NCBI RefSeq assembly: GCF_004010195.1
Contig: NC_057760.1
Coordinates: forward strand, 1,734,215 to 1,798,214
Reading direction: 5' to 3'
DNA from: Chiloscyllium plagiosum
Lineage: Eukaryota
DNA: 64,000 nucleotides
The notes beneath the pieces were generated by a model. The model was given only the letters and a program-made list of their open reading frames with translations, searched no databases and was not told where the DNA came from. Both the position numbers and the translations under genes were made by a program. Of this stretch, positions 1 to 64,000 are shown piece by piece (positions within the stretch are counted from its first letter, which is position 1; the number at the start of each line of letters is the position of its first letter).

Positions 1-291
1 AAATTGACGAAGAAGCTTGTGACTTCAAATAAATCTGTTTGACTATAACCTGGTGTCAAAAAGCAAGTTACTCATCTACACTTAGTGCCAGGGGAAAGTG
101 TGGAGATTGAAACTGAAACAATTTGCCCACTCTCTCCTAAAATCGGGTCACAACAACAGCGCGAGGTCAGGTGGAGTGAGGGTGGTGGGGTGGTGTGGGG
201 TCTCCTGGCTTCCCTCTCCACTGGAAGTGGAGATCCAAAAGACCAGAACACAAAACAAAAAGAGAAACATCCAGCAAAGAGGACAGCTCAC

Positions 292-479
292 CACATCCAC
301 ACGGTTCCTGGCATTAGCAGCCTTCTCACTCTTGGCTTGGTGTAGCATTTCCTGGTAAACCAGGGCAAGGCCATCGACAAGGTTCACCAGCATGGCATTC
401 GGATTGTGGAGTGCCAGCAAGGTCTGTGCCACAACCCCTCGGTCAATGGCATCGTTAATGGCGATCACCGCGGCGTGCA
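292..479 (-). CDS. IQGAP3: IQGAP3 exon 8 (VHAAVIAINDAIDRGVVAQTLLALHNPNAMLVNLVDGLALVYQEMLHQAKSEKAANARNRVDV); gene continues left of the window
   Basis: IQGAP repeat; EKAANARN matches IQGAP3; ctctcag acceptor, gtgagc donor at 291 (weaker in-frame GT at 300 possible). Confidence 0.9.
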
Positions 480-855
480 CTGAGAGTGAAGACAAGAGAG
501 AGAGGGAGGGAGGGAGCACTCAAGTTAAACCAACAGGACAAGCAAACTGCTTGGATCAGTTCACTGAAACACTAGAGACTGGGCTCACCACTATTCCCTC
601 CAACCCAGAGACCAGACTGGCACATGCAGCGTGATACTGACCCATAAAGTCCGGAGAGCTTGGCATTAATGTGGCTCTCCCCAGGGCTGTGTCCAGTTCG
701 ATGTAGTTAATGCTGCGGAGTAAATGTGTCATACTAAGTGCAGGCTAATTGTCTCAGCAATGAGGAGGAATGGCTTCAGGGTTTGGCTTTTGCTTAATTA
801 AAAAAAAAGATGTATACTAAGTTCCACCATTCATGCACGTTAGATGAGGGGGAGA

Positions 856-960
856 GGAGACAGACAGACAGACAGAGACAGACAGACAGAGACAGACAGA
901 CAGACAGACAGACAGAGACAGACAGAGAGAGACAGACAGAGAGAGAGAGACAGACAGAGA
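856..960. repeat. (AGAC/AG)n microsatellite
   Basis: Direct inspection. Confidence 0.95.
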
Positions 961-1128
961 ACAGTAATAGGAGGAGATAGGAATGACTAAATTGTGACAG
1001 CTCAGGCCTCAGGCTGGAAGGGCCAATTCCTGATGAGCCGGTGTGAGAGCGCTGGTGAGGACACCCCAGGAGCTGCTGTTGTTCCTGTTCCTGTTCCCAC
1101 CCCCTCTGCTCCTTCTCCCTTGTATAGA

Positions 1129-1299
1129 CAGAGAGCGAGAGGCAGAGAGCGAGAGGCAGAGAGCGAGAGGCAGAGAGCGAGAGGCAGAGAGCGAGAGGCA
1201 GAGAGCGAGAGGCAGAGAGCGAGAGGCAGAGAGCGAGAGGCAGAGAGCGAGAGGCAGAGAGCGAGAGGCAGAGAGCGAGAGGCAGAGAGCGAGAGGCAG
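1129..1299. repeat. 14-bp tandem repeat (GAGAGCGAGAGGCA), ~12 copies
   Basis: Direct inspection; source of the RQRARGREREAESE ORFs. Confidence 0.95.
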
Positions 1300-1369
1300 A
1301 TGCAGCTGTGTTACGAGAATGTGAATTTTTTGCTCAAGGAACCTCAAGGAAAACCATTGTCAATTGAGA

Positions 1370-2075
1370 TCTATGCACACTGGGTCAGGATTTGACAGTC
1401 AACATCGTTGCTATTACTAAATCACACCCTCCCTACATCCTAGTGGTTGCCCTTGACCAGAAACTGAACTGGACCAGCCTTACAACTAGAAAAGCTACAA
1501 ATGTAGGTAAGAGGCCAGGGTCCCTGCAGCAAGTAACTCACCTTCTGACTCTCCAAAGCCTGTCCACCATTGACAAGACATAAGTCAGAAGTGTGATGGA
1601 ATACTCCCCACTTATCTGGAAGAGTGCAGCTCCATCAACACTCAAGAAGATTGACACCCTGCAGGACAAAGCAGTCTTTTCGATCTGCACCACATCCACC
1701 ACCTTCAACATTCACACTTTCAATCAGCAACACAGTGACAACAGTACCTACCATCTACAGAATACACTTCAGTTGTTCACCAAGGCTCCTCCACCAGCAC
1801 CTTCCAAATCTGGAATTCCTGCCTCCCAGAGGACAAGGGCAGTAGATACACGAGAAGACCAGTCCATGGAAAATCCCCTCCGAGCCACACACCATCCTGA
1901 TTTGGAAATCCATTAGCTGTCCCTTCAGTTTCGCTGTTCAAAGTCCTGGCACTTCCTCCCTAACAGCACCGTGGGTGCTGTTCCTAAACCACATGGGCAT
2001 GGATGCAAGGGCAATCATGGATGGGCAATAAATACACAGCCAGTTAGGGACGCCCATATCCTGTGAAGGAATAAG
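1370..2075 (+). mobile_element. CR1-group LINE 3' fragment (second family, tail ...GGGCAATAAATGCTGGCC); relatives at ~10960-11285(+), 19850-20330(-), 42060-42520(-), 46130-46980(-)
   Basis: MMEYSPLIW..AAPSTLKKIDTLQDKA RT C-terminal motif; shared 3' tail among copies. Confidence 0.75.
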
Positions 2076-3411
2076 AACACCTATGCCTTCCTGAACCAGT
2101 TCCCTGACATCCTGAACTGCATTGCTCCCCAGCAGGGACCTACACCTTCAGAAGAGAAAGGGGGAAGATCAACGCCGAGATTTCAACCAAGCTCGCTTAC
2201 AAACTCCCAAGGTGCGTGTAAACAGTGCAAGTACCACCATGCTAACTGCAATCAATGAGAACCTATCTATTATGTGCAGGCTTCAGAGAATTAATGACAC
2301 AAAGTAAGCAAAAGCGGTTTCAGTAATTTGCAACAAACCGCTGTATAAAATAAATGTCAGACTCCAAGATCAATGACTGCCCCCAGGTTACAGACCTGTT
2401 ACAGGCACGTCAGTCATTCTCAGGACTGGATTAATTTTAATTTGTGGGAACAATTTTGGTCAGTTACAACTTACAGGCTTAGAATGAACTCTCAAGGCCA
2501 TACTTAGAGTCCAACGGCAACATTTGAACATAGTGCCAAATGGGTGCTGGCAACAATACTATTTAATGTTGCTCTTCCACTATAATCCTAGCATACTCCA
2601 CAGTGGTTTTGCTTGGGGAGATGTTACATGTTGGCAGAAAACCAAGAGTTGTAGCAGGACTGGACTGGGAATCAAGAATTCAGTGTTGCCGCAAAGTGGA
2701 ACCGTTTGCTAGCATGAGAGCAAACCCACAGAATTGGGAGAGCAAGGCAGTGAGGAGCAAGTGAAGGTTGATACGAGATGGTGCCTAACTGTTCTCTACC
2801 AGTAAATGCCACTGCTGTGCTTTGTAAAATAACCAACTAGTCATCGAGTCACAGCTGTACAGCACGGGAACAGATCCTTCGGTCCAACTCGTCCATGCCG
2901 ACCAGATATCCTAATCCAATCTAGTCCCATTTAGTAAGAGATCTTGTGACAGAAAATTTGCACGGCAAGGGCTAACCACTGTCATATGTAGACATTACAT
3001 CACAGTAACAGAGCATTTGATCTAGGTAGTCTATGTTGGTAACTCCACTGTACACACAAATGATAACCAAAGTAGAAAGCAATGATAATTTGTGCAGCCC
3101 ACAAGATGCACAGAACCAAGGCTCCTTCAACAGCACCTTCCAAACCGACAATCTCTTGCCCCTAGAAGGGCAAGGCAGCAGACACGCCATGTTCCCATCT
3201 GAGCCCCAAAAGCTATCCCAAATTGGAAATATATCGTCCATTCATTCACTGTCTCTGAAATTTCCTCCTTGAAGGCAGAAGATATTCCTAAACACAGACC
3301 TCAGCAGTTGAAGGGGATGGCTCAGCATTATCTTCTTGCAGGGGCTATGAGGGATTTGCCAGTGATGACCACATATGGTCCTCGCAAATCAGTCCAATAT
3401 TCAAACCTTAC

Positions 3412-3525
3412 CTGCTGCTTCATCAACTGAGAGCTGATTGGCCAGGATGCCTCCAATCTTACTAAAGGCAGGCATCTGGATCCCATATTTCTCCAGCTCG
3501 GTTTTCATGTTATTGATCTCCTCCT
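3412..3525 (-). CDS. IQGAP3: IQGAP3 exon 7 (EEEINNMKTELEKYGIQMPAFSKIGGILANQLSVDEAA)
   Basis: Conserved IQGAP motif; ttacag/gtaagg; 114 bp. Confidence 0.95.
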
Positions 3526-3782
3526 CTGTAAGAGAAGACATGATCGGAACTCAGCAAACCAATCCTAATTACAATGCAGTTCCAACAACACTCGAGACGT
3601 CTGACACAAGTGCTCCCTCTAACTTTCTTACCAGCCACAGGGATACAAGGCCTTCACGCGACTGAAATTTCCAGAATCCTGGAACTCCTAAGCTCCCTCT
3701 GCAACTGCACGGATTATAGCGGTTCAGGAAAGCAGCAATTAGTAAGGGGCATTCCATGCTGGCCTGACCCATATTCTGATAA

Positions 3783-3907
3783 GGTAAAAACAAATGACTG
3801 CAGATGCTGGAAACCAGATTTTGGATTCGTGGTGCTGGAAGAGCACAGCAGTTCAGGCAGCTCCTCAGATGCTGCCTGAACTGCTGTGCTCTTCCAGCAC
3901 CACTAAT
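3783..3907. mobile_element. Palindromic Penelope-terminus-derived element, centre deleted
   Basis: Inverted arms GTGGTGCTGGAAGAGCACAGCAGTTCAGGCAGC; 14-bp TSD CCATATTCTGATAA at 3769-3782 and 3908-3921. Confidence 0.8.
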
Positions 3908-3949
3908 CCATATTCTGATAATAAATTTTGAAAAGAAAAACAACTTCAA

Positions 3950-4545
3950 GGGACTTCAGCAAGACATTCGACAAGTTTCCACATGGTGGACTGGTTAGCA
4001 AGGTTAGATCACATGGGATCCAAGTAGAATTAGCCACTTGGATACAAAATTGGCTTGAGACAGAGTGGAGAGTTGTATTTCAGATTAGAGGCCAGTGACC
4101 AGTGGTGTGTCGCAACGATTGGTACCGGGTCCACTGCTTTTTATCATTTATATAAATGATTTGGATGTGAATATAAAAAGGCACGGTTAATAAGTTTGCA
4201 GATGACACCAAAATTGGTGGTGTAGTGGACAGTGACAATGGGCCAATGAGCCGAGGAGTGGCAGATGGACTTTAGTTTAGATAAATGAGAGGTATTGCAT
4301 TTTGGTAAAGTAAATCAGGGCAGGACTTGTATGGTTAATGGTAGGGACCTGGGGAACAGCTAAACAAAGATCTTGGGGGGTACAGTTACAACATTTAAAA
4401 GGCATCCAGATGGGTACATGAATAAGTAGGGTTAAGAGGGACATGGACCAAATGCTGGCAAATGGGACTAGATTAATTTAGGATAACTAGTCTCTAGTCA
4501 GCATGGATGAGTTGGATTGAAGGGTCTGTTCCCATACTGCATAAC
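3950..4545 (+). mobile_element. CR1/HER1 LINE 3' fragment with internal deletions
   Basis: [12 protein letters not shown] motif; GAAGGGTCTGTT tail. Confidence 0.85.
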
Positions 4546-4547
4546 TA

Positions 4548-4691
4548 CAGAGGAACCTCAATTATCTGGGATTCGATTATCCGGCAAAATCGCAAGGTGC
4601 CCAGTGATCGGCTAAGCTATGTTATCTGGAATTCAATTAACCAAACGAAATACTGCCCGCCCGTGTCCTTCGGATAACTGAGGTTCCTCTG
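4548..4691. mobile_element. Tc1/mariner (pogo/Tigger-like) MITE, 144 bp
   Basis: ~21-bp TIRs CAGAGGAACCTCA(A/G)TTATC(T/C)G flanked by TA on both sides. Confidence 0.85.
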
Positions 4692-5221
4692 TATGAGTAC
4701 TTCAGTGCCTGGGCTGGAGAGTAGGATAAAAATGAGCCAACATTCCTGGTGTTCACTATCCACAATCCCCTGCAACATGTCCCTTCCTTTCTCTTCCACT
4801 CAAATTAGTTACCCTGCTCCCACACACTGCCTGAGCCATTGGGGCAAGATGCCCAGAGAACAAATACCAAATCCCACCAACCTGGACTCAGGTGAAATAC
4901 GGAACAAATATGCACTGAAATAGCACCCTTCCTGACTCCAAGACAGGCCAAGATGCTTCATGGCCAATGAAGTACTTTTAAAAAAAAACAGTAATAGCTG
5001 CCATGTGGTGGCCAACATGAGTATTGCAAGCTCTCACAAACTTCTACAAGACAGACATCTGTGCTGTGGTCCATTAGGGTGACAAGTTGGTCAGAAGTAA
5101 AATTAAAAGCCATTCCACTTCCAACAGCCTACTAGATACCAGAGGAAGAAACACCCTGCTTCAGACCGGTAAATATCAGACATCAGAGGTCCCCTAACCC
5201 CAAATGTAAACCCCATCTTAC

Positions 5222-5289
5222 CTGTAAAATTCACCTTGCCATACAGGTCCTGTATCTGTGGAGCTAGGCCCAGTTTGAACAAGTACAGG
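5222..5289 (-). CDS. IQGAP3: IQGAP3 exon 6 (LYLFKLGLAPQIQDLYGKVNFT)
   Basis: Conserved IQGAP motif; ttacag/gtaag; 68 bp. Confidence 0.95.
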
Positions 5290-5694
5290 CTGTAAAAGGA
5301 AAAGCGAATAAGGAAAATTCAAATTCTTACAAGTCTGAAGCAAATGACTTTGTATTCGTTGCGGGACAAGGGGTCGAGCTGGGCAGTGCTCTTTGGGTCT
5401 TTGGCAGAGGAAGGAAATCAGATAAGAGTTAATCACTTTTAATCAAGAGTTTTTTTGAATCAAGCTCTGGACAATCCAATGCTCTGGTTATTCAAGAACA
5501 ACTTTCAGATTTTAAAGAGGCATGGGACAGCTAAGCAGAACATGTTGATCTCAACAACAAGATAGATGGAAAGAGAGAGACACACAGAGGTGAGGACGAT
5601 AGCCAGGGCATTCCTATAACCAAAACATGGCCAGATGCAGTATATGCAACACTACAACGTGCTCACTAGCACAAAATGAAAGGGAGGATTGTAC

Positions 5695-5771
5695 CTGAAA
5701 GCATGAATGCAATAAACAACACGGGGAATGTTCTTCTTGTCATAGATATCTGTGGTTTCTGGGTAAAATAT
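5695..5771 (-). CDS. IQGAP3: IQGAP3 exon 5 (IFYPETTDIYDKKNIPRVVYCIHAFS)
   Basis: CH-domain C-terminal helix; DKKN.PRVVYCIHA is IQGAP3-like; ttgcag/gtac; 77 bp. Confidence 0.95.
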
Positions 5772-6606
5772 CTGCAAAAGAAATGAGACAGTTAAAGATG
5801 ACTTTCTCACAAGGTGTCAAGGACAAAGAAACTCTTGCAGATATATTTTGCCTTTCACAAGCTCAGAAGATCCTCATTGCACTTCACAGCCGTAGAATGA
5901 GTTTACAATTTAGTCGCTACGGTAGTTGGGTAGTATTTCACTTTGTATTTTAATGGGGAGTGAAACTTGGAGGCACACAATTTCAACCAGGTGTTATGAA
6001 ATAATACAGAGCAGACCAGGCCCTTTGGCCTATCAGGTCTATACAGAGAAAAACTTCTCTAAAATTTACAATAATCCCACTTTCCATTACTTGGATCATA
6101 GACTTGAATGTTGTGACATTTCAAGTACTCTTCCTTTTAAAGGCTGCGAGGTTTCCCACCTCTACTATCTTATGAAGTGCATTCCAGATTCCCACCACCA
6201 AACATTTTCCCTCAAATCCCCTCCAAACCTACCTCCTTTCACCTTAAAATTATGCCCTCTTGTTATCAACCCTTCAATTAAGCTGCGTCCTCACTCTTTG
6301 TGCTGCCTCTGGATGGAAGCTAGGGAATCTTCCAATCAATCGGTGCAAGAGAAGGCCAGCAGAAAGTATACACTGTCGCTGGACTACAATTCTGCCAAGC
6401 AGCACTGTGAGGGAGAACTTTCCCGACCATACCCCACAGCTCATTAGTTTTTTTTTTAAAAAATAAGGCCAGCAGCATCAGGAAGGAGAAAGACTTTGTG
6501 AAGTGGATTTTCTGTCAGAACAAAAAGGGGAAAAACATTGCCCCTCGAATTGCCACTCGGCTAGCGTTTGAGTGGCCATAGTTTGAGTTTTATTTCAGAT
6601 ATCGTA

Positions 6607-6955
6607 AGGGGACACAGTGGCTCACTGTTTAGCACCGCTGACTCACAGCGTCAATGACCCAGGTTCAATTCCAGCCTCAGGCAACTGTCAGTGCAAACGC
6701 CACACAATCTCGTCATGTCCAAGTGGGCTTCCTCTGCATGCTCGGACTTCCTCAGACAGCGCAAAGATGTACAGGTTAGGGTGGACTGGCCATGCTAAAT
6801 TGTCCCATAGCATTCAGGGATGTGTAGGTTAGGTGGGTTAGCAATGGGAAACGCAGGATTACAGGGAAAGGGTTGAGAGGTGGGACTCTTCGGAGGGGCA
6901 GTGCGGATTCGATGGGCTGAGCAGCCTGCTAACACAGTACAGAGATTCGATGTTC
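6607..6955 (+). mobile_element. V-SINE (HE1-like), diverged
   Basis: tRNA-like head, AAAGATGT..AGGTTAGGGTGGA core, CR1-derived tail. Confidence 0.75.
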
Positions 6956-7594
6956 TCTTTCTTTATAAGAGCTGCACAGCAATTACATCTTTGAGTGGCC
7001 AAGATCAACAACATGGATTCCTGTCTGCCCACAGTCTATTTTCATTGATCTCCCAGTATCTGACTAAGTGGTTGCCTGCACGATGAAAAATTTGCCTTCT
7101 TACCTTCGGAGTACTGTAAAAGTACTTTTCTCCTTAGATTTGTAAAGAAATCATTTAGATTTAATTCGTAATACTTACAAATACACAGTCTGCCACACTG
7201 ATGCAGGTGTCAACTTACTTAAGGCTGCTCAAGCAAATGTTCATAGTCTCTTGTGGCATAGTGGTAATGTCTTGGTAATGGCCCAAGTTCAAGTCCTACA
7301 TGCTCCAGAGCTCTCTCATAACATGCCTGAACACGTTGATTAAAAATATCTATGACACTTATTATCATCTCCCTGAGAAACAAAAAGTGTTTTACAAACA
7401 ACAAACCACTTTAATCACTATTATAAGCAAACACAACAGCCTTGATGTTCACACCAAGGTCTCATTAATGGTAAGGGGATAGATGGCCAGTTAAGGTGGC
7501 ACATGTATCCAACACCTGGAAATGAGGATGTTCTAATTATGATAAAACACTCAAAAGATACAGACAGAAATAGAGGAAATGTCCTGTACTCTAC

Positions 7595-7672
7595 CGATGG
7601 GAGTGCGATTTTGGCCAGTGCATTCAGCCAATAGTTGATATTGTCCGTGTGCCGGAAATTCAGCCCCATTGC
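7595..7672 (-). CDS. IQGAP3: IQGAP3 exon 4 (AMGLNFRHTDNINYWLNALAKIALPS)
   Basis: FRHTDNIN.WL motif is closer to IQGAP3 than IQGAP1; ttgcag/gtagag; 78 bp. Confidence 0.95.
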
Positions 7673-8039
7673 CTGCAAGAAGACACAAGTTGAGAAAACA
7701 CTAATATTGTTCACTGGATAAAGTACAAGCAATACACTTTCTAGTTAGAAGTGAAAATTTTCAACCAATCACACACCATAATATTCAACCACCTCATGGC
7801 AGACTCTCCATTTGTACATTTGAATACAAAAGCTACCAATTCACAACGCCCATTTGTCTTGATTTAGCTTATTATAGGGGCATTTGACTGAAGTCCTCTG
7901 TTCAAATCTGGGGGCGCCTTTTGTACAGGCACCTTGACTAAACATGAGCTGCTTTTCAATGTGCTTAAATCAGATTGGGTTCACAGCAGTTAGGGAACGT
8001 TGGGGCATTTTCGCTTGTAGTCAATGGCTTTAACAACTT

Positions 8040-8395
8040 TTGGAGCAGCACAGTGGCTCCGTGGTAAGCACAGCTGCCTCACAACACCAGGGACCCAGGT
8101 TCAATTCCCAACTCAGGCGAACGATTGTGGAATTTGCATGTCCTCCCCATTTCTACATGTATTTCCCCCTGTGTGCTCCAATTTCCTCACACAGTCCAAA
8201 GATGTGCAGGTTAGGTGGATTGGCCATGCTAAATTGCCCCTAGTGTCAAAGGATGTGCAGGCTAGGTGGGTTAGCCGTGGAAAATGCAGGGCTATAGGGA
8301 TAGGGTAGAGGGTGGATCTGGATGGGATGCTCTGAGGATCGATGTGAACTCGAGCTGAATGATGTTTCCACACTGTAAAGATGCTATGATTCTAT
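8040..8395 (+). mobile_element. V-SINE (HE1-like)
   Basis: A/B-box head, V-domain core, CR1-like tail. Confidence 0.85.
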
Positions 8396-9339
8396 TGTTA
8401 CATTTAACTCCCAGGTATTTGACATCTTATTAACAGAATTAGATACCAACAGTGGATCTCAATGTCAAGATAATGAATGCTAGGCTTACATCAACTTCCC
8501 AGATAATTAACTTTTAACGGTTCTATTTCGATCATCTTTTGAGGAAGAGAGTTCCAAAAACTTTCTCCACCCTCGGAGATGAAAACTCATCTCAAATCGT
8601 CTTAAATAAGGATTTCCTTCATTTTTAAATATGGGATGTGGAGTGGAGGTTACAACAAGATCACCCACGATCTCATTACATGGCGGAGCTAGCTCAAGGT
8701 GTCAGTGGTCTACTCCTGCTCCTAACTCATGTTCATTTGTACATAAATTGGGCCTGTTTTGAAGTGCTTGCATCAGGGTGGGGATGGTAGAGAGGATAGA
8801 GAAAGAGAGAAACATGGCACAGACCCTTGTTCTTTAAGAGCTAATAAACATATGCATATCTACAGGCCTCTTGAGATTCATAGGAGTGCAGGAAATGGCA
8901 AAGGAGGAGCCAAAGTGGCTTTGTTGATTTAAGCACAAACCCACAGATTTCTGCAACAGGTCAAGCCAGGAGACATCTGAAGAAGGAACTGAAACACTAT
9001 CATTCTGGAAGGCAGCGAGGTAATTACAAAGCAAGTAAATGGGATTACTTTGTAAGGCACAGGACCGTAGTGAAAAAAGGTATAAAGAGCGAGCCCACAG
9101 AGGTATTGAAGAGTGATCTAATTAGGCACTCAGGTGTCAGGTAAATCAGGCACCCACATGGTCACTGACATCAGGGATCACAAAGAAAATGGTATTGCAG
9201 ACATGCATTAGCTTGTTGTTTAGTTGGGCAATAAAATATACCGTACACAATAAAAACAATATCCAAGTTGCTGAGTGCCATTGGTACTCAGAGTAGAGTT
9301 CATTAGACTAATTGGAGAGTATTACAGTATTCACCAAAC

Positions 9340-9496
9340 CTTGTACTTCAGCTGCTCTGGGTCGTAGATTTTTCTCTTTGGGACAATCTCTGGTGCAAAG
9401 CGATGGCCTAGTTTAGCCAAAATCACTCCGTTCCTCAGACTTTCCTCTAGTTCAGTAGTTGGTGGGAGTTCCTCATCTAGGCAGGCCTCCATCCAT
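9340..9496 (-). CDS. IQGAP3: IQGAP3 exon 3, CH domain (WMEACLDEELPPTTELEESLRNGVILAKLGHRFAPEIVPKRKIYDPEQLKYK)
   Basis: Hand translation; ttttag acceptor, gt donor; 157 bp, phase-consistent. Confidence 0.95.
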
Positions 9497-11420
9497 CTAA
9501 AAGCATACCAGCAGAGTACACAGACACAGGGTTAGCAGATAGGAGACAAGTCTACTATTGACTATTCCACAGCAAATTGAGGGGTAGGGGAGTGACGTAA
9601 GGGTAGCTGATCTAACAGATCCATGAATTGCCCAGCCTTTTCCTCAAGGCTTGTGCTGAAAATGGTTCAATTTTAGAAAGCTTTCTACGGCAGTGCTTCT
9701 CAGAGCTTTCCTACAGATCATGTGCATTTGGGGTGCTCACATCACAAACAAGGCAGGAGTAAGGAACTGGGAATAGGTTTTGTTCTTGCCAATGGCCCCT
9801 AATCCTGAAAGCAGACACAGGTTGAGCCTCAGCTCCAATGCATGCCCATCCTCCATTCCAGAGGCCAATCTACAAATTCGGAAGAAAGAAAAAAAGGGTT
9901 AGGGGCCAATCACAGTTAAATCAGATTCTGGTCATTTAGCCCCATGAGGCCACACAAGCTGTACAATAGATCACAGCTTGCTGCCCTTACTTAAACAATT
10001 ATTGATTCCAGGTAATTGATTCTGCTTTTGCTGGTGGGCGGGGAGAAAAATTATCAAGTTGAAGGGGGAACCTGGTATTTTGTGCATAAATACTGGACCC
10101 AACAGAGGCTGCAGGCAGACAGATCGGCATATAACACAATTACTTTTTTTTTCAAACATTAAAATACCTTCATTTCTAAAGTTCCTTTCAATACCACAAA
10201 ATCCCAAAAGGTACATTAGAACCAATGGAGGACAGTTCAAATGTCGTCACTGTTGTAACATAGGAAACAATGCAGCCAATTTGCAAACATCAAGTTTCTA
10301 CATACAGAAATGAGTGTTTCCAGTGTTGCCCTGGGACACAGAGCAGGCTACCCACTCTTTAATAATACTGTGCGACAATTTTCATCCACCTATTGGAGTA
10401 GATAGGATCTCAGTTTCACATCGCACCCAAAAGATAGCACCTCCAACAGTAAGGATGGAAAACACAATTAGTGATAGACAGGTAGGGGGCTGGAAGAACA
10501 CAGCAAGCTAGCCAGCATCAGGAGGAACAGTCAACGTTTCTGGTGTAACCCTTCTTTCACAGGCTGTCTGTGTGGATTATTTGCTAAAGCCCTTAGGTGG
10601 GAGCTAAATCCACAATCTTCTAACACGGAGACAGGAGCATGTTTCCATTAGGCAAGAGTGACACTGTGGATGTTCTTTAATTAACCTTCTCTGGCATGTA
10701 AGGAAACATCTTTGGAGAAGACAAGAACTGAAACTTCTGACCCAGAGGTAGGGACACTACTGCTCTGTCACAAGACCCTTTTCACAGCATTATTGTTGGG
10801 CTCTTGATTACTAGCTCTGGGACATTATCACCTTCCCAAAGTGGACCCTGTATACTGGGAGTGAAAATTCTCCAGCAGGGTGCAGGCTTGTATCATCACA
10901 ACATCCTTAGAAAGAAGTGTACCTTGCAGAAATAGGCAAAATGGGAAGTAGAGTCATAGACATTCACCAAGGATCCTTAGATAGCACCTGTCAGACCCAC
11001 GACCACTTCCATCTAGAAGAACAAGGGCAGCAGGTACTTGGGAAAACCACCTGCAAGACCCGCTCCAAGCCACTCATCACCCTAACTTGGAAATATACCA
11101 CTGTTTCTTCACAGTCATTGGGTCAAAACCTTGGAATTCCCTCCCTGCCGGCATTGTGGGTCACCCCACAACAAATGGACAGCAGCAATTCAAGAAGGCA
11201 GCTCACCATCACCTTCTCAAGGGCAAATAGGCATAGGCTATCAATGTTGGCCAGCCAGTGACGCCCAAGTCCCACAAATGATTTTTTTAACATTTTGTTT
11301 AAAAAGTCATATTTATCAGCTTATGACCTACTTATCTATTTCTTTAGCATGCTTTGTTCTAACTTATGGCCTACAACTCGGGTTGACAAGGATTGAACCC
11401 ACAGCAGGAAGACACCTTAC

Positions 11421-11520
11421 CGTTTCGCCTCCTCCAAGTGACAGAGGTACTCGTAGGCAATGTGCTGCCGTCTACGCTCGTCCATCTCCTCTGCGGTGAG
11501 GCGTCCAGTCTCCACAGCAT
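11421..11520 (-). CDS. IQGAP3: IQGAP3 exon 2 ([33 protein letters not shown])
   Basis: Hallmark IQGAP N-terminal motif [26 protein letters not shown]; tttgatag acceptor, gtaagg donor; 100 bp. Confidence 0.95.
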
Positions 11521-11580
11521 CTATCAAAAGGCAGAGATCCAAAAATTCACTCTGACAGAAACGCACCAACAACAACCCAA

Positions 11581-12145
11581 GTACAGGACACTGGTTAGGC
11601 CACTGCTGGAATATTGCGTGCAATTCTGGTCTCCTTCCTATCAGAAAGATGTTGTGAAACTTGAAAGGGTTCAGAAAAGATTTACAAGGATGTTGCCAGG
11701 GTTGGAGGATTTGAGCTACAGGGAGAGGCTGAACAGGCTGGGGTTGGTTTCCCTGGAACGTCGGAGGCTGAGAGGTGACCTTAGAGGTTTATAAAATAAT
11801 GAGGGGCATGGATAGGGTAAATAGACAAAGTCTTTTCCCTGGGGTGGGGAGTCCAGAACTTGAGGGCATAGGTTTAGGGTGAGAGGGAAAAGATATAAAA
11901 GAGACCCAAGGGGCAACCTTTTCACACACAGGGTGGTACATTATGGAATGAGCTGCCAGAGGATGTGGTGGAGGCTGGTACAATTGCAACATTTAAGCGG
12001 TATTTGGATGGGTATATGAATAGGAAGGGTTTGGAGGGATATGGACTGGGTGCTGGCAGGTGGGACTAGATTGGGTTGGGATATCTGGTCGGCATGGACG
12101 GGTTGGACCAAAGGGTCTGTTCCCGTGCTGTACATCTCTATGACT
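11581..12145 (+). mobile_element. CR1/HER1 LINE 3' end, ~60 bp from the IQGAP3 exon 2 acceptor
   Basis: [18 protein letters not shown]...[15 protein letters not shown]. Confidence 0.9.
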
Positions 12146-12194
12146 AAGTGATTAAAAACTCAAATCTCAGGACACGCACTCAAAGAAAACACAA

Positions 12195-12715
12195 TAAAAA
12201 ATTGCATTTATATAGCACCTTCCATGAACACATTCCATTATTCTTACCTTTTGGAAGCATGTTGTAGTAATATGGAAGTCAACCTGCATACAGAAGATTC
12301 CCATAGACAACAATGTGACAATAACCCAGATTATCTGTTTGAATGCTGAACTGGGCATGACCATTGGCCCAAGACACTGGATAGGATTCATCCTTTTTCC
12401 CCACCCAAATGCACCATGTGACTTCTTTTTGACACTCAACTGAGACAGCAAAGGCCGCAGATTAAGGGCTCGTCTGATAAAGGTAACACCTCTGACAGCA
12501 CAGGGTTTCCCCCAGTGCCAATCAATCAATCATACTGCATTCCTTCAGTACTGTCCCTCCAGCAGTACGGCCCTCCTCCAGGGCCAATGCAGAGGCCAGC
12601 ACTGATTCCCTCCATAGTGAGCCTGTGAATCCACCCTCCCTCAATACTGACCAGCACCACCACCATCCCCACTCCCTTTGCACTTTGCTACACTTGAACG
12701 TGGAACTCAATAAGG
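12195..12715 (-). mobile_element. DeuSINE/SacSINE1-like remnant (similar remnants ~4920-5070, 5830-6000, 10200-10640, 47000-47300)
   Basis: TTGCATTTATATAGCACCTT tail and CACCTCTGACAG core resemble the reverse complement of shark DeuSINE as I recall it. Confidence 0.55.
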
Positions 12716-13039
12716 ATTAAAAGCAATTGCCTCCTCTCCCTCCTGTTTTGAAGAGTCAGACTTCTTTAATAATTTTTGAAAGAATGTAAACAGGACAAAT
12801 TTGGGGTCTGTTTTAAGGTTCTAACATCCTTCAAAGGATTCCTTGGGAGAAAGAAACACAGCCATTTGCACAAGTTCTAGTGTGAAAGGTCAAACAAGAG
12901 AAGTTAACATCCGATCATTTCTGCATAGTGGAAAGCATCATCCACTGAGGTCTCTGGAAGATGGAACAGAGAAAGTGAGAAAATAACTGATTTTTAAAAT
13001 CAGATGTTTAGATACCTAAAGTGAACTGCTGAAATTATT

Positions 13040-16000
13040 TAGGCAGCCCACTCAAAGGCAGATAAGGTTAAAGATAATCCAAAAAGATTCTACAAGTACA
13101 TGAAGTGCAAGACAGCAACGAGAGAGAGTAAGACTCCTTAAAGATCAACTAGATCATCTTTGTGTTGAACCTCAGGAGTCGGGAGAGATGTTAAATGAAT
13201 ATTTCACATCAGTTTTCACTGTGGAGAAAGAAATGGAGGCTAGAGAAATCAGAAATAAATATTGGTGTTTTGAAAACAGCTCATATTACAGAAGAGGAAA
13301 TGCTGGAGGGGTCAGAAAATATAAAAGTTGATAAATCTCCAGGACCTGATCAAGTCTATTCCAGCATGCTGTGGGAAGTTAAAGAGCAAATTGTGGGACT
13401 CTAGCAGAAATCTTTGTATCACCTATAAACATGAGTGAAGTACCGGAGGGTGGCTAATGCTATAACATTGTTTAAGAAAGGCTGCAAGGAGAAACTTGAC
13501 TGAGTTTTTCATTGAGTAACTAAAAAGACTGATGATTTGGAGGTGCCGGTGTTGGACTGGGGTGTACAAAGTTAAAAATCACACAAACACCCGGTTATAA
13601 TCTAACAGGTTTATTTGGAAGCACTAGCTTTTGGAGCACTGCTCCTTCATCAGGTAGTTATGGAGTACAGGATTGTACAACAGAATTTATAGTAAATGTT
13701 TACAGGGTGATATAACTGAAATGATATATTGAAAAAGACCTGGATTGTTTGTTAAGTGTCTCATCTTTTAGAATTACCACATTGGTTTCAGTTCTTTCAT
13801 ATGCAAATCCCAGAACTTTTTTTTTTTTAAAAAGTTACATTCTCAAGTGAACTTTAATAATAGGTGCCATGTCAGCTCAGATAATGAATTGAAGATGTGA
13901 GGTAAAAGTCTGTCTGTCTGTCTGTGCCCAAAATTCAGACATTCTATTTCTAAAAAAGGATTTACAATCTCTTACATCAATTCATGCAATTTTTGAGAAA
14001 AATAAAATGTAATTCTGCAAGTACAAATTCACCCACAAACTTGTGTGGATGTGTGTGCATGTAGGGGAGTGTGTGTGGGACTAGGAGTGTCGGTGTGAGT
14101 GTAAAGGGGCAAAAGTCTGTGCACGCACGTGTCTGTGTGCACACGTGTGGTGCAATGGGGTCACCTGTCGTGTGACATGAACCCAAGGTCTTGGTTGAGG
14201 CCATCCCCATGGGTACTGTACTTGGCCATCAGCCTCTGATTGGTCACTTTACATTGTTGCCTGTCCCGAAGTCCGCCTTGGAGAATGGTCACCCGAAGGT
14301 CTGAGGCCGAATGTCCCAGACCGCTGAAGTGTTCCCCGACAGGGAGGGAACACTTCTGGCTGGTGATTGTTGTGCAGTGTCCATTCGTCCGTTTCATTGA
14401 CCTCTGCTCGGTTTCGCCAATGTACCATGCCTCAAGGCATCCTTGCCTGCAGCATATGAGATAGACAACAATGGCCAAGTCACACAAGTACCTGCTACGT
14501 ACATAGTGGGTAGTGTCCCCACATGTAATGGTTGTATCCGTGTCAACACTGACACGTCTTGCAGCATCTGCTGTGACAGAGTTGTATGGTGTTGTCTTGA
14601 AGGTCAGGCAGTTTGCTGCAAACAATGATCTGTTTCAGGTTTGATGGTTGTTTAAAGGTGATAAGTGGAGGCGTGGGGAAGGTCTTGGCGAGGTGCTCAT
14701 CCTCATTGATAAGGTGTTGCAGGCTGCGAAGGACATGCCGTAATTTTTCGGCTCCTGGGAAGTACTGGACAACAAAGGGTACCCTGTCGGTTGCAGCTCA
14801 TGTCTGTCTCCTGAGGAAGTCATAGCCCATCAGAACTGGCGATCGATGAGTTGAGCATCGTATCCCGTTCTTATGAGGACAGCCTTAAATTCTTCCAAAC
14901 GCCCGTCACATTCCTCCTCATCTGAACAGATTCTGTGTATGCTAGAGTTGTCCATAGGAGATGGCTGTTTAATGAGTTTCGGGTGGAAGCTAGAGAAGTG
15001 TAGCATCATGAGGTTATCCATTTACTTGGCTTTTAGTAAAAGCTTTGACAACATTCTGCATGGTAGACCAACTAGTAAAGTTAGGTCATTTGGGATTCAG
15101 GGAGAAATTGCCAATTGGATACAAAATTGGCTTTACAGTAGGAGACAGAGGGTGGGTGGTTGAGGGTTTTTTGCAGATGGAGACCTGTGATCAGTGGTGT
15201 TACACAGGGATCAGTACTGGGTCCCCTTTAGTTTGTCATTTACATAAATGATTTGGATGAGAATAAAAGAGGTATAGTAAGTAAATTTGCAGATGACACT
15301 GAACTAGTTAAAATTACAAACAGACCTGGATCAATTAGGTCAATGGGCTGGAGGAGTGGCAGATGGAGCTTAATTTGGATAAATGCAAGGTATTGCATTT
15401 TGTTAATATAATCAAGAACAGGACTTTTACAATTAATGTTTGGGCCCTAGGTAGTATTGTGGAACAGAGACCTAGGGGTTCAGGTACGTGATTCTTTGAA
15501 ATTTGCGTCACAGATAGATAGTGTGGTTAAGAAGGTGTTTAGCACACTTGCCTTCATTGCTCAAACCTTTGAGTATCGAAGTTGGGACGTGATGATGAGG
15601 TTGTACAAGACGCTGGTGAAGCCTCTTCTGGAGTACCTTGTCCAGTTCTGGTCGCCCTGTTATACGAAGGATATTTACAAAATTGGAGACGGGAAAGGGT
15701 TCAGAAAAGATGTACCAGGATGTTGCCGGGAATGGAGGGTTTGAGAGTCAAAAATAGACAGGAAAGGTTGGGACTTTTCTCACTGGAGTGGAGGAGGTTG
15801 AGGTGTGTCCTTTTATGGAGGTTTATAAAATCATGAGGGGTAGAAACAAGCTGAATAGCAGGTGTCTTTTCCCTCGGGTGGGGGATTTCAAAACAAGGGG
15901 GTATATTTTTAAGAAGATAGATTTAAAAAAGGACATGAGGGGCAACTTTTTTTCCCTATACAGAGTGGTTCGTGTGTGGAATAAACTGCCAGAGATAATG

Positions 16001-16165
16001 GTGGATGTAGGTACAGTTACAACATTCAAAAGGCATTCAGACAAGGTCATGAATTGGAAAGGTTTGGGGGGGTGGAATGTGAGCTAAGTACAGGCAGGTA
16101 GAACTAGTTTCATTTGTGAACCAGTTAGACTGAAGGGTCTGTTTCCATGCTCCAAGACTCTATTT
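13040..16165 (+). mobile_element. CR1 LINE (ORF2 remnant) interrupted at ~13533-15020 by a Penelope-like element
   Basis: KVDKSPGPDQVY; FSKSFDNILHGR..IANWIQNWL; LYKTLVKPLLEY..QFWSP. Confidence 0.85.
13533..15020 (-). mobile_element. Penelope-like retroelement, 5'-truncated: RT C-terminus + GIY-YIG endonuclease + terminal repeat with a degenerate hammerhead-like motif
   Basis: VVYLICCRQGCLEAWYIGETEQR (GIY-YIG); FHPK...IHRICSDEEE; terminus reads CTGATGAAGGAGCAGTGCTCCAAAAGCTA on the minus strand. Confidence 0.85.
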
Positions 16166-17819
16166 GCTTTGACAGCTTCCTGTGGGAGAAAATTCCACAT
16201 TCTCTCCACACTCTGGGCTCCTCCTGAATCCCCAATGGATTTATTCGCAACTATTTCATGTAAAAGGTCTCAAGCTTTTATCATTCTCACAGATGGTAAC
16301 AAGATTTCTAACCTCAAAATCACTTTTTTTGAGATGCTACACAAGTCACAATTGAGGTGCAAATTAGCTCCGTTGGAGAAGTGAGGTTATAAACCCAACA
16401 TAAAGGTGAGAGAAGGTTTATTCTCTGTTCAGACACACTGCACGAAAACTATGCATATAAATGTCATTTGACAAAGATCACGAATTAGCAAGAAAAATTA
16501 GCTATTTCAAGGAATCACTCTGCCCAGAAATGCACAATGAAACTGCCTGTTTGAGGCATTACCAAAAATAGCAGCAGGGAATTGAATTCCACTGAGTTTA
16601 ACTGAAAGCAGAATCTGAATCCTTAAAATAATCAAATATAAAGCATTTGCCAAAAGTCAATATTGACACACTGGGAGGAGTGCAGGGCTGCTAATTAAAC
16701 ACTGCAAGAGTTTATGAAAAAGACTATAGATGTTGCAATGCTTAATTTTTTTTTAATGAAATATGCAAAAAAAGTCAATAAATGTATTTTATTTAATATA
16801 AAATAACAAAATTTCAACAGATTATGGGGTCCAAGATTTAAAGCACACACAATTAGATTTTATTTACAGTCTCTGTCAGTGATTTCAATCCATACCTTAA
16901 AAAATATATCTGCGCTCACATGCACTGGAGAGGGCACTGAGAAAACATATCAGGTTGTTGCCCAGTCTGGAATGATTCAACTATAAAGGGAAATTAAAAA
17001 GCTGGGGTTGTACTTCTGAGAACAGAGAAGGATGTGTATAGGAGACCTGATTGAAGTGTAGGGGGACATGTTCATATGTCACATCTTTCAAATTACACTT
17101 CTGTACAGGATCACATTCATAAGTACAAGCATCCTGAATTCAGACCTTTGTAAATCAAGGTCCCCGTGTACAAAGTTATGAGGGGTACAGATAGGGTAGA
17201 TAGAAAGAATCATTTCCCCACTCTATGACTCTAGGTAAGTACTTGAATAAGGAAGGAAATGGACCAGGCGCAGGCAGCTAGGACTAGTTCAATTTGGGAT
17301 TATGGTCAGCATGGAGTGGTTGGACCAAAAGTCTGTTTCCAATACTCTAACTCTTCATGACACTATGCACTTAGAAGGGAGAACAATAACTGTGCATAGG
17401 TTTGAGAGAGGCAGGAGGGGAACTGAGGGAAATTTTTTTTCACCCCCCCACCCCCGCCCCCGCCCCCGAGAATGTGATGGCATCAGCAAATCACCATCTG
17501 AAAGTGTGCAAGAGGCAGTAACCATCACAATACTTTAGTAGCATCTTTGTGATCAAGTAAAGTGCCACAGTCTACAAGGCTACGGGTCAAGTACTGGAAA
17601 ATGTGATCAGATGGGTGCTCGACAGGAAGGGTCACAATGGGCTGAAGGTCCTCTTTCCATGCTGTAAAACTCTGCAAACTTGCCCATTTTTAACAGGGGA
17701 TAAAACTCTCCATACTCCTTTCACAAAGCACAGGGCATCTCTCTTAGAAGTGGCTTCACAGAGTGGCACCACCACCTCAGTTTGACATCCCATTTGAAAG
17801 ATGGCACCGCCAACCATGC

Positions 17820-18039
17820 TCTGGATCAGTGGTGCTGGAAGAGCACAGCAATTCAGGCAGCATCCGAGGACAGGCAAAAATCGACGTTTCGGGCAAAAGC
17901 CCTTCATCAGGAAGCCTGATGAAGGGCTTTTGCCCAAAACGTCGATTTTGAAGTTCCTTGGATGCTGCCTGAATTGCTGTGCTCTTCCAGCACCACTGAT
18001 CCAGAATCTGGTTTCCAGCATCTGCAGTCATTGTTTTTA
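17820..18039. mobile_element. Palindromic Penelope-derived element with two back-to-back hammerhead cores
   Basis: ~90-bp inverted arms; 15-bp TSD CACCGCCAACCATGC at 17805-17819 and 18040-18054. Confidence 0.85.
17883..17910 (-). ncRNA. Minimal hammerhead ribozyme core, sense to IQGAP3 intron 1
   Basis: Minus strand CTGATGA-A-GGGC-TTTT-GCCC-GAAA-C-GTC: intact CUGANGA/GAAA boxes, 4-bp stem II, GUC triplet; activity untested. Confidence 0.55.
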
Positions 18040-18849
18040 CACCGCCAACCATGCGGCTCTCCCACAGCACTGCACTAGGAGCGTTAGACTGGATTTTGTT
18101 CTCAAGTCCCTGCAGTAGGGCCAAGGCAAGGGGGGGGCGGGGGGGGGGGGTGATTAAAGTTCTTCCTCGGTTGAGCCTTCAACAGCAAACCTCAGCCCAA
18201 ATACATAGGTGAGCAGTGGAGAATGTGCAGCCATTCAACCCATCTTGAGAACCTAGTCGAAAGGATGGCAGAAACGGGTTCGGCAAAGAAGGGAAAGGTG
18301 TAAACAAGGAGAAACCCGAAGGACCACAGGGCTTTGGGGGGAGGACGAAAGAGTTAGGCAAACTTGGGGTGGTGGGCTCCATCCAAGAGATAGCATGGAT
18401 GCGACAGTCCGAATGGCTTCCTCAACAAAATCAACCTTGCCTCAGCTCCAAGATTGGAGTTTCATACCACACTATGGCAAAACACAAAGCAAAAGAAAAA
18501 AAAAAGAGAGAAAAAAAATTAACTTGCAACTCAGGGAAGGAAAAGAGAACAAAAGAACAAAACTGGAGTCACCAACTTTTAAGTTTTGTCAAGCGCCTTC
18601 CTGGAGGGGTGGCAAGACATAAAGAGACGTCCTTAGTCCTGAACGTCCAAGACAAAACAGAAATAACAATTTCTGGCTTTTGAATGTTTATAATTATTTT
18701 TGGAGATTGAATAATGGGCAGTTGGGGACAGAGTTAGCACAAATCCTTTGCAGAATGAAGCCACTGCCTGGTCACATTATTATTATTATTTTGCACTGAC
18801 CTTTTTTGCAGTGTACACCTTTAATACATTGTCTGAGCTGAGATGTCAC

Positions 18850-19172
18850 TCTTTTTTTTTAAATAAAAGCCTGAAGCTATGTCGAGAATGCGACTTAAAA
18901 GTTCTGGGATTTACATACGAAACCTTCAGCCCATTATAAAAGATGAAAGACTTAACAGCAACCTTAGGTTTATTCAATATGTCATCTTAATTGCATGACA
19001 CTGTGATATTTTGCTACAAATTCTGTGTCTTATGATCCTGCCCCACTAGCTACCTGATGAAGCTACCTAGTGCACCAGCTGAAAGCTAGTGCTTCCAAAT
19101 AAACCTGTTGGACTATAACCTGGTGTTGGGTGATTTTTTTAACTTTGTCCAACACTGGACCCTCCACATCAA
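18850..19172 (+). mobile_element. Penelope-like 3' terminus (same family as 13533-13860 and 1-56, 51165-51260, 57030-57110, 62310-62430)
   Basis: CCTGATGA...GAAAGCTAGTGCTTCCAAATAAACCTGTTGGACTATAACCTGGTG. Confidence 0.75.
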
Positions 19173-19221
19173 GAACAAGTATTGCAGAGGTTAAAGAGAC
19201 ATTCGTATTTTTCACACTTAC

Positions 19222-19264
19222 ATCCACCCTGGCGCTTTCCGCCCGAATCCACTTCGCTCCCCAT
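19222..19264 (-). CDS. IQGAP3: IQGAP3 coding exon 1 (MGSEVDSGGKRQGG + 1 nt)
   Basis: ATG at 19264 inside the CpG island; GTAAGT donor at 19221; phase 1 joins exon 2 to give ...[21 protein letters not shown], matching the short IQGAP first exon. Confidence 0.8.
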
Positions 19265-19599
19265 CGCCCTCCTGGCAACTTCGCTCAATTACTTTCCGTT
19301 TTCCGCCTCACGAAACTTTAATTTATATTCCCCTCAAGGAGCCAACCGCCGCCGCGGACGACGACTCTCGCTTCCGAAAATCCCGCCAGAATTCCAACGG
19401 CCATCGGCAGGCCAGGCGGCGCGGGGCCCGCCGGGAGTTGTAGTCCCCCGATTTTTCCACCACCACCCCACCCCCACCCCAGAAGGGGAAGCGGGACTAC
19501 AGTTCCCAAAGGGCGCTGCGCACTTGGCCGGCCCCGACCTGCCTGCCCGGGGCGCGGGACGTCTCGCCAGGGGTGGGCGGCTTCTCCGGTTGCCATGAC

Positions 19600-19756
19600 G
19601 ACGGAGCAACACAAGATCCAGGGACATGTTGGCAACTGGACACCTTGCAGCCATAGACTGGGGATCAGCTCCTGCAAAAGAGTGGCTTCTCCATGGATTG
19701 CCTTCTACCCCGGGAGACGGGGCATTTAAAACAAACTGCAGAATTCTTATCTTGAG
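19600..19756 (+). other. TTC24: Putative non-coding first exon of TTC24 (5' boundary unknown)
   Basis: Strong donor GAG|GTAAGG at 19756/19757 at the right edge of the CpG island; TTC24 ATG exon has an acceptor 24 nt before its ATG, so an upstream exon is expected. Confidence 0.5.
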
Positions 19757-20334
19757 GTAAGGCAGGAAGAAGGAATCTTAAATGGTTATTATTTCTTGCT
19801 TCCCCCCCCTCTCCTTGTCTTTGCCATCTTGTGTTTCATTCACTCTTGGAACATGGGCATTGCTGGTTGGGCCCAGCATTTGTTGTGCCTGTCCCTGTAT
19901 GCCCCCTTGAGAAGATGGTGGTGAGCCACCTTCTTGAACCACTGCAGCCCCTGTTCTGTCCACAATGCCCTTAACCGGCGGGAATTTGACCCGGCGACGC
20001 TGAAGGAACCATCGATATGTTTCCAAGTCAGGATGCTGTGTGTGGGACTCGGAGGAGAAATTGCAGGGGGTGGCGTTCCCATGCCCTCGTCCTTCCAGGT
20101 GGAAGTGGTCATGGATTGGGAAGCTGCTGTCCGAGGATCTTTGGTGAATTCCTGCAGTGCAATTTTAGGATAGTGCACACTGCTGCTCCTGAGCATCAGT
20201 GATGGAAGGATGCGCCACCAATCAAGCAGGGTCTACTTTGTCCTGGATGGTGTTGAGCATCTTGAGAATTGTTGGATCTGCCCCCATCCGGGCAAGTGGG
20301 GAGTGTTTCCTCATCGGACCTCCTCCCACCCTGC

Positions 20335-20700
20335 CCCCTGGAAAAATGCCATCCCATATTCCCAATTCCTTCGTCCCCGCCGCATCTGCTCCTCATTTCC
20401 CCTCCCCCCACCTTGTCTCAGTCAAATCCATCAAACTCAGCACCGCCTTCCTAACCTGCAATCTTCTTCCGGACCTCTCCGCCCCCACCCCACTCCGGCC
20501 TATCACCCTCACCTTGACCTCCTCCCACCTATCGCATTTCCAACGCCCCTCCCCCAAGTCCCCCATCCCTACCTTTTATCTTAGCCTGCTGGACACACTT
20601 TCCTCATTCCTGAACAAGAGCTTGTGCCCGAAACGTCGATACTCCTGTTCCTTGGATGCTGCCTGACCTACTGCGCTTTTCCAGCAACACATTTTCAGCA
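20335..20700 (+). mobile_element. Penelope-like fragment (RT C-terminal remnant joined to the terminal arm)
   Basis: KNAIPYSQFLRPRRICS motif followed by CCCGAAACGTCGAT...GGATGCTGCCTGACC...CCAGCAACACATTTTCAGC, the same arm as the palindromic elements. Confidence 0.7.
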
Positions 20701-20713
20701 GTATTTCCACATA

Positions 20714-21045
20714 GATTAGATTCCCTACAGATGGGATTCCCTACAGTGTGGAAACAGGCCCTTCAGCCCAACCAGTCCACACCGACCCTCCAAAGAGTAA
20801 CCCACCCAGACCCATTTCCCTCTAACTAATGCACCTAGCACTATGGGGCAATTTAGCGTGGCCAATTCACCGAAACTGCACATCTTTGGACTGTGGGAGG
20901 AAACCGGAGCACCCGGAGGAAAGCCACACAGACACAGGGGGAAAATGTGCAAATTCCACACAGACAGTAGCCCGAGGCTGGAATCGAACCTGGGACCCTG
21001 GTGCTGTGAGGCAGCAGTGCTAACCACTGAGCCACCGTGCTGCCC
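20714..21045 (-). mobile_element. V-SINE (HE1-like)
   Basis: Full head-core-tail on the minus strand. Confidence 0.88.
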
Positions 21046-21061
21046 CCATCATACTCCTGAC

Positions 21062-24000
21062 TTAGAACATAGAACGGTACAGGCCCTTCGGCCTTCGATG
21101 TTTTTATCCTACATTAAGATCAAACTAACCCACATACCCTTCGTTTTACTATCATCCATCAGAGTGTCGCTTAAAAGTCCCTAATGTATCTGACTCTACT
21201 ACCACTGCTGGCAGTGCATTCCACACACCCACTACTCTCTGTGTAAAGAACCTATCTCTAACATCTCCCCTAAACCTTCCTCCAATCACCTTAAAATTAT
21301 GCCTCCTTGTGATAGCCATTTCCATCCTGGGAAAATGTCTCTGGCTATCCACTCTACCTATACCTCTCATCATCATGTACACCTCTATCAAGTTGCCTCT
21401 CATCCTTCTTCACTCCAATGAGAGAAACCCCAGCTCCCTCGACCTTTCTTCATAAGACATGCCTTCCAGGCCAGGCAGCATCCTAGTAAATCTCCTTTGC
21501 ACCCTCTCTAAAGCTTCCAAATGCTTCCTATAATGAGGCGACCAGAACTGAACATGTGTGGTCTAACCAGGGCTCTACAGAGCTGCATTTGAGAGTGTGT
21601 TGCTGGGAAAGCACAGCAGGTCAGCCAGCAACACACTCTCACCTCTGATCTCCAGCATCTGCAGTCCTCACTTTCTACAGAGCTGCAGCATAACCTCGCG
21701 GGGGCTCTTAAACTCTATCCCCCTACCTAATGAAAGCCAACACACCATATACCTTCTTAACCCTATCAACTTGGGTGGCAAGATTGAGGGATCTATGGAC
21801 ATGGACCCCAAGATCCCTCTGTTCCTCCACACTACCAAGAATCCTGCCTTTAATTGGGCGGCACGGTGGCACAGTGGTTAGCACTGCTGCCTCACAGCGC
21901 CAGAGACCCGGGTTCGATTCCCGACTCAGGCGACTGACTGTGTGGAGTTTGCACATTCTCCCCGTGTCTGCGTGGGTTTCCTCCGGGTGCTCCGGTTTCC
22001 TCCCACAGTCCAAAGATGTGCGGGTCAGGTGAATTGGCCATACTAAATTGCCCGTAGTGTTAGGTTAAAGGGGTAAATGTAGGGGTAGGGGTATGGGTGG
22101 GTTACGCTTCGGCGGGTCAGTGTGGACTTGTTGGGCCGAAGGGCCTGTTTCCACACTGTAAGTAATCTAATCTAATCTAAAACCCTGTAATCTGCACTGA
22201 ACTTCGACCTTCCAAAATGAATCGCTTCACACTTCTCCAGGTTGAACTCCATCTGCCATTTCTCAACCCAGCTCTGCATTCTGTTAATGTCCTGTTGCAT
22301 CCGACAACAGCCCCCCTCACAATTCACAACTCTACCAACCTTCGTGTCATCGGCAAACTTACTAACCCACCCTTCCACTTCCTCATCCAAGTCATTTATA
22401 AAAAAGCATAACCTCGCGGCTCTTAAACTCTATCCCCCTACCTAATGAAAGCCAACACACCATACACCTTCTTAACCCTATCAACTTTGGGTGGCAAGAT
22501 TGAGGGATCTATGGACATGGACCCCAAGATCCCTCTGTTCCTCCACACTACCAAGAATCCTGCCTTTAACCCTGTAATCTGCACTGAAGTTCGACCTTCC
22601 AAATGAATCACTTCACACTTCTCCAGGTTGAACTCCATCTGCCATTTCTCAACCCAGCTCTGCATTCTGTTAACGTCCTGTTGCATCCGACAACAGCCCC
22701 CCTCACAATTCACAACTCTACCAACCTTCGTGTCATCGGCAAACTTACTAACCCACCCTTCCACTTCCTCATCCAAGTCATTTATAAAAATCACAAGAAG
22801 CAGAGGTCCCAAAACAGATCCCTGTGGAACACCACTGGTCACTAAGCTCCAGGCTGAATACTTTCCATCTACTAACACCCTCTGTATTTTATGAGCCTGC
22901 CAATTCTGTATCCAGGCAGCCAAATTTCCCTGTATCCCATGCCTCCTTACTTTTTGAATGAACCTACCATGGGGAACCTCATCATTGTCTATCCCCACGT
23001 TTTTCAAAATTTCCAGCACATCCTCTTTCTTAACATCAATCTGTTCGAGCTTATTAGCCTGTTTCATGCTGTCCTCACAAACGACAAGGTCCCTCTCACT
23101 AGTGAATACTGAAGCAAAGTATTCATTAAGGACCGCCCCTACTTCCTCTGACTCCAGGCACAAGTTCCCTCCATTATCTCTGATTGGCCCTACCCTCAGT
23201 CTGGCCATCTTCTTGTTCCTCACATAAGTGTAGAATGCCTTGGGGTTTTCCTTAATCCTACCCACCAAGGCTTTTTCGTGTCCCCTTCTACCTCTTCTAA
23301 GTTCCTTCTTGGCTACCTTGTAACCCTCTAGAGCCCTGACTGACCCTTGCCTCCTCAACTTTAAGTAAGCTTCCTTCTTCCTCTTGACAAGATGTTCCAC
23401 ATCCCTTGTCACCCAAGGTTCCTTCACCCTACCATCCCTTCCTTGCCTCAGTGGGACAAACCTATTTGGCACTCTCAGCAAGTGCTCCCTAAACAACCTC
23501 CACATTTCTGTCGTGCATTTCTCTGAGAATATGTGTTCCCAATTTATGCTCCACAATTCCTGCCTAGTAGTATTGTAATCCCGCCTCCCCTGATTAAATA
23601 CTTCCCCATACCGTCTGCTCCTATCCCTCTCTATGATTATAGTAAAGGTCAGGGAGTTGTGATGACTATCACCAAAATGCTGTCCCACCGAGAGATCTGA
23701 CACCTGACCTCATTCGTTGCCAAGCACCAAATCCAGTAAGGCCTCCCCTCCAGTCAGCCTATCTACATACTGCGTCGGGAATCTTTCCTGGATACACCTG
23801 ACAAAGTCTGCTCCATCCAAACTATTTGCACTGAGGAGGTTTCAATCATTATTAGGGAAGTTGAAGTCACCCAAGACAACAACCCTGTTACTTTAACACT
23901 TTTCCAAAATCTGCCTCTCAATCTGCTCTTCCGTGCTATTGGAGGTGGGGATGGGGTCTATAGAATACTCCCAATAAAGCGACTGCTCCCTTCCTGTTTC

Positions 24001-24160
24001 TGACTTCCACCCATAATGACTCAGTAGTCCTCCCTTTCTGCAGCTGTTATACTATCCCTGATTAACAATGCCACTCCTCCACCTCTTTTACCTCCCTCCC
24101 TATTCTAAACCTTGGAACATCCAACAACTATTCCTGCCCCTGTGATATCCCAGTCTCCGT
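21062..24160 (-). mobile_element. CR1 LINE ORF2 remnant (endonuclease end to 3' tail) with internal deletion, tandem duplication and nested insertions
   Basis: 421-aa ORF 22438-23703: [39 protein letters not shown]. Confidence 0.92.
21856..22180 (+). mobile_element. Young V-SINE nested in CR1; near-identical to the copy at 55199-55520
   Basis: GGGCGGCACGGTGGCACAGTGGTTAGCAC head, (TAATC)n tail. Confidence 0.92.
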
Positions 24161-24559
24161 AGTATATCACAAGTCTCCCTAAGACTTGTGCCTTGTCGAC
24201 GGTGGACAGGCTTTGAGTGTCAGGAGGTGACATTGCTAGTCTATGAACTGCTCTGTGACATTTGAACATCGAGGGAGGAACCTTCATGTGGTTATCAGGA
24301 AGAATCAGTCAAGTCAAGCCTTCAGTCAGGGGTATTCCAGCACAGTAGGTCAAGGGTAGTTTCCAATACCAGAATGAGAGAGAGGAAGGTGGAAGTGGGT
24401 GGCACAGTTATATAGGTAGGGAGGTGTCCCGAGCAAGTGAGTTGACAATGCAGTGTGCATGCGGGTTTGATGCTGTTAGAGGGCTTGGGGTGGGCAGCAG
24501 TGAGTGACGGAACTTGTGGCGGGCACTAGTGAGAGTGGTGGAGTGGGAGGTGGGTTATA

Positions 24560-24756
24560 GAGATAGAGATAATGTAAAATATCACAGTGAAGATGGTGAC
24601 CCTTACGCTGGCAAAGTCATTGACCAAGTTGGGCATTCTTCCAGACTGCTTTAGGTCACAACCTTGGACCAGACTAGCACAGTCTGATGTCTTGCCTTTT
24701 CCGGCTGGTCGTGGGGCACAAGAAAGTCCCGTTCTGCAACACTATGTCCACCAGGA
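24560..24756 (-). mobile_element. Possible Harbinger-type Myb/SANT-domain transposon fragment
   Basis: Degenerate ILVDIVLQ..TFL.P..SRK...VNDFA resembles Myb_DNA-bind_5-type sequences; frameshifted. Confidence 0.3.
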
Positions 24757-26070
24757 TACTGTGCCCTTTAGCCCAGTGCAACCTTTCCACATCTATCCTG
24801 TTGAGTCCTCTAAGAATCTTGGACGTTTCAATAAGGTCTCCTGTCATTCTTCGAGATTCAAGCCTCAAACTACTTGACCTCTCCTCATAAGACAGTCTCT
24901 CCGTACCCGGGATCAGCCAAGTGAACATCCTCTGGACTGCCTCCGATACCGATCTATCTTAGACTGTTCCCACTATTCCAGCTCTGGTCTGCCTGGTGTC
25001 TTGCCTAGGATCAGCAAAGGCTCCCTACATTGATACTGCATTCTCTTTGAAATAAAGGCCAACATTCCATTTGCCTTCCCTAATACCTCCTGAACTGGCA
25101 CACTAACTTTTTTATGATCCCTGCATGAGGATTCCCAAATCCCTCCATTCTGGAGTTTTCTGACTGGGATATCATAGGGGCAGGAATGGTTGTTGGATGT
25201 TCCAGGGTTTAGAATAGGGAGGGCGGTAAAAGAGGTTGAGGAGTGGCATTGCTAATCAGGGATAGTATAACAGCTGCAGAAAGGGCGGTCATCGAGAAGG
25301 GTTTGTCTACTTTGGGTGGAAGTCAGAAACAGGAAAGGAGCAGTCACTTTATTAGGAGTATTCTATAAAGCCCCCCAGTAGCAACCAAGACACTGAAGAG
25401 CAGATTGGGAGGCAGATTTTGGAAAAGTGTAGAAGTAGAATATTATCTATTTAAATAATATTCAGCTCCTCTAAACTTCCCACCGAAGTGCATACTCTCA
25501 CGTTTTCCATTATACTCCATCTGCCAAGTTTTTGCACATTCACTTATTCTGTCTGTATCTTTCTGTAGACTCTTTGTGTCTTTCTCACCACTTGCCTTCC
25601 CACTTATTTCTTCTGCATTAACATTAGTGACAGGGAGAGGCTGAATACGCTGGGGCTGTTTTCCCTGGAGCCGTTGGAAGCTGTGGGGTGACCTTGTAGA
25701 GTTTTATAAAATCATGAGGGGGCACGGATAGGACAAACAGACAAAGTCTTTTCCCTGGGATGGGGAAGTCCAGAACTAGAGGGGTACAGGTTTAGGGTGA
25801 GAGGGGAAAGATATAAAAGGGACCTGAGGGGCAACTTTTTCATGCAGAGGATGGTGCGTGTATGGAATGAGCTGCCAGGGGAAGTGGTGGAGGCTGGTAC
25901 AATGACAAAATTTAAAAGGCATCTGGATGGGGATGTGAATAGGAAGGGTTTAGAGGGATTTGGGCCAAGTGCTGGCAAATGGGACTAGGTTAGGTTAGGA
26001 TATCTAGTCAGCATGGACGAGTTGGACCGAAGGGCCTGTTTCCGTGCTGTACATCTCTATGACTCTATGA
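24757..26070. mobile_element. Cluster of CR1 fragments (24757-25620 minus with a 25162-25435 plus insert; 25630-26070 plus 3' end)
   Basis: LSYEER..RRMTGDLIET; RDLRGNFF.QR.VRVWNELP. Confidence 0.8.
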
Positions 26071-26179
26071 CCACCCCTCTACAAAAGAAAAGCATTTCAT
26101 TAGCTGTGAAATGCATCGGAACCTTGTGGAAGCTGGAATACAGGTTAAGATTGATTCACTCGGATGATCCCTGGTATGA

Positions 26180-27200
26180 AGGTATTGATTGATTGGTTGA
26201 TTGATTTATTGTCACTTGTAGCAAAGTACAGTGAAAAGTTTTGTTTATGAGCAGTATAGGCAGATCATAGTAAGCAAGGATGTACAGAAAAACAGATTTA
26301 GACTGAGACATACAGATAACCTTGCACAGGGTGGACAAGAGAGATCTACGTTTGCAAAATGAGCATTACTTTAGGCTAGATAGTCCATTCAATAGTCTTA
26401 TAACAGCCAAGAAGAAGCTGTCCCTGAACCTTCTGGTGCGTGTTTTCAAGCTTCTTTATTTTCTGCCTTAAAGAAGAGGTTGTACGAGATCATTACCAGG
26501 ATGCGATGACTCTTGAATGATGTTGACGGCCCTTCCGCGGTAGCGAGCTGTGTAAATGGAGCCCGTGGATGGAATGTTAGCTCCCATGATGGCCTGAGCT
26601 GTGCGCACCACTCTCGGTAGTTTCTTACGATCCTGGGCACAGCAGTTGCCATACCTGGCCGTTATGCACCTGGACAGTGTGCTTTCAATGGTGCACCTGT
26701 AGAAGTTGGTGAGGGTCCTTACGGACACACCAAACCTCCTGAGGAAGAAAAGGCGTTGTTGTGCCTTCTTGACTGTCGCATCTACGTGGGAAGTCCGGAA
26801 CAGGCTGTCGGTTATGCTCACTCCGAGGGAATTGAAGCCGTCCACCCTCTCAAACTCAGCTCCGTTGATATAGATAGGGTGTGTTCTCCTCCTTTCTGGG
26901 GAAACTCAACGATCAGTTCTTTAGTTCTGCTGATATCGAGAGAGAGAGGTTGTTCTCATTGCACCATGTCACCCTCTCTCTCCCTTCTCGTCGTTGTTAA
27001 ATATTCATCCTACTACAATGGTGGCATCAGCGAACTTGTAGATGGCGTTCATTCGGAATTTGGTAACACAGATGTGGGTGTGTAGGGAGGGGGCTGAGGA
27101 TGTATCCTTGGGTGGAGAGGGAGGCTGTAGTGTTGAGTGCTATCGTGGAGGAAGTGTAGTTACCTATCTACACTGGTTGCGGTCTGTGGGTCAGAAAGCT
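26180..27200 (-). mobile_element. Rex1/Babar-type LINE 3' fragment with (ATCA)n tail
   Basis: KKAQQRLFFLRR...LTNFYRCTIES.L..CITA.YGNC motif. Confidence 0.8.
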
Positions 27201-27284
27201 TATGATTAACGGCTAAAGACGTTGGGACTCGTTCAGAAGAAGGAGGTGATCTCACTGAAACATATTGGATACTTAAGGAACTGG

Positions 27285-27494
27285 AGGAGAAAGTGAGGAC
27301 TGCAGACGCTGGAGATCAGAGCTGAAAATGTGTTGCTGGAAAAGCGCAGCAGGTCAGGCAGCATCCAAGGAGCAGGAGAATCGACGTTTCGGGCATGAGC
27401 CCTTCTTCAGGAAAGGCTCATGCCCGAAACGTCAATTCTCCTGCTCCTTGGATGCTGCCTGACCTGCTGCGCTTTTCCAGCAACACATTTTCAG
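27285..27494. mobile_element. Palindromic Penelope-derived element inside a CR1 3' fragment
   Basis: 15-bp TSD TACTTAAGGAACTGG at 27270-27284 and 27495-27509; intact hammerhead core CTGAAGA-AGGGCTCATGCCC-GAAA-CGTC on the minus strand at 27383-27410. Confidence 0.85.
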
Positions 27495-27886
27495 TACTTA
27501 AGGAACTGGGCAAGTCAAATGCTGGGAGGAGAGTCTAGGACCAGAGGGCATAGTCTCAGAATTAAGGGGCACAAACTTCAGACCGAGATGAGGAGGAATT
27601 TCTTGCCTCAGAGGGTTGAGATTCTTTGGAGTTCCTTGCAACAGAGAGCTGTGGGGGCAGAGTCCTTGTGCATGTTTAAAGCTGATTTAAGGCCAAGTTG
27701 GGCAATTAAGGGTTACAGGGAAAGTAGACTAAGGAATGTCGGATCAGCCATGATCACATTGAATGATAGATCGAGCTCAAGGGGCAGGATGGCCTGCTCC
27801 TGTTCCTGGTCAAACTGATCTTATTGCCCTCGTAGAGCTAATGCTTTGTTCACTCTCAACAGGCGCAGTCCTGGGGCATTGGACCA

Positions 27887-28625
27887 ATGTCTTCCGACGT
27901 GGCGATGTCAGATGAGCCGTCAGCTGCCGTCCAAGGCCAGCGGGAAAACGGGAAGGGCCCGAGGAGGAAGAAACATCAGAACGGTGGGGAGGCTACAGAG
28001 AGGCGGCGGGACGTGTCAGAAATCCAGGCCCAAATCGAGAGCCTGACCAGGGCCGGGAGCCAGGCCCTGGCTCAGGAGCGTTGCGGGGAGGCCCTGACCG
28101 CCTTCAAGAAGGCCTTCCTGGCTTCGCTGGACATAACAGAGCAGCAGGTGCAGAGGGCCTGTGCTTTCAACCTGGGTGCGGCCTACGTGGCCTCTGGTCG
28201 CCTCGCCAAGGGCGTGGACTTCCTGCACCGCTCGCAGCCGGACAAGGGCGGGGAGAGGCAGGGCGACCTGCACTTCAATCTGGGCCTGGCCCACGAGGGG
28301 CTGGGAGACTCGCCGGTGGCCATTGAGCACTACCAGCAGGCCCTGGCCCACTACCAGAGCCGGCAGGCCCAGGGCGAGGCGGACACCCACATGAAGCTGG
28401 CTGGTTGCCGGGCCCGGGCTGGGGAGCTGGGCCAAGCCGGCCGCTGCTTCCGCAGGGCGGGCCTGGCCTACCAGCAGGCCGGGAGCCCGGATCTGGCCGC
28501 CGTGGCCCTCAACGAGGCCGCCTGCCACATGCTGCAGTGCCGGCATTTCACCGCCGGGGAGATCACGGAGGTGCTGAACGAGTGCCGGACCATCTGCGCC
28601 AACATCCAGAACAAGGCCCTCCTCG
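27887..28625 (+). CDS. TTC24: TTC24 first coding exon (exon starts 27863), TPR repeats
   Basis: IESLTRAG..AL...RACAFNLGAAYV..GDLHFNLGLAHEGLG resembles vertebrate TTC24; caacag acceptor at 27862, G|GTGAGT donor; head-to-head with IQGAP3 as in human 1q22. Confidence 0.9.
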
Positions 28626-28663
28626 GTGAGTGTGCTTTCCATGGCATCGCTGTTATAAAGTCC

Positions 28664-28743
28664 AACACACACACACTCACAGACACACACACACACATAT
28701 ACACTCACAGACACACACACATATACACACACACACATATACA
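28664..28743. repeat. (CA)n microsatellite running into the assembly gap
   Basis: Direct inspection. Confidence 0.95.
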
Positions 28744-29366
28744 NNNNNNNNNNNNNNNNNNNNNNNNNNNNNNNNNNNNNNNNNNNNNNNNNNNNNNNNN
28801 NNNNNNNNNNNNNNNNNNNNNNNNNNNNNNNNNNNNNNNNNNNNNNNNNNNNNNNNNNNNNNNNNNNNNNNNNNNNNNNNNNNNNNNNNNNNNNNNNNNN
28901 NNNNNNNNNNNNNNNNNNNNNNNNNNNNNNNNNNNNNNNNNNNNNNNNNNNNNNNNNNNNNNNNNNNNNNNNNNNNNNNNNNNNNNNNNNNNNNNNNNNN
29001 NNNNNNNNNNNNNNNNNNNNNNNNNNNNNNNNNNNNNNNNNNNNNNNNNNNNNNNNNNNNNNNNNNNNNNNNNNNNNNNNNNNNNNNNNNNNNNNNNNNN
29101 NNNNNNNNNNNNNNNNNNNNNNNNNNNNNNNNNNNNNNNNNNNNNNNNNNNNNNNNNNNNNNNNNNNNNNNNNNNNNNNNNNNNNNNNNNNNNNNNNNNN
29201 NNNNNNNNNNNNNNNNNNNNNNNNNNNNNNNNNNNNNNNNNNNNNNNNNNNNNNNNNNNNNNNNNNNNNNNNNNNNNNNNNNNNNNNNNNNNNNNNNNNN
29301 NNNNNNNNNNNNNNNNNNNNNNNNNNNNNNNNNNNNNNNNNNNNNNNNNNNNNNNNNNNNNNNNNN
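28744..29366. other. Assembly gap (N run)
   Basis: N characters; flanked by a CA repeat and a 53-bp SINE-unit array. Confidence 0.99.
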
Positions 29367-29845
29367 GTTAGGTTGGATTGGCCATGCTAAATTGTCCCGT
29401 AGTGTCCAGGGATGTGCAGTTTAGGGTGGATTGGCGATGCTAAATTGTCCTGTAGTGTCCAGGGATGTGCAGGTTAGGGTGGATTGGCCGTGCTAAATTG
29501 TCCCATAGTGCCCAGGGATGTGCAGGTTAGGGTGGATTGGCCATGCTAAATTGTCCTGTAGTGTCCAGGGATGTGCAGGTTAGGGTGGATTGGCCGTGCT
29601 AAATTGTCCCATAGTGCCCAGGGATGTGCAGGTTAGGGTGGATTGGCCGTGCTAAATTGTCCTGTAGTGCCCAGGGATGTGCAGGTTAGGGTGGATTGGC
29701 CGTGCTAAATTGTCCTGTAGTGCCCAGGGATGTGCAGGTTAGGGTGGATTGGCCGTGCTAAATTGTCCTGTAGTGCCCAGGGATGTGCAGGTTAGGGTGG
29801 ATTGGCCATGCTAAATTGTCCCGTAGTGCCCACGGATGTGCAGGT
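29367..29845 (+). repeat. 53-bp V-SINE internal unit tandem array (~9 copies)
   Basis: (GGTTAGGGTGGATTGGCCRTGCTAAATTGTCCYRTAGTGYCCAGGGATGTGCA)n. Confidence 0.92.
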
Positions 29846-29894
29846 AAAATGGCCAACTAGGAAAATCTGTCTCTGGCCCCTTCAATCCATCAAG

Positions 29895-32800
29895 GCATAG
29901 ATTGATACAGGGCAGAAAAGGCCCTTCAGCCTATTGAGTCTGCACCGACATAACTCCCATTAAAAATGCACTAATCCCAACTTCCTGCACTTGACCCATT
30001 TCCTTGAATGTTATGATATTTGAAATGCACATCCAAATACTTTCTAATGGTTGAAAGGTTTCCAGCCTCCACTACCTTCCCAGGCAGAGCATTCCAGATT
30101 CCCACCACCCACTGAATGAAAATGCTTTTTTCCAAAATCCCCTCTGAATCTCCTGCCCCCTTACCCTAAAACTAGTACCCCTCGCGATTGACCCCTCAAC
30201 CAAGGGGGACAGCTGTTCTCTATTCACCCTGTCCATACCCCTCATAATTATATGCACCTCAATCATGTCTCCCTTCAGTCTCTGCTCTGAAGAAAACAGT
30301 CCAAGCCTATGCAGTCTGTCCTTACAGCTTGATTTCTCCATCCCAGGCAACATCTCGGTGAACCTTGCCTGTACCCCCTCCAGTGCTATCACATCCTTCC
30401 TGATGTGAGGTGACCAGAATGCAGACAGTACTCCAGCTGTATCCTGACCCACGTTCTGTACAACCCCGACATTACCTCCTTGCACTTACACTCTACGCCA
30501 TGACTGGTGAAAGCAAGTGTCCCATATGTCTTCTTATTGCTCTGCTCTGCTGACTTCAGGCATCTGTGAATAATTACCCCAAGATCCCTCTGTTACTCTA
30601 AGCTACCCACTGTCCTGCTATTCTCCCACATTGTTCTTCCAAAGTGCATCACCTTGCACTTATCAGGGTTAAATAGCATCTGCCACTCGTCTGTCGATCT
30701 GACCAACCCATTTGTATTTTCCTGTAATCTACAACCATCTTCTTCACTATTAACCACCCTACCAATCTTGGTTTTTCATTGAATCCCTGCAGTGTGGAAA
30801 CAGGCCGTTTAGCCCAATTAGACCACACCGACCCTCCGAAAAGTAACCCACCCAGACCCATTCCCTTACCCTATTACTCTACATTTACCCCCTGACTAAT
30901 GCATCTACCCTCCATATCCCTGGACACTATGGGACAATTTAGCATGGCCAATCCACCCTAACCTGCACATCCCTGGACACTATGGGACAATTTAGCATGG
31001 CCAATCCACCCTAACCTTCACATCTTTGGACTGTGGGAGGGACCCGGAGGAAACCCACGCAGACACAGGGAGAATGTGCAAACTCCACACAGACAGTCAC
31101 CCGAGATGGGCAGACTAGTGGCAGATGCTATTTAACCCTCATAAGTGCGAGGTGGTGAATAGGATAGTTAAGAAGACATATGAGACTCTTGCTTTCACCA
31201 GTCATGGGGTAGAGTGTAAGTGCAAGAAGGTAATGTTGGAGTTGTACAGAGCGTGGGTCAGGCTACAGCTGTGAGGCAGCAGTGCTAGCCACTGAGCCAC
31301 CATGCTGCCAGGGTGTCATTTGTAAATTGGCTTAACAAATTGCCCCACATTTCCAACCATATCATTTGTATATGTCAAAAAATAAGGCTCCCAGTACTGA
31401 TCCTTGTGGACAATGGTCTCCAGTCACTCAAACAGTCTTCTGCCTTTACCATTCGATGGATCGAATGGCCTACTCTTCTGCATCTGAATGATTCTGATGC
31501 CAGGAGAGTACATTGACCATTTGCGTGTTGGCTGTTGAGCGACAGGCCGTCTGCTCAATGCCAACTCCGATCCCACAGGATCGCAGTCCAGCTCCCTTGT
31601 GAATGCATTCAGAGATCCACACCCCACCCAGCAACACATTCCCAGGGGCTCGCTCCACTCTGGGTTGACAGTCCAACAGCTGACTTCTACATTGTTGAAA
31701 CACGCGTTCACTGATTTATCAAACCCAATGTGAGAAGGGAACAGAAGGAGGCCATTCAGCTCATTGGAGTAATGCTAGTCTGCTGAAAAGAGGACTTCAG
31801 TTCGTGTCATTCTCCCCACTTCACCCCACTCTTTCCCTCACACAGCCCCTGCAAATCGTTCCAAAGAACAGTACAGCACAGGGACAGGCCCTGTGGCCCT
31901 CCAAACCGAAACATTTTTCCGTTCCCTACTAAAACTGTCTTCATTAACAGGATCCGTATCCCTCTATTCCCTTCCTGTCCAAGTGCATCTGGAATGCTGC
32001 TATTGTGTCTGCTTCCACCACCTCCTCTGGCAGCGTGTTCCAGGCACTCGCCACCCTTTGTGGGAAAATGTCGCCCCGCACAGCTCTTTTAAACATTGCT
32101 CCCCTCCCCACCCTCTGTACCTTAAACCTCTGTAATTGACCCCTCCACCCTGGCGTGAAAAAAAACCTCGTACTTTCCACTCTAGCCAATCACGATCTTA
32201 TCAATTTCTATCTGTCGCCCCTCAACCTTCTGCGTTCCAGTGAAAACGAACCCAGTCTATCCAACCTTTCTTCATAGGTAAAATCCCCCATACTGGGCAA
32301 CATCCTGGTAAACCATTTCTGCGCCGTCCCCAAAGCATCCCCATCCTTCCTAGGGTGGTGACCAGAATTGTATGCGGTAATCCAAGTTCCCCCTTCAAGT
32401 ATTTCTCCAATCACCAACCCCCCCCCACCCTGCCAAACCCCCAAACTTTTAAAAGTTCCTGTAGAATCCTTTTCAGGCAGCACTTCCCAGATCGCAACAC
32501 ATCGCTGCGTAAGAAACAAATTCCCCTCATCCCTTCCTCCAGTTGTCTACAATCCATGTTCCCCCTCTGGTGATCAATCGCCCTGCCATTGGGGACGGTT
32601 TCCTCCCTCATTCCCTCACTCGAAACTCAGCTCCCCCGCCACCCCTCATGTTGAAGGCCTCGATTGAATCTCCCCTTTAACCTCCTCCACTCCGAGCAGA
32701 TCGATCCCGGCTTCTCCCATCTCTACACGTGAACTGGAGTAGGGGAAGGGAATCCAAGACTATAGGCTTAAGTTGAGAGGGGAAAGATTTAAAAGGGACC

Positions 32801-33600
32801 TGAGGGGTGACTTTTTCACTCAGAGGGTGGTGCGTGTTTGGAACGAGCTGCCACAGGAAGTGGTGGAGGCTGGTACAAAGACAGCATTTAAAAGGCATCT
32901 GGATGGGTATATGATTGGGAAGTGCTTAGAGGGATATGGGCCAAGTGCTGGCAAATGGGACTAGATTCATTTAGCATTTCAGGTCGGCGTGGACAAGCTG
33001 GACCCAAAGGGTCGGTTTCCATGCTGCCTCATCCAGCGCCGGTCCCTCCACATCATATCTGAGGCCACAGCCTCCTTCCAAAAGTCTATGAGACGTGTCG
33101 TGGAGCAGGGAGAAAGTGAGGTCTGCAGATGCTGGAGATCAGAGTCAAGAGGAAAAGCACAGCAGGTCAGGCAGCATCCGAGGACTAGGCCCGAAACTGC
33201 ATGACCTCTTGTGTAGCAGGACAAGGGTTGTGGTTCAAATCCCCTCAAGCCAGCTAGTGGTATTTAACGTCAATAAAATCCAGAACGAAAAAGAAATTTG
33301 GTCTAATGAGGACTGTGCAACCATTGACATAGAGTCACACAGCATGGAAATAGACCCGACAGTCCAACTAGCCCAGGCTGACAAGTTTTCCTCAACTAAA
33401 CTCGTCCTACTTGCCCCCATTTGGCCCATATCCCTCTGAACATTTCCTATCCTTGTACCTGCCCAAATATCTTTTAAATGTCATAATTGTACCCACATCT
33501 ACCACCTCCTCTGGCAGTTCATTCCATCTGGGAACCATTCCATCCCATGTGAAAAAGTTGCCCCTCAGGTCCCTTTTAAATCCTTCTCCTCTCTTGACAG
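29895..33600. mobile_element. Mosaic of CR1 3' fragments (29895-30775 -, 31860-32375 -, 32745-33025 +, 33330-33595 -) and a V-SINE (30781-31308 -)
   Basis: FWSPHIRKDVIALEGVQARFT; QRVASAWNTLPEEVV; SINE head and core. Confidence 0.8.
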
Positions 33601-34080
33601 TCACGAAAACCCATTGGGTTCACTAATAGGGAAGGAAATCTGCCCTGCGAACCTCATCGATTGTGAATAAAAGCTCCCCCCCCCCCCCCCCCCACCCCCC
33701 CCCCCCCCCCCCGTGACTGGGAAAGGAGATCTGCCGTCCTTTCCTTGGAGCAGGAAAGTGGAGTCGAGGCTGAGGTGAGATCAGCCATACCCATATTCAA
33801 TAACGGGGCGGTCTTGAGGGGCTCACTCTACCCCCTCATCCCAAAGTTATGATCTCCTCTCCGAGTTCGGGCCGAGACGTGACTCCAGACCCCACACAGC
33901 GACAGCGGATTGGGGAGGGGGGTTGGAGGCCAACTCTTGACCGTCCTCTGAAATGTTCCCGACACTCAGTTCAACTGGGGAGTTGGTATGGGGAGGGGAG
34001 GGGAGGGGAGCAACAATTGCCAGCGGTACCAGTTGGCTCTCCACCGCCCAGCCTCTGTTTCCATTCCCCCCCCCCCACAG

Positions 34081-34296
34081 GGAAGCTGTACAACGACGTC
34101 GGGCTCAGCTACTCACAGCTGAAGATGTTCCTGCAGGCAGCCGAGTGCTTCCAGATGGCCCTCCCCTACTGCCAGCACGGAGGCCTGGATCGGCGGAAAG
34201 AGGCCGTGGTCCTTCAGAACCTCGGCGCCGTCTACAACACCTTGGGCGACTACAGCAAGGCACTGGGCTTTCACCAGAGCGCCGCGGCTTTGCACG
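34081..34296 (+). CDS. TTC24: TTC24 exon ([17 protein letters not shown]...[11 protein letters not shown])
   Basis: TPR motifs; polypyrimidine-cag acceptor, gtaagg donor; 216 bp, phase 1-1. Confidence 0.92.
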
Positions 34297-35738
34297 GTAA
34301 GGAGAGGGGGTGCGGGGCTTTGGAAGAGGCTGCCGCTTTTGAGGTTGATGGGTGTATGGTGTTGGCGGTCAATAGCGCGGAGGGTGGTGAGTTCAAAACC
34401 TGGGGCAACGTTGTCTGGGAACAGAACTGAGGCCCAGGTCAATGATGATCGGATTGGATGTCGGAACTGACCTGGCCCCCTGTAAATAAGAACTGGAACA
34501 GGAGTAGGCCATTCAGCCCTTCGAGTGCTCCGCCATTCAACACAATCATGGCCGATCTTATCTCAGCCTCAATTCCACTCTGCCTTCTTTTCATGATGAT
34601 GTGGGCATCACTGGCTAGGCCAGCATTTATTGCCCATCCCTAATTGCCCAGAGGGCAGTTAAGAGTCAACCACGTGGCTGTGGGTCTGGAGTCACGTGAA
34701 GGCCAGACCCAGGTAAGGATGGTAGTTTCCTTCCCAATTGAACCAAACAATTGGCAATGGATTTGTGGTCACTACTTGACTCTTAATCCTGGATTTTTAT
34801 TGAATTTGAATTGTGTCATCTGCCATAATAGGATTCGAACCTGGGTGTCTGGATTAAAGGTGTCGAGAGTGTGGTGCTGGAAAAGCGCAGCAGGTCAGGC
34901 AGCATCAACTTGGAGAAGGTGAGGACTGCAGATGCTGGAGGTCAGAGTCGAGAGTGTGGTGCTGGAAAAGCACCTCGCTTTCTCCTCATTGATGCTGCCT
35001 GACCGGCTGCGCTTTTCCAGCACCACACTCTCGACTCTGATCTCCAGCATCCACAGTCCTCACTTTCTCCTCTCTGGGTTAACAGTCCGGTGGTAACACC
35101 ACTACGCCATCACCTCCCCATAATGTCTCCTCCTTAAATTCATTCAGTGTTCCTTCATCCACTGCACTCTGGAATTCCACAAATTTACAACCCTTTTAAG
35201 AGAAGTAATTCTTTCTCATCTCAGTTTTAGAACAAAGGGCAACAGATTTAAAACAAAGATCTTTCACTTCAAATTGCTTACATGAGGAAACGTCATCTCT
35301 GTGTCTATTTGTCAATCCCTTTTAGCATCTTATAAGACCATAAGAAACAGGTACTGGGCTGCTCGTCCATTACAGCCTGCTCTGCCAGCCATTAGGATCA
35401 CGACTGATGTGACACTCCTCATGTCCACTTTTCTGTGTTTCCCCCATAACCCTTGAAGCCTCTTCTAATGCAAACTAACATCATCGTAGACCCAGAGGGC
35501 TGCCCTTTCATTCGAGAGAGTTCACTGGTAGTGAGTTTAACCTGAGGTTCACCACACCTCAGGCAAGGGGTGAGGTTGGGAAGGCGAGAACTGCATGGAG
35601 ATCTCAACTGGTGCAGGAATTGGAACACCAGCTTCACTCTGCTCTGCAAAGCAGCCGTCCAACCAACTGAACTAACTGGCCCTCCCTTATACACCTCAAT
35701 TAGATCAATGGAGAAGTGATGGCTGTTAATGCAGAGAC

Positions 35739-35942
35739 GAAAAATGTGGCGCTGGAAAAGCACAGCAGGTCGGGCAGCATCCAAGGAGCAGGACAGTCAA
35801 CATTCCAGGCATAACCCCTTCATCAGGCTCGAGACATCAACTCTCCTGCTTCTCAGATGCTGCCTGACCCTGCTGTGCTTTTCCAGCACCACGCTGTTCG
35901 ACTCTGATCTCCAGCATCTGCAGTCCCTCACTTTCTCCTGCC
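35739..35942. mobile_element. Palindromic Penelope-derived element inside a SINE
   Basis: 11-bp TSD AATGCAGAGAC at 35728-35738 and 35943-35953; inverted arms. Confidence 0.8.
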
Positions 35943-36118
35943 AATGCAGAGACCCGGGTAACATTCTGGGGACCCAGGTTCAAATCCTGCCACAGCAGAT
36001 GAAATTTGAATTCAATAAAAATTCTGGAATTGAGAGTCCAATGTTGGCCACGAATCCATTGTCGGAAAAACTCACCTTGTTCGCGAACGTCCTTGAAGGA
36101 AGGATGCTGCCATTCCTT

Positions 36119-36339
36119 CGAGAGCGCGGTGCTGGAAAAGCGCAGCAGGTCAGGCAGCATCCGAGGAGCAGGAAAATCGACGGTTCGGGCAAAAGTCCTT
36201 CATCAGGAATTCCTGATGAAGGGCTTTTGCCCAAACCGTCGATTCTCCTGCTCCTCGGATGCTGCCTGACCTGCTGCGCTTTTCCAGCACCGCGCTCTCG
36301 ACTCTAATCTCCAGCATCTGCAGTCCTCAGTTTCGCCTC
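36119..36339. mobile_element. Palindromic Penelope-derived element
   Basis: 12-bp TSD CTGCCATTCCTT at 36107-36118 and 36340-36351; perfect centre CTTCATCAGGAATTCCTGATGAAG. Confidence 0.85.
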
Positions 36340-37041
36340 CTGCCATTCCTTGCCTGGTCTGGCCTACATGTGACTCCAGGCCCACGGCAATGTGTTTGAT
36401 GCTTAACTGCCCTCTGAGCAATTAGGGGCGGGCAATAAATGCTGGTCTAGCCAGTGACGACCATATCCCATGACCCATGAATGAATTTATTTAAAAATCC
36501 CCTTTCATTCTTCTAAATTGTAGCTAAACTGCTCAATCTCTCTTCATGATATAGCGATGGATTTCATCCAGTGAATCTTTTCTGAACTCCCTTCAATGCA
36601 ATTACGTCCTTCCTCAAGTAAGGTGGCCCAACCTGTGCGCAGTACTCCGGCTACAGAAACACCAATGCCTTGTACAAACAGTTCCCTACTTTTCTACTCC
36701 AAACCTTTGGCAATAATCTTCAAATATAAATTTGGTCCTCTTGTTACCTGCTGTTCCTGTGAGTCTAAAGCAACTTTAGTCACAGAATTGTCAAAGGTCA
36801 GAATCCTGAGAGGAGATGTGTGAGGGTAATGAATAATACGGAAAGCTGGGATCCTTGTTCTCGCTATACATGAGTAAAATGCTATTGGGTTCACTCCACG
36901 CAGAGTGACCAGTATCTGGATGGAGTCAGTCACCAGCAAAGATACAAGAGGCAGGTTTCATTGGCGCGAGACATGGTCCTCCAGAGATAGGAGACCATCT
37001 TGATGTGTCCAGTGTTAACAGAATCCCACATCTCTCCGTAG

Positions 37042-37170
37042 GTTCACTCGGAAGCCGGAACGCTCAGGGCCAGGGCTTCTGCAACCTGGCCTATGCCTAC
37101 AGTCAGCTGGGAGACCACGAAGACACAGCAGAGAACTACCTACACGCACTGCAGGCATTCAAAGATACAG
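37042..37170 (+). CDS. TTC24: TTC24 exon ([43 protein letters not shown])
   Basis: SQLGDH...NYLHALQA motif of TTC24; ccgtag/gtgaga; 129 bp. Confidence 0.92.
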
Positions 37171-37357
37171 GTGAGAAGGCAAAGATCAAGGAAAGCAGAG
37201 CGTGGAGATTACGGGAGCGGTATACACTCTGTGAGTGTACAGAATGGGGTATACATGAGCAGTAGTTTAGATCAGAGTGGTGCTGGAAAAGAACAGCAGG
37301 TCAGGCAGCATCCGAGGAGCAGGAAAATCGACGTTTTGGGCAAAAGCCTTTCATCAG

Positions 37358-40300
37358 CAATATACAGCGTATGGGTACACAGAATGGGGTGTACAGGAGC
37401 AGTGTACAGTCTGTGGGTGTACAGAATGGGATGTACAGGAGCAGTACACAGTGTGTGGGGATACAGAATGGGGGGTATAGGAACAGTACACAGTATGTGG
37501 ATGTACAGGAACAGTACACAGCAAGTGGGGATACAGAATGGGGAGGACAGGAACAGTACACAGTGTGTGGGGATACAGAATGGGGAGTACAGGAGGCGTA
37601 CACAGTGTGTGTGGGTGTACAGAATGGGGAGTACAGGAACAGTACACAGTGTGTGGGTGTACAGGAACAGTACACAGTGTGTGGGGATACAGAATGAGGT
37701 GAACAGGAACAGTACACTGTGTGGGGATACAGAATGAGGTGTACAGGCACAGTACACAGTGTTTGGGGATACAGAATGTGGTGTACAGGAACAGTACACA
37801 GTGTGTGGGGATACAGAATGGGGTGTACAGGAACAGTACACAGTGTGTGGGTGTACAGAATGGGGTGTACAGGAACAGTACACAGTGTGTGGGGATACAG
37901 AATGGGGGTGTAGAGGAACAGTACACAGTGTGTGGGGATACAGAATGGGGTGTACAGGAACAGTATACAGTATGTGGGGATATAGAATGGGGAGTACAGG
38001 AACAGTACACAGTGTTTGGGGATACAGAATGTGGTGTACAGGAACAGTACACAGTGTGTGGGGATACAGAATGGGGTGTACAGGAACAGTACACAGTGTG
38101 TGGGGATACAGAATGGGGAGTACCGGAACAGTACACAGTGTGTGGGAATACAGAATGGGGTGTACAGGAACAGTACACAGTGTGTGGGAATACAGAATGG
38201 GGTGTACAGGAACAGTACACAGTGTGTGTGGATACAGAATGTGGTGTACAGGAACAGTACACAGTGTGTGGGGATATAGAATGGGGAGTACAGGAACAGT
38301 ACACAGTCTGTGGGTGTACAGAATGTGGTGTACAGGAACAATACACAGTGTGTGGGGATATAGAATGGGGAGTACAGGAACAGTACACAGTCTGTGGGTG
38401 TACAGAATGTGGTGTACAGGAACAGTACACAGTGTGTGGGAATACAGAATGGGGTGTACAGGAACAGTACACAGTGTGTGGGAATACAGAATGGGGTGTA
38501 CAGGAACAGTACACAGTGTGTGGGAATACAGAATGGGGTGTACAGGAACAGTACACAGTGTGTGGGAATACAGAATGGGGTGTACAGGAACAGTACACAG
38601 TGTGTGGGAATACAGAATGGGGTGTACAGGAACAGTACACAGTGTGTGGGAATACAGAATGGGGTGTACAGGAACAGTACACAGTGTGTGGGAATACAGA
38701 ATGGGGTGTACAGGAACAGTACACAGTGTGTGGGAATACAGAATGGGGTGTACAGGAACAGTACACAGTGTGTGGGAATACAGAATGGGGTGTACAGGAA
38801 CAGTACACAGTGTGTGGGAATACAGAATGGGGTGTACAGGAACAGTACACAGTGTGTGGGAATACAGAATGGGGTGTACAGGAACAGTACACAGTGTGTG
38901 GGAATACAGAATGGGGTGTACAGGAACAGTACACAGTGTGTGGGAATACAGAATGGGGTGTACAGGAACAGTACACAGTGTGTGGGAATACAGAATGGGG
39001 TGTACAGGAACAGTACACAGTGTGTGGGAATACAGAATGGGGTGTACAGGAACAGTACACAGTGTGTGGGAATACAGAATGGGGTGTACAGGAACAGTAC
39101 ACAGTGTGTGGGAATACAGAATGGGGTGTACAGGAACAGTACACAGTGTGTGGGAATACAGAATGGGGTGTACAGGAACAGTACACAGTGTGTGGGAATA
39201 CAGAATGGGGTGTACAGGAACAGTACACAGTGTGTGGGAATACAGAATGGGGTGTACAGGAACAGTACACAGTGTGTGGGAATACAGAATGGGGTGTACA
39301 GGAACAGTACACAGTGTGTGGGAATACAGAATGGGGTGTACAGGAACAGTACACAGTGTGTGGGAATACAGAATGGGGTGTACAGGAACAGTACACAGTG
39401 TGTGGGAATACAGAATGGGGTGTACAGGAACAGTACACAGTGTGTGGGAATACAGAATGGGGTGTACAGGAACAGTACACAGTGTGTGGGAATACAGAAT
39501 GGGGTGTACAGGAACAGTACACAGTGTGTGGGAATACAGAATGGGGTGTACAGGAACAGTACACAGTGTGTGGGAATACAGAATGGGGTGTACAGGAACA
39601 GTACACAGTGTGTGGGAATACAGAATGGGGTGTACAGGAACAGTACACAGTGTGTGGGAATACAGAATGGGGTGTACAGGAACAGTACACAGTGTGTGGG
39701 AATACAGAATGGGGTGTACAGGAACAGTACACAGTGTGTGGGAATACAGAATGGGGTGTACAGGAACAGTACACAGTGTGTGGGAATACAGAATGGGGTG
39801 TACAGGAACAGTACACAGTGTGTGGGAATACAGAATGGGGTGTACAGGAACAGTACACAGTGTGTGGGAATACAGAATGGGGTGTACAGGAACAGTACAC
39901 AGTGTGTGGGAATACAGAATGGGGTGTACAGGAACAGTACACAGTGTGTGGGAATACAGAATGGGGTGTACAGGAACAGTACACAGTGTGTGGGAATACA
40001 GAATGGGGTGTACAGGAACAGTACACAGTGTGTGGGAATACAGAATGGGGTGTACAGGAACAGTACACAGTGTGTGGGAATACAGAATGGGGTGTACAGG
40101 AACAGTACACAGTGTGTGGGAATACAGAATGGGGTGTACAGGAACAGTACACAGTGTGTGGGAATACAGAATGGGGTGTACAGGAACAGTACACAGTGTG
40201 TGGGAATACAGAATGGGGTGTACAGGAACAGTACACAGTGTGTGGGAATACAGAATGGGGTGTACAGGAACAGTACACAGTGTGTGGGAATACAGAATGG

Positions 40301-41045
40301 GGTGTACAGGAACAGTACACAGTGTGTGGGAATACAGAATGGGGTGTACAGGAACAGTACACAGTGTGTGGGAATACAGAATGGGGTGTACAGGAACAGT
40401 ACACAGTGTGTGGGAATACAGAATGGGGTGTACAGGAACAGTACACAGTGTGTGGGAATACAGAATGGGGTGTACAGGAACAGTACACAGTGTGTGGGGA
40501 TACAGAATGGGGAGTACAGGAACAGTACACAGTGTGTGGGGATACAGAATGGGGAGTACAGGAACAGTACACAGTGTGTGGGGATACAGAATGGGGAGTA
40601 CAGGAACAGGACACAGTGGGTGGGGATACAGAATGGGGAGTACAGGAACAGTACACAGTGTGTGGGGATACAGAATGGGGAGTACAGGAACAGTACACAG
40701 TGTGTGGGGATACACAATGGGGAGTTCAGAAACAGTACACAGTGTGTGGCATATAGAATGGGGAGTGCAGGTACAGTACACAGTGTGAATACAGAATGAG
40801 GTGTACAGGAACAGTACACAGTGTGTGGCATACAGAATAGGGAGTGCAGGTACAGTACACAGTGTGAATACAGAATGGAGTGTACAGGAACAGTACACAG
40901 TGTGTGGGAATACAGAATGGGGTGTACAGGAACAGTACACTGTGGGGATACAGAATGGGGAGTACAGGAACTGTATTCTGTGGGATACAGAATGGAGTGT
41001 ACAGGAACAGTACACCGTGTGTGGGGATACAGAATGGTGAGTACA
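37358..41045. repeat. 42-bp minisatellite (GTACACAGTGTGTGGGAATACAGAATGGGGTGTACAGGAACA), ~88 units
   Basis: Direct inspection; homogeneous core ~38420-40495, degenerate edges. Confidence 0.97.
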
Positions 41046-41154
41046 GGCTGGTATTCATCGCCATTGCCCCACAACATCCCCTTAGAGGTCCGGAATCTAT
41101 TTTCTGAAGGAGAATGGTGGCTGTACCGACAGCGAAAAGGTGTTGCAGACAGTT

Positions 41155-41470
41155 ATTAGATTCCCTACAGTATGGAAACAGGCCCTTCGGCCCAACCAGT
41201 CCACACCGACCCTCCAAAGTGTACCCCACCCAGATCCATTTCCCTCTGAGTAATGCACCTAACACTACGGGTAATTTAGCGTGGCGCCAATTAATCTGAC
41301 CTGCAGGTCTTTGGACTGCGGGAGGACACCAGAGCACCCGGAGAAAACCCATGCGGAAACAGGGAGAATGTGCAGACTCCACACAGACAGTCGCCCAAGG
41401 CGGGAATCGAACCTGGGACCGTGGTGCTGTGAGGTAGCAGTGCTAACCACTGAGCTACCGTGCCGCCCCT
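41155..41470 (-). mobile_element. V-SINE (HE1-like)
   Basis: Head-core-tail on the minus strand. Confidence 0.85.
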
Positions 41471-42639
41471 CGTTTAAACCTGCAGTGCAAATGATGACAC
41501 CGACAGCAGGGTTAATGTCAGAGTTACAGAGCAATGGTTGGCTTACGAGGAGAGACTGAATTGACTGGGATTGTATTCATTGGAATTCAGAAGAATGAGG
41601 GGAGACTTTACCAAAACACTTAAAATTATGAAGGAAACAGATAAGATAGAAAAAGAGAGGATGGTTTCACTGGCAGGTGAAACTAGGACAAGAGGGCATA
41701 CCCTCAAGATTAGACGGGGCAGATTTCGGACTGAATTGAGAAGGAAGTTCTTCACCCAGAGGGTTGTAAATGTATGGAATTCCTTGCCCAGTGAAATATT
41801 TGACGCCACCGCAGTAAACGTTTTTAAAGCTAAGGTAGGTTTTTATTTGAACAATAACGGAATTAAGGGTTATGGTGAGAGGGCGCGTAATTGGGGCTGA
41901 GGCCACAGGAAGATCAGCCATGACCTTATTGAAGGGCCAGATGGCCTACTCCTGCTCCTAACTCTTGTGTTCTGATGTTCCGTGAAGAGTGCTGTTGACT
42001 GGATGTTAGTGTCTCAGCATTCCTGCAAGAGCAGTCCCAGTCTTCTCCTGCAGGGGTCAGGATTCTCTCCTGGTGTGATGGTTGGCAGTGAGCTGTCCTT
42101 TTGAATTGCCACAGTCCCCCAGGTGGTTAAGGGGACACCCAACAGTGCCATCAGGGAGGGAGTTCCAGTGTTTCCACACTGAAGGAACACCCAATGTACT
42201 TCCAAGTCAGTGCAGTGAGTGGTTGGGAGGGGAACTTGCAGGGGGTGCTGTTCCCCCATATCTGCTGCCGTTGTCTTTCAATGGGGTAGAGATCATGGGC
42301 TGGGAAGGTACTGTCTAAGGAGCCTCGTAGTCTTGCAGATGATACACACTGCTGCGACTGAGCGGGGGGGGGGGGGGGGTGGAGGCTTGATCATGTGGAT
42401 CGATCAAGCTGGCTGCTTTACCCTGAACAGCGTCGAGCTTCTCGAGTGTTGTCAGAGCTGCACCCATCCAGGGGCAATTGGGGAGCATTCCATCATACTC
42501 CTTGTCAATGGTGGGTGGGCCTTGGGGGGAGTCGGGAGCTCCTGTTCAAGGGGGTGTGACAAAGGAGACTTTCAGATGACAGACAGAGGAGGCCAAGATG
42601 CAAGGCCCAGACGGATTGGTCCGAAGTTGCCCCAGAGAC

Positions 42640-43930
42640 ATAGAGATGTCCAGCACAGAGACAGACCCTTTGGTCAAATTCATCTATGCCGACCAGATAT
42701 CCGAACCTACTGTAATCTAGTCCCATTTGCCAGCATTTGGCCCATTTCCCTTTAAACCCTTCCTATTCATATACTCATCCAGATGCCTTTTAAATGTTGC
42801 AATTGTACCAGCCTCCAGCACTTTTTCTGGCAGCTCATTACATACACGCTCTGCGTGAAAACGTTACCTCTTAGGTCTCTTCTAAATCTTGCCCCCTCAC
42901 CTTAAACCTATGTCGTCTAGTTTTCGACTCCCCTACCCTGGGGAAAAGACCTTGTCTATTTGCCCTATCCATGCCCCTCATGATTTTATAAACTTCTACA
43001 AGGTCACCCCTCAGCCTCCGACGCTCCAGCGAAAACAGCCCCAGCCTCTTCAGGCTCTCCTTTTGGCTCAAATCCTCCAACCCTGGCAACATCCTTGTAA
43101 ATCTTTTCTGATCCCTTCCAAGTTTCACAGCATCCTTCCGATAGAAGGGAGACGAATTGCACACAGTATTTCAACAGTGGCCTAACCAATGTCCTGTACA
43201 GCCACAACATAACCTCCCAACTCCTGTACTCAATACTCTGACCAATAAAGGAAAGCATACCAAACATCTTCTTCACTATCCTATCTACCTGTGACTCCAC
43301 TTTCAAGGAGCTATGAACCTGCAATCCAAGGTGTTTTTGTTCAGCAGCACTCCCTAGGACCTTACCATTAAGTGTATAAATTCTGCTAAGAGTTGATTTC
43401 CCAAAATGCAGCACCTCACATTTATCGGAATTAAACTCCATTTGCCACCCCTCAGCCTATTGGCCCATCTGATCATGATCCCGTTGTACCCAGAGGTAAC
43501 CTTCTTCACTGTCCACTACACCTCCAATTTTGGTGTCATCTGCAAGCTTACTAACCACACCTCCTATGTTCACATCCAAATCATTTATATAAATGATGAA
43601 AAGCAGTGCACCCAGCACCGATCCTTGTGGCACTCCACTGGTCACAGGTTTCCAGTCTGAAAAACAACCCTCCACCACCACCCTCTGTCTTCTTCCTTTG
43701 AGCCAGTTCCGTATCCAAATGGCTGGTTCTCCCTGTGTTCTGTGAGATCTAACCTTGTTAACCAGTCTCCCATGGGGAACCTTGTCGAACGCCTTACTGA
43801 GATCCATATAGATCATGTCCACCGCTCTGCCCTCATCAATCCTCTTTGAGTTTTTTTTGAAGAAGTAACAATCAAATTAGTGAGACACCTTTTCCCACGC
43901 ACAAAGCCATGTTGACTATCCCTGATCATA
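42640..43930 (-). mobile_element. CR1/HER1 LINE RT + 3' end
   Basis: [46 protein letters not shown]. Confidence 0.92.
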
Positions 43931-44311
43931 TGTGCAACTCGAACATATGGAGAAAGAGCTGAGGTCAGGGAAGAGTTGTATTTGACATTAGGCATAGAAA
44001 GTAGAAGGAGGAGTTGGCCTTTCAGCTCTTCAAGCCTGCCCTGCCATTATAAATGAGCATGTCTGACCACCCAAACCAGTGACCTCTTCCCACTTTCTCC
44101 CCATAAACTTTGATTCCTAGAGCCCTCAGAACTGTGCCCGTAACTCCTTGAAAACATTCCATCAATCGTTTTCTTGAGGGGGAGAGGATGCCAATTTGAG
44201 GAAATCGACACTGGGGAATTCCACTCCAACTCCTTCAGGTACCTACTTTTGCCACGGTGTTCCAACCAGAAGCCAGTCCAAGCGAGCACCAAATTGCTGT
44301 CCAGAAGCCTT

Positions 44312-44585
44312 TGCATGGCCAATCCACCCTAACCTGCACATCCCTGGGCACTATGAGACAATTTAGCATGGCCAATCCACCCTAACCTGCACATCCCTGG
44401 GCACTATGAGACAATTTAGCATGGCCAATCCACCCTAACCTGCACATCCCTGGGCAATATGGGTAATTTAGCATGGCCAAGCCACCCTAACCTGCACATC
44501 CCTGGGCACTATGGGACAATTTAGCATGGACAATCCACCCTAACCTACACATCCCTGGGCACTATGGGACAATTTATCATGGTCA
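44312..44585 (-). repeat. Orphan 53-bp V-SINE-unit array (~5 copies)
   Basis: Same unit as 29367-29845, without SINE head or tail. Confidence 0.85.
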
Positions 44586-44722
44586 AAGGGCTATCACAAG
44601 CACAATGGGCCTAGTGACCTCCTCCTCAGCTATTGGGTACAGAGCAGAGGGTGGCAAGGGGACATAACAGACTTGGGAAGCTTCCAGGCTCAGGGCTTAT
44701 GGTCTCCCAGAATTTATCCTAA

Positions 44723-45043
<321 letters not shown>

Positions 45044-45129
45044 TAGGTACAAGTAGCTAGGTACAAAAACTTAACAACAAGGCAGAGATAAATAAGTAGC
45101 AAAGTTAAAAGCTAAACATTACAGTCTTA

Positions 45130-45598
45130 GAATCCTCAGTGTGGAAATAGGCCCTTCAGCCCAACCAAGTCCACACCGACCCTGCAAAGAGTGTCCCACC
45201 CAAACTCATTCCCCATTATTCTACATTTACCCCTGTCTAATACACTATGGGACAATTTAGCATGGCCAATCCACCCTAACCTGCATATCCCTGGACACTA
45301 TGGGACAATTTAGCATGGCCAATCCACACTAACCTGCACATCCCTGGGCACTATGGGACAATTTAGTATGGCCAATCCACCCTAACCTGCATATCCCTGG
45401 GCACTACGGGACAATTTAGCATTGCCAATCCACCCTAACCTGCACATCTTTGGACTGTGGGAGGGAACCAGAGCACCTGGAGGAAACCCACACAGACACA
45501 GGGAGGAGAATGTGCAAACTCCACACACACAGACAGTCGCCCAAGGCTGGAATCGAACCCAGCTCCCTGGTGCTAACCACTGAGCCACCGTGCCACCC
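45130..45598 (-). mobile_element. V-SINE with expanded 53-bp unit; another V-SINE at 46411-46718 (-)
   Basis: Head, core and ~4 internal units. Confidence 0.85.
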
Positions 45599-47294
45599 CT
45601 CCTTAGTATTAAGTAAAGAAATGAAGCTGAAAGTTCAACCATGGCAGCACCAGGAGGTGGTGAAGTTGACATTTCAGGTGTTACACTATCAGCACAAGTG
45701 GCAGCAGTGGGATTCAAACCCTTGCCTCCTTAGAGACTGGAACCTGAAATCAGTACCTTAGGCCACTTGGCCACGCTCTCAGACTCTGAAGAGGTGTTAC
45801 ACCTGAAACATCAACTTCTCCACCTCCTGATGCTGTCTGGCCTGCTGTGTTCTTCCAGCCTCCTGCCTGTCTACTTTGGATTCCAGCATCTGTGCGATTT
45901 TTTTTTTGTCTCTTCAAGTTCAACCATTGCAGTCTTGCTGAAGTGCTTAGTCATGCTGTGCCCCCACTTCCTGCAAGGGCCCGATCCCCATGCTGGCTCA
46001 ATCTTCCCCAGCTCTCGTCATCGCTGCAGATGCCGCAGGGGGTCCTCCATCACCACGTTGGATCTCAGACCGTCCAGGCCTGATCCAGCCGCCATCCTCG
46101 GTCCACACGCCAGGCACCGTGAACCCGCCAAGAGGTGGGGGTGAGCCTCCTTCTTGAACCTCTGCAGTGGTGGAGGATCAGCCACAGAGCCATTCGGGAG
46201 GAAGTTCCGGGATCTTTGGCTCCAGCAACGCTGAAGGGACGGCCAATTCTCATTCGGAATGGTGGGGTTTGGAGGGGAACCTGCTCAGAATGGTGTATCT
46301 GGTGTCCTGTCATTTCAGATGGTCATAGTTGTTCGTTTGGAAGGTGCTGTCTGAGGAGCCTCAGCAAGTCACTGCAGTGCATCTTGGATACGCTGCTGGT
46401 GGAGGGAGTGATTAGATTCCACTACAGTGTGGCAACAGGCCCTTCAGCCCAACCAGTCCACGCCAACTCTCTGAAGAGTAGCCCATCCAGACACATTTCC
46501 CTCTGCCTAATGCACCTAACACTATGGGCAATTTAGCATGGTCAATTCGCCCTGAACTGCATATCTTTGGACTGTGGGAGGGAACCGGAGCACCCAGAGG
46601 AAACCCACGCAGATGGGGGGGGGGCAGAATGTGCAAACTCCACACAGACAGTTGCCCCAAGGCTGGAATCGAACCCGGGTCCCTGGCGCTGTGAGGCAGC
46701 AATGGCACCGTGCCGCCCCAATGGATGTCTGTGGTGCCAATCCAGTGGGGGCTGCTTTGTCCCTGGATGGTGTCGAGATTCCCCAGTGTTGCTGGAGCTG
46801 CACCCATCCAGACAAGTGGGGAGTATTCCCTCACACTCCTGACTCATGCCTTGCTGGCTTTGGCGAGGCGTGAGCCAAGGCACGCACTGTAGAATTCCAA
46901 GCCTCTGACCTGCTCTTGCAGCCTCTTACAGGGCTGGCCTGGTTCAGTGTCTGATTGATGGACGTAGGGACCGAAGGTTGAAGGACCAGCAAAGAAAAGA
47001 TATGTATTTATGTAGCACCTTTCACAACCACAGAAGATCCCAATGTGTTTTACAACCAATGAAGCGCATTTTCTGATGTGGGCTCAGTGTTGTATTGTCG
47101 GAAATGTGGCAGGTATTTGTGCACAGCATGTTCCCACAAACAGTCATAATGACCCATGTCATCTATCTTTATTAATGTGGGGTGAGGAATAAGTTTTATT
47201 CCCAGACACTGGGGAGAACTGTCTGATGGAGAACATTTCGCCCTCACCCCACTTTAAAACAACAGCATCTGATATTTTGCATTAAAATGGACAG

Positions 47295-48030
47295 GCAGCA
47301 CAGTGTTCCCTCAGTGCTGACCCTCCGACATTGCCCGCTCCCTTAGGGCTGACCCTCTGATACTGCCCCCTCCCTCAGTACTGACCCTCTGATACTGCCC
47401 CCTCCCTCAGTGCTGACCCTCTGACAGCAACTGTGCTCCCTCAGCACTGATCTTCTGACAGTGCGGCGCTCCCTCAGCGCTGACCCTCTGACAATACGGT
47501 ACTCTCTCAGCGCTGACCCTCCGACAGTGATGCATTCCCTCAGTGCTGACCCTCTAACAGTGTGATGCTCCCTCAGCGCTGACCCTCCGACAGTGCAGCG
47601 CTCCCTCAGCGCTGACCCTCTGACAGTGCGATGCTCCCTCAGCGCTGACCCTCCGACAGTGCAGCGCTCCCTCAGCGCTGACCCTCTGACACTGCTGCAT
47701 TCCCTCAACGCTGACCCTCCAACAGTGTGACACTCCCTCAGCGCTGACTCTCTGTCAGTGTAGTGCTCCCTCAGCGCTGACCCTCCGACAGTGCAGCTCT
47801 CCCTCAGCACTGGCTCTCCAATACTGCAAGCGCACCCTCTGCGCCCCTTCCCTCTGTGCTGACCTGCGACAGTGCCCCCTCCATCAGCCCTGACCTTCTG
47901 TCAGCGCCCACTCCCCCGGCGCTGACCCTCCGACAGTGTCACATCCGTCTGCACCGACCCTCTGCCAGTGCGGCACTCCCTCAGCCTCAACCTTCTGAGA
48001 GTGCCCATGCTCTCAGCCCCGACCCTCCGG
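47295..48030. repeat. 33-bp minisatellite (CTGACCCTCCGACAGTGCAGCGCTCCCTCAGCG)
   Basis: Direct inspection; directly follows a DeuSINE-like remnant. Confidence 0.88.
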
Positions 48031-48321
48031 CAGCGTGGGACTCCATTTACTTGTTCTGTCAGGTAAGTGGGACGTGCAGGCTTGGAACTTGGATTGGAGG
48101 GAGTTCCAACTGGAAGGCTGGTCCAAAATGTAAGAGACCATGGTATCCAAAGTTGGCTTGCCAATAGGAGGCAAAGAATGATGATGGAGGGTTGTTTTTG
48201 TAATTGGAAACTTGCCTGTAGTAGTATACCACCAGAATCACCCTTGTTGTTTATTATGTACGTTAACAACTTGGATATCAATGTAGAAGGTGTAATATTG
48301 TGCACAGTTCTAGTTGCTACT

Positions 48322-49231
48322 GGTCGGGACTAGGCCAGACCACTCAAAATATTCTTAAGCAGATGGCCCAGTCCATACGGGTGGCTCAGTGGTTAGCACT
48401 GCTGTCTCACAGCACCAGGGTCCTAGGTTCGATTTCAACCTTGGGCGACTGTCTGTGTGGAGTTTGCATATTCTCCCCATGTCTGCGTGGGTTTCCTCCC
48501 ACAGTCCAAAGATGTGCAGGTTAGGTGAATTAGCCACGCTAAATTGCCCATAGTGTAGGGTGCATTAGTCAAAGGGAAAAGGGGTTTGGGTAGGTTACTC
48601 TTCTGAGGGTCGGTGTGGACGTTTTGGGCTGAAGGGCCAGTTTCCACACTGTAGGAAATCTAATCTAATCATAACTTTGCAATTTGTTTTGGTAAGTGTA
48701 CAGCGAAAGTTACCCAGAGTAAGTTAGCTAGGTTGAGTACCGGTCTTAAAACAGACAAAAAATTATTCACAAAATTACACAATGAAACACAAAGAACCCT
48801 TCCAGAATTCAGTCTATCCAACTAGATTTGTGCTGTTCCTAAGAAACACGACAGTGCCAATAAGCAAACCCCCTTATAAAACACAGTAGAAAATGGAACA
48901 AATGCTTTACAGGTTGAAGTTAGAAGGGCAGAAGAAGAGAGAGAGAGTTCCCACACAGCTCACTGTTGAACTCCTAACTAGTTCTGGACTGAAACACTCA
49001 GCAGAGAGCTGACCACTCCCCTTCCATTATACAGGTCACTTCTAAATCATGACCACTTTGGCCTGAAGTCTCATTTGCTTACATATAAACAAAAGGCCTC
49101 TCAATACCCTTAAAGCTCTGTACCAAACCAGTCCAATCAGAACTGGAAACCTCTGGGGGGGGAAAAAAACAAGGACACAGTATCCTTGAGAAAAGGAACA
49201 GCTTTCAGAAAAAAGGGACCAGTTTCGTGAC
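48322..49231. mobile_element. Possible solo LTR inside CR1, itself interrupted by a V-SINE (48376-48670 +)
   Basis: Non-coding insert splitting CR1 at the QFW..Y.KD region; degenerate GTC..GAC/TCGTGAC ends. Confidence 0.4.
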
Positions 49232-49631
49232 TCTATGCTATCAGAAGGATATTATTGCATGGTGCAGAGAAAATGCACCAGAATATTGCCTGGTATGAAA
49301 AGTCTCAGTTGTGAGGAGAGACTGCATAGACCAGAGGGTGTAGTGATAAGCTGAGGAGCAATTGGTTTACAGGAGATCTGAGAGAGAATGTATTCACCCA
49401 GAGGGTGGTAGGAGGATGGAACGTGCTTCTTGGGAGGCTGGTGGAGACAGCTACTCTCGCAACATTAGAGACGCATCTGGATGAGCACTTAAAATGCCAG
49501 AGGACACTAGGATATGGACCAATTACAGGTTAATGGGATTAATGTAGCTTGTTGGTTGGCGTAAACGCATTGGGCAAATGGGCCTGTTTCAATGCTGTAT
49601 AACTCTAACAAAGCCACAGTCTGATGGCTGC

Positions 49632-49812
49632 AGAGAGACAGACAGACAGAGAGACAGACAGACAGAGAGACAGACAGACAGAGAGACAGAGACAGACAGA
49701 CAGACAGAGAGAGACAGACAGGGAGACAGACAGACAGACAGATAGAGACAGACAGAAAGAGAGAAACAGACAGAAAGAGACAGACAGACAGACAGAAAGA
49801 GAGACAGAGAGA
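49632..49812. repeat. (AGAC/AG)n microsatellite
   Basis: Direct inspection. Confidence 0.95.
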
Positions 49813-50129
49813 CCATGAAGGGATTGGTACCCAGGCTCAACAGAGTGCCTCTTAGTGACAAGAGAAATGTGGAACTTTACACTGGACAAGGTTTGAAAAA
49901 CACCAGCGATGATTAATCGACACGGGTTGTTTACAAGGGAGTTGGGACAATGTCCATATCCCTGGGCACTGAGTGATGTGGGAAATGTGTCAGTAATAAG
50001 CACACATTGTACAACCTGGACCTGAGCAACGTATAGGTGAGCACAAAACTACAGAGTGATTCCCTGCAAAGGGAGCTGGATTATTCACATCTTAGGCTGC
50101 TTCCACTTCCCACTTTTATATTTCTGCAG

Positions 50130-50249
50130 GAACCCAGTGGGTCAGCCCAGGAAAGGATTGTGAACAAATTGACAGATGCCATTCAGTACAAGCTCTCCCT
50201 GAACAGTGTGTTGCCCCATGCCAGCGGTATCCCACCCGCCATGCCTTTG
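50130..50249 (+). CDS. TTC24: TTC24 exon ([40 protein letters not shown])
   Basis: EP...ER.V.KL.D matches the TTC24 post-TPR helix; ttctgcag/gtaagt; 120 bp phase 0-0. Confidence 0.88.
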
Positions 50250-50389
50250 GTAAGTGTTTGACATGCAGTGACACCACCTGTATTTCAGAGACCTCTGCAT
50301 CAGTTCCCAATTCCCAATGCTCAGCTTAATGGTACAGAGTACCGCTGACCCCATTTGCCTCACACCGGCACAATGTTTTAGTGCAGACA

Positions 50390-50900
50390 AATGGAGAGGC
50401 GGCTTTACGCTGTACCTAACTTCATGCTGTCCCCATCCTGGGAGTGTTGGATGGAGAGACAGTGTAGAGGATGCTTTATTCGGTGTCTAACTCTTTGCTG
50501 TCCCTGTCCTGGGAGTGCTTGATGGGGAACAGTGTAGAGAAGCTGTAGTGTGTATCTAGCCCAATGTTGCCCTGTCCTGGGAGTGTTTGATGGGGACAGT
50601 GTAGAGAGAGCTTTACTCTGTATCTAAACCTGTCCTGTCCCTGTCCCTAGGAGTGTTTGGGGGGCACAGTGTAGAGGGAGCTTTACTCTGTATCTAACCC
50701 TGTGCTGTCCCTCACCTGGGAGTGTTTGATGGGGGACAGTGTAGAGGGAGCTTTTCTCTGTATCTAACCCCGCACTGTCCCTGTCCTGGGAGTGTTTGAT
50801 GGAGACAGTGTAGAGGGAGCTTCACTCTGTATCTAACCCTGTGCTGTCCCTGTCCTGTTAGTTTTGACTGAGCAGGGGGTGAGGGGACAGTGTAGTGCGA
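50390..50900. repeat. ~69-bp minisatellite (CTGGGAGTGTTTGATGGGGACAGTGTAGAGGGAGCTTTACTCTGTATCTAACCC..TGCTGTCCCTGTC), ~7 copies
   Basis: Direct inspection. Confidence 0.88.
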
Positions 50901-51021
50901 GTTCTGCCTTTCTTTATAAGATATGTTTCTTCCCCTCCTCAAAGCAACAGGGTCTTAAACTAACTATCCACTGTCTGTGTTTCTGATGTGATGAACCATT
51001 AATGATCTGCATTGTTCACAG

Positions 51022-51101
51022 AAGTACCTACCTGGAAATTTCCCTCGAACATTGAGGGCTCCCGCTCCTGTCACCCATGGGCATCAAATGCAAATAATTC
51101 A
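51022..51101 (+). CDS. TTC24: Probable TTC24 exon (KYLPGNFPRTLRAPAPVTHGHQMQII)
   Basis: ttcacag acceptor, GTAAGT donor, open in phase 0->2, unique sequence; no family motif recognised. Confidence 0.55.
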
Positions 51102-51316
51102 GTAAGTAAGGTGTTACACACTCCCGAGGTACGGAAGAATTTGGAGTTTAGCTGTGGAGGGGCCACTGTTGGACTGGGGTGGACAAAGTTAAAAATCACA
51201 CACCAGGTTATAGTCCAACAGGTTTATTTGGAAGCACTAGCTTTTGGAGCACTGCTCCTAACTAGGAGTTGTGTGACTTCTAACTTTGGAGTTTAGGGAA
51301 GATGCGTTGTCCTGGA

Positions 51317-52703
51317 TTAGATTAGATTCCCTACAGTGTGGAAACAGGCCATTTGGCCCCACAAGTCCACGCTGACCCTCCGAAGACTAACCCACCTAGA
51401 CCCATTTCCCTCTGACTAATACACCTAACACTATGGGCAATCTAGCATGACCACTTCACCTAACCTGCACATCCCTGGGCACTACAGGACAATTTAGCAT
51501 GGCCAATCCACATCCTGGACACTCCGGGACAATTTAGCATGGCCAATCCACCCTAACCTGCACATCCCTGGGTACTATGGGACAATTTAGCATGGCCAAT
51601 CCACCCTAACCTGCACATCCCTGGGCACTATGGGACAATTTAGAACGGCCAATCCACATCCTGGATACTACGGGACAATTTAGCATGGCCAATCCACCCT
51701 AACCTGCACATCCCTGGCCACTTCGAGACAATTTACCAAGGCCAATCCACCCCTAACCTGCACATCCCTGGGCACTATGGGACAATTTAGCATGGCCAAT
51801 CCACCCTAACCTGCACATCCCTGGACACTACGGGACAATTTAGAACGGCCAATCCACATCCTGGATACTACGGGACAATTTAGCATGGCCAATCCACCCA
51901 AACCTGCACATCCCTGGGCACTACGAGACAATTTACCAAGGCCAATCCACCCCTAACCTGCACATCCCTGGGCACTATGGGACAATTTAGCATGGCCAAT
52001 CCACCCTAACCTGCACATCCCTGGGCACTACGAGAAAATTTACCATGGCCAATCCACCCTAACCTGCACATCCCTGGGCACTACGAGACAATTTACCATG
52101 TCCAATCCACCCTAACCTGCACATCCCTGGACACTATGGGACAATTTAGCACGGCCAATCCACCCTAACCTGAACATCCCTGGGCACTATGGGACAATTT
52201 AGCATGGCCAATCCACCATAACCTGCACATCCCTGGGCACTATGGGACAATTTAGCATGACCAATCCACCCTAACCTGCACATCCCTGGGCACTATGGGA
52301 CAAATTTAGCACGCCAATCCACCCTAACCTGAACATCCCTGGGCACTATGGGACAATTTAGCATGGCCAATCCACCCTAACCTGCACATCCCTGGGCACT
52401 ATGGGACAATTTAGCATGGTCAATCCACCCTAACCTGCACATCCCTGGGCACTACGGGACAATTTAGTATGGCCAATCCACCCCTGACCTGCACATCCCT
52501 GGGCACTACGGGACAATTTAGCATGGCCAATCCACCCTAACCTGCAGAACTTTGGACTATGGGAGGAAACCGGAGCACCTGGAGGAAACCCACACAGACA
52601 CAGGGAGAATGTGCAAACTCCACACAGACAGTCGCCCCGAGGGTGGAATTAACCCTGGGTCCCTGGTGCCATGAGGCAGCAGTGCTAACCACTGAGCCAC
52701 CAT
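51317..52703 (-). mobile_element. V-SINE with ~20-unit internal 53-bp array (51430-52545)
   Basis: Tail at 51317, head at ~52700, array between. Confidence 0.9.
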
Positions 52704-52734
52704 CTTGAAACCCCTGGTGGCTTCTCCACCGACA

Positions 52735-53215
52735 CCATCCCCGCCCCATCCACTGCACCTTCCCTGTAACCGCAGAAGGTGCAACACCTGCCCCTTACAC
52801 TCCTCGCTGTTCACCATCCAAGGGCCTGAGCCAGGTGAAGCAACATTTCACCTGTACCTCCTCTGATCTTGTGTATTGTATTCACTGCACCTAATGCAAA
52901 TTGGAGAAACCAATCGCAGACTGGGTGATCGCTTTGCAGGACTCTGACCTTCCCATAGCCGGTCACTTTAACACAGCGTCCTGCTCGCATGGCCACATGT
53001 CTGTTCTCAGTGGAGAAGGCTGGAAGAACATAGCAGGCCGGGCAGCATCAGCTGTGAAGAAGTCAATGTTTCGGCTGTGACCCTTCTCTAGTCCTGAACA
53101 AGGGTTACACCTGAAATGTCGACCACTCCACCTCCTGAAGCTGCCTGGCTTGCTGTGTTCTTCCAGCCGCCTGCTTGTCTACCTTGGATTCCAGCATCTG
53201 CAGTTTTTGTTTTCT
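52735..53215 (+). mobile_element. Penelope-like GIY-YIG fragment followed by an inverted terminal arm pair; related fragment at ~55895-56350 (-)
   Basis: VKQHFTCTSSDLVYCIHC..IGETNRRLGDRF; palindrome GGCTGGAAGAACA...TGTTCTTCCAGCC. Confidence 0.75.
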
Positions 53216-53219
53216 CTAA

Positions 53220-54150
53220 CAGAGGAGGTATAATTAGTAAGTTTGCGGATGACACCAAAATTGGAGGTGTAGTGGACAGCAAAGAGGGTTACCTCAGATT
53301 ACAACAGGATCTGGACCAGATGGGCCAATGGGCTGAGAAGTGGCAGATGGAGTTTAATTTAGATAAATGCGAGGTGCTGCATTTTGGGAAAGGCAAATCA
53401 GGGTAGGACTTATACACTTAATGGTAAGGTCCCAGGGAGTGTTGCTGAACAAAGAGACCTTGGAGTGCAGGTTCATAGCTCCTTGAAAGTGGAGTTGCAG
53501 GTAGATAGGATAGTGAAGAAGGCATTTGGTATGCTTTCCTTTATTAGTCAGAGTATTGAGTATAGGAGTCGGGATGTCATGTTGCGGCTGTACAGGACAT
53601 TGGTTAGGCCACTGTTGGAATATTCTGTGCAGTTCTGGTCTCCTTCCTATCGGGAAGATGTTGTGAAACATGAAAGGGTTCAGAAAAGATTTACAAGGAT
53701 GTTGCCAGGGTTGGAGGGTTTGAGCTACAGGGAGAGGCTGAACAGGTTGGGGCTGTTTTCCCTGGAGCGTCAGAGGCTGAGGGGTGACCTTATAGAGGTT
53801 TATAAAATCAAGAGGGACATGGATAGGATAAACATCTTTTCCCTGGGGTGGGGTAGTCCAAAACTAGAGGGCATAGGGTTAGGGTGAGAGGGGAAGATAT
53901 AAAAGGGACCCAAGTGGCAACCTTTTCACCTGGTGCGTGTATGGAATGAGCTGCCAGAGGAAGTGGTGGAGGCTGGTACAATGACAGCATTTAAAAGGCA
54001 CCTGGATGGGGACATGAATAGGAAGGGTTTGGAGGGATATGGGCCGGGTGCTGGCAGGTGGGACTAGATTGGGTTGGGATATCTGGTCGGCATGGACGGG
54101 TTGGACCGAAGGGTCTGTTTCTGTGCTGCACATCTCTATGAGTCTATGAT
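53220..54150 (+). mobile_element. CR1/HER1 LINE 3' ~930 bp
   Basis: [11 protein letters not shown] to tail; RPLLEYSVQFWSP. Confidence 0.92.
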
Positions 54151-54369
54151 GTGTCTGTCCTCTGCATGCTGTAGTGTTCAAGTGAATCGCAGCGCTAACT
54201 GGAATACCATCATCTCATCTTCAGACCAGGCACGTTACAGTCTTCTGCACTTAATACTGAGTTCAACACCCTCAAATTGTGAACCAGATCCCATTCCTTC
54301 CCTTTCTTTTAGCTTGTTATCATTTCCCCTTTTCCCTCCCCCATCCAAGTGGGACTGTCTGTCCTTTCA

Positions 54370-54556
54370 GGTCTGGATAGAGACAAATGCTGGAACCCAA
54401 GGTAGACAGGCAGGGGGCTGGAAGAACACAGAGAGCCAGGCAGCGTCAGGAGGTGTGAAGTAGGCATTTCAGGCCTTAAAGAAGGATTACACCCGAAACG
54501 TCGACTTCTCCACCTCCTGACGCTGCCTGGCCTGCTGTGTTCTTCCAGCCCCCTGC
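54370..54556. mobile_element. Palindromic Penelope-derived element (third arm family)
   Basis: 11-bp TSD CTGTCCTTTCA at 54359-54369 and 54557-54567; CACCCGAAACGTC core. Confidence 0.7.
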
Positions 54557-54835
54557 CTGTCCTTTCAAGCCTGGCAGGTAGACTCACCAGTGTTCTGCCG
54601 TTCTCACGTTCTGATCACTTAATCTGAACGTTCAACATGTTTTCTCCATCAGCACCCTGCACCCTACCCCTCCACAATTCACTTCCGCTTGCTCTCTCTG
54701 CATGGGGTGCTGTCTGACCCTCTGTAATCTCCAGCATTTGTTGTTTTCAGGAGGGATTCCGTGATTCTATGATTCAGTACTGGTTCCTCCCAGTTCAGTT
54801 ACACACGACATGTCTCACAAGGGCCAGCTGTGAAA

Positions 54836-55695
54836 TAGAGTCATAGAGATGTACAGCACGGAAACAGACCCTTCGGTCCAACCCGTCCATGCTGTCCAGA
54901 TATCCCAATCTAGTCCCACCTGCCAGCACCCGGCCCATATCCCTCCAAACCCTTCCTATTCATATACCCATCCAAATGCCTTTTAAATGTTGTAATTGTA
55001 CCAGCCTCCACCACTTCCTCTGGCAGCTCATTCCATACACGTACCACCTTCTGTGTGAAAAAGTTGCCCCTTGGGTCCCTTTTATATCTTTCCCCTCTCA
55101 CCTTAAACCTACAACCTCTAGTTCTGGATTCCCCCACCCCAGGGAAAAGACTTTGCCTATTTACCCTCTCCATGCCCCCTCATGATTTCATAAACCTGTG
55201 GGCGGCACGGTGGCCCAGTGGTTAGCACTGCTGCCTCACAGCGCCTGTAGACCCGGGTTCAATTCCCGACTCAGGCGACTGACTGTGTGGAGTTTGCACA
55301 TTCTCCCCGTGTCTGCGTGGGTTTCCTCCGGGTGCTCCGGTTTCCTCCCACAGTCCAAAGATGTGCGGGTCAGGTGAATTGGCCATGCTAAATTGCCCGT
55401 AGTGTTAAGTTAAAGGGGTAAATGTAGGGGTATGGGTGGGTTGCGCTTCGGCGGGTCGGTGTGGACTTGTTGGGCCGAAGGGCCTGTTTCCACACTGTAA
55501 GTAATCTAATCTAATCTAATCTATACGGTCACCCCTCAGCCTCCGACACTCCGGGGAAAACAGCCTCAGCCTGTTCAGCCTCTCCCTGTAGCTCAAACCC
55601 TCCAACCCTGGCAACATCCTTGTAAATCTTTTCTGAACCCTTTCAAGGTTCACAACATCTTTCCGATAGGAAGGAGACCAGAATTGCACACAATG
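54836..55695 (-). mobile_element. CR1 3' end interrupted by a young V-SINE (55199-55520 +)
   Basis: [26 protein letters not shown] head and (TAATC)n tail. Confidence 0.9.
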
Positions 55696-57377
55696 TTCCC
55701 TATTGACACAATTATGCATTACTTTAGCACTTAGCTCAAAACGTTCATGATATAATCACAGGCCTACTCAAGGACAGTGCCCCGAGTGAGTCATGCTCTG
55801 CGTAGCTGAATTAAAACATTCTCAAAGTACCGATGAAATAACCACTAATGTGAAGCCACCTGGGGTTTCAAGACTGGAGGTGTTCCGCAAAGTGGTCACC
55901 CAGTCTGCGATTGGTTTCTCCAATGTGCATTAGGTGCAGTGAATACCTCGGAGGAGGTACAGGTGAAACGTTGCTTCACCTGGTTCAGGCCCTTGGATGG
56001 TGAGCAGCGAGGAGTGGAAGGGGCAGGTGTTGCACCTTCTATGGTTACAGAGGAAGGTGCAGTGGACAGGGCGGGGATGGTGTCAGTGGTTGTAGAATGA
56101 ACTGGAGGCAACGATCCCTGCAAAATGAGGACATTGGTAGTGAGAGCAAGATGTGTTTGGTGATGGAGTTGTCTGAAATGGCAGAGAATGATTCTTTGAA
56201 CGCAGAGACTGGTGGGACAGAAAGTGAGGACGAGGGGTACCCGATCACGCTGTTGTCAGCGATGGGGGGGGTTGGCAACGGCGGGAGTACGGGCGATGGG
56301 ACAGATGCAGTTGAGGGCCCCGTCAACCAGAGTGGGTGGGAAACCACTTTTTACAAAAAGAATATTAAAACTGTTCATGATTGACATAACACAGCCAGAG
56401 CAGGGAAATACAAAGACAAGTTCAGAATAATTGTCAATGCCGACATTAACTCTCGCACTCCGCACTCTAATCCGAGAAACAGACGAGCTCAGTGAGACTG
56501 ATGTGGGACAGGAGGCCATTCAGCCATAGGGTCAGAGAGATGTACAGCACGGAAACACACCCTTCGGTCCAAATCGTCCATGCCCTAACCTAATCCAATC
56601 CCATTGGCCAGCACTTGGCCCATATCCCTCAAAACTCTTCCTATTCATGTCCCCATCCAGGTGCCTTTTAACTGTTGCCATTGTACCAGTGTCCACCACA
56701 TCCTCGGGCAACTCATTCCATACACGCATCACTCTCTGCGTGAAAAGGTTGCCCCTTAGGTCCCTTTTATATCTTTTCCCTCTCACCCTAAACCTATGCC
56801 CCTCTAGTTCTGAACTCCCAAACTCTTTTCAGCAAGCAGCCTACAGAATCAAAGTCAAAACATGTGGTGCTTGGAAAGCACAGCCGGTCGGGCAACATCC
56901 AAGGAGCAGGAGAGTCGACATTTCAAGCATAAACTCTTCATCAGGAACGTGTGAAGGGCTTACGCTCCAAACGTCGACTCTCCTGCTCCTCGGATGCTGT
57001 GCCTTTCCGACACCACACTTTTTGACGCTGATTTGGAGATACCAGTGTTGGACTGGGGTGTACAAAGTTAAAAATCATACAACACCAGGTTAGAGTCCAA
57101 CAGGTTTGACCTGTCGGACCATAACCCTTGTGTGATTTTTAACATTTTGATGCTAGTCTCCAGCATGCAGTCCTCACTTTCTCCCTGCGGAATCAGACGA
57201 GATAGGAGCTCTCGCTTCCTTGAGCTGGAGGTATTATCCAAACATGATAGGCCCAAGGTGGAGCAGGGCGAGTGTTAGAGAAGAGGGCAGAGGAGGGGTG
57301 TCTGTGCGGTGAATGCTCCAACCAATGTTTCTCACCTGCACTCCTCACCTCTGTTTCACCCCCTTGTTCCCGAGCAG

Positions 57378-57558
57378 ACAGGGGGAGAACCGAACAGCCC
57401 CCGAGCCCTCCAGCTACCTGAGAACACAGCACGTCCATCCGGAGCGGGGACGCTGCCAGGACGGGTTCACGTCACGAGGACCTGCAGGCCCGGGCGCCTC
57501 TGCCGCAATCACCGAGAATTCGCTCAGCGGGGATCTGGCAGGTAATGAGCAGCCACAG
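57378..57558 (+). CDS. TTC24: Probable TTC24 exon (QGENRTAPEPSSYLRTQHV...GDLAGNEQPQ)
   Basis: Long pyrimidine tract + cag; phase 2 start matches the previous exon; GC/CpG-rich unique island; CAG|GTGAGG donor (alternative gtaatg donor at 57542). Confidence 0.55.
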
Positions 57559-57748
57559 GTGAGGTGGGCACCGCCATTACTTCACTTTTTAAAATCGGGA
57601 TTGCTGCCTAACGAGATGGGACCTATCACAGCTTTCAGTTTGAGAGCCACACTCGTACAAAACCATCAGGTCAGTGCAGCACACAGAGGTGGCCGTTCGG
57701 CCCGCAGAATCATTGGATTGTGACAGTACACAACTCATACTAGGATCT

Positions 57749-59225
57749 TGGGGCGGCGCAGTGACTCAGCGGTTCTGGTTTCCTCCCACAATCCAAAAAT
57801 GTGCAGGTTAGGGTGGATTGGCCATGCTAAATTGTCCCATAGTGCCCAGGGATGTGCAGGTTAGGGTGGATTGGCCATGCTAAATTGTCCTGTAGTGTCC
57901 AGGAATGTGCAGGTTAGGATGGATTGGCCATGCTAAATTGTCCCTAAAAATGTGTTGCTGGAAAAGCGCAGCAGGTCGGGCAGCATCCAAGGAGCAGGAG
58001 AATCGACGTTTCAGGCATGAGCCCTTCTTCAGGGATGCTCCTTGGATGCTGTCCGACCTGCTGCGCTTTTCCAGCAACACATTTTCAGCTCTGATCTCCA
58101 GCATCTGCAGACCTCACTTTCTCCATGCTAAATTGTCCTGTAGTACCCAGGGATGTGCAGGTTAGGTGCATTAGTCAGGGGTAAATATCTGATAATAGGA
58201 CAGGGAAATGGGTCTGGCTGGGTTAGTCTTCGCTGAAAATGTGTTGCTGGAAAAGCGCAGCAGGTCGGGCAGCATCCAGGGAACAGGAGAAACGTCAATT
58301 CTCCTGTTCCCTGGATGCTGCCTGACCTGCTGCGCTTTTCCAGCAACACATTTTCAGCTCTGATCTCCAGCATCTGTAGACCTCACTTTCTCCCTGGGTT
58401 ACTCTTCGGAGGACCGGTGTTACGACACAAGATAAACCCCTCTGCTAATTTAAACCAGCCACACAGAAAAGATTCACCTCAGGCTATAATCTGTTAAAAT
58501 TCAAGAGGCAAAGGACTATCCCAGAGGTCACTACTTAAAGTAAAAATTTACAACTTTATCCTTTAATTCCAACAGAGAATATTAAAACCAACAACTATTT
58601 ACAACTTCTTTCTCTTCAACCTACTTGTTACCTCCCACTCTATAATACTAGTCTGATAAAAATTCTCAATTAAGATTTACAAAAAAGAATCATGTTTCGA
58701 AACCAGGCAGCTTTGCAAATTCTCCTTTCTAGATTTTCTCTGTAAATGCTCTCCCTGTCAGCCTCGATGTCCTGCTGCACGTACTCCCCACAGACCGGTA
58801 TCTTTCAGAGAGCTTTTCAGCTAGCAGTCTACATTTGTTGGTCCTTGGCAGTTCTCCCCCCAACTGTTCAAAATGTCTGGTTTTATACCCCAATACATCG
58901 GATTGTTTTATTGATTTTAATATCAGCAAAATACTAAATTCAAATTTGATTGGAGTTTGGTATCTTGGGGCACGGCCAATCTCGGGGCAGAATTTAAACT
59001 GATTGGCTGAATTTGAATTTGCTTTTGTTTCATGGTAACCTATCTGCTGCTATTTGTTTCGATGAGGTGTGACATTGTTGCCTTGTTCAGGACTCTCTGT
59101 GCTTTGTCAGTCCTGGCTAGCTTTTCAACTCGCTTAAAGGTACAGTCCACCTCTACACCTTCATAACAGCCAGTGTGAACTCACAAGGCGAAAGGGCCTG
59201 TTTCCACAGTGAAGGGATTCTATGA
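57749..59225 (+). mobile_element. V-SINE fragmented by two palindromic elements (57944-58122, 58233-58393) and a solo LTR
   Basis: TSDs CCATGCTAAATTGTCC (16 bp) and CTGGGTTA(G/C)TCTTCG (15 bp); SINE tail resumes at 59169. Confidence 0.8.
58418..59168. mobile_element. Probable solo LTR (~751 bp)
   Basis: TGTTACGA...TCATAACA: TG..CA ends with short inverted termini; clean insertion in a SINE. Confidence 0.65.
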
Positions 59226-60443
59226 TCTTCAATCACAGCGCAGAAAGAGGACACTCGGACCATTGAATCCGCAGCATCCCAAAATACACACTCACTCACA
59301 CCACACTCCCTGCAATCCTGCATTTACTATGGCTAATCCACCGTGCCTGCAAATCCTTGGACACCTTGGTGCAATTTAGCATGGCCGATCTATCTAACCA
59401 GAAGGAGGTGATTCACCCCATCGTAGCTACACCGGCTCCCAAAAGAGTTACCCCGCTAGTCCCACTCCCGGCCCTATCTCCATAGCATTCTGGATTCATC
59501 ACATTCAAGTACAGATCCGGCTCTCTACCTAAACCTTTTTGTTTTGAATCCCTACCGTGTGGCCAGAGGCCATTCAGCCCTTGAAGTCTGCAACACTCTG
59601 AAGAGCATCCCACCCAAACCCTATCTCAGTAACCTCACATTTCCCATGGCCAATCCACCCTAACCTGCACATCCCTGGGCACTATGGGACAATTTAGCAT
59701 GGCTAATCCACCCTAACCTGCACATCTTTGGACTGTGGGAGGAAACTGGAGCACCCACATAGACACGGGGAGAACGTACAAACTCCACACAGACAGTCAC
59801 CCGAGGCTGGTACTTCCTGTGGAATTCACCTCCATCACTCTCCTGGGCAGTGCATTCTGAATCCTAATACTCTTGAGTGAAAACGTTTCTCCTCATTTTG
59901 CTTCTAGTTCTCATGCTGACACTTTTGAATTTGTGACCCCCAGTTACTGACATATCGAGTGGTACGTGTATGGAATGAGCTGCCAGAGGATGTGGTGGAG
60001 GCTGGTACAATTGCAACATTTAAAAGGCATTTGGGTGGGTATATGAATAGGAAGGGTTTGGAGGGATATGGGCCGGGTGCTGGCAGGTGGGACTAGATTG
60101 GGTTGGGATATCTGGACGGCATGGACGTGTTGGACCGAGGGTCTGTTTCCGTGCTGTACATCTCTATGACTCGATATCAACTCGTGGATACAGACTGTCC
60201 TTCTTTACCCTGTCAAAATTGTTCACCATTTTGCACACCTCAATAAGATCACCTCTTAATATTCTCTGCTCTAAGAGCAGAAGCCCCAGTTTCTCTCATC
60301 TCTCATTGTGTCTAAAATCTCTCATGCCTGGTATCATTTTGGTCAATCTCTTTTGAACTCTTTCCAAGGCTTTAATATTCTTCTACAAATAAGGTGCCCA
60401 GAACTGCACACAATACTCTAAATGTGGTCCGACCAATGATTTG

Positions 60444-60745
60444 GTGGGCGGCACGGTGGTTAGCACTGCTGCCTCGCAGCGCCAGAGACCCGGGTTCAAT
60501 TCCCGCCTCAGGCGACTGACTCTGTGGAGTTTGCACGTTCTCCCCGTGTCTGTGTGGGTTTCCTCCGGGTGCTCCGGTTTCCTCCCACAGTCCAAAGATG
60601 TGCAGGTCAGGTGAATTGGCTATGCTAAATTGCCCGTAGTGTTAGGTAAGGGGTAAATGTAGGGGTATGGGTGGGTTACGCTTCGGCGGGTCGATGTGGA
60701 CTTGTTGGGCCGAAGGGCCTGTTTCCACACTGTAAAGTAATCTAA
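60444..60745 (+). mobile_element. V-SINE inside a CR1 fragment
   Basis: Head-core-tail. Confidence 0.88.
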
Positions 60746-60769
60746 TTTGTAGCGTCATTTCCTTGGTTT

Positions 60770-62300
60770 TTAGATAATCACAATAGGTCCATGTCAGACA
60801 CCATCTCCCTGGCCCTCCACTCATCCTTGGAACATCTGGATAACAAGGGCACCCATATCTGGCTCCTGTTTATTGCCATTAGCTCCGTCTGCAACACTAC
60901 AATTCCAAGCGAACTCAACTACAAACTCCGAGATCTGCGACTCTGCACCACTCCCACCACCCAGCTACAACTGTGTCCTCGACTTCCTGATCCGCAATCA
61001 GTAAGGGCAGGTGACATCACTTCCTCCAGAATAATCCTCAACACTGGCATCCCTCCAGGCTGCGTGCTCAGCCCTGACTGTACCCCTTATACACTTATGA
61101 CTTTTTGGCCAATTCCATGGCTCTAACTCCATTTGCAAATTTGCTGATGACCCCACCACAGTGGGTCAGATCTCAAACAATGATGAGACAGAGTGCGGGA
61201 ACGCGATAGAGAGCTTAGCGGTGTGACAGAGAGACAACACTCAATTAGGAGAAAGTGAGGGGTTGCAGGTGCTGGAGGTCAGAGTCGAGAGTGTGGTGCT
61301 GGAAAAGCGCAACAGGTCAGGCACCATCCGGGGAGCAGGACAATCAACATTTCGGACATGAGCTCGACGCTGATCTCCAGTGTCTGCAGTCCTCACTTTC
61401 AACTGGTTGATTTTAACCCTACTGAGGAGCCTCTTCCAAGGACGCCTACCTTGAAGAAGTTCTCCTCTCTCTACAAGGTCCTGATGAAGGGCTTATGCCC
61501 CAAGCGTCGATTCTCCTGCGCCTCGGATGCTGCCTGACCTGCTGTGCTTTTCCAGCGCCACACTCTCAACTACAATCTCTCCCTCAATGTCAGCAAAACA
61601 AAGGAACTGGTCAGCAGCCTCAGGAAGCCAAGTGGAGGACACGCCCCTGTCTGAGGTGGAGATGGTCCAGAGCTTCAAGTTCCTAGGATTAAATATCACC
61701 AACAATCTGTCCTGTTGCATCCACGTCGACACTACAGTTCTGAAAGCACACCAACGCCTCTACTTCCTCAGAAGTAGTTGCACCCCCTGAGAAAAAGAAC
61801 AGGAAATGACGTCACCACAGGAAATGATGTCACCACAGGAAATGACACCACCAACCAGAGGAAACTCAAACATATAAATAGAAAGCGGGCTACATCACCA
61901 GTGCTTCATTCGGAGGCTCACTGAAGATGTTATGTAGTATGGTGACGAAACGTCTGAAAACGAACCTTGCAGCTCAGCAAGCAAACATACATCCAGACTG
62001 AGGAAATTCAGGGCGTCCGCAATGACTCTTACCAATTTTCTATGGGCGCACTATAGAAAGCGTCCTTTCCGGATGCATCACAGTTTGGTATGGCAATTGC
62101 TGTGCCCAAGATCGCAAGAAATTACAGAGAGTTGTGAACGCAGCCCAGTCCATCACGAAAGCCCAGCCCTTCCTTCCACTGACTCTATCCATACTTCCCA
62201 CTGCCTCGGGAAAGCTGTCATCAAACACCCCTCCCACCCCGATTATAATCTCTTCCACCTTCTTCCATCAAGCAGAAGATACAAAGATTTGAGAACAGCT
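60770..62300 (+). mobile_element. Rex1/Babar-type LINE RT fragment with nested Penelope-terminus inserts (61248-61570, ~61773-61997)
   Basis: ALHSSLEHLDNKGT; LNTGIPPGCVLSP; KFADD; KAHQRLYFLR. Confidence 0.8.
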
Positions 62301-62436
62301 TCTTCAGATTTCATCAGGAGCAGCGCTCCAAAAGTTAGTGCTTCCAAATAAATCTGTTGGGCTATAACCTGGTGTTATATGATTTTTAAATTTTGTCCAC
62401 CTCAGTCCAACATCGGCACCTCCACCTCAGACTTAT

Positions 62437-63108
62437 TTAGATTAGCTTAGATTCTCTACAGTATGAAAACAGGCCCTTCAGGTTCACACTGAACCTCCGA
62501 AGAGTAAACCGCCCAGACCCATTTCCCTAAACGATATTTACCCCTGACTAATGCACCTAACACTATGGGACAATTTAGCATGGCCACTCCACCCGAACCT
62601 GCACATCCCTGGGCACTACGGGACAATTTAGCATGGCCAATCCACCCCTAACCTGCACATCCCTGGGCACTACGGGACAATTTAGCATGGCCAATCTCCC
62701 CTAACCTGCACATCAGGTTCACACTGAAACCTCCGAAAGTAAACCGCCCAGACCCATTTCCCTAAACGATATTTACCCCTGACTAATGCACCTAACACTA
62801 TGGGACAATTTAGCATGGCCACTCCACCCGAACCTGCACATCCCTGGGCACTACGGGACAATTTAGCATGGCCAATCCACCCTAACCTGCAAATCCCTGG
62901 GCACTACGGGACAATTTAGCATGGCCAATCCACCCTAACCTGCACATCCCTGGGCACTATGGGACAATTTAGCATGGCCAAATGCACACAGACACGGTGG
63001 GGGGGGAGAATGTGCAAACTCCACAAAGACGTTCGCCCCGAGGCTGGAATCGAACCTGGGCCCCCGGTGCCGTGAGGCAACGGTGCCAACCACTGAGCCA
63101 CCGTGCCC
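62437..63108 (-). mobile_element. V-SINE with an internal ~235-bp tandem duplication
   Basis: 62479-62713 repeated from 62714. Confidence 0.8.
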
Positions 63109-64000
63109 CCCCAGTCTTGTTTCTGTGAGCTCAGCTTTGATTCTTTGAAACTCCATATTCTCGAGCCTCCCCGATCTCACCTCCATAGGGCAATCCCCCT
63201 ATCCTGGGAACAAACCCCACAAGCTCTTTCCAAGGCACTCTTCACTCTCCCTTCATCAAGAAGGTCTTTAGGGTTCCAAGGTACTGGGGGAGAAAGGGTT
63301 AACAGGGGACTCGGATGATCAGCTATAATCCTATTGAATGGCAGAGAAGGCTGGAAGGCTTAATTCCAGATTTTCATTGAATTCAAATTCTACCGTCGAT
63401 TCAAACCTGGGTCTCTGGATTAATATTCCTGATTCCCCTGCTCCTCGGTCGCTGTCTGACCGGCTGCGCTTTTCCAGCACCACACTTTTCGACTCTGATC
63501 TCCAGCATCTGCAGTCCCTCACTTGCCCTGGATTAACAGTCCGGCGATAAAACCACTGGGCCCTTTGTATAATCCCGGTCTTGTTCTTTTTTTCCAAACC
63601 TGTGAACTTTGAGCCTTTCCCCTCTTTACCTTGGATCTCTCACGTTATCTACTTTGATAAACAAAAGTCCCTAGCTATTATCATACTGTAGATTTGGTGA
63701 TCTTGCTGCAGGTGTACAGGGCTTTGGTGAGGCCACACCTTGAGTGTTGAGCGCAGTTTTGGTCTCCTAGTCCGAGGGAGGACATTCCTGCTGTCGAGGG
63801 ATTCTGGTGAAGGTTCACCAGGGCTGATTCCCGGGACGGCAGGACTGACATATGAGGAAAAATTGGATCGAATGGGCTTGTACTCCCTGGAATTTAGAAA
63901 TATGAGGGGGGGATCTCGTACAAACAGATAAAATCCTGAAGGGATTGGACAGGCTGGATGCGGGAAGAATTTTGGGCACTAGGGGGTCACAGTCTCAGAA

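Follow-up and report, generated by a model that had tools for sequence, protein, structure and literature searches.

The closest described relatives of the inserts considered here are units of endonuclease-bearing Penelope-like elements (PLEs), which in the accessible text of PMC3846280, PMC8557442, and PMC8969392 carry a head-to-head inverted pLTR, a tail of 30 to 40 bp at one end, a target-site duplication (TSD), and a palindromic junction. The accessible part of PMC8557442 calls the origin of the PLE inverted repeats and tail undefined. Biochemical data come from the anole Poseidon protein (PAc, from Anolis carolinensis), which, according to the available sections of PMC11167929, cleaves and extends both strands and is predicted to be a dimer. 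Reverse transcription (RT) by PAc starts at two internal sites flanking the tail, most commonly 111 to 118 nt into the open reading frame (ORF); its activity requires RNA that extends past both start sites, to +172 of the ORF, and the start site used in vitro is the same on both strands. Drosophila Penelope is reported to have an internal promoter (PMC2377424, in the part available). Finally, PMC4209133, as far as its accessible text goes, reported in 2014 opposite-strand pairs of hammerhead motifs 100 to 700 bp apart and ascribed most of them to truncated PLEs.

The inserts that we describe have the same form as the published PLE units. We analyzed a 64-kb window of the Chiloscyllium plagiosum genome, together with four public runs aligned to 17500-20715, protein relatives, and published papers. 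Vertebrate-type repeats are numerous in this window. With four arm references cut from the window itself, we found 36 arm segments, which resolve into 14 head-to-head pairs and several solo arms, a density of about one two-armed unit per 4 to 5 kb (14 in 64 kb). The original prediction, made from the sequence alone, had named at least nine short insertions of about 85 to 220 bp, each with one longer and one shorter inverted arm; all nine named sites are indeed head-to-head two-armed inserts (86 to 221 bp), and all nine have arms of unequal length. It had also proposed at least three arm subfamilies, and these exist as types A (3783 and 17820), B (21588, 27285, 35739, 36119, 57944, and 58233), and C (54370 among the named sites), alongside a fourth type, D, that it had missed. 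Each unit pairs two copies of a PLE's hammerhead-bearing end, arranged head to head, and the mini-inserts are PLE insertion products of an already described form: an abundant new example and no new class of element. The units are independent insertions at a cut staggered by 11 to 17 bp, with arms head to head, one tail, two outer ends (at about +89 and about +125 when the C of the CUGA box is numbered +1), an inner limit at -4, and a centre unique to each.

The insert at 17820 shows this layout in full. It lies between two copies of a 15-bp direct repeat (17805-17819 and 18040-18054, forward strand). The left arm (17820-17913, reverse strand) is short, inverted, and tail-less and runs from +90 to -3 of type A; it contains a minimal hammerhead core (17883-17910, reverse strand) with both boxes and a 4-bp stem II intact. 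The right arm is long and in sense orientation: its type A body (17915-18005, forward strand, -1 to +90) includes a second minimal core (17916-17943, forward strand) in which G12 is changed to A, and it continues into a 34-nt PLE tail (18006-18039, forward strand) present on this arm only. The centre junction (17911-17915) comprises three natural upstream bases of the left arm, one unassigned base, and one upstream base of the right arm. The arms differ at 7 of 92 columns, and five of these differences are clustered.

A related organism lacks the 17820 insert: one of its contigs (972 bp; run X14, record 2) matches 18062-18843 and 17619-17814 and joins 17814 to 18062 via 11 letters, where a single TSD copy predicts 12. 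Between the two organisms, 46 of 978 flank positions (4.7%) are different. Since this empty site is clean, the insertion at 17820 is specific to one lineage and its target duplication is genuine; it is the one site of the nine named that was examined in this way. For organism A itself, none of the X5 contigs listed spans the site.

The second type A insert, at 3783-3907, has its tail on the left arm, a 14-bp TSD, and no remaining hammerhead. The type B inserts lie at 21588-21673 (tail right, 14-bp TSD), 27285-27494 (tail left, 15-bp TSD, one intact core), 35739-35942 (tail right, 11-bp TSD), 36119-36339 (both arms reaching -4 with a 2-nt overlap, tail right, 12-bp TSD), 57944-58122 (short arm complete, long arm from +37, 16-bp TSD), and 58233-58393 (tail right, 15-bp TSD with one mismatch). 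Type C is represented by 54370-54552 (tail left, 15-bp TSD with one mismatch) and by 45648-45915 (tail right, 17-bp TSD with one mismatch), the latter having about 95 bp of foreign filler in its centre. This tenth TSD-bounded unit had been missed by the original prediction, and no known sequence was recognized in its filler (45686-45780), which is tRNA-like. A type D insert, from a different PLE family, occupies 51152-51284 (tail left, 12-bp TSD).

Each of the nine named inserts is thus flanked by its own direct repeat of 11 to 16 bp with at most one mismatch, as had been claimed, and the distinct TSDs, together with the empty site at 17820, uphold the view that the insertions are independent. 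By comparison, 1 of 1,000 random position pairs outside tandem repeats scored 11 or more; this masked null replaced an unmasked one (27 of 294), which was discarded as inflated by tandem arrays. The TSDs are not clearly AT-rich (54.6% versus 51.9%). No TSD with a score of at least 11 was present at 10475, 20335, 33109, 34858, 53018, 56855, 61247, or 63431 (9 bp), nor at five of six further units examined.

The proposed PLE origin of the arms is borne out by protein matches to RT and GIY-YIG sequences and by sense-oriented arms, for types B and D. A fragment of the window retrieved 539 proteins at E ≤ 0.001; eight long ones among them were scanned, of which seven had an RT domain, five a GIY-YIG match, and four both. 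The best 150 of the 539 match 14173-14940, 20321-20395 (9 proteins), 52811-53005 (32 proteins), and 55871-56360. Pfam recognized no RT or GIY-YIG domain in 11 decayed fragments from the window, and their identity comes from the protein relatives instead. The type D arm follows its own ORF in natural order: on the reverse strand, 13533-14940 comprises an RT thumb/GIY-YIG region (14940-14173), a spacer, and the arm with its tail (13657-13533).

For type B, the prediction that an arm ends a PLE RT remnant was correct. The remnant (20321-20699, forward strand) consists of an RT thumb (20321-20392, with protein matches over 20321-20395), a C-rich upstream stretch, and, in sense, a type B arm without a tail (20609-20699). 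That this copy has an internal deletion is seen from 213 to 251 contigs per run, which diverge consistently at 20392 (agreement of 0.76 to 0.85). Another type B copy joins the upstream stretch and the arm (X5 record 15), and 400 RNA reads run from 20699 into the tail. The corresponding claim for a decayed GIY-YIG fragment (52726-53010, forward strand; 32 proteins, best E of 4e-6) did not hold: the arm that follows it (53018-53085) is inverted relative to the fragment and belongs to a two-armed type C unit (53018-53216) without a TSD, so this unit is no evidence that type C is the natural end of that element. Type B is thus linked to an RT by one internally deleted copy, and types A and C are linked to PLEs only through their likeness to type B.

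The outer ends of the arms are nearly constant. In all ten TSD-bounded units the long arm ends between +120 and +129, and in eight of the ten the short arm ends between +85 and +90 (+77 and +47 in the two type C units), the difference being the tail of about 35 nt. All 14 head-to-head pairs have exactly one outer tail (left in 4, right in 10), and the type D unit at 51152-51284 is likewise one-tailed. If ends chose independently and with even odds between two starts, finding one tail in 11 of 11 TSD-bounded units would have p ~0.0005, a value to be read with the caveat that nine of these units had been picked as asymmetric by the original prediction; the survey of 36 arm segments gave no exception.

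The inner ends vary, but within a limit. All 12 core-bearing arms besides the 20609 reference match the natural upstream sequence for just 0 to 4 bases; this reference, being of type B, only stands in for the upstream of the four arms that belong to types A and C. Loose contig ends pile up at 17913 (490, 465, and 692 contigs in three runs, with 0.34 agreement beyond). Because contigs count distinct forms and the window copy itself leaves the natural sequence at this position, the pile reveals many different continuations and not their share. Arms that reach the hammerhead edge resemble run-off copies to a fixed 5′ limit, and the picture of extremely 5′-truncated insertions is, for these arms, probably wrong. 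The limit at -4 is distinct from the cleavage site (+28) and falls on the A of an initiator-like YYANWYY in both upstream sequences tested, a motif picked after the fact and expected at 1.1% of sites by chance. By analogy with the internal promoter of Penelope, this initiator-like sequence suggests that complete arms may be run-offs to the transcription start. RNA reads (2% of a poly(A) single-cell library, both strands covered) showed no pile-up of beginnings or ends, and 98% of them continue into unlike sequence.

We consider it probable that each unit is a dead-end product of PLE integration, made by two-strand nicking, dual-start priming, and cDNA joining. The source would be the hammerhead-bearing terminal segment, of about 125 nt, of the RNA of an autonomous, endonuclease-bearing PLE, and the unit would be assembled at insertion. 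An RT-GIY-YIG protein, probably as a dimer, would nick both strands and use both 3′ ends as primers; one cDNA, begun at the distal RT start site, would yield the long arm with its tail, and the other, begun at the proximal site, the short arm. Both cDNAs would run toward the 5′ end of the RNA, perhaps to a transcription start at -4, or would stop early, and they would be joined through 1 to 5 nt of microhomology or filler, with the hammerhead cores carried along as passengers. By our own count, the distal PAc start lies at about +117 to +124 from C3, near the long-arm end observed here.

A stricter version of this scheme, which we put forward tentatively, is that integration is coupled: one dimer would always place the distal start on one strand and the proximal start on the other and would copy to the initiator-like start 4 nt before the core, with two RNA molecules perhaps involved in some inserts, such as 17820. 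The strand-indifferent start of PAc in vitro means that there is no demonstrated enforcer of one tail per insert. If the coupled model is true, one step would account for both the inverted pLTR and the one-sided tail, and the mini-inserts of this genome would be a natural read-out of integration.

A fold-back origin is unlikely, although it fares better than the other alternatives. Here the PLE source is the same, but one cDNA or antisense RNA would prime itself or fold back at the self-complementary hammerhead and be copied, with later deletions reshaping the centre. Such self-priming is proposed for PLE inverted junctions in the accessible portion of PMC3846280, and the centre of 36119 is a perfect palindrome. 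The two arms of 36119 also have private variants in common (3 differences between them versus 10 to 12 to the next arm), as do those of 58233 (1 versus 2 to 3), a pattern that fits fold-back and copying of a single RNA equally. In eight of 12 pairs, neither arm has a closer match than its partner, and the four exceptions are diverged pairs. A copy cannot exceed its template, but five of the ten units (3783, 21588, 35739, 54370, and 57944) have arms that each contain sequence missing from the partner: the short arm extends further inward and the long arm bears the tail. Neither arm can therefore have been simply copied from its partner, and fold-back would need extra deletions. The constant short-arm end, moreover, coincides with the second RT start site, and the arms of 17820 differ by their cluster of five bases even though the insert is younger than a split that has left 4.7% divergence in its flanks.

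The centres bear on a further alternative, which we find more doubtful than fold-back, namely, that the units form a separately replicating, non-autonomous palindromic family whose whole hairpin is transcribed and then retrotransposed by PLE proteins. All 10 tabulated TSD-bounded centres differ, including those of the near-identical type B copies 27285, 57944, and 58233, whose arms are 94 to 100% alike. By reading, the joins show microhomology of 1 to 5 nt at 36119, 27285, 58233, 35739, 3783, and 21588 and filler at 17820, 57944, 54370, and 45648 (about 95 bp). Public contigs contain at least 15 joints, with 919 further rows, and among the joints listed, 12 depart from 17904-17913 and lead to 11 different places; a centre whose two arms both extend to the hammerhead edge would leave no joint in these contig data. 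Some joints are multi-copy (depths of 165 to 2300 in single rows), as a replicating family would predict; one joint in an X14 contig stands at a depth of 2300, versus 40 to 46 for single-copy flanks, and is missing from X5 and X9. Summed contig depth was not taken as copy number.

Several further points bear on such a family. Ten centres are too few to argue against many masters, and the accessible literature includes known non-autonomous PLE derivatives, namely, MRC1, animal retrozymes, and pLTR-driven mobilization in trans. Palindromes can lose their centres by deletion after insertion, and the unique centres could also stem from this process. Copying of a whole hairpin should, however, give ragged short-arm ends, unlike those at +85 to +90, and the transcript would be a single hairpin of -171 kcal/mol that, by analogy with the anole element, would be missing the RNA beyond the tail that activity requires. 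The copies do not share the one centre junction expected of a self-replicating palindromic family, the few multi-copy joints in contigs notwithstanding. The separate, MITE-looking non-autonomous class offered by the original prediction is made unlikely by the ten unlike centres and the many joints in the contigs, unique centres being an outcome that the prediction itself had named as refuting; its other alternative, minimal PLE insertion products, is supported.

A hammerhead-type motif occurs six times in the window and in none of 100 shuffles, but both catalytic boxes and the 4-bp stem II are kept in just 3 of 13 arms (the left arms of 17820, 27285, and 57944), a count whose fixed stem register is invalid for two type C arms. 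The back-to-back motifs that had been predicted in three units are present as CUGANGA boxes in 17820 and 36119 but not in 27285, whose right arm has no box and which therefore has a single core; both cores of 36119 are altered, G12 is lost from the right core of 17820, and no unit has two intact cores. The two cores of a unit sit on opposite strands, and the whole unit folds into one hairpin (-171 kcal/mol, z of -22.6), so self-cleavage from these units is unlikely, the predicted fold burying the core. Five single arms gave folds no stronger than those of shuffles (z of -0.13 to 0.55), so folding lends the hammerhead no support. Rfam gave no match at gathering in the window, and no hammerhead match; at 17700-18150 there were just weak sub-gathering hairpin matches, including miRNA. 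Such hairpins are liable to be mistaken for MITEs or microRNA precursors.

Formation in two steps is very improbable. A solo arm would insert, and the second would be added by re-targeting, hairpin-capped break repair, or gene conversion. Solo arms do occur (10475, 33109, 37274, and 63431), nested or composite units lie at 34858, 56855, and 61247, and the anole protein is able to cut its own terminal sequence (PMC11167929, available sections). Against this, in all ten units the two arms share one surrounding TSD and have no duplication between them, arm types within a unit always match, and the related organism has a clean empty site. A DNA transposon (MITE or foldback) with captured PLE sequence is scarcely credible, since beyond the short inverted-repeat shape with TSDs the units have TSDs of 11 to 17 bp, unequal ends, no fixed terminal bases, and arms that are PLE ends.

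Viral contigs gave no match to an arm motif, and 81 metagenome loci were dropped as chance matches, none aligning over more than 46 bases and only seven reaching 35. Word-index protein searches found nothing with a PLE fragment and nothing with the translated 17820 arms, the latter run to ask whether the two arm variants are separate subfamilies. In a literature from which subscription journals were mostly out of reach, we found no account of such palindromes in sharks and no proposal of two-strand priming for them.

Set against known systems, the units are recognizably those of PLEs. The single-end tail of 30 to 40 bp is found in 10 of 10 TSD-bounded units and 14 of 14 pairs, the head-to-head inverted, 5′-shortened pLTR copy is present, the terminal sequence is continuous with a PLE RT/GIY-YIG ORF for types B and D, and TSDs are accompanied by an empty site for one of the nine named inserts. 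The pLTR also contains the minimal hammerhead motif of metazoan PLEs as described in the accessible text of PMC4209133, with the same core, extra base before stem II, G-C first pair, and absence of a real helix III; here, in contrast, the paired cores are 5 to 6 bp apart and mostly mutated, and sharks are not named in that text. Relative to published PLE units, ours consist of two arms alone, without an ORF, and their TSDs are 11 to 17 bp instead of the 8 to 10 bp given for rotifers in the portions available. Non-LTR retrozymes (bioRxiv 10.64898/2026.07.22.740005; PMC7229834) are similarly non-coding, hammerhead-bearing, and PLE-derived but, in the accessible text, form head-to-tail tandem units, where ours are head to head, single, and TSD bounded; with such arms and no unit with two intact cores, assignment to this class was rejected. 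So was assignment to MITEs, which need a fixed-length TSD and symmetric terminal inverted repeats, whereas here the TSD varies from 11 to 17 bp and one end is 35 nt longer.

The units resemble PAc in that two RT starts bound the tail, lying about as far from the hammerhead, and both strands are cut and extended. Inverted or palindromic inserts are not discussed in the available sections of PMC11167929, an in vitro study of a full-length protein. As the inverted pLTR with tail and TSD is the textbook form of a PLE insertion, the value of the units lies in their data: each displays, within about 200 bp, the outer and inner ends of both arms together with the cut, and the one-tail rule and fixed inner limit make an open mechanistic question, two-strand priming versus fold-back, testable. 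In LINE-1 twin priming, two target 3′ ends prime two cDNAs, which are joined with microhomology. The inverted piece of LINE-1 is another, upstream part of the RNA, whereas here the same segment is represented twice, from two fixed starts.

A fourth Penelope-like element (PLE) family is present in the window, which we call D, and it has a hammerhead-type arm (the terminal segment) of its own. At 13533-14940, on the minus strand, this arm stands in its natural order behind an RT-thumb/GIY-YIG fragment, and further copies lie at 13-56, 18897-19151, 51155-51284, 57028-57140, and 62316-62430. Like the other arm types, family D also makes two-armed inserts, head-to-head arm pairs with a tail on one outer end only. 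In the RNA reads (2% of a poly(A) single-cell library), family D reads switch to poly(A) at 19115 (422 reads) and 19118 (649 reads), directly after an AATAAA within the arm (window 19097-19118). The family D arm may thus be a mobile polyadenylation site.

In contigs of one public sequencing run (X5), the depth of the RT-thumb bin of the internally deleted PLE remnant at 20321..20699 is as high as that of the next bin (window 20308-20523); this contig depth is not a copy number, and either long copies are common or the deleted form is itself multi-copy. A 21-bp stretch precedes one GIY-YIG fragment (52705-52725), and an inverted copy of it follows a second, similar fragment 2.9 kb away (55853-55873). 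Elsewhere, a 3.7-kb tandem array (37274-41050) begins right where a solo inverted arm has its hammerhead edge.

By our reading, the inserts sit in noncoding DNA. The host exons comprise a TPR-repeat exon on the plus strand (27842-28630) and two minus-strand exons (151-519 and 11420-11788) that resemble those of an IQGAP gene; Pfam gave no useful match for these two.

In the insert at 17820..18039 (type A), the two arms are unlike at five clustered bases (17864-17880 versus 17946-17961), and the left-arm form with one base removed is frequent among public contigs (a depth of 231007 of 526985 in X5). The center of the type C palindrome at 45648..45915 is occupied by foreign filler of about 95 bp (45686-45780), possibly from a template jump at the junction. 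By eye the filler is tRNA-like in appearance; neither ARAGORN nor Rfam made a call on it.

Two different inserts (34848-35082 and 63415-63536) occupy an identical 9- to 10-bp site in one kind of small repeat, possibly a target preference. The target-site duplications at 3908-3917 and 54553-54561 are similar to the sequence that naturally follows the short arm, with nine identical bases at 54553, a likeness in sequence hinting that primer-template pairing may take part in some insertion events.
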